Of a stretch of DNA of 64,000 nt, positions 1 to 64,000 are shown piece by piece (positions within the stretch are counted from its first letter, which is position 1; each line of letters starts with the position of its first letter). The notes under the pieces are model-generated. The model saw nothing but the letters and a program-made list of their open reading frames with translations. It was not told the DNA's origin and ran no database searches. A program made the translations under genes and the position numbers. Source of the DNA: Octopus sinensis (taxonomy: Eukaryota); assembly GCF_006345805.1 (NCBI RefSeq), contig NC_043000.1:60140001-60204000 (forward strand). The letters are read 5' to 3'.

Positions 1-722
1 ACTTGTAACATTATCTCAGGGGGACGAGAAATAATAGTAATTCAAGTACTACATAATAGGCTAACAATTTGAAGTAAAATTGGTGAAAACTTCACCACAA
101 ATTTATATCTAGTTTAACTTTTTAAGTTCCATACATAAATGTTAGACTGACATCTCTGAATACTTTACTTTCTAAATAATTATATTTTCCTATGCCAATA
201 AATGGTAGATTTACTTAATGCTTTTTTCATCTCTGCTCTTGGGAGAGAGTATAGTGAAGGTAATGCTTTGCTAGTGAGGTTACACTAAGATCAAAAGATG
301 TCCAGAGTTGTCAAATGTACTTGCCAGAAGAAATGAAAATAATATTAGGTGGCATCGACTAGTATTGTTACTTTTGCACTTTTATTTCAAGTTCGCTTTT
401 AAATACTCCATGTCCAGGAATGCTAGCTGATTGTCTTCTTTCTTCCTTTTCCACTAACTAATGTTAGTTTTTCATTCTTTCCCCAACTCAACCAAATACT
501 CTTACATAAACATTCATACAGAGAGCAAAGAATACTTTTGAGTTTGTGCTATCTATAAGGGAAATGGAAGAGAATGTCGTAATAAAATATCAAAGGTCTA
601 TCTCCAACAAAATAATAGCAGGAAAGAAAATATCTCCCCTTTTTGTCAGATTTAATATTACCAAATCTTTTGATGTCTAGTTATTAAGAAAGCTAAGCTA
701 AAGCTTCTTGTATGAAGTTGGA

Positions 723-773
<51 letters not shown>
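723..773. repeat. Compound (TA)n(CA)n microsatellite
   Basis: Read directly from the sequence. Confidence 0.95.
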
Positions 774-929
774 TATGCATATATATAATGTCTTTTAAAG
801 AAATTTACTCAAACTGGTGAGATTTTGATTTGTAAGGATACAATTAAACGTCTGTTGTCAGAAATAGTGAATATTTTCACACTTTTAGTTCCCGATTCGG
901 AATAATGTCTGACTTTTTCCTATCATTAA

Positions 930-1124
930 TATATTTTCATCCTTTTGGGGGTCAATAAAGTTGAGCACTGTGGTTGATGTACATTATTTACATTTGACAG
1001 ATATTTGTCCTCATCTTGTTTGTTGTTAACACAATGTTTCAGCTGATATACCCCCCAGCCTTCGTCAGGTGTCTTGGGGAAATTTTGAACCTGGGTTCTC
1101 ATTCCTAAGGTATTTTTCGATGTT
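930..1124 (-). mobile_element. Penelope-like element terminal (pLTR/3') segment, inverted relative to the adjacent RT fragment
   Basis: Carries a minimal hammerhead motif on the minus strand and abuts the 5'-truncated Penelope-type RT at ~1125. Inverted terminal segments are a known PLE architecture. Boundaries are approximate. Confidence 0.6.
1028..1073 (-). ncRNA. Degenerate minimal type I hammerhead ribozyme (Penelope-type)
   Basis: Minus strand reads GACAC-CTGACGA-A-GGCTG-gggggtatat-CAGCT-GAAA-CATT-GTGTT. Stem I GACAC/GTGTT, core CUGANGA and GAAA, stem II GGCUG/CAGCU, vestigial stem III. Confidence 0.65.
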
Positions 1125-2212
1125 ACAGAGGTGATGAACAAGTCTGTTTACTTGGAAAAATTGGCAAGTCTTATAAGTGATGGTAGCTACAGCAAAGAAA
1201 AGAAAGACCCAACTCTGAAAACAGAGAGGAAGTTGTCACAGATCTTGATCAAGAACAAGGATCACTTTACACCAATAAAGTACAGACAACTGACTCAACA
1301 CTACAGTAAACTACCACACATGTAGAGGGTCTCTAAGATTCACAGGGACGGTATTCCACTAAGACCTATAGTGAGCTGTAGAGGTTCAGCATGTCATCCA
1401 CTGAGCCGCTTCCTTGTTGATATAATCAGTCCATTAGCAGGAAAGTCAACATCATTTGTAAAGAATTCCACCTGCTACACAGAATTGATCAAGGATACTG
1501 CCATTGAATCTAACCAGATGGTAAGTCTAGGTGTGATAAGTCTGTTCACCAGAGTCCCAACTGGTGAAGCACTATTGGTGATTCAAGAGAAACTAGTGAC
1601 AGACACCCATCTAAAAGAACGCACTAGTATACCAATAAGAAACTTGATGGAAAAGTTGACCTTCTGTGTAGAAACTACCTACTTCAGTATGGACACTGAT
1701 ATATATCGACAAGAAAAGAGTTTAGCTATGGGTTTGCCATTATCACCGATAATAGCCAATATATTTATGGAATACTTTAATAGTTTGGCTTTAGGATCAA
1801 CACCACTAAAACCAACCCTATGGCTGTGATATGTTGATGACACCTTTATACTCTGGTCCCACTAGGAAGGAACTCAATAAAGCCATCCATACAGTTCACA
1901 ATGGAAAAGGAAGAAGACAATCAGCTAGCATTCCTGGACATTTTAATAACATGCACCAAGTATGGATTCAGGACATCCGTATACCACAAGCCAACCTTCA
2001 CTGGACGATACTTCAATTCCCACCATCCATATAGTGTAAAGAGAGGGATTGCTCAGTGCCTAAAACATTGAGCAAAGAATATAAGTAGTGATCATGATAC
2101 CCACCACGAAGAACTGATCAAACTCAGTAGCAATCTATTAAGCAAAAACTACCCCAAAAACATACTATCCACTCCAATTATGAAGAAAAGAGAAGATGAA
2201 ACTAATAAACTT
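1125..2212 (+). mobile_element. Penelope-like retroelement reverse transcriptase fragment, inactivated
   Basis: Conceptual translation gives VMNKSVYLEK, KIHRDGIPLRPIVS, SLGVISLFTRVP, YRQEKSLAMGLPLSPIIANIFME, WL*YVDDTFILW (YVDD at 1830-1841), FTMEKEEDNQLAFLDI and VYHKPTFTGRY. These are typical PLE RT and thumb motifs. Stops at 1323 and 1827 plus a frameshift/deletion near 1860. Confidence 0.9.
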
Positions 2213-3860
2213 CTCCTCCCCCCAAATTACTGGTTTTGTGCAAAAAAATAAATTATTTAAATTTTTTTTCTACTGTTTCACATCTAGTAATTATATATTT
2301 ATTGTTAATATGGTGAAGCATAGAGTGAATGTCCAAATCTAGTTCGATATTATTTTTTTAATGTTGCTTTGCCTGCACATTGCTAAAGGAGATGGAGAAT
2401 TACATCATTTATAAATTTAAACCTTTTTCAAAATAATGTATAAACAATGAGCATACAGGGAAAATACAATGAAATAGCCACAAAACTGGCCATGTCTAGT
2501 AACATATAAATTTTTTCACCAGGTGAATTCATTCAAATTGTTGAGGTTTTACTCGCTAAAGATAAAGCCAACATCTGTTGTGCAGCAGAACTATTCAACC
2601 ACTAAGCCAATTCCCATCTCTAGCCAACAGCCATAATTCTGTTATGCAAGAGACCTTGGTTTACATCCTTATCTAGAAAAATTTTATCAATTTGAAAGAA
2701 TTTCCCACCAAAGAACATTTAAATGTTATTAAACTCATCCAACTTGGTGAATGAAAGTTTCACTAATCACTCCTCTCTCTTTCATTTCATATTACTTATA
2801 AACTATTGTCTAAACACAATTTTTGAAAAACTTATCAGACCTAAATTCACTCACAATATATAATCTTTTACCAGACATATTGATATATAAAGTTATAAAA
2901 GCATGCATCAGATGAAGGATAATAGACCAAAAAAAAAAAAAGAAAAGCAAAATATTAGAATACACAACTTCATCTAGATCTGAACTTTGAGTCTAAACAA
3001 TGAAGAATGATGCAGACTATGAGAAAAATAAAGTATTTTCATAAAGACAATACAGAATACTAAACTTTAATTCAAATCCTTCACGTTATATTTTGCACTG
3101 AGCACTGGATAAATGTATAAAACAGCAGAAGAGAAATGAAATGCCATTTGAATGATCCAAAAATACTATAGCTGGAATATAATTGTACTTGAAAGCTTTG
3201 GTTTCATAGAACATAAACTGAATAATACAGTTGTCACCGAAGTATGAGTTTAGTGAATTGCCAAATATTCTATGAGAGTTTGATAAACATAAAAATATTC
3301 TTAGTGTATGACATAAAGATTAACATGAACAAAGTTCTATATTTATGAAGCACTCATAGAAATCTCTCTGCACATGGCTATATCTGTGCATATGCTTTGC
3401 TTCTCAGTCTGTCACATATGCATGCACACACATACTTGTTGTTGTATGAGAGAGAGAAGGAGAGGGAGAAATGATACTGTGCAGCATGTGTATGAGAGAT
3501 ATAAAAAATATTCACAATATTTTGCACCAAATCCTATCATTAGAACAAGTTTAGGGAGTCTAAAAGGATGCAAACAGCTGGGAAAATTGAGATAGTATTT
3601 TTTGTTGTTTTTTTTTGTTATAAAACTGACGAAGAGCACTTTAAAAGTTTTGGTTTGTTAATAACAAACATACATGTAAATTTATTTATAAAATAGTTGA
3701 AGAAACTACTAAACTTTTATGATTACAAAAAAAAATGAAGGAAAATAGATAATTATTATTATAACATATTGTTATTTCTCATATTATCATTATGTATTTC
3801 TATACAATTCCAGGTTGTGAACCTATTCAATTTTAACAGTTGGGGGTTTTTGTTTACCCC

Positions 3861-4001
3861 CTAGGCAAATTGATCAATGAACCAAATGCATTCCAGCCAT
3901 GACCATCCGATAGTTTTAGAGGTATCTAGCAGCACATTATCTAGTGTAAACTTCTGATTTAAGATTACAAAGTTTGAGAGATATTTGGTTGCTATTTCTA
4001 A
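3861..4001 (-). mobile_element. Interspersed repeat family C (agaaatagcagccaaatct...ggatggtcacggctggaatg, (AAC)n-tailed), degenerate copy
   Basis: The same motif series recurs at ~15720-15900(+), 17215-17410(-), 20190-20330(+), 24950-25080(+), 27890-28000(-), 31209-31302(+), 32499-32630(+), 37100-37230(+), 38950-39110(+) and 49940-50110(+). Confidence 0.75.
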
Positions 4002-4457
4002 GAGATTCAGTAATCACATAAGTATTCTATAGTTGGAATGTTAAATTTTGTAGTTAAAAAGACAGGTAGTTTCACACATTCAGAGTGTAATGAAACGTGG
4101 ATATGATTAAGTAAACAATCTTTTTCCTTATTGAAATATATTTTTATATTTGTAATAATGTAACTGTTAAAAAAAATGTCTTTTATTTGAAATAATTTAT
4201 TATTAAATATTGTCTAAAATTTCCAAGAAGAGAGAAAAATTCATACTACATGCGTATCATCATTTTACATCTGCTTTTCATAATGGTGTGGGTTGGATGG
4301 CTCATTACATTCTCAGTCAGTTCTTATTCAAAGTTACTGCTCTTCTAGAGAGGTCAGATGGCCATGTTTTGCTTTCATATTACAATTTTTGGCATGGTTT
4401 CTATGGTTGAATGTCTTTCCTTAATATCAATGATTTTACCACATTAGAGAGTGTACT

Positions 4458-4493
<36 letters not shown>

Positions 4494-5484
4494 TCAAAGA
4501 GTGAGAAAAGCATACATCTTAGTGCATATAATTCTATTATTATTTTTTATCATTATCACAGTAGCCATGTACAATATCATTTCAACCTGTTTTGTAATCT
4601 TCAGCACAGCATAACTTGAGATTTTCAAATTATTTTATCTAAGATCATTTGTAATATTTTGATTTTAGGGGGGGAAAAAAGTCATTTTAGCATATATTTT
4701 TAAAAGTATTTTATCCATAGGTCAGTCTGAAGGAGTCCAATTTGAAGAATTTTTAGAATATATGAAAGAGGAAAGTTTAAAGTCTCACAATAGGGAAACA
4801 CTTCAACCCTCGGATGATCTGTTGGTCTATCACTTATGTTAGAAAGCAAACAAGGCTGATCACCCCAATAACAGAATGTATAAGTAATCTGTACATTGTT
4901 TGTTAGATTCAGATTGTTCTTTAAAATGAATTTTGAAACAAGAAACTTATTGTAACTTAGAAACAAAAAGCTATAATCATCAATAAGATTCATCTCCAAA
5001 GAGTTAGCAAAACAATTCATTGCTGTAATTATACCTTACAAAATAAACAGTCTACAGTAAGTATAAGATAACAATTATAACTTCAGAATTATGAATGTTG
5101 CTATCAAAAGGAAGTGATTGATGCTGCAGGATAACTCTACATAAAGCTAAGTCAGTCAATGGCCAGATCATAAACGCAAGCTCAATAATGGAAAATATTC
5201 TTGACAAGGGTATTAGTATTATTTTGTTATATATTTTTTCACTATGTACCACCATATCACAGTAAAGGAAATAAAGTACTTCAGCAAATGTTCGAAAATT
5301 AAATATATATGTATGATAGTAATGTATATATTCAGAATGTACTAGATGAATTATACATGAGTATATATAAAATCAAGTTTACTTTGCTATAATGTACAAC
5401 ACACACTTGCACTCACACATATATACACACACATGTATAACTTCTCAACACCTTGTATAAAGTCACCTCCCTTTCTGCTATACT

Positions 5485-5705
5485 TCCTCTCAGGTGAGGA
5501 CATTTTGTCTTGTGAGTTACATGGCAACATCACTGATGTTGGCACCAAAACCAGAGCACCCAGTACACTCTGTAATGTGGTTGGTATTAGGAAGAACATC
5601 CAACAGTAGAAACCATACCAATGATCCTCCAATCCATTGGATCTTATTGTATCATCCAATGTATGCCAGCAAGGAAGGCAAATGCGGAGGGATGCTAATG
5701 ATCAC
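5485..5705 (+). mobile_element. Short repeat sharing the RTE 3' tail sequence
   Basis: agcacccagtacactctgtaatgtggttggtattaggaagaacatccaacagtagaaacc matches the reverse complement of the RTE 3' end at 6500-6580, followed by a degenerate gat-type tail. Confidence 0.7.
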
Positions 5706-6397
5706 ACATACACACATGTATACATATGTTTATGGTAGATCATTTTAAAGCTATCAGCTATTTTTCAACTTATCTCTACTTTCATAGTATTTAAAACTCC
5801 ATGTACCTTATCAGCATTTTCCCTAGTGGAAAAAATTATAAATATTTTCTTCCCATCTTGCTAGTTCATTATATAAACTACTGCGGACAGCTTCAAAGAT
5901 AATGAGGTAATAAGGAGATGCAGGGAGATGTACAAAATTTTCCTTATATGCAATTCAAATGACTTAATAAATAAAAGAAAATGAGATAAGGTTCTAAGAA
6001 AAGCTACACTGAGTCACAATTGCTTACTCCACATAAGGATGTCATTGATAGGTATTTATTTTGATAAAAATCTTCCCATTACAAATGTACATTAGAAATA
6101 GTGTTTTTTTTCACCATCAATTCTATCCATCATATGGTAAGAATTTCATACTTCTCCCTTTCTTTTTGAAAGATTTGAAATTACTATTGGTTGGATTTCT
6201 ATTACACAATGAATATTCAAATCTTGTAAATAAATCATATTTTTTGTGCATGTGTGTGAGTGCATCTGTATCATGGCTTTAGAGTAAGAATTCATTCTTG
6301 CATATTAAAAGAGATGACTGTTACTTTCTGTTCCCTCTTTTATACTTTTTTGATGAGATGTAGTGCACCTGAGCACTGTATCCAATAAATGCATTAT

Positions 6398-7452
6398 CAT
6401 CATCATCATTTAGCGTCCGTTTTCCATGCTAGCATGGGTTGGATGGTTCAACTGGGGTCTGTGAAGCTGGAAGGCTTCATCAGGCCCAGTCAGATCTGGC
6501 AGTGTTTCTATGGCTGGATGCCCTTCCTAACGCCAACCACTCCGTGAGTGTAGTGGGTGCTTTTTACGTGCCACCTGCATAGGTGCCAGACGGAGCTGGC
6601 AAACGGCCACGAACGGATGGTGCTTTTACGTGCCACCGGCATGGGGGCCAGGCAAGGCTGACAACAGACACGAACGGATGGTGCTTTTACGTGCCACCAG
6701 CACAGGGGCCAGGCGAGGCTGGCTACGGACACGAGCGGATGGTGCTTTTACGTGCCACCGGCACGGAGGCCAGACGGGGCGGCGCCGGCAATGACCACGA
6801 TCGGATGGTTCGTTTAACCACAGCTGCAATTTCCACTATGTTGATCGACCTCAATTTTGGTTCTGCTTTCTGATATCTGATTTGATTTGGTTTGATTTTC
6901 ATTTTGATTTTGACTGTTCTCACTGGTCTTGCCGGGTCTTCTCACGCACAGCATACTTCCATAGGTCTCGGTCTCTAGTCATTTCCTTGGTGAGACCTAA
7001 AGTTCGAAGGTCGTGCTTCACCACCTCGTCCCAGGTTTTCCTGGGTCTACCTCTTTCACAGGTCCCCTCAACCTCCAGGGTGTGGCACTTTTTCACACAC
7101 CTATCTTCATCCATTCTCGCCACATGACCATCCCAGTGCAATCGTCTCTCTTGCACACAACAACTGATGCTTCTTAGGTCCAACTTTTCTCTCAAGGTAC
7201 TTACACTCTGTCGATTATGAACACTGACATTACACATCCAACGGAGCATACTAGCTTCATTTCTTGCAAGCTTACGCAAATCCTCAGCAGTCACAGCCCA
7301 AGTTTCACTACCATGTAGCATGGCTGTACGTACACATGCATCATACAGTCTGCCTTTTACTTTGAGCAAGAGGCCTTTTGTCACCAGCAGGGGTAAGAGC
7401 TCTCTAAACTTTGCCCAGGCTATTCTTACTCTAGCAGTTACACTTTCAATAT
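6398..7452 (-). mobile_element. 5'-truncated RTE-clade LINE (ORF2 C-terminus, 3' UTR, (GAT)n tail)
   Basis: ORF 6920-7452 reads ARVRIAWAKFRELLPLL..KVKGRLYDACVRTAMLHGSETW..EASMLRWMC..RRLHWDGHVARMDEDRCVKK..GRPRKTW, the typical RTE C-terminal domain. catcatcat tail at ~6398-6408. Possible TSD cattat at 6392-6397 and 7453-7458. Confidence 0.92.
6557..6807. repeat. Four ~61-66 bp GC-rich tandem units inside the RTE 3' UTR
   Basis: gtgcttttacgtgccacc recurs at 6557, 6620, 6681 and 6742. Confidence 0.95.
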
Positions 7453-7828
7453 CATTATTATTTAAAATGATTAGTGGCAGGAAGGGCATCCAATTGAAAA
7501 CAACTGCTTCAGAAAAAACATCCAATTCATGACAACATAGAAGGAGTTAGTAAAATGATGGTGATCTTTTATGTGTGTGTGTGCAAGAGAAGGAGAGAGA
7601 ATGAGTGAGTGAGTGAGTGAGTGAGTAGGTGAGTGTGGAGAAAAAAAAGCAAATGACAATGGGTATTGGTTCAATGCTTAAAAAAATCAAAATTGTAATA
7701 TGTCTAACATTTGAAATTTAAGTCCTTCATATGAAAAGAAGGGAATGAGTACAAGAAGAAAAGAGAAAGCAGAATTGGAAAGAAAAATGCAAATAAAAAA
7801 AAAAACAAGAGTCCTGAAAAGTTATGTT

Positions 7829-7831
<3 letters not shown>

Positions 7832-7889
<58 letters not shown>
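7832..7889. repeat. (TA)n microsatellite
   Basis: Read directly from the sequence. Confidence 0.97.
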
Positions 7890-7895
<6 letters not shown>

Positions 7896-8006
7896 ATATA
7901 TATAATTTGTGCAACAAAACATATTTTGTTATGCCTGTGGCTCATCAGAAACTGAAGAGCTTATTCACTTTCAGATTTATTTTTCATCGAAAACTTTATT
8001 CGAATA

Positions 8007-8142
8007 GCAGGAATGGCTGTGTGGTAAGTAGCTTGCTTACCAACCATATGGTTCTGGGTTCAGTCCCACTGCGTGGCACGTTGGGCAAGTGTCTTCTACT
8101 ATAGCCTTGGGCCGACCAAAGCCTTGTGAGTGGATTTGGTAG
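8007..8142 (+). mobile_element. tRNA-derived SINE family A, 5' head only
   Basis: A-box-like tggctgtgtggtaag and B-box-like ggttcagtccc, followed by gggcaagtgtcttctactatagcc..gccttgtgagtggatttggtag, shared with many copies in the window. Confidence 0.88.
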
Positions 8143-9835
8143 CCCCTCCAGTTGTCAACCATAACTTGTTTCCAAGTAAAGTAGTATTAGAAAAAACAAT
8201 TTAAATGTGAAGTTGGATACCTGAGCTATAATAAAAGTAGAACAAAATAAGTGATAGATAAAAGGAAGGTTTTAGGAAGTTGAAACGGTAACTGAAACTG
8301 TAACAGAAAAGCAAATACATCAATGATAATAATTATGATTAAAATGATTATGAAAATGATGAAGAACTAGAATTGATCTCGTTAAATCAATAGCTAGCAA
8401 CCAATTAAATTAGAAGCATGGTTGGAAATTTTCCAAATGATTAAAAGGTTCTATTACCAGTGTGAAACAGACAAAGTGGCAGAAGCACTTTGATATTTAT
8501 ATGGAAATAGTAACTTAGAGATTACTATAAATGATCTAGCACAGCAGGACAACAGCCATCTAACTTCCATGATATATAAAATGATAACTACTCCAAAATA
8601 AACACTACATTCAGACAGATCAAAATGTCATTGGTCAACAATTGATTAGATAAGAAACAATACACTGATATATTTGGTCAGGTGCCTTCATCTTGTAACA
8701 ACAAAGTTGAGGATACTAGTCTGAATACATTGAAGCATCATCCAGATCACCAATTTGTTTTTTTTTTAATCTGCTTTTTCCATCCTACCATGGGTTGAGT
8801 GAGACTTCTTATGGTAGTATTCTTTATACCAACCCATTCTTCTTTTACAAGCAAGGGGCTTATTTCCTACATATTTGCATTTCAAACCACTGACAGATGT
8901 ATTGTTTGTTTGTTTATTAGAGAGATAATATTACCACTAAAACTGTACCATATGCACAGAAGCATAATGACACATACACACACACTCCCTCTCTCCAAAT
9001 TTCATTCACAAGCATTAGTAAGCTGAAGGCTTTTGTAGAAGACACTCGCTCAGAGTGCCATGTAGTGGAATCAGACCTAAAAACACCAGGCTGCAAAGAA
9101 AATTTCATAACTACATAAACATGCTTATATCTAAAAATGTATGATAATGGTTACTTCTCATCACAAAAATTCAGACAAAACAGATGAATAATCATCCCTT
9201 CTGAACAACCTGAAGTAATTCTGTAACTTAAAATCCAGAAAATTATGAGCTTTTAAATAAAGTAAAAATAGTAGATAAAATCAAAATAGAGAAATTTATG
9301 TCAGAAAAGCAAAGAGAATATTCCCAGTATAAATATTAAGAGAGAGAGAGAGGAGGGTAAGTTCCTAAAAGAGACAAATGTGTACTCAGCATCTGTCTTC
9401 TAACTTGGTAAGCATGGGGATGCATAAAATATTTAGTATCATACAGGGAGTTCTAGAGTAATAACATCGGGACAGTTTGCATGTTAGCTCTATATATATA
9501 AGCATTATAACATTTATGTATATACAACATGTGTCAGTATACTTTAACGGTAAGTATTTGAAACTCAGTAGAAGACTTTTTAGTGGGTTAAACAGATTAA
9601 AACACAAAAATTTAAAACCATTTATAAAAATACAAACAAAAATGGAACCTAAACAAGAAAATGGCATTTTATGCTGTGTAAGTCTGGCAACCATATGATT
9701 CTTGAGACAATAGAAATGTTTCGTTTATTTTGTTTTCTTTAAAATATGAGTCTGAAAAAAAGTCATCCCAGATTCCTAAACATCAATCCCCAACCCATCC
9801 CCTAAAAAAGAAGAAAAATATCTAATTCCTCTGAC

Positions 9836-9987
9836 CTAGTCTACATTCACTGTAAGACTGTGGGAAAGAATTTTCATTACAACTTCACAGAATGGATAAG
9901 GCTGACTGACAAATGCAGCAAAGCATGCTATCTGTTTAGAAGCACGACATAAAGCAGGCATTGTTGACACAGGAGCCAAAAGAGAAT
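9836..9987 (-). CDS. Candidate terminal exon (phase 1) of the minus-strand gene
   Basis: Very long polypyrimidine tract ending tcttctttag at 9988. Open frame DSLLAPVSTMPALCRASKQIACFAAFVSQPYPFCEVVMKILSHSLTVNVD*. No homology recognised. Confidence 0.2.
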
Positions 9988-11245
9988 CTAAAGAAGAGAC
10001 AGCAGTTAAAACAAAATAAAAAAAACAAAGAAATAAAGTAAAATATTTCATCATTCTTAAGAAAACAAGAATATTTCTTCTAGAATCTTAAACTGAAATG
10101 TTGAATGTAATATTTATAAAATGAAATGTTTTATTGTAAAAAAAAAAAACCACAGCTAAAAATAACAAATGAAAAGAATTTAAGAAAGGTTAAGTTCAAG
10201 AATCAAAATAGAAATGTAGAACAGTCATCTAAATTTACGATTACTTTTTGCTATATAACTACATAAACCAATGTAAAAAAATATAAATTCTGATAAGGTT
10301 AAGTTTCATTGAAAACTAACCTGCCTTAAACATTTAATTTCTTCAGAAAGCAAAGATAATATGTGTACTTGTCATATAACTTAATTGGTTATTTGGAATG
10401 AAGCTTAAGTAGATAGAATTGCAAAAGGAAATGACAGTATATTCATTCACCATGTTAACTCTGTTTCTGAAGTTCAATTATTTTCCCTGTGTCATTAAAA
10501 GAAAAAGAAAATTTATAAGGTCTTTGAGGAGGAAGATAACTGTATGAAATAAAAATTTATAGAGTTTAACAAAAATGGTCTGAGACAGCTGAATTGAGGA
10601 TATTTTACTAACTAATTTAATCTAATCCATTACATTCCAGAATGAGAAATTATTTCAAAACTTCATCATCATGGTAAACCTATCTTTAGTTACTAAAGTT
10701 CAGCATCTTACAAAACAGAGTGCAGTACAATTTATATGGTTTTCATTTTAATAATAAAAATGAATGATTTTAAAATGTTTAACATGGAAAATACAATATG
10801 GAGAAAATTGCAAAATACCAATAAAGTAGCTTTAGTAATCAGTTATTTCTAATTATTTAGATCGTTAGAAGCTGAAGAAGAAAACTCTTATAAAACATAA
10901 TTTATCAACTAGCTTAAAATACCTAGAAACACACACACATGTGATAAGATACAAAACTAAAAAAAATTATATTCTTGCATTTAACTTAATTCTTTTATAA
11001 TTAAATACATGAAAAGAATTTTCATCACTCAGAAACAGAATTGAAAACCATATAAATAAAATTAAATCTTACTTAAAAAAGAAAACAGGAAAATAACTTT
11101 ATTATAGACAATAACTCTAAATGCATCAAACTTAATCAAAACCAAAACAAAAAAACTACTTTATTAAAATACACGTGTGACTAGTAATAATATTTATCAC
11201 ACCCTCATCAAATCATTTCTTAAATCACCGCCCCGCTACACATAC

Positions 11246-11368
11246 CTGTCTTAGATGTATTTATTAATCTATAAATTATGGTAGTAAAATGCCCAAGTGG
11301 ATAAATGATATTGCATTTGCCAACTGAAACTTCCAGCCAATATTTCATTGGGTTTTTGAGCATGACAC
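11246..11368 (-). CDS. Candidate 123-nt symmetric (phase 1-1) exon
   Basis: Acceptor aatttttag and strong donor CAG|GTATGT. Open frame VMLKNPMKYWLEVSVGKCNIIYPLGHFTTIIYRLINTSKT. No homology recognised. Confidence 0.25.
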
Positions 11369-11580
11369 CTAAAAATTTATCTCAATTCACTTGCTGCCAG
11401 AAATAGATATCATTCACACACCCTGAGTACAATCATAGATTTGTGTCTAGGCAATAAGAAACTACTACACAGTATATTTATACACAGAAAGCCTATAGAT
11501 GCTTTTGCTAAGAGAAGCCATCTACAACACAATGGCATCTACAACACAAAGGCTTCTGACAAAAGATTAACATAATTTGG

Positions 11581-11715
11581 CCACAGGCACAGCTGTGTAG
11601 TTAAGGTGTTTGCTATGCAACCACATGTTTCCAGATTCAGTCATACTAAACAATACTTTGCATAAGGGTCTTCTTCCAAAGCCTGGCTTTGTGGGTGAAA
11701 TTTGCTGGAATGAGC
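11581..11715 (+). mobile_element. SINE family A, degenerate head
   Basis: gcacagctgtgtagttaagg..caaccacatgtttccagattcagtc resembles the family A head. Confidence 0.6.
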
Positions 11716-12599
11716 ACATTCACAGCAACACAATAACACATATTGATATATATATGTATCATTTAACAGTGTATCTCAAAATGAAAACAGTTATAAATAA
11801 TAGTTACATCTGCTTCAAGATCTACATATATTTTTCCTCAGAACTAACTCCTAATGGGGTCATAGTAACATCATCATGACAGTTATTTAAACCTGATGAA
11901 GCCCATCACACACTAGGTTTGAACATGGCTATTTTTTTTTCAAAGAGAAAGAGAGATAGACAGAGAAAGTGAGATAGAAAGTGAGTATAAGAGTTGATCC
12001 CACTATTAGATTACTATTTTGTTGGCCTAAAAGGATGTAAGACAAAGTTGACCAAGACAGGATTTCAACTCAACAAGTAGAAAACTGGAATGAATATTTT
12101 AAGGTATTCTATCCTGCACTATAATGACTCATCTTATATTCATTTTCTATGTTGGCATATTTGGAACAGTTCAACAAGCTGAAGGACCACTTCTTGCTCC
12201 AGTATCTCAGCTTTGGTATGGTTGCTACAGTTTGAAGCTCTTCCTAGAAACATTTAATTTACGAAATGTACTGGGAGAATATTTTTCATACATTTTTCAT
12301 AGCCCCAGTACTACAGCCTCACTCTAGCAAAGCCACAGAGACTTCTCAAACCCTGCTTTATTGCTGCTCTATTTGATTTACCAGCTACTTACAGAGAGCA
12401 TTGGTGTTTTTTTTTTCATGGCACCAGTACAAGTGGGGTTGTTTTGTAGCTCAAAGGGTAAAAGAGGAGTTAAAATATTATGGAGGAAGCAAATTCATTG
12501 TTATGAGAGAGTTGTAATAGAGACAAGAGGTAGCAGAATCATTGCTTTATCTAGAGATTACAACTAGATCCAGATTTCTGATGAACAATGTTAAAATTT

Positions 12600-14760
12600 T
12601 TGACACCTGAAAAACATGTGCAATGACAACTTAGATTAGAAGGAAATCCTAACATTGCCCCCAAAATGACCAAAAAATTGTGTGACCCAGTCTCGTTTCG
12701 GTGTTAATTTTTGTAGAAAAATAAGGTTGCTGTGCAAAAAACTTACTTTATGCTGGTAGCCAAAAGATTGCTCAATCTTTTGATATCTCATACAGTAATA
12801 TTGGCAACTCAGTTTCATGGCTACAAATTGGGTTATGTAGAAGTTGAAATAGTTCTTACCCATCCCATATTATTTGTCGATAACTGTCAATAACACATGT
12901 ATACATTAGCTTCCCTAATGTTCAAAAGTTTTATGAAATAAAAAACGGGACTTTTTGGGCTGTATGTATATGTACATATATGAGGATAGGAGTAAACAGG
13001 GTTAGTGATGTGGACAATTTGGCATAAATGTGTAGGGATGCTATGCTTCTTGAAAATCGATGGGTTATACTGGTATGCAGAGATGGGGCAGTAGTAATGG
13101 AGAAATGTATGGCTTCATGGCTGATGAACAGTGAAAGCCTAAGAAATAAAGTAAAGTATATTAATAGGTTGCACAAGAAAAGGACTTTGTTTTGCTTTTG
13201 AGTGCAAACAGGCAAAAATAAGCAATCGAGACTTAGGGATGTAAAGAAATTGATACTGAATGAGGGCGTAGAAGTATCCATATAGTAGAAGGTAAGGTAG
13301 ATGGAACGAAAGCTCCTTCATTGTGAAAAGTGTCATCTCTGTAATGTTTGGGCAGACTGCACTTCAGCAAATGTTCAGTAAAGCCGACAATGCTTCTGGG
13401 TAAACCAGGTTTTGCATGACTCCAGTTTTGGTAGAATGAATATACATGAGACCCTTCTTTGCCATGTTGTCATATATTGCAAATATACAAAATTTCATTT
13501 GCCAAAAAAATTGAAAGAATGACAATATGCACTCTCTCTTTATTTCTAATAAAACAGACACCTGTCCTTTTAGAAATAAGGGTGACTTCTAGCAAGAAGA
13601 TCACAGTCAAATTGAAATTTGAATTGTACACTTCATGAGCAAGTTTTTAAGTTTTAATATTTTATCTGTAATAATTTAAAGGTATGTTACAGATAATTTA
13701 TTTTCATAACTTCTCTGTTAGTAAATGTTTTTCTCACACCAATTTGAAGGTATGTTAGAGATAATTTATTTTAATAACATAATTTTCTGTTAGTAAATGA
13801 TTTTCTCTTACACAAACACTCAACAATTTTGATTGCAAAGTATTTAAAAAATTATTTAGAAATTATGAAGAGAAATGAATGACAGAATTGGACTGTTCAC
13901 ATTTTAAAACCAAAAATTTTTTTTAAAGATCAAAAAACTGGAAAGTTTTGGAATTAGGGGGGAAGGGGAAATATTTAAAACAAAAAGTTTTTATTAGATA
14001 ATCATATTAATTCCATTACACAGAAGACAAAATCAGAAAATTTTTGTGAAAATTCTTCAAAATAAAAAGTTATGAGGGGTTTTAGTACGCGCTTCAATCA
14101 GAACTCTGCCAACTTATTTTATTTTGTAATTCATGTTTGTGATGAGCATATTTAAAAACCTCATCTTTGATATAAACTTTCAGAAATTGTGTCATTTAAC
14201 TGTTGTTTTCTAGCAAGTTGGAGGCGATATTTGCACCCTCCACATTTTTTTTCAAAAACTAGGGTGAGGAGGGGAGAAATTAAAATTTTGAAGATGTAAT
14301 TTTGGGGCATAATTGTATTCTCCTATATTGAAAACATGGAAATCTGAAGAAATTTTTAAAAGAGAATGTGAAAGTGGGTGGTACAGAAAATGTACCAATA
14401 ATTGTGCCAAACAGCATGGTTTTTGGTCATTTTCTGTGTGCAGCACAGATACACTCATAACACTCCTTGTACTTTGTTGCATTTTTTGACAACAAAAACA
14501 TTAAAATTGGCTAAGTAGATTAGAAACAAATCTGAATATTGCCTGAAAATGACCTCTAAATTGTGTGACCTGGCCTCATTTTCGAGGTTATTTTTGTAGT
14601 AAAAGAGAGTTGTGCAAAAAACATACTTTATTTGGTAGCCAAAAGATTACTGAATCTTTTGATTCCTCATGTCAAAACTGGCAACCCAGTTTTCAAATCC
14701 ATAAGGAACCATACTCAGACCTACACAAACTCTGTTATATATATATATATATACATACAC
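12600..14760. mobile_element. Probable degenerate DNA transposon or MITE-derived region with two diverged direct copies of a ~185 bp module
   Basis: 12632-12816 and 14516-14693 are clearly homologous and both contain the palindrome CAAAAGATT-N4-AATCTTTTG. No intact transposase or TIR pair found. Confidence 0.4.
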
Positions 14761-15110
14761 ACACACAGTCCAAATCAGACTGATTCTACATCGTTCCTTA
14801 ATTTTAATTGAAAACATTTAAATACCTTTAAATAAATTTCTTCACTATCCACATAACCTAGACAGTTCGAAACCTACATTTTCTAATTAAACAAAACCAA
14901 AACTAATAAAGCCTACTAAAATCAACATTAACAAGAGACAAAAATTAGATTTAAACTGAAATTAGGCATGGCCAATGTACAAAGGCTGTATAATAAATAA
15001 TAAAAGCTCTTTTTTCCTGAACATGAAAACATAATCACAAACCAAATATTCAATTGGTAAAGATATGAGAATATGTTTTTTTCATTAATCCTGATAATTT
15101 TCTATGTCAA

Positions 15111-15141
<31 letters not shown>

Positions 15142-15899
15142 AATAAGGAATTAATTTTGCATACATTCTTTTTTTTTTATTGTTCCATTGAAAAGGAAAA
15201 GCAAAAAAGAAATTGCAAACATTTTGAAATGATATACGTTAGAATACGTGAGAAACTAATCTGAAATGTTTCACACAGATGCAGAAGACGTAGAACAAAA
15301 TAAACACAAGAAAATATTCTGTATACACAATATAAAAACTATGTTAAGTGTATCTTTTTCTCTTTTCTTCATGGTTTGCCTTTTGGTATCTGGTCATGTA
15401 GTGAACAGTAGTTAAAAAGTTGAACATGAAAAAGTACAAATAGACTGTGTTTCCTGTTAATACAATGCAACAATAAAACTGAAGAAAATATTCCTAATTA
15501 ATGATATGTGAATAACAATGGTGCTGCACATATGCGTACATATTCTGTCTGAGCCTGACTTTGTTTGAAAATAGAGTGAACATATCAAATTTCCTTTCGT
15601 TAGTGTGGACAAAATTGTGTGGTCGAATGCTCCCATATTTCACAATACAATAACTGATTGAACAACATTATAAAGAACACCAATCTAAAAAAATCTCATT
15701 CTCACGAACTAACAAAGGAGCTTTTACATGGTTACAGAAGCTGCTAAAAACAGCAGCTAAATTTCCTTCAAATTGCTTCTTACAATCTTAAAAGAAGAAT
15801 GTATTGGACAATGTGGTCCTACATATATAAAAATGGTCACAGCAGGAACATCTTTGACCATGAATCTGCTCAATTTGGGCTGACCTTGGATTATATATC

Positions 15900-16110
15900 A
15901 TCATCATCATTATTTAATGCTTATTTTCTGTGCTGGCTTTGACTGGACAGTTTGACAGAAGCTAGCAAGTCAGACGACTGCGCCAAGCTCAACTCTCTGC
16001 TTTGGCATGGTTTCCATGGCTGTAACCCCTTCCCAATGCCAACCATTTTACAGAGTATACTGAATGCTTTTTTACATGGCACCAGCAGCAGTGAGGTCAC
16101 CAAATAAGAC
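15900..16110 (-). mobile_element. Short repeat sharing the RTE 3' tail
   Basis: tcatcatcattatttaatg..ccatggctgtaaccccttcccaatgccaacc..ttttacatggcacc is homologous to 6398-6580. Confidence 0.7.
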
Positions 16111-17014
16111 AAGACCTCTCAAGTGAGGATGTATAGATGGGGTAGTATTGAGGGAGGTGTTTTTGTATTAGGTGATGAGAGGTTAGAGTACAAATAGAGG
16201 GATGGAAATAGGTGTCCTGCACTAAAGGAGATACATGGCTACATCAGTAGGAAAGGGAGCAAGAGAGAGGGGGTGGAGGTGAAAGAGAGGAGAGTAGAAG
16301 GAAGATGTAGTAGGGAAGGGTATACTTATGTTACAGAGAGGTGTCAAACAAATTAGACTAAAACTTTCACTTTAATTTATTCCTTCAATTACAGTAAATA
16401 TTTTTTTAACCATTCAACCACAAAAAAGAATCTGTTCATTTAACAAAAACAAAATAGCCATATTCCTACTAATTGGTTTCTCTAAGACTAAGAAAGAAGC
16501 AAAAATCTAAGGATGAAAAAAATAATAAAATACATTCCTTTCTCAATAAATGAATCCAACACTTTTTTAATACTAATACGTAGTTTACAAATTGTTTATT
16601 TTAGTAGACACCCAAAACAATAATACTGCAAAGTGATAAAGATTAGCATTTTCAAAAGTAACTGTCCATAGAAGACAGTTGTCAACAGCATAGTCTATTT
16701 ATATTTCTGTTAATATTTTCTGACATGAGAAAACACTAATGAGTAGATAAGGTTAGAGGAATTTGCTATTTAAATAAAAAAGATAACAAGTGTTTTTTTT
16801 GTTTTTTTTTTTTGCTTTTTTTTTATCATTTATCTGTGAACAACAAGAAAAGGCAAGAATTAACAGCAGCATGACATTTGATTATTTTCATCCTAAAGAT
16901 GTACTTGCTTAAAAGCTTTAATCTTTATCCTGAACTTGTTCAAATAAAATGCAAAATAATATAAATACACACACATCCCGTGTATGTGTATAGATGGTGT
17001 GTGTGTGTGTGTGC

Positions 17015-17060
<46 letters not shown>

Positions 17061-18069
17061 GGATTTATTTCCATTCAATGATGCTTTAACAGCAGAAGCA
17101 AGTTTTGAAATGGTCATTATGAAATCAGAATATTTAGCCGACATCTCTTCAGGCAATTCACGAAACAACCTTGCACATCTTTTGCAACTTGTAGGCCGAA
17201 ATCAATCAGTATTAATTTTTGTTGTTGTTAGCTATAGGTGAACTCTGATCAAGCAGACTTATGATCAAAGACGTTCCTGTCAGTGACCACCACATGTTTT
17301 AGTATAAGCAAAGCTACATTATCTAATGTGTCCTTGTTTTAAGATAGTATGATACAATTTGGCGAAATTCAACGACTATTTCTAGAGAGTTGTGACCATA
17401 TAAATGATCCCTCAACATTCAATATATGACAGACCTTGTACATAATCAATATAGATTCTCACAGATTTGATGAATGATTGTTTAATTAATGAATATGGTA
17501 TGGCCAGACCCTCAAATCATAAATATAGTCTATCCAACAGTTTCCAACAACCTAATTTCACTCACAAGGCTATAAAAAAAAGACACATATTTCTCCCAAC
17601 CCAAGGCAATGGAAGGAAGACACTTACTCAAGATGCTTTGAATAAGATCTGAAACCTTGTAATTGCAATGTAAACTTCTTAACCACATGTACATGTATCA
17701 ACATATCTAAAAAAGGATGGCTCATATGAGAGTTCAGTAATTTCAGTTACAATGTGGGATGGAGAATTTAATGTTCTAAACTCTTTCTCTTCATCTGAGA
17801 ATAAGGAAGAAAAACAGTGCTGTTGCTTAGGCTGTGAGTATGCCTTCACTCCTCATGAAAATTAAAGCTATTGAAGTTTCCTATGAACTTTTCAATGGAC
17901 TAGTCCTTAGGTGTTCTATCTGCTGCAAGTATGCAGACCAGGTCTCCAGTTTCAGAATAATTTCCCTACTGCTTCTCACAAGTTTTAGGGTCAAAAATTA
18001 GACTAAATAGTAAAAGAAAACAAAAAACTAATGGAGAATATTCCGCTTTCTTCATATTCTAGATCTTAC

Positions 18070-18168
18070 TCAACATAGTAAAGGCATGTATAAAAAATAT
18101 AATACCAAGTAAAATAATTTACATTGGCAAATATCCATTCTAGTATTTGATTGGTTACTTTATCAACT
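18070..18168 (-). CDS. Candidate 99-nt symmetric (phase 2-2) exon, aromatic and hydrophobic
   Basis: Strong acceptor ttttatcttttatttttccag and donor GA|GTAAGA. Open frame VDKVTNQILEWIFANVNYFTWYYIFYTCLYYV. Confidence 0.3.
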
Positions 18169-19244
18169 CTGGAAAAATAAAAGATAAAAATTACTTTGGC
18201 TGGATATGAACTCCTGATATAAACATGCATAACTAAATACACACAAGGCAATTTGTTCAACACTCCACCAATATTGTGCCTACCATAGTACATTGTCATT
18301 ATCCACACAAATTAATGAAGCAATTTGGCTTTAAAGAAAAAAAAACAAAACTTGGTTTACATTTCATCCTAGCATGATCGACAAAATAATAAATTATGCT
18401 GGAGTCAACTACAGGAATTATATTTCACACGTTATTACAGAAAGCTCCTTGTTCCTGAGAAAGAAGTTATTACCCTGCTGTCCATATGTGTGTATGTGTA
18501 TCGCCATTTACATACATATGCGATATGACAAAATTTTCCATCAAAGTAAAAAAAGACAGCCAGATATGAGATGTATCATCATCATCTAACAACTGCTTCC
18601 CATGCTGGCATGGATTGAACATAAAAATAAAATATGATCTATCTTAGACAATTTGGTCGTTAACAGCCCATAATCAATTTGGATTAAGAAATGACAAAAC
18701 AGTTATATTTGATTTAAAAGAGACAAGCAAAGCCTTCTCTTTTATGATCAGATCACATGTCTGCAGCAGCAGTAGCAGCAGCAGGAACAGTGGCAGCATT
18801 ATCATCTTCATGAAACCTTTTCCAATCAGTAAATGCTGGTGTTTAACTTGCATATTAGTTGCTAAGCAAAGGATGCAAAGTGCCATGCATACATTGAGGG
18901 ATGTCCATCTTTAATGAGATAAAAAAAGCACAGATCTGATCTTTATACAAACAACATAAATCTTCATGTCAGAAATGAAAGCTATTTGGATTCACTGTAA
19001 TGTTGTAGAAAAAAATAAAGAATGCTATTCTTTGTTTATAGCATAAGATAAAAAAAAAATGTGAAATATTACAAATAAATCTTGTACAGTTGAAGTTCAG
19101 TATGACATTTAAAACAATATTTCCCTTTGAGCCCTCAACTCCTGATGGAGTCATACAAATGCTCTTGTAACATATAGTGTACTTCAGGCATTAGAGACAT
19201 GGCAGAGTCCATCCTTCTCCGGGTCTGAATACTGCTGATTTCTT

Positions 19245-19246
<2 letters not shown>

Positions 19247-19278
<32 letters not shown>

Positions 19279-19330
19279 AGAGAGACGACAGACAGTCAGA
19301 CAGACAGACAGGCAGGCAGCAGACAGACAG
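19247..19330. repeat. Compound (TG)n(GA)n(GACA)n microsatellite
   Basis: Read directly from the sequence. Confidence 0.9.
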
Positions 19331-19339
19331 AAATATCAA

Positions 19340-19480
19340 TCCCAGCACTGGACTGGTACTTTATAGCCATCAAAGGATTTGTCCAAAGCTAATTTCAGCA
19401 GGATTTGAACTCTGAGTAGGGAGAACTAGAACAAATACTGCAAGGCATTCTATCCAGCACTAACAAATCTGTTAATTCAC
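19340..19480 (-). mobile_element. SINE family B, degenerate copy
   Basis: actggtactttatag..ggatttgaactctgag..acaaatactgcaaggcatt, homologous to 20481-20705. Confidence 0.65.
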
Positions 19481-20334
19481 CTCCATATTTTACAAATACT
19501 TATATCAGATTTCCCTTTATAATAATAATACTAATATTTTTCCTCCTTGATTCCATACAGAACTTTTACTAAATTATATATGATACAGGATAACAAACTC
19601 TTTAAATCTTCCTGCAGACAACCACTCTAATACTGGTAGCAAGATAAAATGCACCTAGTCTATGCTGTTAAGTTGGTAATAGGAAGGGTATCCAACCATA
19701 AATACCTTGCTTAAAAAGACTGAACGAACAAATAAAGGAGATTTAGACACTACAAACTGCATTGCAAGGGGCCTACACAAGAGAAGAGTAATTCCAAATA
19801 AGAACAGATACAGAGTATAGGGGAGTCTTCAGTCCTTCCATAGACAGACTCATTGGCACCAATGGCACATAAAAAAAAAAAGTACACCCTCTCTACATTA
19901 TAAAGTAGGCAAAACTTTTTTCATGCAAACAGAAAAAAGTGCAAAAATTATGATTACAAAACTGATGACAATGACAATAGTGATATCAGTCTTTACCAAT
20001 ATATCTCATAAGAATTAATGTGGAAATTTTTTTTCTTTATCCGTATTGACCAGAATTAGTCAATACTAACATTATTTTTTTTATAGGCAAGCAAAGTAAC
20101 AATAAAATATACTTTATTGTAATATTGTTTAAGCTGATGCTAAATCACTAAAACGAAATATGAACAACAGTGAGCCAAAGAAGTAATGAGATATGTAGTC
20201 ACTTGATGTGGTAGAAATAGCAACAAAAAGTCATACTGCATGGTCATACTACTTGATGTGGTAGAAATAGCAACAAAAAGTCATACTGCATGGTCTTTAA
20301 AAAAAAAGGAAGCATTGGTTAACATAATCTTTAT

Positions 20335-20975
20335 CTTTTATCTTTTACTTGTTTCAGTCAGTAGACTGTGGCCATGCTGGGGGACCACCTTGAAGAATTT
20401 TAGTTGAATGCATCAACCCTAGTACTTTGCATTTTTTGGGGGTTTTTTTAAGCCTGATACATATTCTATTGGGCTCTCTTATTTCTTTATTGCCCACAAG
20501 GGGCTAAACATAGAGGGGACAAACAAGGACAGAAAAAGGGATTAATTTGATTACATTGACCCCAGTGCGTAACTGGTACTTTATTTATCGACCCCGAAAG
20601 GATGAAAGGCAAAGTTGACCTCGGCGGAATTTGAACTCAGAACATAATGGCAGATGAAATACTGCCAAGCATTTCACCCAGCGCACTAACATTTCTGCCA
20701 GCTCACTCTTTTGCCAAACTACTAAGTTATGGGGCATGAACACACCAACACTGGTTGTGAAGCAATGGTGGGAGACAAACACAGATATACATACATATAT
20801 ATATATATACACACAACAGGCTTCTTTCAGTTTCCATCAACCAAATCCACTCATAAGGCTTTTGTCAGCCCAAGGCTACAGTAGAAGACATTTGTCCAAA
20901 GTGCCATGCAATGGGACTGAACCCAGAACCATGTGGTTTGGAAGCAATCTTCTTACCACACAGCCACTTCTGTGC
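20335..20975 (-). mobile_element. Full-length SINE family A copy interrupted by a nested family B SINE
   Basis: Family A tail at 20335-20480, resuming at 20706 through an internal (TA)n to the head near 20970. Confidence 0.85.
20481..20705 (-). mobile_element. tRNA-derived SINE family B (central GCCTTTCATCCTTTCGGGGTCGATAAA domain)
   Basis: Minus strand reads gagctggcagaaatgttag..gagttcaaattccgccgaggtcaactttgcctttcatcctttcggggtcgataaataaagtaccag. Flanked by a ctctt duplication at 20476-20480 and 20706-20710. Confidence 0.85.
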
Positions 20976-21404
20976 CTAGATATATATAAAAAAAAGATCT
21001 GCTCAATCAACAACAACATAAGCACAATAACAATAAAGAGCAAATGAGAAATTTCAGGGTCATTAGCTCAGTGGTAAAGTTTACAAAATACATCCAATAC
21101 AAATGTAGAGGTGACCACTGTTTTTGGTTGGTCATAAGTGGTCTTTATAGAACAGAGAGCTACTGAAATTGGAATGGCATTCAAAATATTGCTAAAATAT
21201 TCTCTAAGATATTTTTTCTAAATGAGAGAAAGCAAGTCCGAAATAGAAGCAGCTTCAAAATGACCAGTAAACAATCCTTTCTCCATATAAAATGTTGTGA
21301 CAGGCTGTATTTACTAAAGTTTTAGGATAAGGTTTTAGACCTTTGAATTGACTAGGTTATATTTAAAAATGCATGGTTCATATCTTGTAGGTAGCCTTTG
21401 TTTT

Positions 21405-21545
21405 GTTTTTGTCTACCAAATCCACCCACAAGACTTTGGTTGGCCCGAGGCTATAGTAGAAGACATTTGCCCAAGGTGCCATGCAGTGGGACTGAACCCA
21501 GAACCATATGGTTCGTAAGCAAGCTACTTACCACACAGCCATGTT
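21405..21545 (-). mobile_element. SINE family A head
   Basis: gtctaccaaatccac..gaggctatagtagaagac..gggactgaaccc..cttaccacacagcca. Confidence 0.85.
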
Positions 21546-21880
21546 CCACTGTTTTGATTATATCACTTACCCTCAGTATAACCTTAATACAATAAATAAT
21601 ATTGATTTCATATTCAGCACAAAGCCTCAGATTCTGAGGAAGAGGAACTCAATTATCTTGAGCTCAGAATTTGATTGGTGCTTAAGTTTATTGAACCCTG
21701 AAGTTGACTTAGGCAAGATTTGAATTCACAATGTAAATAACTGGAACAAATACTGCAAAGCATTTTGTCTGATGTTTTAACAATTTGACCACTTCATTAC
21801 CTGACAACTAATAATAATATCAACATCATTCATAATTCATTTATTCTCAAAAACTCATGAAATTTAGACTTTGTCAGTCT

Positions 21881-21884
<4 letters not shown>

Positions 21885-21950
<66 letters not shown>
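21885..21950. repeat. (CT)n(CA)n microsatellite
   Basis: Read directly from the sequence. Confidence 0.97.
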
Positions 21951-21954
<4 letters not shown>

Positions 21955-23057
21955 CACTTTTCTTCAACAGCTTTGACAATGTAATTGCAGTCAAATTTCT
22001 CTCGAACCAGAAAACATTATGCTGAAAAATTCAGGATAGCCATGGCTTGAATGCTTTTATCAAGGATAACTTAAATACGTGCCAACTTCAGATAGATACT
22101 CATCAATAATCATGGTAAAATTTATGACAGAATCAACAGAAGAAAATACAATGGTTGATTAAAGAAATTCCAGTTTGTTTGTAATGTAAATCAATTTCTA
22201 TTTCACAAAATGCAACTAAACTTCACATAGAGTTTCCCTATGTATATTTTAAATATCTTGAACATCATAAAGGAACTTTTAGCAAAATTCTTTTTTTTAA
22301 ATATATTTACACATATTTAAACAACTTAGAATTGATAAAGATTAAATAATTTTAAATGAAAAGTTAAGATTAAAAATATATTTGATGAAGAACAAAGACT
22401 TTTTCTTATGATTTATTTAATATTGTGCATGTTTTGTTTTGTTAGTTTTCTTTTCTGCTTCGCTGGAACAAGAATTTAATAAATTGTAAACTGTTCTATG
22501 TAATTTGGAATTTGGTGTAAAATATTAAGAGAAAAGTTTCTTATATTTCATTATCATATTTAGTTAAAGAACTGATAAAATAAAAAATATTAATAAAATA
22601 CAGAAAATTAGAAATAAGTTTTTAAAATAAGGCAAGCAAAAGAAAAACAGTGAGGAAATCAAAATATAAAATATTTACTGAATGAAAGAAATCTATTAAA
22701 AACCAATATGTTGAAGAATTGCTTCTTTTTTTTTTTTTTTTTGAAGAAAAATGACATGAATCAGAGGAATTTGAGTTATTGGTTACACATTTACATTTTG
22801 AACCAAATTGCTATCAATCACCAAGCTTTTGAAATAAAACAATGAACTGACAAAATATTGTTCCTTCAGTTATTATTAAAAAAAATTATGAGTAATTAGG
22901 TCATCCTTTTGTTTTTCAAGTTGGACAGTGAATCATCCAAAATGCAAATCAAAGTATCAACCTGATAACCACTTCTGGTCTGAATGAAGCAATGACTGGC
23001 AAATACATCTGAAGGATTATCTGCTTTACAAAGATGATCAATATATATATATATATA

Positions 23058-23140
23058 TGTGTAATCGACTTAATCCTTTTGTCTGTCCTTGTTTGTCCCC
23101 TCTATGTTTCGCCCCCTGTGGGCAATAAAAAAATAAATAT
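23058..23140 (+). mobile_element. SINE family B 3' end
   Basis: tgtctgtccttgtttgtcccctctatgttt..gtgggcaataaaaaaataaata is the reverse complement of 20481-20540. Confidence 0.8.
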
Positions 23141-26044
23141 CAAGCACATGTCAATAGGGATTTCAGTCCACATAGTATCAAGGTATGATATAATATATGT
23201 AACCTGTATAGTAATTATATAAACAGGGCTAATTTCTCCATAGATTGAAAAAAATAATGAATAACCTTAATTGATTTTCAAAACTTATTGGGTTCTCATT
23301 AGAAGTATCTGTATCAATTTGACCAATCCCAGAGAAACAAGTAGCCAATCTGTTTATATACACATCGATTCCAGTGGCTAAAGAGAATGAGCTACTAATT
23401 TGCATACCATGAGTGTTAACACTTTATTTTTAATATTAGGGGCCTGTCAACAGGGACCTCAACATGAAATTATGTTGGACCTTGTTATATCATCATTTTC
23501 TGTTCACTGATATCACAATATGTAACTAAGACTTATTGCTTTTGCTGTTGAAAATGTGTTTAAAATTTAAGTATTGTATCTGGTTTAAATATCTTACTTC
23601 TCAGAAAAATTATGTCCCCTCTAAACACCCAGCACCTTCTTGATATTTGTCACATTTTCACAATGCCCGCACCCCAGAGTGCTCTGCCACCTAAGAATCA
23701 TTATATTATAGTTTGGTTTATGGAGCTAGATATTAAATATTCTTTAAAAAGATTACAATTCCACAATCCAAGATTTAAATTTGAGGAATACAAAAAGTAT
23801 ATGTTATATTTTACTGAATATGAATATTAAAAAAATTGACATAAAAACATTTTAAAGTAAGAAAAATATATAAAATTTGAGTGAAAGAGTTTATTTAAAT
23901 GACAGTTGTACTCATATCATGACAGTTTAAAACAGAGATTTTCTTGTTAAGTGAAATAAATAAATTAGAATTAGAAATTTGCCAAAGATTATCATTTATC
24001 AGACAACTTTGTAAATGGGATAGAATAACTCAATTAGAAAAAGTTCAATCAACTTAATTGGCATCAAACTTAGTTTAAACCATTTAACATAAACTTCAGA
24101 AAATAACATCAAAAGCAGAAGACTTTTGGAGAAATATCACTGGTCATGAATTCATCTTTTTAAATGTATATTTATATTGTATTCTAGTTGTTTAAAAATC
24201 AATACTTTATTGGCAGGTTCCAAAATGCAGAAATGGTGCCAGTTTAAGAAATCTGCACAAAATCTGGCAACAGTACTTGAGCACCCAGATTATTTAGACG
24301 ACTATTCAGAAAGAAATCTCAAAAGATGAATGAGTCAATTCATTTATATATGCATATATATATATATATATATATATATGAATATTCAGTAATATAAGAC
24401 TCTCGTAATCATTATAGATAACTGCCTCCATTGGTGATATTTTCAAGGAGTCATGAGATGATTTTGATCCCACTGTTATAAGGTAGTGAAATACAAATTA
24501 TTATATACTGCTCCTACTTATACAATACCGAGCCAGAACTCCCCATATTGTCTAATAACAAACTGAGTGAGCTATTAAGAGTTAAATTTCATTGCTGGAT
24601 CCCCAACACTGGACCAGCAATGATATGAACAAATCATTTTTTTATATCACAGGATGTCTTCATATCAAATGACTCAGTTACTCTTTCATCTTAAAACGGG
24701 TTAATTATATATACAACATTTTTTAAATATAATTTAAGGTTTAAGAAAATCTACACTAATGCTTGAGCATCTTGTAAAACATTTTATTCATAATACATTT
24801 ATACATAAAATAAGATCAGCAATACCCACCACCTACCACCAAAAAAAACTTGATTTTTTTGTTTTAACTTCCCATTTGAAGTGCACCAATAATTTTTCAC
24901 CTTATCTCCAGAATGCCACAGAAACATAACAAACTGAGCATGACATTTCTACAGACATTTCTATAAGTTCTGCCTACTTGAAATAGCAGCCAAGTTTCCT
25001 TTCATGTTACAACCTACCATCTAAGAATTTTAAAAAAGGCATGAAACATTGGATAGTGTATTCCTAGATACACTACATTTGAACTAGATAAGGCTTCATA
25101 ACTTTAATGTCAATCATGGGATATACAGTTGGGTTTCTCCCAAGTTTTTAAATTAGCTACCTTAACAGTAAAGTCAACTGGAGCACATTGTGTTAATGTG
25201 TAAACTATATGAAAATATTATCAACATTTATATGTAAACTGGTAAAGATACATAAAAAAAATATACTACTCTCAAGACACGTGTGAGGCTTTATTTTATT
25301 TTTAAATAGATACTAATTTTTTGTATTTAAAAATTTAATACTTGTAAGAGTGGTTTATACAAAACAAATTAGTTGAAAATAATTTATATCATCATTTACT
25401 ATTAATAGTTGTTAGTGTCTTAGGATGTCAATTTCTATCTTTTTTTTTAACAAATAAACCTTCTGCTTCTTGCATTTTGTTTGCTTTTATTTTTCTACTC
25501 AATTAAAAAAAAAACTCAATGATAATTGAAGGTAAATAAAATATAATATTGAAATCTTTATTTCAATGTCTCACATAAACCTCCCTAATAAAATAAACAA
25601 CAAATGGTGAAATATATTAACCGTGCCAGATAAAACATTTTATTAAAACTAAAATGAAAAAAAATACAATCCACTTGAAAATTTACCACAAAAGTCTTTT
25701 TTATTATTATTATTATTTAACTAAATATATTTATGCTTGTTTTCACTGCTAATTAATTAATTTACACACACACATACTGACATGATAGCTGCCTCTGGCT
25801 TTTATGACATCCACTGCCTGATTGTTCTTTTAAAGCAGCATGATTTGGCTTTTCAGTACTGGTAGGAACCTACATTCTATTGAACAATGATGGTGCAATG
25901 ATGGGTGCCACTTGCAGTAGGTGTTCAGAGAATTATCACCCACAGTGGTTGATATATATCTTTATTCTCTCATGGAATTTTTCATTGACTGTTTTACCTT
26001 TTTCAGCTACAAAGCATTACAGTATGCAACACATAATAGAAATA

Positions 26045-26385
26045 CCAGTGCCTGAAGCTTTTTAAAGTGAAGAAAGACCTTGCACAGGACCAATCCCATT
26101 CTCTGAACCATGGATGCATTTGCCCAAAAAGAAGAACTAGTCTTCATCATTGATGCAAATGAAGTCACAGGTGCGACTTCAGAGTTTCTTCTTCTGAATG
26201 AGATATCTAAACCCAGACTAAGGTGTCAACCCTTGATGGGTTTTGGTTTTGTCTTGTAGAGTATCCAATGAGAACCACCCGCCTTTCTAAGCAGGCTTGA
26301 TAAGGATAAGGTTGCTGGTTTAGTTGTCAACAGCCCAATCATGCAACAAATTGTACTGGGTTATAAATTACTAGTAGCACCGAAA
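26045..26385 (+). mobile_element. Possible degenerate retroelement 5' fragment (RTE-like)
   Basis: GC-richer island containing gtgtcaacccttgatgggtt..gagaaccacccgcct. The resemblance is from recall only and needs alignment. Confidence 0.3.
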
Positions 26386-26390
26386 GTGAC

Positions 26391-26436
26391 CTGACTGACT
26401 GACTGACTGACTGACAGACAGGCAGGCAGGCAGGCA
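26391..26436. repeat. (GACT)n(GGCA)n microsatellite
   Basis: Read directly from the sequence. Confidence 0.92.
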
Positions 26437-28529
26437 AACACATATTCTGTAGACAAGAGAGAAAGCCAGTCAATCACTTTATGCCTTTAAATTTTATGTC
26501 TTACATCTGTTCATAGTGTTTCTTTCTGCTACCAACTAAACTATATTTCATCTTCATCCTCTAAGGCTACTGAGGAAGTAGGGGGCAATAGTTTTAATCA
26601 AATTATATTAGGGTAAAATTTATAAGAGGGGTACTGTTGTTGAGTATTATTTGACAGCTGTAAATAATTTATTAAACTTCCATAACTAATGATCCTGGGA
26701 AAGACATGAAATGTTACTGTTCTCATTTCTTCTTATTAAACCCTATGCTTCCTAGCTTTTTGGAAGACAAGAAAAAAAGAACTTGAAAACATTCTGCATC
26801 ATTACAGAGTCATAGTAAGCTACACCAAACAATAATCCTGCTTTTAAACAAACATTAAGTAGGGATTTTAATCATTTATAAGTATTTCACAATTTATAAA
26901 GGTTATTTGTATCTGCGTGAATATGCTATTAGGCACATTGTAAAGAGATTCCTTTTTTGATATCCCCAAAGTTATTAGCAGCTTTGAAAATACTAATTCA
27001 CTAATTTTAAAGGCCCATGATAAGAAACAGTGCATTTGGAAATAACATGCAAATGTCCCTAAAGAAGAAATACATATATTGATTTTTCTCCTGTTTTCAA
27101 ACCTTTAGATTATAACATTTTCTCAAAACTATTTAAGCATAAACCTGATAATTCAAGACAACAGCAAATGCTGAAAAAAAATTATTTTTCTATTTTTGTT
27201 TTTGGTGCATGTATGTTTCTATATATGTCTAACTCATAAATTTATCATAATTCAAAATGGAATAAAACCAAAAATACATGGAAAATATACAAAACTAAAA
27301 TAAGAATTTCACAACTTATATGCATTTACATGGTGAATTATAAAGATTTTCTTTAGATTTCTGATAATTAATGATGCAATTAATTTTCAAAATACATTAA
27401 TTACTATTAAACTTTTCATGTTTCAATTTTAAAATATTTTCATTTCTAACATTGGTACAGAGTAAACTGACCCAAGTACATGAATAATGAAATGTGAGGT
27501 TAACTTTGGCAGGATTTGAACACTAAATAGGCCCTCCTAAACCAGTGAGACTGATGCCCTTAATGCTTATTGAGCTCTGTAAGTAAACACCTGTAAGAAA
27601 GACATGAGCAGAGAGAAGTTTGGGTGGGGCCAAAGTTCTGCCAAGACATGTAAGTAAATACCACAAGGTATTTTATATGACACAATTCTGGTAATACAAG
27701 AATATATTGCAATAAAAATATATTGCTGTGGAAAAAAATTTCCTGATCTTCAAACTGAAAGTTTAGTTCTCAAACTCATTTGTTGGATCTTTAAATAACT
27801 GGATACCAATAATGAGAAATCAGATACATTATTATCAAGAAGCAAAAGCACAAATTCTAAAACCAACTGAAAAGAGTGAGAAAATGCTAAACTGGTCCCT
27901 GCAGTTGATTAGCTTTAGGTCAATCAAGCAGATATCTGTAATCAAAGTCATTCCAGCCAAAACCATACATCATTTTGTACACCTATAACTTCCTTGTTTT
28001 TAACACAGTTGGGTAAAATTTTCAAATTTACATTGGTAGCCCTTGAGAAACAAACATCATCTAAATGTCACATATTTCATCAATACATTCATTTGTAAAA
28101 TACTTGTTGGATACAACAGGATTTGAACTTAGAATTAAAAGAAGTATAACTAAATGCTGCAAGTAACTTTGAAAATTTTCCCAATTCTGTCAACCCACAG
28201 TCCTGTGAAATATTAACAGTCAATTTCATAATTTAAACATTTATGAAATATACTTTTATTATGAGATCATGGTATTTTGAAGAAGAATTAAGGAACCTTC
28301 AACTAAATTTATATTTTTTTTATTATAATCAAATTATCTATACTTTATATCATCTTAGGTCGAAAAAAATCATTAAAATCTGATTTTCTGGGAAATAATA
28401 TCATTAAAAGCATGTTATCTTATCCCAAGTAAAAATTAATTTCGATACTATAAAGGACAGAACCAAACACTACTTTTATGAGCAATATATCATATTTATA
28501 ATGATCACACATTTGCACATACACTTTTT

Positions 28530-28910
28530 ATCTTTTATCATTTACTTGTTTGAGTCATTAGACTGTAGCGATACTGGGGCACCATCTTGAAGAATTTTTA
28601 GTCAAACAAATCAACCCCAGTACTTACTTTTAAGCCTGGTACTTATTCTATTGGTTTCTTTACCAAACCTCTAAGCTATGGGGCCATAAACAAATCACCA
28701 GTTATCAAGGAGCAGTGGGAAACAAACACAGACACAAAGACAAACACACACACATATACAACAGGCTTCTTTCAATTTCCATCTACCAAATCCACTCACA
28801 AGGCTTTGGTCAGCCCAAGGCTATAGTAGAAGACACTTGCTCAAGGTGCCATGCAGTGGGACTGAACTTGGAGACATGTGGTTCGAAAGCCACAGCTGCA
28901 CCACACTTGC
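28530..28910 (-). mobile_element. SINE family A, full length, moderately diverged
   Basis: Tail ttttatcatttacttgtttgagtc through head gggactgaac..ccacac. Confidence 0.85.
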
Positions 28911-29370
28911 ACACAAAATGTAAAGAAAAATACAAGATTTAATTAAGCTAGAGATTGAATTGAAATGTCCATAACAACTCCACAGGATATGTAACAATTC
29001 CAATTAAGATATATTAGCAGAATGAATTTTTTTAAATAACTGTATATGTGTGCATCAGTTGTGTTTTCTGAATGCTGTGCATGCCTAAGACATGCAAATG
29101 AATGCAAATAACAAATCATACTCTAATATACATCTTTTATTTAAGGTAAGTTAATAAAAAGTAAACATGGTGCATACATGTTATATCTACTTCAGTTATA
29201 TGATTTTCACTTTTATGATTGCATACTCTAGTTTATCATGAATCACTCCTAATACATCACAGTTTGAAGATAGTATGACTAGCCAAAACTTCAAAGTCAC
29301 TGTCAACAATATTAATCTTGTTTAAGAATAAAATATATACACATAAGCCTGTCACATACACACATATATA

Positions 29371-30594
29371 TTGGGCCATCCCATAAATAATGCAGTTTAT
29401 TTTCAAAATTAAGATAAACAAAGCTTTTTTGTAATATAAAATATACTCCCCTTCATATTCTACAATGCTCTTCTAGCTATCTGGTAGACCTGAAAGACTG
29501 CCTCTTCCAAAATTCACTTGACTGTGATGAAAAATACTCCTCTAGTACTATTCTCACCTCGTCTGCAGAATTAATATTTTTTCTGTCCAAATGATTTTGA
29601 AGACTGCGAAATAAATGATAATCAATGCCCAACAAATATGGTGAGTGGGGCAACGTTTCCCATTTAAACTGCTCCAGCCTTTCGAATGTCATCCTCGCTG
29701 TATGTGACCAAGCATTATCTTGATGGAAGAACACCTTTCTTCTTGAAACCAAAGATGGTCGTTTTTCTTCTAGTGTTGACTTAAGCCACTCAAGCTGCTC
29801 ACAGTAGATCTGTTATCATTTGGTTTGGCTTTAAAAGTTCAAAGTGGACTAAACCTTTCATATCCCACAAAACAGATAACAACACCTTAAGTGGGTGAGG
29901 ACCTTCTTTAACCTGGGGTGCTGGTGTTTCTCCTTTCCCTACCCACTGTCTTTGGTACTTGACATTTTTATAGAGAACCCATTTCTTGGCACCAGTCACT
30001 ATTCGGTCCAAAAAAGGTTCATTCATGAGACATAACATGATTAGACTCAGAAAGTTTGAGGAAACCATTGACCCAATTTGCTGATTTTTCTGATGGCACG
30101 CACATGTCGTTGAATGACCAAATCCAAGTTTCTCTGCTAATTCCTCAGGAGTTACAATGCAATTTTGTTCCACCAGGGTTTGCAGGACATCTTCATCAAG
30201 CTTTACAGATATTTCAGGACAAAGCTTGTCTTAGGCTGTAGTTTTCAGCTCAGAATTTCTGGAACCATCATTGACACTAGCCTATGCCTATTTTTGGACC
30301 TCCCCCCCTATATACAGCATTAATATTCCTTGCACTTTCAGTTGCATTGTTGTCTTTATTGAACTCATAATGCAAAATATGCCAAATATGCTCCTTTGTC
30401 ACTTCCATTATTGCTTACAAAAAATAAATGTTAAAACTGAACTTCAAAACTTGCACTATGAATAAGTACAAGGTAAAATTAGTACCTGCTTTTGTAGCAA
30501 GTTGATGCAGGTAGTTTATCCCACCCCCCTTCCAACGTTTAGTTCATGCAATTGAAAAAAACCAGATTATTTATGGGATGACCCAATGACCCAA
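29371..30594 (-). mobile_element. Mariner (Tc1/mariner, DD34D-type) transposon, near full length, inactive
   Basis: TIRs ttgggccatcccataaataat (29371-29391) and attatttatgggatgacccaa (30566-30586), with TA on both flanks. Transposase remnants MEVTKEHIWHILHYEF (ATG at 30408), FLDRIVTGAKKW, PHPLKVLLSVLWDMKG, FHQDNAWSH, LPHSPY and DYHLFRSL. Confidence 0.95.
29440..30408 (-). pseudogene. Mariner transposase pseudogene
   Basis: Multiple frameshifts and stops. The first catalytic Asp motif TGDEKW reads TGAKKW here. Confidence 0.9.
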
Positions 30595-30613
30595 TATATA
30601 TATATACATACAT

Positions 30614-30677
<64 letters not shown>

Positions 30678-30680
30678 CTT
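30595..30680. repeat. (TA)n/(CA)n/(TG)n microsatellite at the mariner right end
   Basis: Read directly from the sequence. Confidence 0.9.
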
Positions 30681-33170
30681 TGTGTCAGTGTTTGTCCTCC
30701 ACCAATGCTTGACAACTGGTGTTGGTGTTTACATCCCATAACTTATCAGTTCAGCAAAAGAGATCAATACAGGCTTAAAAGACAAAACAATTCTGGAGTT
30801 AATTCATTTGATTAAAAATTCAAGCTGCTGCTCCAGCATGGTCACAGTTTAATGACTAAAACAAGTAAAAGATAAAAAGTATCCTGCAATACACTTTCCA
30901 TCCTTTTAATAACACCTGTAATTTTGCTTTAGGTTCATTCTTCCACATGTTGATGATCCTGCTACTCATTAAACATTACTTTATCTTTCTCTGATTGGCT
31001 GACATTTATTTAATCAGCATAATTTCCCTATTACACATAACTCAGCTCATTTCATCATCATTACCAGGTAATAAGAATTTTGTCCTATTTATGATAGAAT
31101 CATGCTAACACTTGCAATTCTTTCAGGGTGGGGCAGGATTATTCTTTTTTTTCTTTTTTATTAGGAGGGTGCAAACAGGATCATATCAATTACAGATGAT
31201 GTCTATAGAGTGTTACATTCTTAAACAGAAATAGCAACCAAATCTTCTTCAAACCACAAACTACCATTATAGAGTTGAAAGACAACATAATGTAGTCCCA
31301 GATGAGGATGATGACAATAACTAGGTAGGATGAAAAATCTTCAATGCTATAAATTTTTGGTTTGTGGGGAGGGGAAATATTATCATACAGTCAAAAATGA
31401 TGACAGCTCTCCACAGCTTATAATGGGCATCTGACTTCTTTGCTATCAGCTATGCTTGCCAATAAATGTGAGAAAGAGGAAGGGGAGAGGAGAAGAGAGA
31501 GAGACAAACAGAAAAAAAAGAGAGACAAACAGGGAGAAAAAGAAAGAGAATTTTGTGACTGAGAGCAAAAAAAATTGCAAGTAACCTCACATGCTCTCAC
31601 ATACACAACATGCAACACTTGTACACAGATATCAACAAGCTATGACAAACACTCTCATTTACTCTAATTTGCACACTGAACCTCCACAACCAAAGACCCT
31701 CTCTCTTGACATTAATCAAAGGCAGCATATCTCATTGAATGGTGAATAAGAGTCAATGGTACAGAACAAGGTAGGAGCTGGGAACTAGCAGCAATCAGGA
31801 CTGTGGATGTGAAGAACAGGATAATGATTGAAGAATGTTAAAATGTTGAGAAAGATAAAGATTATTATGGTGATGATTAAAAGTATTATAACATCAATGA
31901 AGTTCATTGGAGACTACTTGTTCCTCATTCAGTTACACTCCAAACAATCCTAGTTTATGATTCAGTAAAAAGAAATAATTCATAATAGAAGAATTGAGTT
32001 GTTTCAATCTAAAACTGAAGTGTGTGTGTCTTTAATAATCTTGCAGATAATAAATTACTGCCAATCCTTCTTCAGACTTGCAGCAAGTTTGTAATTGCAT
32101 ACATCACTGCTTAATTCACACTAAACTGGAATGGTTTTCAGCAGTAAACATTTTCAAACAGATAAAAAGATAATTTGCATTTTTAATGAATAGTGAAAAC
32201 CAAAAGAAAGTTATATAAAAACCTATCTGTTATCCTTCCTTCTTGTTATATATATAGAACACACACTCATCAAACATACTGTCATTATAAAAATACATAA
32301 ACTGTAAGTGTAACATTTTTTCTTTATGTCAATACATGAACAGCAATATAATAAATCAAAACATAAAGCTAGCTACATCACTCCCAGGTATGAGTTCATT
32401 CAAAATCTATATTTAAACTGAGAAGATGTAAGGTTAGATATATCCATGATGAGTCATTAGGATACATAGATAAGTGTTATAAATTACAATTTATTGTAAG
32501 TGTTACATTCTTAAACAGAAATAGCAACCAAATCTTCCTCAAATCACAAACTACCATCATAGAGTTGAAAGACAACATAATGTAATCCCAGACATATGTT
32601 TGAAAAAAAAGGGACAGTCACAATTGGAGCTCTATTTCACAGTGAAATAGCTACATGAACATATTCACATGGACAATCACTCAGTGTTAGGATAAAACAT
32701 ATATACCTACATATATAACATCATTTTTATGCTTGCTTTCCATGCTGATATGGGTTGGATGATTTGACAGGATCCAAAAGATTAGAGGATCACATCTTAC
32801 GCCAATGCCTCTTGGAAATAGCTCAGAGGAGAGACAGTGATGACTGACAGTACAGAAAAGGTGATATATGGTTTGTAACAACAAGTTCTGATTTCATTAC
32901 AGCAGCAGAATAATGCCATAGAGAGGAGAGTGATAGAGGGAAGAGGAATATATGCTTGTATGATGAGGAACCTATGTGCATGCACACGTGCACGTGCACA
33001 CACACAAAGCTAGATTAAGCAGTGCAACAACTAAGCCATTACTTTACAATTAAACAATAACACATCCAACTTTATCCCACTTTTTCTCTCTTTTTCTCCT
33101 TCTCTCACTACTCTTATTCCAAGCATTCTTCTCTCATTTGTGTTGGTATGGTCACTCAATATATATATAT

Positions 33171-33255
33171 ATATTCTGTTGTGTCTGGGGAGAGCAATTT
33201 TCTTTTTGTGCCTTATAATTTAAATGACTCTCCCCAGACACAGACAACAGAATAT
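33171..33255. repeat. Fold-back inverted repeat with ~30 bp arms
   Basis: atattctgttgtgtctggggagagcaattt versus aaatgactctccccagacacagacaacagaatat, 21-nt loop. Confidence 0.9.
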
Positions 33256-35044
33256 GCTTTAACACATGACCTCACATAAAGAATCTTGCAAACCAAATCC
33301 AAAACCCCTACAAGTTGGACACCTTTCCCTAAGCACCAAAACTCTGCAAAACCATCCCAGAGGATATCATCTTGCATTCCTCCATAACAAAACTAAATGA
33401 TATCCACTTGCAATCTTGACAGAGCATGACAAATTTGCATTGATTCTATAAGAGAGACCTCAAAACATTCTCCAATGTTGCCATGCCAATCTTGTCTTCT
33501 TCAACAGTACAAAGACAATCACTACATGTCAAGAAAACATTACCATACCTGACCTCACCACTTCAGTATGAACACTACACAACTAGAACCCTCATATGCT
33601 TAGCTTCACTATCACCAAGTGTCTCTTCTAGCAAATGTACCTCCACAAAATCAACCCTTCTTTTTCCCACTAATTACTTCAGTCTTTGCTCCTTAGAGCT
33701 GACTGGTCTTGAGCCATTTTCATTTAGGCACTCTTGACTGACTCATGAAGTTCTTGTTTTTCTTTCTTATGGTCTGTTGTCTATGCTTCTGATCTGGTTG
33801 GATAATATTGTTTTTCAGTATACTTTACACTTCACTTGGACCAAATTATACTTGCTGTTTCACAGTTGCTATCTCAATCTTTCAAAAAGCCAGTTGATTT
33901 TACTATTTCTGTAATCTAGTTTGTCACTAAGTTAAATATCTGTAAAATAATATTAAACCTATAATAAAACTATTAGGCCAATCTATCTGCCAGCCAGTTT
34001 ACTGCTAGAAAGAAAAAAATGAGACAAATTTCTATAAGGTTTTATATAGACTTCTTTGTCTATTACGACACTTTTTTATGTATCTCACAAAAAAAAAAGT
34101 GATTCTATCTTCTTCAGTGTAGAAATATTAGTTTGCCACATCTCCAAAAGGTTAAATTATGAAGAAAATAGAAATACATACAAATCTATTGTGCTAATAA
34201 TTAGATGATTAAGTTCATGCAGTTTCATTGTTTATAGATGATAAGTGCCTCAAGCAAACAGAAAGATTCTAAATCAACTATTAAAACTTACATACAACTA
34301 GGTAATCTACTGCATAGCTGGTTTCTATTTTCTTTTTTTTTTTTTTTTTTTTTTGATATTTTGTATGATAGACAATTTACTAAAAATACTGTGGGTTTCC
34401 ATATCAAAGGTAACTATGTAAAGCTAAATAGGTATTTAGAAAAGCTAGAACAGTGGCAAAATTATGAAATAACTATAGTATTATAATCCTCCAAAAATTA
34501 TAAATATCCTTTAAATATCAGCCTTCTATTAGCACATAAAAGAAATCATTTATATCATACATTAGTATTAATTAATTGCTTGATTTTTTCTGAGGCTTTC
34601 ATCAATAGATAATGTTATTGAATTCAGAAAACAGTCATGATATTCATGCCTTTCCTAAGGGTAACAGAAGAATGGATGAAATAGCTACTACAATGCACAG
34701 AATATAAGTCATACCATAATTTGCAGGGAATTTACCACCTTAGCTATTGTGCTCAGTTTATATATTACATAAAGCTTTATGTCTGGAAAAACAATTCTAG
34801 TGTTAGTATAATGATTATAGCAGATGGTAAATAAACAAGGAATTCTCACAAGATAAAAAAAAGACCCACTAACAGACAAGATATTTTTTAAATTTCTCAA
34901 AAAGCACCAGCCACAAACTCTAATACAAAACAAAGAGCAGGATTTAGTCACATGTAAAGCCCCACATTTCAGGTATATTCAACCAATGCTTACATGGAAA
35001 TAGTATGACAATAATTATTAAATACATACATCTATAAACACACA

Positions 35045-35088
<44 letters not shown>

Positions 35089-35384
35089 ACATACATGCCA
35101 TCTCTTTCCTCTTTTCAAGTGAGGGATTTATTTCTTTAAAAATGTAGTGATTGATGTCAGTGACAACAAGGAATGTCAATCATCATCATCACCATTTCAC
35201 TCAGGCAGTGACAAGCATGGAATATCAACAATCAAGCACTCACACACACAACAACTTTCCTGAGATTCTGTCTACCAAATTTATTCATAAGGCTGTGCTG
35301 ACAAATGTAGAAGGTTACTGGGCAGTAGGACTGAAGCCAAAAACATAAAGTGAACTTCTTAAATACATAATCATGCCTATACTC

Positions 35385-35579
35385 TTTTACTCTTTACTCT
35401 TTTACTTGTTTCAGTCAGTTGACTGCGGCCATGCTGGAGCACCGCCTTTAGTCGAGCAACTCGACCCCGGGACTTATTCTATCGGTCTCTTTTGCCGAAC
35501 CGCTAAGTGACGGGGACATAAACACACCAGCATCGGTTGTCAAGCAATGCTAGGGGGACGAACACAGACACATAAACAT

Positions 35580-35617
<38 letters not shown>

Positions 35618-35780
35618 GATGGGCTTCTTTCAGTTTCCGTCTACCAAATCCACTCACAAGGCTTTGGTCAGCCCGAGGCTATAGTAGAAGACACTTGCCC
35701 AAGGTGCCACGCAGTGGGACTGAACCCGGAACCATGTGGTTGGTAAGCAAACTACTTACCACACAGCCACTCCTGCGCCT
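35385..35780 (-). mobile_element. SINE family A, young full-length copy
   Basis: CpG-retaining copy with tRNA-like head, internal (TA)n and a (GAGTAAAA)n-type tail. Confidence 0.93.
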
Positions 35781-38141
35781 ATATATATATAAAATATTAT
35801 AATCCTCACTTTTGGAGTGTATACCACAGTTTAGAGCAAGAGTAAAGTAACAGTGGTTGGAGGCATTCTTATTATAAAACCTAGGATATCTTTCAAAGTA
35901 ACTGTCTAGTAAGCATTAGACAACATGACTACTCTTATTGGTAATGTAAGGCTTGTTTATTTCAAGAGTAGTGATTAATAAAATACCAAAATAAAAATTA
36001 GGTTTATTCCAATAATGTTTATTTGTATAGTTTTGCCTTTCTTTGTTGTTATTTTTATGTTGTAAAGTGACAGCATTTTTGTTCTTAAACAGATGTACTG
36101 AGCTCTAATTATAGAGTTGGAAACCAGTAGTTGGGAAAACAAACTTAAAACTGTATGGATATTTTCTATCTCTTGGTGATTGATAAAAATAATATGATAC
36201 TGTTAATTTAAAACACTAAGAATCAATGTAGGCTGATATAAGCAACAACTACAACAACAACAAAAAAAGTAATTATAAACAATTCTTTCTTGAGAAAACA
36301 GTTAACATTGACCTTTTTTCTTGACAAAAAAAATGTAGTGTTAAAGTGGTATGAATAAGAAAAAAAATTAATGTAAACAGAAATGAATATATCTGGATAT
36401 CTGATTGAAAATAAACATACTGGATAGGGAAAGCAATTCTTGAATCCAGAAATTGTTTACCAACAGCATTAAAATAATGCAAGAGGTGAAATTATATATC
36501 ATGTACCTATCCTTAACAAGTGGAAAAACATAAGTGTAGATGATGATGGAGCCTACTACCTGCTGTTTGCCAATTTATAAGATTCATACAATATTCTAAT
36601 GCAATCCAGTAGTTTGTCTCGTGCAAATGTCTAGTGAATCATAACTTGCCAGATGCATGTGTCTCCACAAGGATTAAGAATAAAAATGTAATGTACTTCA
36701 AAAGCTGTATCATTCAAAGCCTAGTGAATGCAAATCATATCTCATGGGTAACATTTGAAGACTTTCTGTTTTGCATAACTATAAAATCCTCGACAGCTTT
36801 TCTAGTATATATCTATTCATCAATTCCCAATGGTAGATCAAAGGTATCCTTTTATTGGAAGCAAATAAAAAATATGATAAAATAAATTTGACCTAAGAAT
36901 CTCAGAGCTAATTTTTAATAACGGTTCCTTTCAGCTAACATCAATTTTAGTGATTAAACAATAACTATAGCAACACAATAAGCTTAATCTTTTTTAACAG
37001 AAAATGTTATTCAATACATATGTTACAAAAAGAAACTGATGTTCAGTAATAAATTACATTCTATAAAACTATTTATACAAACCAATGACTGAGCCTCAAT
37101 GTAGTCGTTCAATTAACGAGAAATAGCAACCAAATCTCACTCCATTTACATCCCAATGTCTTAAAAATAGAATGCATTAAATAATATGGCCCTGATTATC
37201 CTGTGTCAAGAAAAAATTCTAGATGTATTATGTAAACAACCATTAAATATTCCAATTTAATGCTCATGCCTACATAATTACAAAATAGCATTATACAACA
37301 TAGATACTTCAAAATACCCAACACCAATATCTACATATTAAATGAGATAATGTTGATAATTCAAGCTGACCACAACAATATGTAGAGAAGGCTTCAAATT
37401 GAAATAGATGACAAGTGAAAAGGATGTGATGGTGAAATGACTTGACAATTTTTTTTTATAATCCCCAAGTTGTATTACTAAGCAAAACTCATTACATAGT
37501 TTGTTTAGCTAAATATAGCCACCACATTAGCAGTAAAGAGTCAAAATCACTTAATCCAATAATTTATATTTCAAAATTTGGAAGCAAAAACATTTTTAAA
37601 ATTTACAAGTTCAAGAAATTGAAAAATGGTTGTGAAACTGAGTTTTTTTGTGAGTTCTTTTTTAATGTAGCGTAGAGCTTAGTAAAGATTTTGATCACTT
37701 TTGATGTTAGAAATACTGATGAACACTCTTCTTTTTTTGTAACATGAGTTCCTTAACAAGTAACTGTTAGAAAACAACTGCAAGCTAACCAAATTAATTA
37801 CTGGCATTTTTTCCTGATTATTTTTCTTCCTTTGTTCTTTAGGTTTTTTTAGAAAGCTGTTCTAACCAATAAATAAGTAAATAGATGTTTTCCTTTGGTA
37901 TGTATTCTCTCATTGCATTTTTCAGTATTTTTTTACATTGATACAATAATCAAAAGAAATCAAGGACTGGTAAATAATGATATTGTTGTGAAGAGACTAT
38001 TGACAATAATGTATAATTAACTTCAACTTCAGTACAGTTGAGTTAACATGAACAAAAAAGAGAAAACCTCAGTGAGAGAATTAAAAAATAAAATGGACAA
38101 GAATAGGAATAGTGAGAGATTATATGAAGGAAACTGAAGGA

Positions 38142-38230
38142 AGAAATTAATGAGAAAACAAAGGGTAAGTCAGAAATTAATGAGAAAACAAAGGCTAAAC
38201 CAGAAATTAATGAGAAAACGAGGTTTAGAC
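38142..38230. repeat. 30-bp minisatellite, 3 units
   Basis: agaaattaatgagaaaac at 38142, 38172 and 38202. Confidence 0.93.
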
Positions 38231-40182
38231 AGAACAGATGTGAACAAGTTGAACATTGGGAAAATGATAAAAAGTAAAGAGCGAAAGAGAAATTAACCTG
38301 AGAGTAAATTTGTATATAAGAGACTAAAAAGAGATTTCAATGTTCAGATTAAGATTTAAAAGATTTCCTGCCTTACAAATTGATGACCTGCTTAGCCACA
38401 GTAAGTAAAGTCCGCAAAAAGAAAAAAAAAAGGAAATGAAGTAAAAAGCAGGTATGGCTAACATCTTAAAAATGAAAGAACATACAAAATAATGTAGCAC
38501 TAGATACACTGCCTTGTCATGACTGGAAGGCCTTACATCATAAGTTTGCTTAGTCAAATTGGTGTACAGACCAAACAACAATAGATGAAAATATTAAGAC
38601 TTAAGAAGTTCACAGCTCAGCCATGTGGTTTAGGGATTAGTGTCAATGAGTGGCATTTTGAGTAAGAGTTTTCAACCATAATCTAGGGACCAATTTCATA
38701 TGAAAGAAATTGATAAACAGAAACCATACAAATTCCTGTCATATGTGTGAGTTCATGTCTGTCTGTCTGTCTCCTTACCTGTCTTTACACTCTTATGTCC
38801 AGAAACTTAGCAGTTACAGATCAATAAGTACCAGACTAGCACAAACATTCTGATTAATATGATCAATTAAAAATCTTTCAAAGTAATGCCCCAGCATGGC
38901 CACATTCTAGTCACTAAAAAAGATGAACTAATAAAAAGAGTCTTTACATAATTGCTTAACCAGCTAGTAGTTTTAGCCAAACCTCTCTCAAATCATAAAA
39001 ATAGGACAAAAATAATGTAATGTTAGAGACACTGTCTTATCATAGCTGGAATGCTTCATCACAAGTCTTATTAATCAAGGTTGGTTTGCAAACTAAATAA
39101 CAATACACGTATAATCATTAAGACTTAATTGTACTTCCCTTTTGGTACATCTACATATTATCTCTAAATGTTTTATCACAGGGTATCCTTCAGTCAATTT
39201 CTTTATTAACCATGAGGTTGAGAAAAAGAGGGGACGATACAAGGACAGACAAACCAAACATTGGGGTCAGGGTATCAAATGAGACGAAACGTACAAATAA
39301 ACAGTTAAAATATATACAATTAAATGAGAATGAGTGATTTACAAAAAATGAAGCAGAGGGCACGGTCAACCCCACAAACCACATACACTGGTCAGAGGCT
39401 GTCAGATTTGTTACATTTCAGTTTTAAAAATACTGTATGAAATTCAACAATAAAGAATATAACATCCTTTTTATTCTTACTGATCTTTGTTGTTTCCCTG
39501 CTAGATACTATTATAATAAAAATAATCCACTCAACATATTTAGATTTTTAAATTCAAATATTCAAAAAAAGACAGATTAATGAAACTTTCTAATGAAAGA
39601 TACTATCATAAGAATTTTACAAGAGCTCACTCTGTGGATGATTTGCCATTAGGAGTAAAAGAATGCAATGTTTTGAGTGCTTGTTCATCAGGGAGCGAAT
39701 ATTAAAATTTCATCACCTAGGTTACAAAATTAGCAGATCAGAAAAATGAATGAAGGAATTGATGTGGTTAGAGAGAAAATGAAATGCCAGTGGGACATGG
39801 TGTGAGTAGTGTGTGAGATAGTGTGATTAGTGTGAGGGTTGATACAAGTAAAGTGGGAACCAAACAATGATAGAGGAAGTAAAGTTTAAAAAAAAGGTGT
39901 AGTCAAATATTGTAGCAGGTTCCACATTAGGTGAAGGCCAAATCAGATGAGGTAAGAACTGAAATGTCATATCAACATTGTTCATGGTGTTCATGAGGAA
40001 TCCTTTGTTGGTTTTAACAATGAGCATTCATTTGTTGGACCAACTAAACATCTAACTTTTTAAATTAATATAGAAGTGGCTGAGTATTCCACAGACAACA
40101 ATAACTTTCACATAATTCCCAAGCTGGATTAGCATGACAGAAATGCAAGCAACAGGCTTGCCTCTCTGAACAAATTCTTCAC

Positions 40183-40545
40183 AGGTGCAGGAGTGGTTGT
40201 GTGGTAAGTAGCTTGCTTACCAACCACATGGTTCCGGGTTCAGTCCCACTGCGTGACACCTTGGGCAAGTATCTTCTACTATAGCCTCGGGCCGACCAAA
40301 GCCTTGTGAGTGGATTTGGTAGATGAAAACTGAAGGAAGCCCGTCGTATGTGTGTGTGTGTGGGTTTGTCTCCACAACATTGCTTGACAACCAATGTTGG
40401 TGTGTTTATGTCCCCGTAACTTAGCAGTTCGGCATAAGAGACGGATAAAATAAGTACTAGGCTTACAAAAAAATAAGTTCTGGGGTCGATTTGCTTGACT
40501 AAAAGGTGGTGCTCCAGCATGGCTGCAGTCAAATGACTGAAACAA
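40183..40545 (+). mobile_element. SINE family A, young full-length copy
   Basis: gcaggagtggttgtgtggtaagtagcttgcttaccaaccacatggttccgggttcagtccc..gaaacaagtaaaagagt. Confidence 0.93.
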
Positions 40546-40788
40546 GTAAAAGAGTATGTCTTTAAAATGGAAAAATATATGCTCCAAATGCTAAATTATA
40601 CATCAGTATCCTTGCAATTATTGTGAGCATAACTATGTACAAACAAGACCACAACTTGATAAATGGAGGTTCTGACCCAACAACATGTGTCAACATTTTA
40701 GATTAATACAAGCAAGTAATGAATATTATTTAATTTGATGTGCTAAGTAGTAAAAATAAGACTGTTATTGAAATTCCATGTTACTTAC

Positions 40789-40869
40789 TGATCTGCAGTA
40801 TCATCAGATGTTTTTGTTACAGAAAGCTTACCAAAACCTCTTAGCACAAAATAGTCTCCAAAGTCAAAA
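40789..40869 (-). CDS. Candidate small exon with two alternative donors
   Basis: Acceptor tttctatattcag. Donors TG|GTAAGC (exon end 40832) and CA|GTAAGT (exon end 40789). Frame FDFGDYFVLRGFGKLSVTKTSDDTAD is open to both. Confidence 0.25.
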
Positions 40870-43329
40870 CTGAATATAGAAACTAAGAGTTACTGCAAAG
40901 ATAAAAAGCTGATCATCTGCCCCCATTCCTTGGATGCACACACACACAAATTTCAGCCTTTCATGTTGATAATGAAAACATGACAGATTTATTCCAATAC
41001 GTATCAAAATATATGCGAACAGGAAACAAAAGTAGACTACACTGATTCTCTCAATATTGCTTAGATTTTGACCAATACATGACAAAACTATAAATGTATA
41101 AACATATTTTTTTGAGCTGTGTCTTTTTGAACTCATTAATAGTAACAAACCTTAATCTCTCGACAAATCTGACAATTCGTTTATACTTCTAATCTCCTTT
41201 AGAGAACATTATAAAGAAAGGACATAGGTTTATAAGAGAAATTTCAAAGAATTATTCATGAACAATTGTTAGAGATTCCAGAGCAGTACTACAAAAACAA
41301 AATTATTACTTTGATTAGAGCTTTGATCTTTTTCGATGACTGCCATTTTTATAACTCAACATTGAAGTCTTATGTTAGTATGATGTAGGGAAATATTGAT
41401 TTCTCACAAAATTTTTAGGAGATGGATATACTCAGTCAACCTTAGATTATAACTGGTGCTTCTACAAAGCAACAAGGGAACCCTTACACGGTTGCACAAC
41501 CTGCAGGAAATACCAGCAAACTCTTGCCTCAAACTATGCTTTTGCCAGCTTAAAAAGGTTAGGATATATTCAATAAAGCAGTCCAAAATATGCTTTATTT
41601 GAAATTAAAATAAATAATTAAAAATTAATTATGCTTTGACTGCCTTCAAAGGAATTAAACCATACACTACTTCTTATGTTTCATTTTCAAATGTTCATTA
41701 TCGCTAGCTATCATCTGTTTTCAGCAGTTTCAAGACCATGGATCACTCAAATGCTATCAATGGTTTAACTAGTGAAAGTTTGAATGATCACAATGTTAAG
41801 AATTTCAATATCTTAGTAAAGATGCAAGAGAAGTAGGTAAAGCTACAGCTTGTAGTCTATATTTACATTATCATGATATTGGGAACAAAAACAGTGAATT
41901 GGCACAAGTGTCAGAGCATTGGTCAAAATACTTGTATTTCACACACCGTGTGTGTGTACATGGTGGAGTTACAACTCTCCTCATAATGGCTGATAGGCCA
42001 AGCTGGGATTTGAAATCAGAATACAAAAGGCCAGAACAAATACCACAAGATATCTCATCTAATATCCAACAATTCCTGAAGTTCATTGCCTTAGACTGAT
42101 ACTTTGATCAATTCTAAAAGGAAAAAAGGTAAAATTAATTTCAGAAGAATTTGAATTCAGAATGCAAAGAGCCAGAATAAATGCTGTGAAGTCATCCAAT
42201 GCTCTAGCACTTGTGCTAATTCCCTGCTTTTGTTTCCAATGTTATAGTAATGTATACATAGACTATATGCCATAGTTTTACCCTACTTCTCTCTATCTTT
42301 ATGAAGAAACCAAAATTCTTAACACAGTTATAATTCAAACTTCCACTCCTAAATTTCTAAAACATCTAAAACATCCTCAACCACTGCTTAATCATTTCTC
42401 TGACTAACTAAATCTCTTTTAAATATAAAATAAACAAAATAATAAATGAAAAATAAAATGAAAGAAAAAAAAAACAAAATAAAGAATAAGAAGCAGCTTT
42501 ATATCTTGTTTATGAATGCATCAGATCAGACATTTACATCTTGAAGGTATGTGAAATATATGTTGTGATGGAATGTAACATGACTTGGAGATATGTAGCA
42601 TCAAAGAATTTCCAAATGTAACTTTAAATTATTTTAGTATTTGTTAATAAACAGAGCAAGCAACTAAAAATTTGCCACATATATATAGCAATAGTCTTCT
42701 GTTGCATCAGTTTTGTGGATGAATATTCAGTTGTTTGATCAACTGAACTATCTGCCCAATGATGTGTAAGTGATTTACATTAACCTGTAAAGGAGTAGGC
42801 AGTCCTTGGACACGTGTAATTATCACAAGGAATCAGTATGGTGCAGTGTAACAAGGCTGAACTGTTAAAAGACAAGCACAATCCACCCACAAGGCTTCCA
42901 CACAATTTCCATCTAACTTGTTTCACGCACAAAGTTGACCCAAGATGATATGCAGTAGGATCAATCCCAGGTCCTTGTTACTGTGAAACAAACTTCTTAT
43001 CTAGCTGTGTTGCATCTATATACTGATGTTGTAAATAAAATAAAATGTAAACAAAGGAATATATATTTATAACATATTTAGATCTGTTGTAAAGTGATTT
43101 GGGAGAGTTATAAATAGCAAATTACTGGCAAAGAAATTACAAATGAAATTAAGTTTAATACTATTGGTTCTCATCAAGTTACATACAATTAGTCATATGC
43201 AGTGCTGGAGGCAGGCAATACAAAGATACTAAGAAACGAGTTGTTTTATTGCTTATATGTCTTACCTAATAATTTGAAGTTACCACCTTAAAACCACTCC
43301 TGAGTAAAACTGTTTTTAAGATGAGTGTT

Positions 43330-43710
43330 TAGGTGCAAGAGTGGCTGTATGGTAAGAAGTTTGCTTCCCACATGGTTCCAGATTCAGTCTTACTGCATGG
43401 CATCTTGGCCTTCTACTATAACCCTGGGCATGCAAAAGCCTTGTGAATGAATTTGGTAGATGGAAACTGAAAGAAGCCTGTCGTGTATAGACAGACAGAC
43501 ATACAGATAGATCTGCATCTGTGCTTGTCCCCTGCCACTGCTAGACAACTGATTTTGGTTGTCCCCTAACTTAGCAGTTTGACAAAAGGTACCGATAGAA
43601 TACGTACCAGGCTTTGAAAAAATAAAAGTACTAGGGATCAATTCAGTCAACTAAAATTCTTCAAGGCAGTACCCCAGCATGACTGCTGTCTAATGAGTGA
43701 ATTAAAAAGA
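43330..43710 (+). mobile_element. SINE family A, full length, diverged
   Basis: ggtgcaagagtggctgtatggtaagaag..gatggaaactgaaagaagcc..ccccagcatgactgc. Confidence 0.85.
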
Positions 43711-43723
43711 AATTTATAACTAA

Positions 43724-44240
43724 CTAGCAGTATCGCCCGGCGTTGCTCGGGTTTGTAAGGGAAATAACTATATAAGCATTTTTAGAGAGTTACTTCCTTT
43801 ATAGATGCCAATTCGGGCTTTCTTAGCCATTTCTGTTTTGGTGTCTTCAAGCCATGAAGTCGTTGTTCTAAAAGAACGCTGGTCTCCTTGACAACGCATT
43901 ACGACGTTGATTTCCTTACACTCCCTTCCTCACAGCTTCACGAGGGATGGAAGAAGGGGGAGAAGCAAACACAGGTGCAGGTGTTTGAGCATGGACGCCA
44001 ACTCCGCCGCCATCGACACACGAAAAATTATGCATTAAAATGGAATAAAAAATGATGTTAAATTATTTTTAAAATTGTAGACTCATCGTAGACGCGCGCT
44101 AATAGCCAGACGGGCTCGATATTAATCATGACTATAAGATACCCGAATTTGGTTAAACTGCACCGCAAAATGTGGGAGGAGTTAGGAATCTAAATCGTAG
44201 GAGACAGACACTCACACAACTACAGTTTTATATATATAGA
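43724..44240 (-). mobile_element. Non-autonomous Helitron, 517 bp, young
   Basis: Minus strand begins TC at 44240 and ends CTAG at 43724, inserted between A and T with no TSD. Hairpin CCCGAGCAACGCCGGG (43736-43751) lies 8 nt before CTAG. CpG-rich compared with flanks. Confidence 0.9.
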
Positions 44241-44277
44241 TTAATTCTCCTACCATTATATGGTGCCACACATAATG

Positions 44278-44477
44278 GCTTCTAACTCGAACACAATGGC
44301 AGCAGTTTTCAACACCATGAACCCAGTACTTGACTGGTACTTTATTTCTTCAACCCCTGGAGGGTTTAAAAGACAAAGTTGACCTCAGAAAGATTTGTAT
44401 TCAGAACATAAAGAGCCAGAAAAAATACTTTAAAGCATTTTTTCCAGTTCTTTAACTATTCTACCAGATCAAGCCTT
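44278..44477 (-). mobile_element. SINE family B copy bounded by a 19-bp target-site duplication
   Basis: tatggtgccacacataatg (44259-44277) and tatggtgccatacataatg (44478-44496) flank ctggtactttatt..caaagttgacctc..ttcagaac. Confidence 0.8.
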
Positions 44478-44544
44478 TATGGTGCCATACATAATGATTT
44501 CCAATAATTAATAATTTATAACAATGTTAGATATGAATATTCTT

Positions 44545-44649
44545 TTCATCCATATCTCTCTCTCTCTCTCTACATATATATATATATATATCTTATAAGT
44601 GCATACACACACATATATATTATATAGCATATTATATATTTATTATATG

Positions 44650-44700
<51 letters not shown>
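44545..44700. repeat. (CT)n/(TA)n compound microsatellite
   Basis: Read directly from the sequence. Confidence 0.93.
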
Positions 44701-44704
<4 letters not shown>

Positions 44705-45273
44705 TTTCCAAAAAGAGAACACAATAGAAAGAACAATTTTTATATTAAAGAAAAAGCATTCCTTCATCCTACATTGGTACTAAATAGTGCAAGGTTGACT
44801 TGAACATAGCTACACACCTTTAATAAGTAATTTGCATGAATTTCTTTATTTCCTTTAGTTATAAGTGTCTATTTCTGAAGAGTATATTTCAAAAGCTATT
44901 TTCTTAAATTTACAGAATTTTCTTTTTGTTTTCAAATTTGAACCAATAAAACCATAACATTAAAAAAATGTTTTCTAAAGATATTTAGAGAGAGAGATAG
45001 AAAGATAGAGAGACAGAGACAGAGAATACTGTTTGGACATTATCTTTCTCTTTCAATTTCTTTCTGAAACTTATGTTTAGCCATATCTGCATCATATACA
45101 TTTGTGTTTTCTTCCTTGCGTACATAAAAATAGATTTATTGGTCATAACGCTGGTTTTTTTCTTTTTAAGTGTAGCATACATTTTATAAGAAATAATCTA
45201 TAAAATATCTAGTATATATTTGTAAATATTAATTCTTGAACAAATGTAATATTAATAAATGTTGTTTTATAGA

Positions 45274-45291
45274 CATACATACATACATACA

Positions 45292-45318
<27 letters not shown>
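45274..45318. repeat. (ACAT)n microsatellite
   Basis: Read directly from the sequence. Confidence 0.95.
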
Positions 45319-45323
<5 letters not shown>

Positions 45324-45888
45324 GTTATTATTTTAACATGCACATTTCTATGCTCACGTGAGTTGGACAGAATTTGTTATCCCTTCATGCTGTCGACCTT
45401 TATCTCTTTCCAAGTAAGATATTTCCTCATAGTAAGGTAAGTTTTCAAGGAAGATTGTGAAAGTGACACTTGTTTACAACTGTCATGCAATATCAAGATG
45501 ACACCAACTCACACACACACACACACACACACATATATAAAATCATAAAATATATAATTAGCAGCTTTATCATTTTAAAATCTACTTTTCCATGCTGCAT
45601 GAATTGGACAGGACCTTTTGAGAGTGTTATATCACCAGATACTCTGCCGGATGCCAATCCTTTTAGTTGTCTCTCAAATATACAGGAATACAATGTATTT
45701 ATTCTAAAACCTTGGATTTATATAAATTTATAATCCATAGTTATTTAATGCTATTGCGCCTGTGATCCATCTAAGTCACTGCTGGTGATATCATCAATTT
45801 AAAAATTTATCCACAGATGATATGAACAGTAGTGACAACTGATTTCAAATTTCAGTGTTTGAATGTTTTGCTTATATATATATATATA

Positions 45889-45939
<51 letters not shown>

Positions 45940-46019
45940 GGGGGGAGAAACAGACAGAGACAGATACATTGTCTGCAATCATCTCTTCTCTACAATTACT
46001 CTCTTCTATTCACATGTTT

Positions 46020-46400
46020 AACTTTTACTTCTTTTGGTCATTAGACTGCAGCCATGCTGGGGTGCTGCCTTGAAGAATTTTTAGTTGAATGAATCAACCC
46101 CAGTTCTTCCATTTTGCTAATCCTGGTATTTGTTCTATCCATTTCTTTTGCTGAACTGCTAAGTTACAGGGAAGTAAACACACCAACACTGGCTGTCAAG
46201 CAGTACTACAAGACAGACACAAACACACATACACACATATACAGCAGGATTCTTTCAGCTTCCATCTACCAAATCCACTCACAAAGCTTTGATCAGTCCA
46301 AGGCTATAGTATAAGACACTTGTTCATGGTGCCACACAGTGGGATTGAACCTGGAACCATGCAGTCAGGAAGCAAGCTTCTTACCACATAGCCACACCTA
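46020..46400 (-). mobile_element. SINE family A, full length, diverged
   Basis: ggtcattagactgcagccatgctgggg..ccatctaccaaatccactcac..cttaccacatagccac. Confidence 0.85.
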
Positions 46401-47149
46401 GAGTAGTGAGGACTTTCCTTGCAGAATACAAGACAACCACAGTGCTGATACTACAATAGAATGCACCTAATTCACTCTGTAAAAAGGTTGGAAAATTAAC
46501 AGAAACAAGAATAGACACTAGTTTTGTCTGTTGTGGCAAAATTTGAACTCATGTTCATAAATTGGTTTCCAGTCAGATATTCAACATCTTACACTCAAAA
46601 TTTCTATTCCAAGTTATATGTATGTGTATACATGAATGGGTTTGTATATGCATTTACTAAGGTAGAGAAGGTGATCCTAGTCGCTGATGTATTTACATAC
46701 ATAGATGTGTGTGCATGTATGTTTCAAATGACAACCTTTGAGTGATTTTTAAATTGAATATATGAATAATTCAATTGCTTTGAATAAATTGAAGGGTTTC
46801 AATGAGAATGTTGTTTAACTAGAGTGGGAAGTTTAGTAGAGAACTATCAGGAAAATTATTCAACTTGAAACAATTTGAATAAAATCAAATTAAATGATAG
46901 TGCAGTAAAGTAAGGGTAAAGGTTAACATTTAAGATAAAATAGACTGTGGAGGGAGAGGATATACATCTATGTCTAAAGGAGTAGTATTAACACTGTTTG
47001 CACATAACTAGCTGTGAACAGCAATGTATGGCTATTGCATTAATACAGCTGAGGTTATTTAATGATGCTACCTATTGCTGCTACTGATGGTGATGGTGAA
47101 GTAAAAGGAAAATGATAGTAGCACTGATAATGATTAGGCAATGACTAAA

Positions 47150-47925
47150 GGTTGATGTGTGACTGATGGTGTTCAACTACTGATGTAAAACTGATGACTG
47201 ATGCATGAGACTGCTATTGATGCACTTAACGATACTAATGCATGTGACTGATACTAATACATGTGACTGATAGTGATGTATGACTGATAATTATGTGATT
47301 GATGTTGACATACAGTTGATGTGACTGATGAAGATATGCAACTAAGGTGGAATGGATGATGTGTGATTGTTGTATGTGACTGATAATAATGTGTGTGACT
47401 GAATGATGTAGGATTACTATTGACAAGTAACTGATACTGATGAGTGGGTAATATTGGTGTGCAACTGTGCTTGGTGACATTTCATCCAGCTTCACATTCT
47501 GGGTTCAAATTCTGTCAAGGTTGATTTTGTCTTTCATCATTTCGAAGTCAATGAAATAAGTACCAGTTGAGCACAAGGGCTGATGTAACTGACTAGTCTC
47601 CCCATCTCCTTCATAATTTTAGGCCTTGTGCCTATAGTAGAACGGATATTAAGAGTAAAAATCCTAATTGTATAAGTGAAAATGGTATAACTAATAATAG
47701 CAATTGACAATCATATGAATAAGATAAGAGTAATAATGATGATGATGTAATTGATAATGATGTGAATGATGGGGATGTGTGAGTGACAGGGATATGTGAG
47801 TGATAGTTATGTGAATGATAATATGATGTGATGTGACTAATAATGATGATTATGAGACTAATAATGATTATTAAAGAGGATTCAACTGATGGTGATTATC
47901 ATGATAGTGATGATGATGATGAAAA
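47150..47925. repeat. Decayed atgtgactgat-type minisatellite interrupted by a family B SINE (~47450-47650, + strand)
   Basis: atgtgactgat recurs at ~18-21 nt spacing on both sides of ctgggttcaaattctgtcaaggttgattttgtctttcatcatttcg. Confidence 0.75.
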
Positions 47926-50900
47926 TTAACTACATTGCTGAAGCTAAAATAATGTATAGATGGATTTGTTAGGGTCTTGCTAGTTGGCAATAATGCTTTG
48001 CATGAAAGGAAACAATGATAGCTCTGCTAAATAAAAGAACAATTGCTAAAGGAAGAATTGTGAATGGTAAAACAACAGTCAATAAAATATCAAGCCTTTT
48101 AGCATAAAACAGCAATAATGCTACAACAATCAACTAAATTGGTAGTTATTCTTCTGCAGAAGAAAAACATCGGCAACTGTCTGGGAATATTACCTAGAAT
48201 TTATTTTAGTTGTTAAGATAGACTAATAGAAAAAATTCAGTTAAAAGGTAGTATATATGATTCTTAATATTACTTGTGCAAATTTAGTTACACTAAACCA
48301 ATCAAAATGTCTTTTTTTTTTTTTTTTTTTTTTTCCCCTTTTTGTAATTTCAACTTCTGCAGTTCTTTCTCACTTAAACAAAGAAACTAGTGCAATTTCA
48401 AGTATCTGTCATAGATTTGTATCAGGAAAGATTTTCACTTAAGTAGATTTAATTAGTCTACTTAGTAATACAGTAGAGAGTAGCAGAACAAGATGAAAAT
48501 ATGATTTCAAAATCTTTATAGACTGCATTCTTTTAAATGTATATATTTTTCATTAATTTAATAGATTTAAAAATGTCTTAATTAAAACTATTCAATGGGT
48601 TGGGGAAAGCCTTATTAAAAATCCTTACCCATGCTAGCATGGAGAAAGGACATTAAACGATGATGATGATGATGAAAACTAATTATGTTTAAAACAATAA
48701 TCTGCTTATGACTATAAGCAGCTATTTTGTTGGTTTGAAAGGGTTAAATTAAATCTTGTCTCTTAATTTTGAAAATTTCAACAATACTAAGAATAAACAG
48801 ATGTAGAAGGAAACCTTTCAATGTTTTCACTTTTATTTTCCTTAGCAGCAAAAGCTGGGTGGTCCTTGAAATTTAGTCATTTCAAAGAATTTTACAAAAG
48901 CCTGCCAGTACTTAAACCAATTTATTCAACTATGACATGCAGTTGGTATCCATTCCCTTCATAGAAAATGAACTAAACAGTTACACCAATCAGTTTGACA
49001 CAAGAAAGTGGATATGTTAACAAAATCTAGTAATAAAAATATATGTTGATAATGGAAATTAGTTACTTTTTTTTTAAGTAAATACACAAATTCTGCTTTC
49101 AATTTAATTGCCATAAAATAGTAACTCAGAGTAAATTAGCACTTTTAAGACACAATTGTCAAATGTTTAAATATTTATATGCAAATATCAGATGTTTGGC
49201 AATTTTCAATTTACAATCATCTAGTTCAATTTCCAAATTTTCAGTAAATTTCCAGTTTAGCAAAATATTGTAGTTAAACAGTAAATAACAGTATAAAAGG
49301 AAATAAGGAAAAGGAATCTATTAAAATCAAAAGAAATTTGTTCAAATACAAGATATTACCAATCTTGATGTTATTTTATTTGCAACTTATTTTCACTGCT
49401 AATTTGAACAAAATTCTGAAAATCCTGTCTAGTGAAAGCATAAAAAAGAAATTACAAACCAATTTCAATAGAAATTCCTAATGTATAGCAAATATAACCA
49501 TTTATAAATATAGAATTTGAATAATTTTTTATAAAATAGAAGAGATATATGACAATTTGGGAAAACCTCATTTTCATTCATAGTGGATGCAAAGAACTTT
49601 CTGAAGCAATATGCAAAGATAGTTAATTCAGTGGGGTTACTTTTCAAGCTTTTGGAATCCCATTACTAAACTAACAATTTCTGACAAGTTCATGAAAACA
49701 AATCTGATACACACTGAAGCTGATTCTGCTTATATGCCACACAGACACCCCAACAAGGTGGTTTTCAAAAGATAAGTATTATTACAGCATAAGAGCAGTA
49801 GCAGAAACTTTAAAGGCATATGAGTGTGTATGAAGTGAGAAGTAATTAATGCAAACAGTTCTTCAATCCCAACTTATTACTCCCTTCTGTTATAACAAAA
49901 TACAAATGCACTAAGAAGGAAGCCTTTTACTTTACTTTACTCAACCTGTTAGAAATAGCAGTCAAATCTCTCCTATGACATCCAAGTGCCTTAAACAAAG
50001 AAATGACATAATAGGAAATGGTAGTCATAGACATCCAATAAAAAGACAGGATGGTCACAGCTGGAATGCCTTTAATCATAAAGTCATGTCAGTCAGAAAT
50101 GACCTGAGGATAAGAACAATAAAAAGAAAAAAAATTAAAGCTGAATACCATAAGGTTTAAGGAAAGGGAAAAAAGAAACAGAATCTCTGATTCCAGATTC
50201 AGTAAAAGAGAACAACTATCATCAGTAAAGTAACATTCCAAACTTATCTGTGGTTATCACTAGACTTACAAGGAACCTAAAAATACCAATAACAAAAACC
50301 TCCAACTAAAAAACATTAACCAAAAATATCCCTAAACAATTACACCATTTGCTGAAGAGAAACCAAGTTTTATACCTAAAAATGGAGCAAGATACAATAT
50401 TATCTCTTATGAGACACAGAAAGCATTTAACATTAAAGAAGAGAAATGGGGCTATTTTTATTCATTTTGTTTTTTTTTAAATATTTGGCTAGTTTTTTTG
50501 CATATTTTTGCTAGTCTTTTTTTTACTGTACATGACACTGTACAATAGCATTCTTTGTTAAACTCAGTTTTTAAAGCCTAGAAATTAAGTTCATTGTTTT
50601 TTGTTTTTTTTACTTTTTTTTTTGGTAAGGATATATTTTCTATGATATATTTTAAATAATTACTAAACAATACTATAATACTATACTACAGAACAGAAGA
50701 GAATAATAAAATAAAAACATAGCTTGGACATATATCTAAGTGTTCACAATATACTTTCAACACTGAGAAAGCAATATTGTTAAATATTAACATCAGTTCC
50801 TAAGCAAAAATTGTGAATTGTTAAAACTATTCAAACACACACACACACACAAACACACGTGTGTGTGTGTATAAGCAGTAACACAGTAAGCATAGTGTTT

Positions 50901-51748
50901 AAAGGTGGAAGAGTGGGGGCAGTTAATAATAGGGTGTTCAGTTGTAGTATACATAGCAGCAGTACAGATAGTGACTGCACCAATAATACTTCCAAGATAT
51001 CTGTATGGTTTATCCATGTGAACCAATATTTCAGAGCAACTGAAATTGGTGGTGGGAATTTGACATATGTGCCCCCTTATTTTAAATGTCAAAAGCATTT
51101 TTAGTGATATAATATGTAGTCAGAGACTGCTGAAAGCCAAAACTATAAAAATGACTATAGCCAATTCTGGCTTCATAAAATAATTCCTTCCCTCCTCTGC
51201 ACACATACATCATACATATAAATGTGAGTGTATGTGTGTGAGTGTGACAAAGCTATATTTCAGAAATTGTGCATGTTTCAAGATCAGGCCGAATTTGAGA
51301 AAAAATTACATGAAATATACATTCCCCTACTTCAATAAGATAATATTTTGAATTATGATAATATAAATGAATAGAAATAGATTCTTTTATCAAAATAATT
51401 TAAATAAATAAAAGCAGAATCTTTTATAAAAAGATAATATAAAATAATTAAAAATGGGTTCTTTAATAAATATCTAAATATCAAAACCTTTAATCATAAT
51501 CACAAAACTAAAGTCTTTTTCTTACACTAAAATTGGAAAGTGTATGTGTAAACATGAGGTATATCAGTAAAGTTATGGAAAGATTTCTTCCTTAATGTAA
51601 AGCATATATAACTGAAATGCCTTCTCCTTATCAGAATAGCAGAATGGTAGTGGATATATAGAAACCTGGGAGAAAAATAGCTAAGAAATATATTGCTGTG
51701 TAAATAATAAAGAGAGAAACTTATATATATGCTATTCAAACTGAAAAG

Positions 51749-51797
<49 letters not shown>

Positions 51798-51944
51798 TTT
51801 GTTGTTTCTTTAACAATTACAACATGAAATAGGAAGGAAGTATACTTGTGTTGCCTGCATGTGCATATGAACACACAAACATACATGTACATATGATGTA
51901 TGTCTGTACATACATACATACACACATATATCTATTTATACATA

Positions 51945-52330
51945 TACTCTTTTACATGTTTCAGTCATTTGACTGCGGCCATGCTGGAGCACCGCCTTTA
52001 GTTGAACAAATTGACCTCAGGACTTATTCTTTGTAAGCATGGTATCTATTCTATCTGTCTCTTTTGCCGAACTGCTAAGTTTCAGGGTCATAAACACACC
52101 AGCACTGGTTGTCAAGCGATGGGGGTGGGGTGGGGACAAACACAGACACACATGAATATATACATATAAATACGATAGGCTTCTTTCAGTTTCCATCTAC
52201 CAAATCCACTCACAAGGCTTTGGTTGGCCCAAGGCTATAGTAGAAGACACTTGCCCAAGTTGCCATGCAATGGGACTGAACCCAGAACCATGTGGTTGGG
52301 AAGCAAGCTTCTTACCACACAGCCAAGCCT
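51945..52330 (-). mobile_element. SINE family A, fairly young full-length copy ~1 kb into the intron after the giant exon
   Basis: cttttacatgtttcagtcatttgactgcggccatgctggagcaccgcc..cttaccacacagcc. Confidence 0.9.
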
Positions 52331-53291
52331 GTGCCTCATATGCACACACACATATATATATATATACATTTATATGTATATATGAGTGGTGTATATACAG
52401 ACACACACATACACACAAACATGTATGTACATATGTCTCTGTATGTATATTCATAGTAGTGTATATACACACACACATACATATATATATATATGCTGTT
52501 AGAGTTGTGACAAATTACTTATACTTACTGATGAAAGGACTCAATACTGTTGACAGTGTCAAATTAATTATATAAAGGGGATGGGGTTTTGCTTCTTGAG
52601 CTTTAGTCAAAAACTCCTTGTGTGTGTGAGTAAAAACGCATACACACACTAGCCCGATACCCACCAAAAATGATAAGGTTATTTGAATACAGATAAAAAA
52701 TTATGAAAATTCAATACATGTAAAAAGAGTAAGCTTGAGTTTGTGACATTAATTTATTCATAAAATTATACTGAGAAAGCTAAGCAGTTGGTCAAAAAGC
52801 AATCAGATGAAAGAGACTGTGGGGCAAAACATAGCTTTCAATGTATGTGTGTACACCTAGTAAGGTGAACTCTATTACCCAATCACTTTTTATCTATCAA
52901 ACACACTATTTTACTCAGTCACACTAGCTAGCAATCTGCCTTAATATATATTTTAGTGTATCTCAATAATCACAATTGTAGAAACAGACAACTGAAATCT
53001 TCATTCAAGAGTCAACTTCTAAAATACAATAATAGAATAAAGATTGCCAATTTCACTTTATCACCAGATTCATTTACTACAAGATCTTACATGTATGTAA
53101 ATGTGAAATTTTTTTATAATAACAAAAGATAAAATAAAAGGTTTCAAATTTACTCTAGAAGTAAATTTACACACATGTGTATGTGTGTAAAGGGAGGTTG
53201 TGCACAACAAGGACAGAAACCATCAGATATTAGTAGTGTGACACTGGTTATAATATAATATTAATAAATGAAAAGGTGGGAAAAATAAATT

Positions 53292-53297
53292 ACTTAC
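53292..53297 (-). promoter_or_regulatory. 5' splice site ending the giant exon (GGG|GTAAGT, phase 0)
   Basis: Perfect donor consensus. Coding-like composition stops abruptly here and AT-rich sequence follows. Confidence 0.85.
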
Positions 53298-56200
53298 CCC
53301 ATAGGTAGATGAATCACTAGCTCTCAATTTCTGATGTGACCCAACTTGGTAGAATTCAGACAAGGTACTCCTATCAGACCAACAAGCTCGAGCAAATTCG
53401 CTGGCATCTAAATAGAAATCCATGGATGACATTAAACCTTCAGGAGAATCCTCGTTTGAAGAGTATCCCTGTCCTTTCAGTTTGATGTTGTTTTTATCTT
53501 TGGTCTGTTTTAAATCATCATAACTTATTTTGGTGATAGAATCCAGTGATTCTGAACTTTCTGATTCAGAATTTTCATAAATAGAAGATCGAATAATGTT
53601 TGCATAAACTGATCGAGACGTGGGTAAATTTCTGTATGTTCTTTTTCCATCAAAATAGAGTTCGTTCTCACTTTTGCTTAAGTCACTTTCAGATTTATTC
53701 TGTGACAATTTCTTCCAAGATTCATTCAATAATGTTGGTGAACCAATAATGCTGAAAATTTCATCACATAAAGAACCAACTTCTCTAGGTGAAGAACCAT
53801 AAATATCTTGCTCTAACATGGGCATATCTTTTTGATTTCCTAATGATGATTCTGTTTCCTCAGATGCATGGTAGGCATCTGAACTGTTTGCAAAATTCAT
53901 TTCTTGTTTCTCTGTATGTTTATTTTTTATTTTATTTCTTTCCATATCTGTACTTAATCCTGGGCTTTTTCCTTGAGGTATATCCATTGGCAGGGACTGA
54001 GAATCAATGAGTTTTCTAGGAGAGTCAATTTCATTTACTACTTCTTTGCTGTGGATTGGTAGTGCATCATCTGAATCATGTTGCATCCTTTTATTTGCAT
54101 TCACTGGTTCACAGTTTAAATATGGTACACACTCTTCAGCATTAGCAGGTAAAATATCATATTCATCTGTAATAGGAACCCAATCCATATCTGAAGGTTG
54201 CGCAATGCCTGAATCTATTAATCGTCCACTATCAGTATCATTTGTGGTTACAATGTCTGAAACAGCCATTGATACATTATCAAACTCATGAAGTGGATGT
54301 TCAAAACCTGAATCAATAAGCGGTTCACATTTCAACTCATCAACAGAAGAATGTGTGCTGGGGTCATCTGTAATAGTATCCAAATCAACAGCTGTTTCAT
54401 ATTCACTAATAGAAGTTGATTCAATCACTGAAGGATGAGGAAGTTGCTCCATGCTATTTTCTTGTAAATCCAATATGGATTCCATCTCTTTGCTTTTAAA
54501 TTTTGTGTTCACTGAACTAAGTGTATCCTGCATAGGAGTGACTTCAGGAAGATCTTGAGATGCACTATTCTTTAGCTTAACTGAAGCAATGCTAACAATG
54601 TTGGAATCACATACAGTTTCATCCATATCAACAAATGGTATGTCATCCACAATTTCTGGTGAATAAGTCTTCTGTTCTGTAATAACTGGTTGAACAGTTT
54701 CAGTCTGCAAAGTTAGCTCAGCTTGTGATTTATGTGTCATCTCAGCCTCAGTTATCTCAGTTTTTCCATAATCCTTTATTTTTGAGTTGGTGTCAAGAGA
54801 AAGAATATTTATTTCAGATGGCTGGCCATCAACAGAATCATAAGATTCTTTACTGCTTGTAATATCTCCCAACACAGTTTTGTGCATTTTTAAATTTTCA
54901 TGAGTGAATTCTTCTTCATTATTTCCAAAGACTTCTTCTTCGAGTACAGGGCTCTGATTAAACAATTCCATTGTGCATTTAGAAATTTCTTCAAAATTAC
55001 TACTTTGTTCTTGCTTTAAAGTCAAGGAATTTTCTTCAAAACTATCACTCTTCATAATCTGTGCTGAGGAATATTTCTCAATAAAACTGTGTTCTCCATC
55101 ACTGTTTGGAGTAACTGGTGTAGATTTCAAAATGTAATCCTGATATTTTTCAGATGGAATACTTGAACCATCATCAAGGATATATCCTCTTCTCCATTTG
55201 CCTTCATGTTTGATCCAAGATTCTTTTATTGGTGAAACTATTTCATCTGTCTTTGGACTTAGGTTTTGCAATGTGTCAGCTTTTGGTATGTTTAATGCTA
55301 AAGAAGAATTAGTTTTTGTAGGGCTAATATTTTCATTAATACTCCCAGGGATTGTACAAAAAGCATCCAATCTTTTAAAACTTGGTGACCTTTCTTTTCT
55401 ATCAATTGAAACCTTTGTAGGAGAGGGTGATTTAATATCCTTGCTTGATACTGATTCTGTTTGCCCACAAAGTTCAAGAATTTTCTGTTTCCTTAGATTG
55501 AGAGTTCCCTGAAGTTGCCGAAGTGTGAAATCCTGATTGGAATTATCATTGGTTTTCTTTACTCCTTCATTCTTGAGAATAACAAAACCTCCATCTTCTA
55601 TTTCCATTTCTTGAGAAATATCATTATTACAAATATTGACATCCAAAGAATCAAATTCATTTTTATATCCATATTTAAGGCTATTAGTATATGCTCTCTG
55701 CACATCTTCATTAAAGTTGAAGTTTGTTTCAAGTAAGTTTTTATCATCTAAAACAGTATTTCCAGACAAACAGTTTTTAGTTTGACTTTTAAAGTTACCA
55801 AGTTTCACATCAGCAGGTCTTTGTTGGATATTCTCAGCTAGGGAATCAGTATGAAAACAGGGTTCCAATTGATGGGAATGCAAATAAGAATCTTTGTTAA
55901 TCCTTTTTTCATTACATCCTGATATTAGTTGTTGATCAGATTTACCAAAATCAGTTTCCTCAGATTTTGTTCTTAACTGCAAATGCTCAAGGCTTGGAGA
56001 TATTTCCTCTGATAAAATATCTGGAGCATCATCTTCACTTATTTGTGTTTGTAACTGCCTCAGAATACTTTCATGTAAATTTCCATGAATTCGTGAGGAG
56101 GTATTGCTAGATTCAATACTGGGAGACTGGTCAAGCAGTTCTTCAACATCCTCTCCAATACTAGATTCAGCTATATTTTCTAGTGTGATTGATGTACTAA

Positions 56201-59200
56201 GATTTTCATATTGACTGTCTGTTTCTGCTTCAATTGAGAACCATAAATTTTGTGTTTCATTACTATCCAGCGTCACTTCAGCAAGATCTTCTCCAGCATC
56301 CACAATTGGACGTTCACCGATTATATCATCATTTGTAAAATGAGTTGATTCTTCATTATAATTCCTCTCATCGGTCACAACATAATCCTGTTCTTCTACT
56401 ATAATCTCATCTTCACCATCTGGACTCCCAGACACTTGTAAAGTACTGTCTTCAATTTCTATAAGGACACCTTCAGTTTCACCTTCTGCAATATCACTAA
56501 CATGTTTACAGGTACCGCTTAGCTCATCCACATTGCTGATGTCATTCAGTTGAGAGGTTTCCTGGTCAAATATTTCCTGTACATCACTGAGAGGTGTGAC
56601 AGCACCATCACTGATATCTTTGAAGCTACTGCTGTCATTACTGCAGGGGCTGAGCATCTGACCAGCAAGGAATCCCATTTCAGATGGTAAGAATGGGCCT
56701 GTCATCTGCCTGGTTGCATTAGAATTCAGTTGTTGTTGTTGTTGTTCCATAAACAGTGTGGCAGTACTCCTTGATAAATCACCTTTTTCACACATGACAT
56801 CTCTGTCGTAGGTCTGGGTTCTTGTCTGAGATGTATGAAGATCTCCTAGTTGTAGTTTAGAGGACTGGATCCCTGGTTGGTCTGCCATTTCCTGAAGGCT
56901 GGAATTGGTAACATCAGCTTTTATTGTTGCTGCAAGTATTGTTGTTGTTGTTGTCACAGCAACTTCACCAAAACTTATCTGTTGCTTAAACCGAGCTTCT
57001 TCACCAACATTTACTTGTGTGAATGATGTTGGTCTGTCTCTTTCTCTTTGCAACAGTTTGTTGACAGGGCAGTCGACAGCTTCCTCATCGCTTCTCTCAG
57101 CTCCTGCGAGTTCTCCTTCAGTATCGTCTCCCCTCAGAACTGTAGTAGTTTTGGTAGCTGTCACATCTTTACTTGTTCTGTCTGTAGCAGAAACTGGGTT
57201 ACAACCACCACTACCACTGTTTTCATTCCTCGAAATATTGTGGTGGGCTATTTGGGGCGGGGTGAACTCTACTACTGGCATCCCATGCCCTGCCACTCTG
57301 TAAATGTCAGCTGACTTAAATACAACCACTGATGCTTTCTCTTCTAAGTTTTCACTCTCACCCACTGCTTTTTCCTCCCCATCTTCTTCCGCCTGCTTTT
57401 GATTTTGTCCCTCTTCAAATTCAAAGCTATACACACATTTACTATCATTAATACTATGAAGCTGTGGACTAGACTGAGCACCCCTCCCATCATCTGTTGA
57501 TAAATTTTTAAAACTATTCTCAGTTCCAGTAGATTGGTGTGGGGGATGATAATGGTGTTGAGGGGGATGGTGGGGATATTGCTGATGGGGGCAGGGCTGT
57601 CCATAATGTTTCTGTGGCTGCTGATAACCACAGCTGGAAAGATTACAGTCATAACTAGCTTCATAGTCAAAAGTTTTATCAGAATAAGCATCAGATTTAA
57701 TTACACCATGGTCTGATAATTTTAGTTTTACTCTGTTTTCCTCTGTGTCTTCTTTTCTCTCCATTTCCTCTTTTTCTTCTTTTTCACTACACTCATCCTC
57801 ACTGGTGTTAGTCTGGTAGCTGCTGGTAACTTCTCTGCAAGCATGGACAGCTGACTGTGTGCACTGGAAGCCAGTGTGCTTGTCGGTGTAGTTGTCACTA
57901 GAAGAGGTCACAAGAGATCCATTATACACATAGTCCTCATGTAAACTGATGTCCAGGGCAGAAGCTGAAGAACTAGTTTGATAACTTTCCGAAGCATCAA
58001 CATCAGAGAGGTGGTTGGGGTTTGAAACATTGTCTAAATCTCCGACATGTACACTGGGCCCAGATATGCTTTCATCAGAAAGGGCCTCGGTTATAATCAT
58101 GTAGTCATCATAAGCAAAATTTTCAGAAATATTTGGTTTTGTTGATGAGCTATCTTTGTCAACTTTATCTTCATTTTCAGGTGCATCATCTAGTTCTTTA
58201 TAATGTAGTTCCGAATTTTCTACCTCATTAACAGAAAGTGTATTCCTAGTTTTATCCAGCTGTAACCGATTACTGTCATAGGTTGCTTTTCCCTGAAAGT
58301 TTTTGCCAGCTGTCTGACTGACCACATTATGAGACTGAGCCTCTAACAACTTAGACTTTTTAATACCAGATGAAGCTTTAGAAGAAGCAGTAGGCAAATT
58401 AGAAGTCACTTTATGGTCACTAAAACCTCGACTTGTTTTTGCTACAAGTTTCTTTTTTGATAATGGTTCAATAGCTTCATTTGATTTTAATGATGTAGTT
58501 TTTTTACCTGTAGCTGGTATACTCTTTTTAATCTGAGATCTATCAATATTAGTGGTTGGTTTGCCCTCCTGGTTGCTACCTAGCCCCACACCTGTTCTCC
58601 GCTCAGTAACTGCAGAGGTGGTAGGGCGGACATTACTTAATTTTTTATTGTCCAGTTTATCAGCTGCAGTTGCAGCAGTAGGAATTGAACTGCTGCTGCT
58701 GCCACTAATTCTGCTAGCCTTCAATAAAGACATACCACCACTGTATTTTTCCTTTTGGTGAACCAAACCTCCATTGCTAATGCTTTGAGTGGGAGTTAAT
58801 TTTTTATTGTGCGAAATACCTTTTTGTTGAAGTGTACTGTCAGAAGTGGTGACACTATTATTGCGAGATTTAACTGACAAATTTTCACAACTTGCTTGTA
58901 ACACATTTTTTTTCTTCTTTGCTAAATTTTCACAACTTTTTCCAAATGAGTTTTGAATTTTGTTTGACAAATTCTCGGAACTGACTGTCTTTAAACTTTC
59001 TTTGTTTTGAATTCTGCTACCTAATCTAGTTGTGCTGTTAACTGAAAGATCAGATGCTGAATCAGCAACTTTCTTTTGCCTCAGTGACAGACCACTACTT
59101 TTTGTAGCTGTTGTATTAGATCTGCCAGTAGGAGGAATACTCGATTTATTGGAATTATTTCTTAAAGAACCTGTGCTCACAGCTCTTTGTAAGTTTTCAG

Positions 59201-61178
59201 TGTTAACTCGTGACGTTAAACGTGAATGTGCAGGAGATGACTTGGATGGGTGAGACAAAGCAGAATTACTAGTTCGAGAGACAGTTGTGGATGAGGTGGT
59301 ACGGCTTAGCATGGACGGTTTTTTCTGTAGTTTTGTTTCTGCTTTAGACACAGCTAAACGTGAACAGGAACTCGTAAGAATTTTACTAGTTTTCCCAAGC
59401 CCACCTTTAGTGGAACTTGGAAGACAAATAGACGATTTAACCGATGAAGTGGATAACTGGGAACAAAAAGAAGAATGGCTAGCATGGCTGGACTCTGAAT
59501 CTGACCGAAGACGGAATTTATCATTTAATTCATTAACTACTTTCACTTCATCAATAGCCGATTCACTATCTTCTGGTAACTCTTCAGACAGAACTGCAGA
59601 AATATGTTTATCAACTGAAATTAATTCATTACAATTTTTAGAACTTATATCACTGGTTGTTTGATGTTTAGTTTTACTTAATGCTGTGTTACGATGTATC
59701 TTAGAACTACTAACAGATTTACCCACGTTGATATTTTTTAAATTTGATGTATTTTTATCACCTTGTTTCTTAACATTCGTATCCCCATTAACAAGAGAAG
59801 ATTTTTTACCTGTGCATTTAGACGGAAGTCTACTACTGTCAGCACTTGTCTGTTGGGTGGTTTGTTTGTTAAGGGAGATCCTGGTGGTCTGATCAATCAA
59901 AGTAGATTTTCCACGAGGAAGCTGGCTGGATTTCACAGAATGTTTAGTCCCTGTACTCATGTTTGTCTTTTGTTTCTGTTGAACAGGTATTTTGCAAGGA
60001 GATGAACTTTTTTTCATTTCAACACGATTACCGGCGGATACACCACCGTAGTCCGAAGATAAAATAATTTCACCAGAACCTTCACCGGAGACTCCGTCAC
60101 ACTTTCGGTAGACTGTTGAGTTATGAAATCCGTCAGCAGGTTGGTTGTTAATAATTTTGGTAGAATCCATGTTAGGGCCTGCATTGAAATTTATCCGCGT
60201 TTCCGAACCCGACTCGATATCTCCACAAACATCATTTGAAGAAATAACAACATTATCAGACTTATCACTACCGCACAGCAGTTGTTGTAACGACTCTGCT
60301 TCTCTCGCTACTGACTGTGCACTTGGGAAATTTGCAGTTATACACCTGTAATTGGTCGATTTGTTTGAAAAGTTCTGTCGTGTTTCACGTTTGTCAGAAT
60401 AGTATTTGTATTGACAACACAAACGATCACTGTTTCCATACAGAGAATGTTTAGTTTGAGGAGGTAAATACAGAGGTATACTGACCGGTTTCGTTTTCAG
60501 TTCCAACAGCGCAAGTTCCGCTGTTCCAGTGTCTGCGATAGGCTTTTCCCCGCCGTCTCCGTCACCGCTACTACCACTGTTGCTGCTGGCTATACCAACG
60601 TAGTTGGAATAGGTTGGTAAAAGTGACCGTATTGCCGTGGATGTGGGGTGGTCGTGTACTGCTGCTTGCTCTATCAATAAGACAGAGCTACTACTACTAC
60701 TACGGTTGCCGCTATACTTCCTATGTAACAGACTATCAGCATGGATAAACAACGGTAGCGAACCCTCTTTCAGAACGGTTTCGTTACAAACAACTGGTAT
60801 ATGATCTGTGTGAGTTGTTGATGAAGTTGTTGTTGTTGTTGATGATGTTGTTGCCGCCGCATTAGACAGTTCATTTCCGCGATAGCCTAAAGTACAAACA
60901 CCGCAGTCGATCGCTTGGTTAGTGCTTACTCGACAGGTTTCCTTATCAGAGTCAAAAGTATCACTACTTTTCCACGATCTTTCTCTCTTGCTTACCTTAA
61001 ATGCAAGTGGTCCTTGCAACGCAGGTACTGTCAGTAGTTGTAATAATAACGTTACTTTTGTTAGTACCGGAGTTGGTGTAGTAATGATGATTAGTTGTAC
61101 AGCAGTCACAGCAGTAAGTAGCTTCGATACATGGTGGCCCCTTTGTTGAAGAGTAGGAAGAAAGCAGCCCCAAATGAT
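53298..61178 (-). CDS. Giant coding exon (~2,600 codons) for a Ser/Thr-rich, probably disordered region of an unidentified protein
   Basis: Stop-free frame from 61178 to 53223, ending at a canonical donor at 53297. First in-frame ATG at 60170. No folded domain recognised. Basic N-terminal and acidic C-terminal halves. Confidence 0.88.
60990..60995 (-). promoter_or_regulatory. Candidate alternative 5' splice site (AAG|GTAAGC), phase 0 in the giant ORF frame
   Basis: Near-perfect donor consensus, 7698 nt (2566 codons) upstream of the distal donor. Confidence 0.45.
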
Positions 61179-63968
61179 TTACTGTGTTCTCGGTGCCACA
61201 GTAATTACGACTGCTAACTTGCTGGTTGCAACCAGTATTTGCTTCATTAAAGCATAAATTACTACGATGATAATAAAGATTACGAGTATTTTGAGCGAGA
61301 AGAAAATGTGAATTGTTCAACTTTTCTGTGAACGAATTTTTCTCTTCCTGGGTAAACAGAGATAGTTGTTTATTTCCAAATAATCCATCGGACCGTACAT
61401 GGCCTTCTCGTTGAACACTAGTGACAGTTTCTCTATCAAATACGTTTTTCTTTTTATTAGTTCTCCCTTTATTGATTTTATCCTTTCCACCGTTGCTCCG
61501 TCTACCTTTTCTTTTCTTCACTTCTTTCGTGTGTTCGGCAACTAAGCAAGTGTCGGAAACAAGTGTAGAGGTGAGAGCAACATTATCAGAAGTAAGAGGA
61601 AAACATGAGGGAGCCAAGGTTGTTTGGGTAGCGCTTCCTAATGAAGTTGCTATAACTGACGTTGGGCTGTAAGAAAAGCTGTTGCTAGATATTATCCCGC
61701 TATCTTTTCTAACGCATGTTTCAATGGTTGGGGTAGGGTGAAAAGGAATCTCAGGAGGAAAAACTATAGATGGGAAAGAAGATAAAAGTGATGTCGGGGT
61801 AGATTCTCCCCCTGCTGCTGATAAAGATGATAAATATGATAAGGGAGTCGACTTCGTCGGTATTAAGCTTCTGGTAGTAACAACTACGTCGCACTTATTA
61901 CTGATGACATTATTTTTGTTGGTGGTGGTGGTGTTATCGTCGTCGATATATTCTGTGTGAGAAAATCCAGGAAGGGGATCGAGCCATTTCGGGTTTAACT
62001 GCTTTCCCAGTTGTTCATTAACACGAGCAGCTGACAACCGACCACCTATGTCGTTATCGATACTAAAGGGGAAAACTGTGTGGTCAGAAATCGGCCACGG
62101 ATATCTATGACACTTTCGTTCTTTTGTCGGCAGAACATCATGTTGTTCTGCTTGGCTGCGGATACATGTCAAAGATGAAAAATGAACTCATTATAAGCAT
62201 TTGTAATGTCTACAAATGACTTGGTGTTTATGTAGTGTCGAGTGAGTGGACTATCATTGCCACTGGTGATGATGTCATAACTATCACTTTTGCTTTTGTT
62301 ACCGGATGATTGATATTTATTCCAAGTCGAACTACTGCCTAATGTATCTCTCAAATACTGCGAATTGTTAAATTGAAAATCGAAGTTAGTGTTACTATCC
62401 AGGAGTAATAACATGTGATTGCGAATATAAAGGAGAATTTTCCTCACCGACAGCCTTAAAAGACTTGTCAAAAACAGAACCAGAAAGATTTGTGTTATCA
62501 GATTGATTATTATTATTAAATTATAGTAACAAACAATTAATCCGTATTGTAGAAATGTAGACAATTCCGTTTCCTTGTACCTGAGTACCAAGAATGTAGT
62601 TCGCTTTCACTTCTCCCTCTTTCTTTGCCGTGATTCGCTCGCCTTCTCCGCCGGTAAGTGCGCTTGTCGCGTGGCAAGTTCCTGGAATGCCTTTCGTAAC
62701 GTGCTGATCCCTATGCAATGCTGTTTCTGTGGCATTATCATCGTCACAGCTGTCTGGCAAGTTGTCAGTGTATTGTGATGATTGGCAGACAGTATCCTTC
62801 AAACGAGTTGTTTTTAACTGATGACAGCAGCAGTTGCTACAGAGAAAATGTGGAGAAGTGACGCAATTATTATTAAAATTATCGATGACGATTTCCTTAG
62901 AAAAAATATTTTTACTATCTACATTCCTCGTGCTTGCCACTAAACGTTGCTCATTATTTTGGGTGTGGTCCGGAGTCAGTGACACCCCTTCCTCTGACGG
63001 TCCGCAATTTATACAACAATCATTTTGTCTGAGATCAATAGTATTGGTCGACACATTCTGATCATATTTATTTACTTGACTGGAAACAGCTCCTGTTTTT
63101 GTTAAATATTCTGGTTTTACACTTTCCTTAAATCTAGATAGGGAGGTTAATAATGTATGCTGCGGTGATTAGCATTGTGTTTTATTAGATAATTCTTCTT
63201 GGAACGTAATATCACGTAAGCTTTTATCTAGTGTTTGGCTAGAAAAACATGTGGTTTGGCATGAAAGTTCATAACTTTGATCTTCTAACCGGTTATACAA
63301 ACAATCTTTACTTTGATCTGTTCCTTTTGTGTTACCACCGTCTGCGACATTATTTGTTTTCGGTTGACACGGATTAGCGGCTATGACATAAGTATCCAAA
63401 GTTTCACTTGGTCTGTCGAAAGTAACTGCATTAGTACTTTTACTGTTGGGAAAATTTTCTGTGGAAACAGACGGAGAGTAATTTATTTCACTAACTGTGG
63501 TCATCCGAGAGGAGAAATCTGATGGAATTGTTATAGCAGTATTAGAGATACCATGTATTAATTTTGGGTATATTACCGATGCTGAATTTGTGCAGCCAGT
63601 GGTCTCTTCGGCAGTTCCAACAGCTGTGATATAGTTAATAATATAATTGTGCCTGTTGTCATGGCTTTGGGTTAGTCTGTTCTTACAGTGACCACTTCCC
63701 TGCTGGGAAACTACGACAGTAGTAACATCTTTCTGTGGAGAGACTGTCGCTGTTGCCTTGTAAAAATCAGCTGCTGCTATCGGTGAAATAAATTCTGATA
63801 CAACATTTAACCCGCTGGTCGATAATTTTTCTTTGTATAAGCATAGTGGTGCAATTCGGTTTAGACGTTCTGAATGAATAGTGTTGTGTATGATACTATT
63901 ACCCCCACTGGCCGGTAAAGCAACTTGACGTATCGGAGATGACACTATTTCGGAACATTTCCGGTATT
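60997..63968 (-). pseudogene. Interrupted coding-like 5' extension of the giant exon
   Basis: One near-continuous reading of ~990 codons with TAA at 63169-63171 and 62521-62523 and 1-nt frame switches near 62400, 62180 and 61000. Confidence 0.6.
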
Positions 63969-63992
63969 CTAAAGTAAAAACAGTAACTAATT
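63969..63992 (-). promoter_or_regulatory. Candidate 3' splice site (ttactgtttttactttag|AATAC)
   Basis: Pyrimidine tract plus TAG at the point where coding-like sequence begins. Phase 1 relative to the upstream open frame. At the window edge, so context is limited. Confidence 0.5.
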
Positions 63993-64000
63993 TTTTTAGA

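What the first reader, a model, noticed from the sequence alone, without database searches (positions are those of the whole stretch)
53298..61178. Giant ~7.9-kb uninterrupted coding exon of an unidentified gene
About 2,600 stop-free codons with no transposon motifs end at a perfect donor. Exons of this size encoding disordered, EB-binding regions are established in giant ankyrins and in MAP1B/futsch-type proteins. This may be a cephalopod giant neuronal cytoskeletal isoform, but no flanking domain exon in the window supports a name.
Basis: partly seen in the sequence, partly recalled or inferred. Interest (0 to 1): 0.7.

Follow-up and report, generated by a model that had tools for sequence, protein, structure and literature searches.

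The report
Giant first exon of octopus Asef-type RhoGEF
The long open reading frame is real and is the giant first coding exon of an already annotated Octopus sinensis gene for an Asef/collybistin-type Rho GTPase activator; it encodes a roughly 2,300-residue, mostly disordered N-terminal arm that long forms of this gene carry in many animals, so it is not an ankyrin or MAP1B-like protein.

Summary
On the minus strand a 2,651-codon stop-free frame runs 61178->53226 and meets a GGG|GTAAGT donor after base 53298. Shuffled windows give at most 172 codons. The window is Octopus sinensis. The frame is 100% identical to RefSeq LOC115210255, whose CDS starts at ATG 60170 and runs 2,291 codons to that donor.

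The rest of the protein lies beyond a >53-kb intron. It is an SH3-DH-PH module whose best solved relatives are ARHGEF4/Asef (E=4e-156) and ARHGEF9/collybistin (5e-151). So the ankyrin/MAP1B reading is wrong, while 'cephalopod' and 'disordered' are right.

The frame is under selection: all 8 indels against a 93%-identical relative are multiples of three. The start codon and donor are conserved in a relative with only 42-45% protein identity.

Long N-terminal extensions on this GEF are predicted across molluscs, a nemertean, amphioxus and vertebrates. In the nemertean Lineus the first coding exon is likewise 6,048 nt.

The basic, Ser-rich first 600 residues carry 5 SxIP motifs against 0.65 expected. 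This is a hint of EB1 binding, not a demonstration.

One thing is unexplained: the 3.8 kb upstream of the ATG looks like coding sequence in a mosaic of frames but is not conserved as coding. Overall this is ordinary and already annotated.

The parts
53298..60170 (-). Annotated and conserved coding part of the giant exon. It has 2,291 codons, from the ATG (60170-60168) to the last exon base 53298, and encodes the N-terminal arm of LOC115210255.
   Evidence: P0001 (XP_036357918.1) maps 100% from 60170 to 53298. All 8 indels against L002 are multiples of 3, and differing codons are 157 synonymous to 193 non-synonymous. The distant relative P0006 starts with the same MDST.
60168..60170 (-). Start codon ATG in the context AACATGG (A at -3, G at +4).
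   Evidence: It is the first ATG of the open frame. ATGGATTCTACC is conserved in L002 and L001. L001 has an in-frame TAG four codons upstream.
53292..53297 (-). 5' splice donor GTAAGT immediately after exon base 53298. The junction is in phase 0.
   Evidence: Read directly. GGG|GTAAGTAA is identical in L002 and in the distant genomic locus L001. L003 continues after GGG with K-S-A-Y-A, which resembles the next octopus exon (KGIYAV), so it appears to be a spliced transcript. Both RefSeq isoform groups diverge exactly after residue G2291.
58371..60170 (-). Basic, Ser/Thr-rich segment (residues 1-600, net charge about +52) with five SxIP-type motifs and the highly conserved islands 128-169, 191-377 and 389-450.
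   Evidence: Purifying selection is strongest here (70 synonymous to 60 non-synonymous codon differences for 57000-60170).
53298..58370 (-). Acidic segment (residues 601-2291) made of fast-evolving linkers with conserved islands at 943-995, 1144-1371, 1518-1596, 1818-1858 and 2112-2291. It includes the mollusc-wide W[IV]..G.W[KR][KR] island (residue 1652) and the DIPFVD island (residue 1843).
   Evidence: Residues ~1390-1890 evolve near-neutrally (23 synonymous to 69 non-synonymous) but keep the frame. The few AF2 helices fall on the islands.
60171..61178 (-). Continuation of the same open frame upstream of the ATG: 336 codons with no stop and no ATG. It is not conserved as coding, so it is 5'UTR, intron or a decayed extension.
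   Evidence: Against L002 there are two 1-bp indels (60387, 60321), two point-mutation stops, and 10 synonymous to 35 non-synonymous codon differences. No RefSeq isoform includes it.
61000..64000 (-). Upstream coding-like mosaic: 62187->61000 (396 codons, frame 1), 62523->62188 (112, frame 2), 63168->62524 (215, frame 1) and 63999->63172 (276, frame 1, runs off the window). Its status is unexplained.
   Evidence: Each piece has zero stops in one frame against 11-39 in each of the other two, and CDS-like codon usage in that frame only. It has no homologues and no Pfam domains. The O. bimaculoides model P0005 reads through three of the O. sinensis breaks.
1..53297 (-). Part of the first intron after the giant exon (>53 kb). 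It holds no other exon of the gene.
   Evidence: No residue of P0001/P0003 beyond 2291, and neither alternative N-terminal exon of the short isoforms, maps here. The O. bimaculoides gene spans ~780 kb.

Best explanation
The stretch is the giant first coding exon of the Octopus sinensis gene LOC115210255, a Dbl-family Rho-GTPase exchange factor of the Asef/collybistin group (ARHGEF4, ARHGEF9 and SPATA13 in vertebrates). Translation starts at ATG 60170 inside the exon. The exon is spliced at the donor after 53298, across an intron of more than 53 kb, to small exons. Those exons encode a linker and then the catalytic SH3-DH-PH module (shown by mapping and by domain and PDB searches). The exon encodes a 2,291-residue N-terminal arm with no recognisable domain. 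The arm is predicted to be mostly disordered, and its sequence pattern is conserved short islands separated by freely evolving spacers (shown). Inferred mechanism: the arm acts as a long flexible scaffold that decides where and when the C-terminal Cdc42/Rac exchange module works. Its basic, Ser-rich first 600 residues, with clustered SxIP motifs, are a candidate phospho-regulated microtubule/EB1-binding region. The acidic remainder carries docking islands, two of which are shared with other molluscs. Short isoforms that start from an alternative first exon downstream (seen in O. vulgaris and Argonauta) would lack the arm. If so, promoter choice switches the GEF between a tethered and a free form (inferred from protein models only). 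A giant first coding exon for a long N-terminal extension is an old architecture of this gene, not a cephalopod invention.
For: Identity and structure: 100% match of 60170->53298 to XP_036357918.1. The domain order is SH3 2684-2733, RhoGEF 2775-2952, PH 2980-3088. The best PDB relatives are ARHGEF4 2pz1 at 3.9e-156 and ARHGEF9 4mt6 at 5.2e-151, with the next family (P-Rex) at 6e-68. Coding status: 8 of 8 indels are multiples of 3 and there is third-position excess. Differing codons are 157 synonymous to 193 non-synonymous, against 10 to 35 upstream of the ATG. The ATG context, an upstream stop in L001 and the donor GGG|GTAAGTAA are conserved, and a spliced-looking transcript contig uses the homologous donor. 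Disorder and islands: no Pfam hits; AF2 mean pLDDT about 30 with no residue at or above 70, and helices only at islands; island map. Old architecture: 380 proteins of 1,750-5,600 aa carry this module, including molluscs of 2,200-5,400 aa, Lineus at 3,337 aa, amphioxus, and vertebrate 'ARHGEF4' at 1,750-2,400 aa. The first coding exon of Lineus is 6,048 nt. Two collinear micro-islands are shared only among molluscs. Short isoforms with their own 19-residue N-terminus join at residue 2329. SxIP: 5 observed against 0.65 expected in residues 1-600, with 0 of 2000 shuffles reaching 5, and 4 against 0.8 in P0006. An SxIP-bearing RhoGEF is a precedent (PMC9473612).
Against: No transcript or protein data for O. 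sinensis could be examined, so use of the exon rests on RefSeq models, conservation and one relative's contig. The AF2 runs used three-sequence alignments, so low confidence is weak evidence for disorder. Apart from two short motifs, the arm cannot be aligned to non-cephalopod extensions. Homology of the arm beyond molluscs is therefore inferred from position and architecture only. The SxIP enrichment is weak or absent in most other taxa (81 against 57 in total). Only two of the octopus motifs are strictly kept in the distant relative. The short isoforms could be annotation splits rather than real promoter use. GTPase specificity was not tested.
Confidence: 0.9

Rival explanations
1. The exon is really longer than annotated (at least 10.7 kb). 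On this reading the coding-like mosaic from 64000 down to 60171 belongs to the same reading frame. The O. sinensis assembly would carry a few indel and base errors, and the true start lies upstream of the window or at a non-AUG codon.
For: Every upstream segment has 0 stops in exactly one frame against 11-39 in each of the others, and CDS-like codon usage in that frame. The O. bimaculoides model P0005 reads straight through three of the breaks. One is a T-run (61001-60999), one a GG at about 62402 and one a TAA/TCA difference at 62523-62521. Small homopolymer indels are a typical assembly error (general knowledge).
Against: None of the RefSeq isoforms (3,168-3,594 aa) is long enough to include the upstream ORFs, and the O. 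sinensis and O. bimaculoides models mapped start at the 60170 ATG. The distant relative starts at the same MDST with a stop four codons upstream and has nothing similar in its upstream 10 kb. In L002 the stretch 60321-60455 has two point-mutation stops and two 1-bp indels, and substitutions look neutral. There is only 1 Met in about 1,335 codons. The upstream ORFs match no protein anywhere.
Confidence: 0.12
2. The upstream mosaic is the relic of a lineage-specific 5' extension of the exon, or of a separate upstream open reading frame. It was coding recently in the O. sinensis/O. bimaculoides lineage and is now decaying as intron, 5'UTR or intergenic DNA. The functional exon would be 60170->53298 plus a short leader.
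For: It has a frame-specific lack of stops and coding-like codon usage. It also has different disruptions in each species: O. sinensis has 3 frame breaks and stops, L002 has 2 stops and 2 indels, and P0005 skips 62198-61264. Its syn:nonsyn ratio is neutral. An AG lies 9 nt before the ATG (TTTCAATGCAG|G), and an AG lies similarly close in L001. These are possible acceptors.
Against: A relic should gain stops as fast as it loses methionines, so the near absence of in-frame ATG is not explained. No ancestor or relative with an intact version was found. Only 60171-60843 could be compared with a second species at the DNA level.
Confidence: 0.6
3. This is the first reader's idea: the exon is a giant insert of a neuronal cytoskeletal protein of the giant-ankyrin or MAP1B/futsch kind.
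For: Its size, disorder and the SxIP enrichment in a basic Ser-rich segment resemble such inserts in a general way.
Against: The exon contains the start codon, and the annotated protein continues into SH3-DH-PH. There is no ankyrin, ZU5, UPA, death or MAP1 domain in the exon, in the window or in any isoform. No homologue with those domains was found.
Confidence: 0.01

Closest known systems
ARHGEF4 (Asef), including the long predicted vertebrate isoforms of 1,750-2,400 aa
   Same: It has the same C-terminal SH3-DH-PH module (54-57% identity to vertebrate ARHGEF4; PDB 2pz1 at E=3.9e-156). A long N-terminal extension precedes that module. The alignment to Asef extends about 13 residues N-terminal of the SH3, further than it does to collybistin.
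   Different: The octopus arm (2,291 residues from this exon, about 2,680 before the SH3) is longer than in vertebrates. It shares no alignable sequence with vertebrate extensions. The core APC-binding region was not detected. Octopus probably has a single gene co-orthologous to ARHGEF4, ARHGEF9 and SPATA13 (inference).
ARHGEF9 (collybistin)
   Same: The SH3-DH-PH module is nearly as similar as to Asef (4mt6 at E=5.2e-151). O. vulgaris annotators named the short isoforms 'ARHGEF9-like'.
   Different: The collybistin chains matched in the PDB are 402-485 aa, and collybistin is not known to carry a giant N-terminal arm (my knowledge, not tested here). Gephyrin-related function was not tested.
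Long Asef-type GEFs of other lophotrochozoans (for example Mizuhopecten LOC110445775 at 5,373 aa, Haliotis LOC124110386 at 5,176 aa, Mactra 'ARHGEF4' at 5,064 aa, Lineus LOC135495173 at 3,337 aa)
   Same: The module is 58-64% identical. The N-terminal arm is giant and low-complexity. Two short islands occur in the same order in molluscs. In Lineus the first coding exon is 6,048 nt starting at the ATG.
   Different: Outside the two islands the arms cannot be aligned. The exon structure of the mollusc genes could not be read because the genes are over 100 kb.
Drosophila RhoGEF2 (an SxIP-bearing, EB1-dependent plus-end-tracking RhoGEF)
   Same: It is a Dbl-family GEF with an SxIP motif set among phosphorylatable serines (PMC9473612). 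The octopus arm has five such motifs in a basic Ser-rich segment.
   Different: It belongs to a different GEF subfamily (PDZ-RGS-DH-PH, RhoA-specific). The resemblance is a functional analogy only, and EB1 binding of the octopus protein is untested.
Giant exons of giant ankyrins and MAP1B/futsch
   Same: All are multi-kilobase single exons encoding disordered regions of proteins tied to the cytoskeleton.
   Different: There is no sequence, domain or positional relation. Those are internal inserts or MAP bodies, whereas this is the start-codon-containing first coding exon of a RhoGEF.

Membership tests
Dbl-family RhoGEF, Asef/collybistin subgroup (ARHGEF4/ARHGEF9/SPATA13) | A DH (RhoGEF) domain immediately followed by a PH domain | tested here: met
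   PF00621 at 2775-2952 (E=7.6e-48) and PF22697/PF00169 at 2980-3088 in P0001. These are encoded outside the window.
Dbl-family RhoGEF, Asef/collybistin subgroup (ARHGEF4/ARHGEF9/SPATA13) | An SH3 domain directly N-terminal to the DH domain (order SH3-DH-PH) | tested here: met
   SH3 at 2684-2733 precedes the DH domain. A single alignment covers SH3-DH-PH of 2pz1 and 4mt6.
Dbl-family RhoGEF, Asef/collybistin subgroup (ARHGEF4/ARHGEF9/SPATA13) | Closer to ARHGEF4/9 than to any other Dbl subfamily | tested here: met
   ARHGEF4 scores 524 bits and ARHGEF9 507 bits, against 233 bits for the next family, P-Rex2. Named hits of comparable total length (1,753-5,577 aa, the search's length window) are ARHGEF4.
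Dbl-family RhoGEF, Asef/collybistin subgroup (ARHGEF4/ARHGEF9/SPATA13) | This window's exon belongs to the same transcript as the SH3-DH-PH exons | tested here: inconclusive
   RefSeq models in two species join them, and the donor is conserved. A relative's contig appears spliced at the donor. No O. sinensis RNA data could be examined.
Asef proper (ARHGEF4/SPATA13) | An APC-binding region (ABR) just N-terminal to the SH3 that relieves autoinhibition | tested here: inconclusive
   The alignment to 3nmz_D starts at chain residue 27, so the flank next to the SH3 aligns but the core ABR does not.
Asef proper (ARHGEF4/SPATA13) | Exchange activity on Cdc42/Rac | not testable with these tools
   This needs a biochemical GEF assay.
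SxIP-type EB1-binding +TIP | [ST]x[IL]P motif(s) in a basic, Ser/Pro-rich, acid-poor disordered context | tested here: met
   Residues 1-600 hold 5 motifs against 0.65 expected, and the net charge is about +52. SSQLPR and S[RK]LPSK are kept in P0006.
SxIP-type EB1-binding +TIP | Direct binding to the EB homology domain and plus-end tracking | not testable with these tools
   This needs a pull-down and live imaging.
Giant ankyrin / MAP1B-futsch giant exon | Flanking ankyrin-repeat/ZU5/UPA/death domains, or MAP1 heavy/light-chain homology | tested here: not met
   There are no such Pfam hits in the exon, in the upstream ORFs or in any full-length isoform. The exon holds the start codon.

The most novel reading that the evidence does not exclude
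The basic, Ser-rich first ~600 residues encoded by this exon could be a phospho-regulated EB1/microtubule plus-end-tracking module. It would place an Asef-type Cdc42/Rac exchange factor directly on growing microtubule ends without APC. That would be a cephalopod-elaborated way of coupling microtubule growth to actin remodelling in large neurons. Separately, the 3.8-kb coding-like but Met-free mosaic upstream could be a still-translated extension that starts upstream or at a non-AUG codon and is hidden by assembly errors.
Probability: 0.15. Interest if true: 0.5.

Novelty: already known. Interest (0 to 1): 0.25.

Why it matters
It settles what the flagged stretch is: an annotated gene whose family is clear. 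That removes a speculative 'giant neuronal cytoskeletal isoform' from the candidate list. Two modest points remain of use. First, long Asef/ARHGEF4 isoforms with 1,300-4,700-residue N-terminal arms are predicted from molluscs to vertebrates, yet the searchable literature says essentially nothing about them. Second, the octopus exon gives a clean map of conserved islands and an SxIP cluster that make the arm's function testable. The upstream coding-like mosaic is a caution for annotation and assembly quality at this locus.

Tried and rejected
- Pfam on the exon and the three upstream ORFs gave nothing.
- A search for downstream exons, and for the short-isoform first exons, in 1-53297 found none. 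One exact 6-mer hit at 42508 was chance.
- Homologues of the upstream 396-aa ORF: none in 5.8 billion proteins. There is no remnant upstream in L001, no internal duplication, no copy elsewhere in the window and no match to any homologue's arm.
- An exhaustive HMMER profile of exon residues 1140-2291 found only cephalopod-like hits.
- Whole-half profiles and pairwise BLAST against 117 long homologues were indistinguishable from reversed controls. Only motif-level tests worked.
- I tried to fetch orthologous genomic DNA. Five look-ups returned no DNA because the gene exceeds 100 kb: O. bimaculoides 780 kb, Sinanodonta 215 kb, Rissa 217 kb and Liolophura 101 kb. Others failed because the isoform is not on record or the protein is too long.
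- An intron between 60486 and 60346, or use of the donor-like TTTAAG|GTAAGC at 60996, could not rescue the upstream frames. These were considered by hand and rejected because the phases do not fit and one L002 indel lies outside.
- A long scanned 5'UTR was rejected as the explanation for the upstream mosaic because it holds 47 out-of-frame ATGs.
- Rfam and tRNA scans of the window found nothing.
- A literature search for ERZ21867824 found nothing, so the species of L001 is unknown.
Full report
**1. The observation**

The long open frame exists, but on the minus strand. It is stop-free from 61178 down to 53226, which is 2,651 codons. One hundred shuffles of the window give a longest open run of 127 codons on average and 172 at most. 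The longest run in the other 53 kb is 208 codons. At the 3' end the minus strand reads TATGGG|GTAAGTAAT, with the last exon base at 53298. The exon is not built of tandem repeats and carries no Pfam domain.

**2. Identity**

A search of the translated frame returned Octopus sinensis LOC115210255 isoform X6 (XP_036357918.1, 3,187 aa) at 100% identity. It also returned O. bimaculoides LOC106874706 at 95%, an unnamed Logan contig at 90% and an ENA contig at 42%. Mapping shows that the annotated CDS begins at ATG 60170 and runs uninterrupted to 53298, which is 2,291 codons.

The remaining ~900-1,300 residues of the isoforms do not map anywhere in 1-53297. The following intron is therefore longer than 53 kb. 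In O. bimaculoides the gene spans about 780 kb.

The tail of the protein is SH3 (2684-2733), RhoGEF/DH (2775-2952) and PH (2980-3088). Its best solved relatives are ARHGEF4/Asef (2pz1, E=3.9e-156) and ARHGEF9/collybistin (4mt6, 5.2e-151). The next family, P-Rex, is far behind at 6e-68. The gene is therefore an Asef/collybistin-type Dbl GEF. There are no ankyrin, ZU5, UPA, death-domain or MAP1 features.

**3. Evidence that it is a functional coding exon with these boundaries**

- Against L002 (genomic, 92.6% identical DNA, running past the donor into the intron), all eight indels between 60170 and 53298 are multiples of three. Third positions change two to three times more often than first and second positions over most of the exon.
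- Differing codons are 157 synonymous to 193 non-synonymous overall. The ratio is 70:60 in the N-terminal 1,000 residues and 23:69 (near neutral, but frame-preserving) for residues ~1390-1890.
- The distant relative (L001/P0006, 42-45% identical protein) starts with the same MDST. It has an in-frame TAG four codons upstream, the same A(-3)/G(+4) start context, and the identical donor GGG|GTAAGTAA.
- A further contig, L003, is 76% identical in DNA to L001. After the homologous GGG it continues not with GTAAGT but with AAG AGT GCA TAT GCC (K-S-A-Y-A). This resembles the start of the next octopus exon (KGIYAV). It looks like a spliced transcript using the same donor.
- I could not examine O. sinensis RNA.

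**4. What the exon encodes**

The product is 15% Ser, with 62-72% polar, charged, Gly or Pro residues (S, T, N, Q, G, P, E, K, D) in every 100-residue window. It is basic in residues 1-600 (net about +52) and acidic thereafter. AlphaFold2 on three-species alignments gave mean pLDDT of 30 and 29.5 for the two halves, with no residue at or above 70. The N-terminal half had essentially no secondary structure. The C-terminal half had a few helices and one hairpin. With such shallow alignments this is only weak support for disorder.

Comparison with P0006 shows conserved islands (at least 60% identity over 40 residues) at 128-169, 191-377, 389-450, 943-995, 1144-1371, 1518-1596, 1818-1858 and 2112-2291. 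Stretches below 25% identity separate them. This is the usual pattern of docking motifs in disordered linkers.

**5. How widespread it is**

The exhaustive HMMER search with the C-terminal half of the exon found only the two O. bimaculoides models and the L003 fragment among 1.84 billion representatives. Profiles and BLAST against long homologues were no better than reversed controls.

A search with the SH3-DH-PH module, restricted to proteins of similar total length, gave a different picture. It found 380 proteins, including:
- molluscs of 1,800-5,400 aa at 60-64% identity
- Lineus at 3,337 aa
- horseshoe crab and amphioxus
- vertebrate 'rho guanine nucleotide exchange factor 4' isoforms of 1,750-2,400 aa at 54-57% identity

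Two short islands of the octopus arm recur in the same order, and only in molluscs. W[IV]x3-5GxW[KRQ][KR] occurs in 10 of 119 arms, in none of the reversed sequences and in 0.05 per shuffled set. [DES]IP[FY][IV]D follows it 80-220 residues later. These patterns were partly derived from the same sequences, so the counts are indicative.

In Lineus longissimus, the one orthologue whose DNA could be fetched, the first coding exon starts at the ATG and is 6,048 nt long. A 1,932-nt exon and then small module exons follow. A giant first coding exon for the arm is therefore an old feature of the gene.

**6. Isoforms**

The RefSeq isoforms found in the two Octopus species are 3,168-3,594 aa, and those mapped or aligned contain the exon. 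O. vulgaris and Argonauta hians models of about 1,230-1,270 aa have their own 19-residue N-terminus (MGTSNQGK...) and join the long form at residue 2329. This suggests an alternative first exon downstream of the giant one. That exon is not in this window. Whether it reflects a real promoter or an annotation split is untested.

**7. The EB-binding idea**

[ST]x[IL]P occurs five times in residues 1-600 against 0.65 expected, and 0 of 2,000 shuffles reached five. It occurs once in the rest against 1.8 expected. P0006 has four against 0.8 (p about 0.007). SSQLPR and S[RK]LPSK are conserved amid poorly conserved flanks. Other taxa show only a weak overall excess (81 against 57).

SxIP motifs set among phosphorylatable serines mediate EB1-dependent plus-end tracking of Drosophila RhoGEF2 (PMC9473612). 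This makes a microtubule-end-targeting role for the basic segment plausible but unproven.

**8. The unexplained upstream stretch**

The same frame stays open 336 codons above the ATG, to 61178. Further up, the minus strand reads as a mosaic:
- 62187->61000 (396 codons, frame 1)
- 62523->62188 (112 codons, frame 2)
- 63168->62524 (215 codons, frame 1)
- 63999->63172 (276 codons, frame 1, leaving the window)

Each piece has zero stops in one frame against 11-39 in each of the other two, and CDS-like codon usage only in that frame. An older O. bimaculoides model (P0005) reads through three of the O. sinensis breaks. It implies one fewer T in the run 61001-60999, one fewer G near 62402, and TCA instead of TAA at 62523-62521.

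Several results argue against a longer CDS:
- No RefSeq isoform includes it.
- The distant relative has nothing similar.
- L002 has two point-mutation stops and two 1-bp indels in 60321-60455, with a neutral 10:35 syn:nonsyn ratio.
- The frames contain one Met in about 1,335 codons.
- There are 47 out-of-frame ATGs, which makes a scanned 5'UTR unlikely.
- No protein anywhere resembles these ORFs.

The upstream ORFs were searched as separate pieces and were never read through a stop. I favour a recently decayed, lineage-specific extension or ORF (about 0.6) over a mis-assembled longer exon (about 0.12). Neither explains the lack of methionine.

**9. Verdict**

The feature is real, large and under selection, but it is already annotated and belongs to a well-known enzyme family. 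The arm's function is unknown in any animal, which leaves a modest open question. The SxIP cluster and the island map make that question testable.

Noticed in passing
window 60171-64000 (minus strand): This 3.8 kb is coding-like sequence in a mosaic of frames, with 0 stops in one frame per segment and CDS-like codon usage. It has only 1 Met in about 1,335 codons and no homologues. Three of its breaks are absent from an O. bimaculoides model.
   Followed up: partly
window 60991-60998 (minus strand): The upstream frame-1 ORF ends exactly at TTTAAG|GTAAGC, a consensus-looking splice donor. With one fewer T, as in O. bimaculoides P0005, it would sit in phase 0 of the main frame.
   Followed up: partly
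window 54500-56000 (minus strand; residues ~1390-1890): Inside the CDS this 1.5-kb stretch evolves at a near-neutral syn:nonsyn ratio (23:69) with no third-position excess. Its indels (21 and 12 nt) still keep the frame. It appears to be a spacer where length or frame matters but sequence does not.
   Followed up: partly
window ~57530-57620 (minus strand; residues ~850-880): There is a His/Pro/Gln-rich patch (QQYPHHPPQHHYHPPHQ) whose HHPP.HHYH core is invariant in the distant relative. It could be a metal-binding or low-complexity interaction motif.
   Followed up: no
window 58875-59010 (minus strand; residues ~388-432): The motif S(S/C)ENL(S/A/T) occurs three times within 45 residues (VSSENLS, KSCENLA, ASCENLS), and all three are conserved in the distant relative.
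   Followed up: no
window 1371-1829 (+) and 6920-7525 (-): Two ORFs in the big intron look like retroelement fragments. One has a weak RVT_1 hit (E=0.004, below the cut-off). The other resembles, by eye, the C-terminal part of a LINE reverse transcriptase and has no significant Pfam hit.
   Followed up: partly
window 51527-52575: Microsatellite-rich DNA ((CA)n and (TA)n type, read as HTHTH/IYIYIY in ORF translations) lies just downstream of the exon, inside the intron.
   Followed up: no
L003:1-2503: This spliced-looking contig (Logan SRR25114244) carries the homologous exon in three different frames (238, 325 and 301 codons). The breaks are either assembly errors or real frameshifts in that species.
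   Followed up: no
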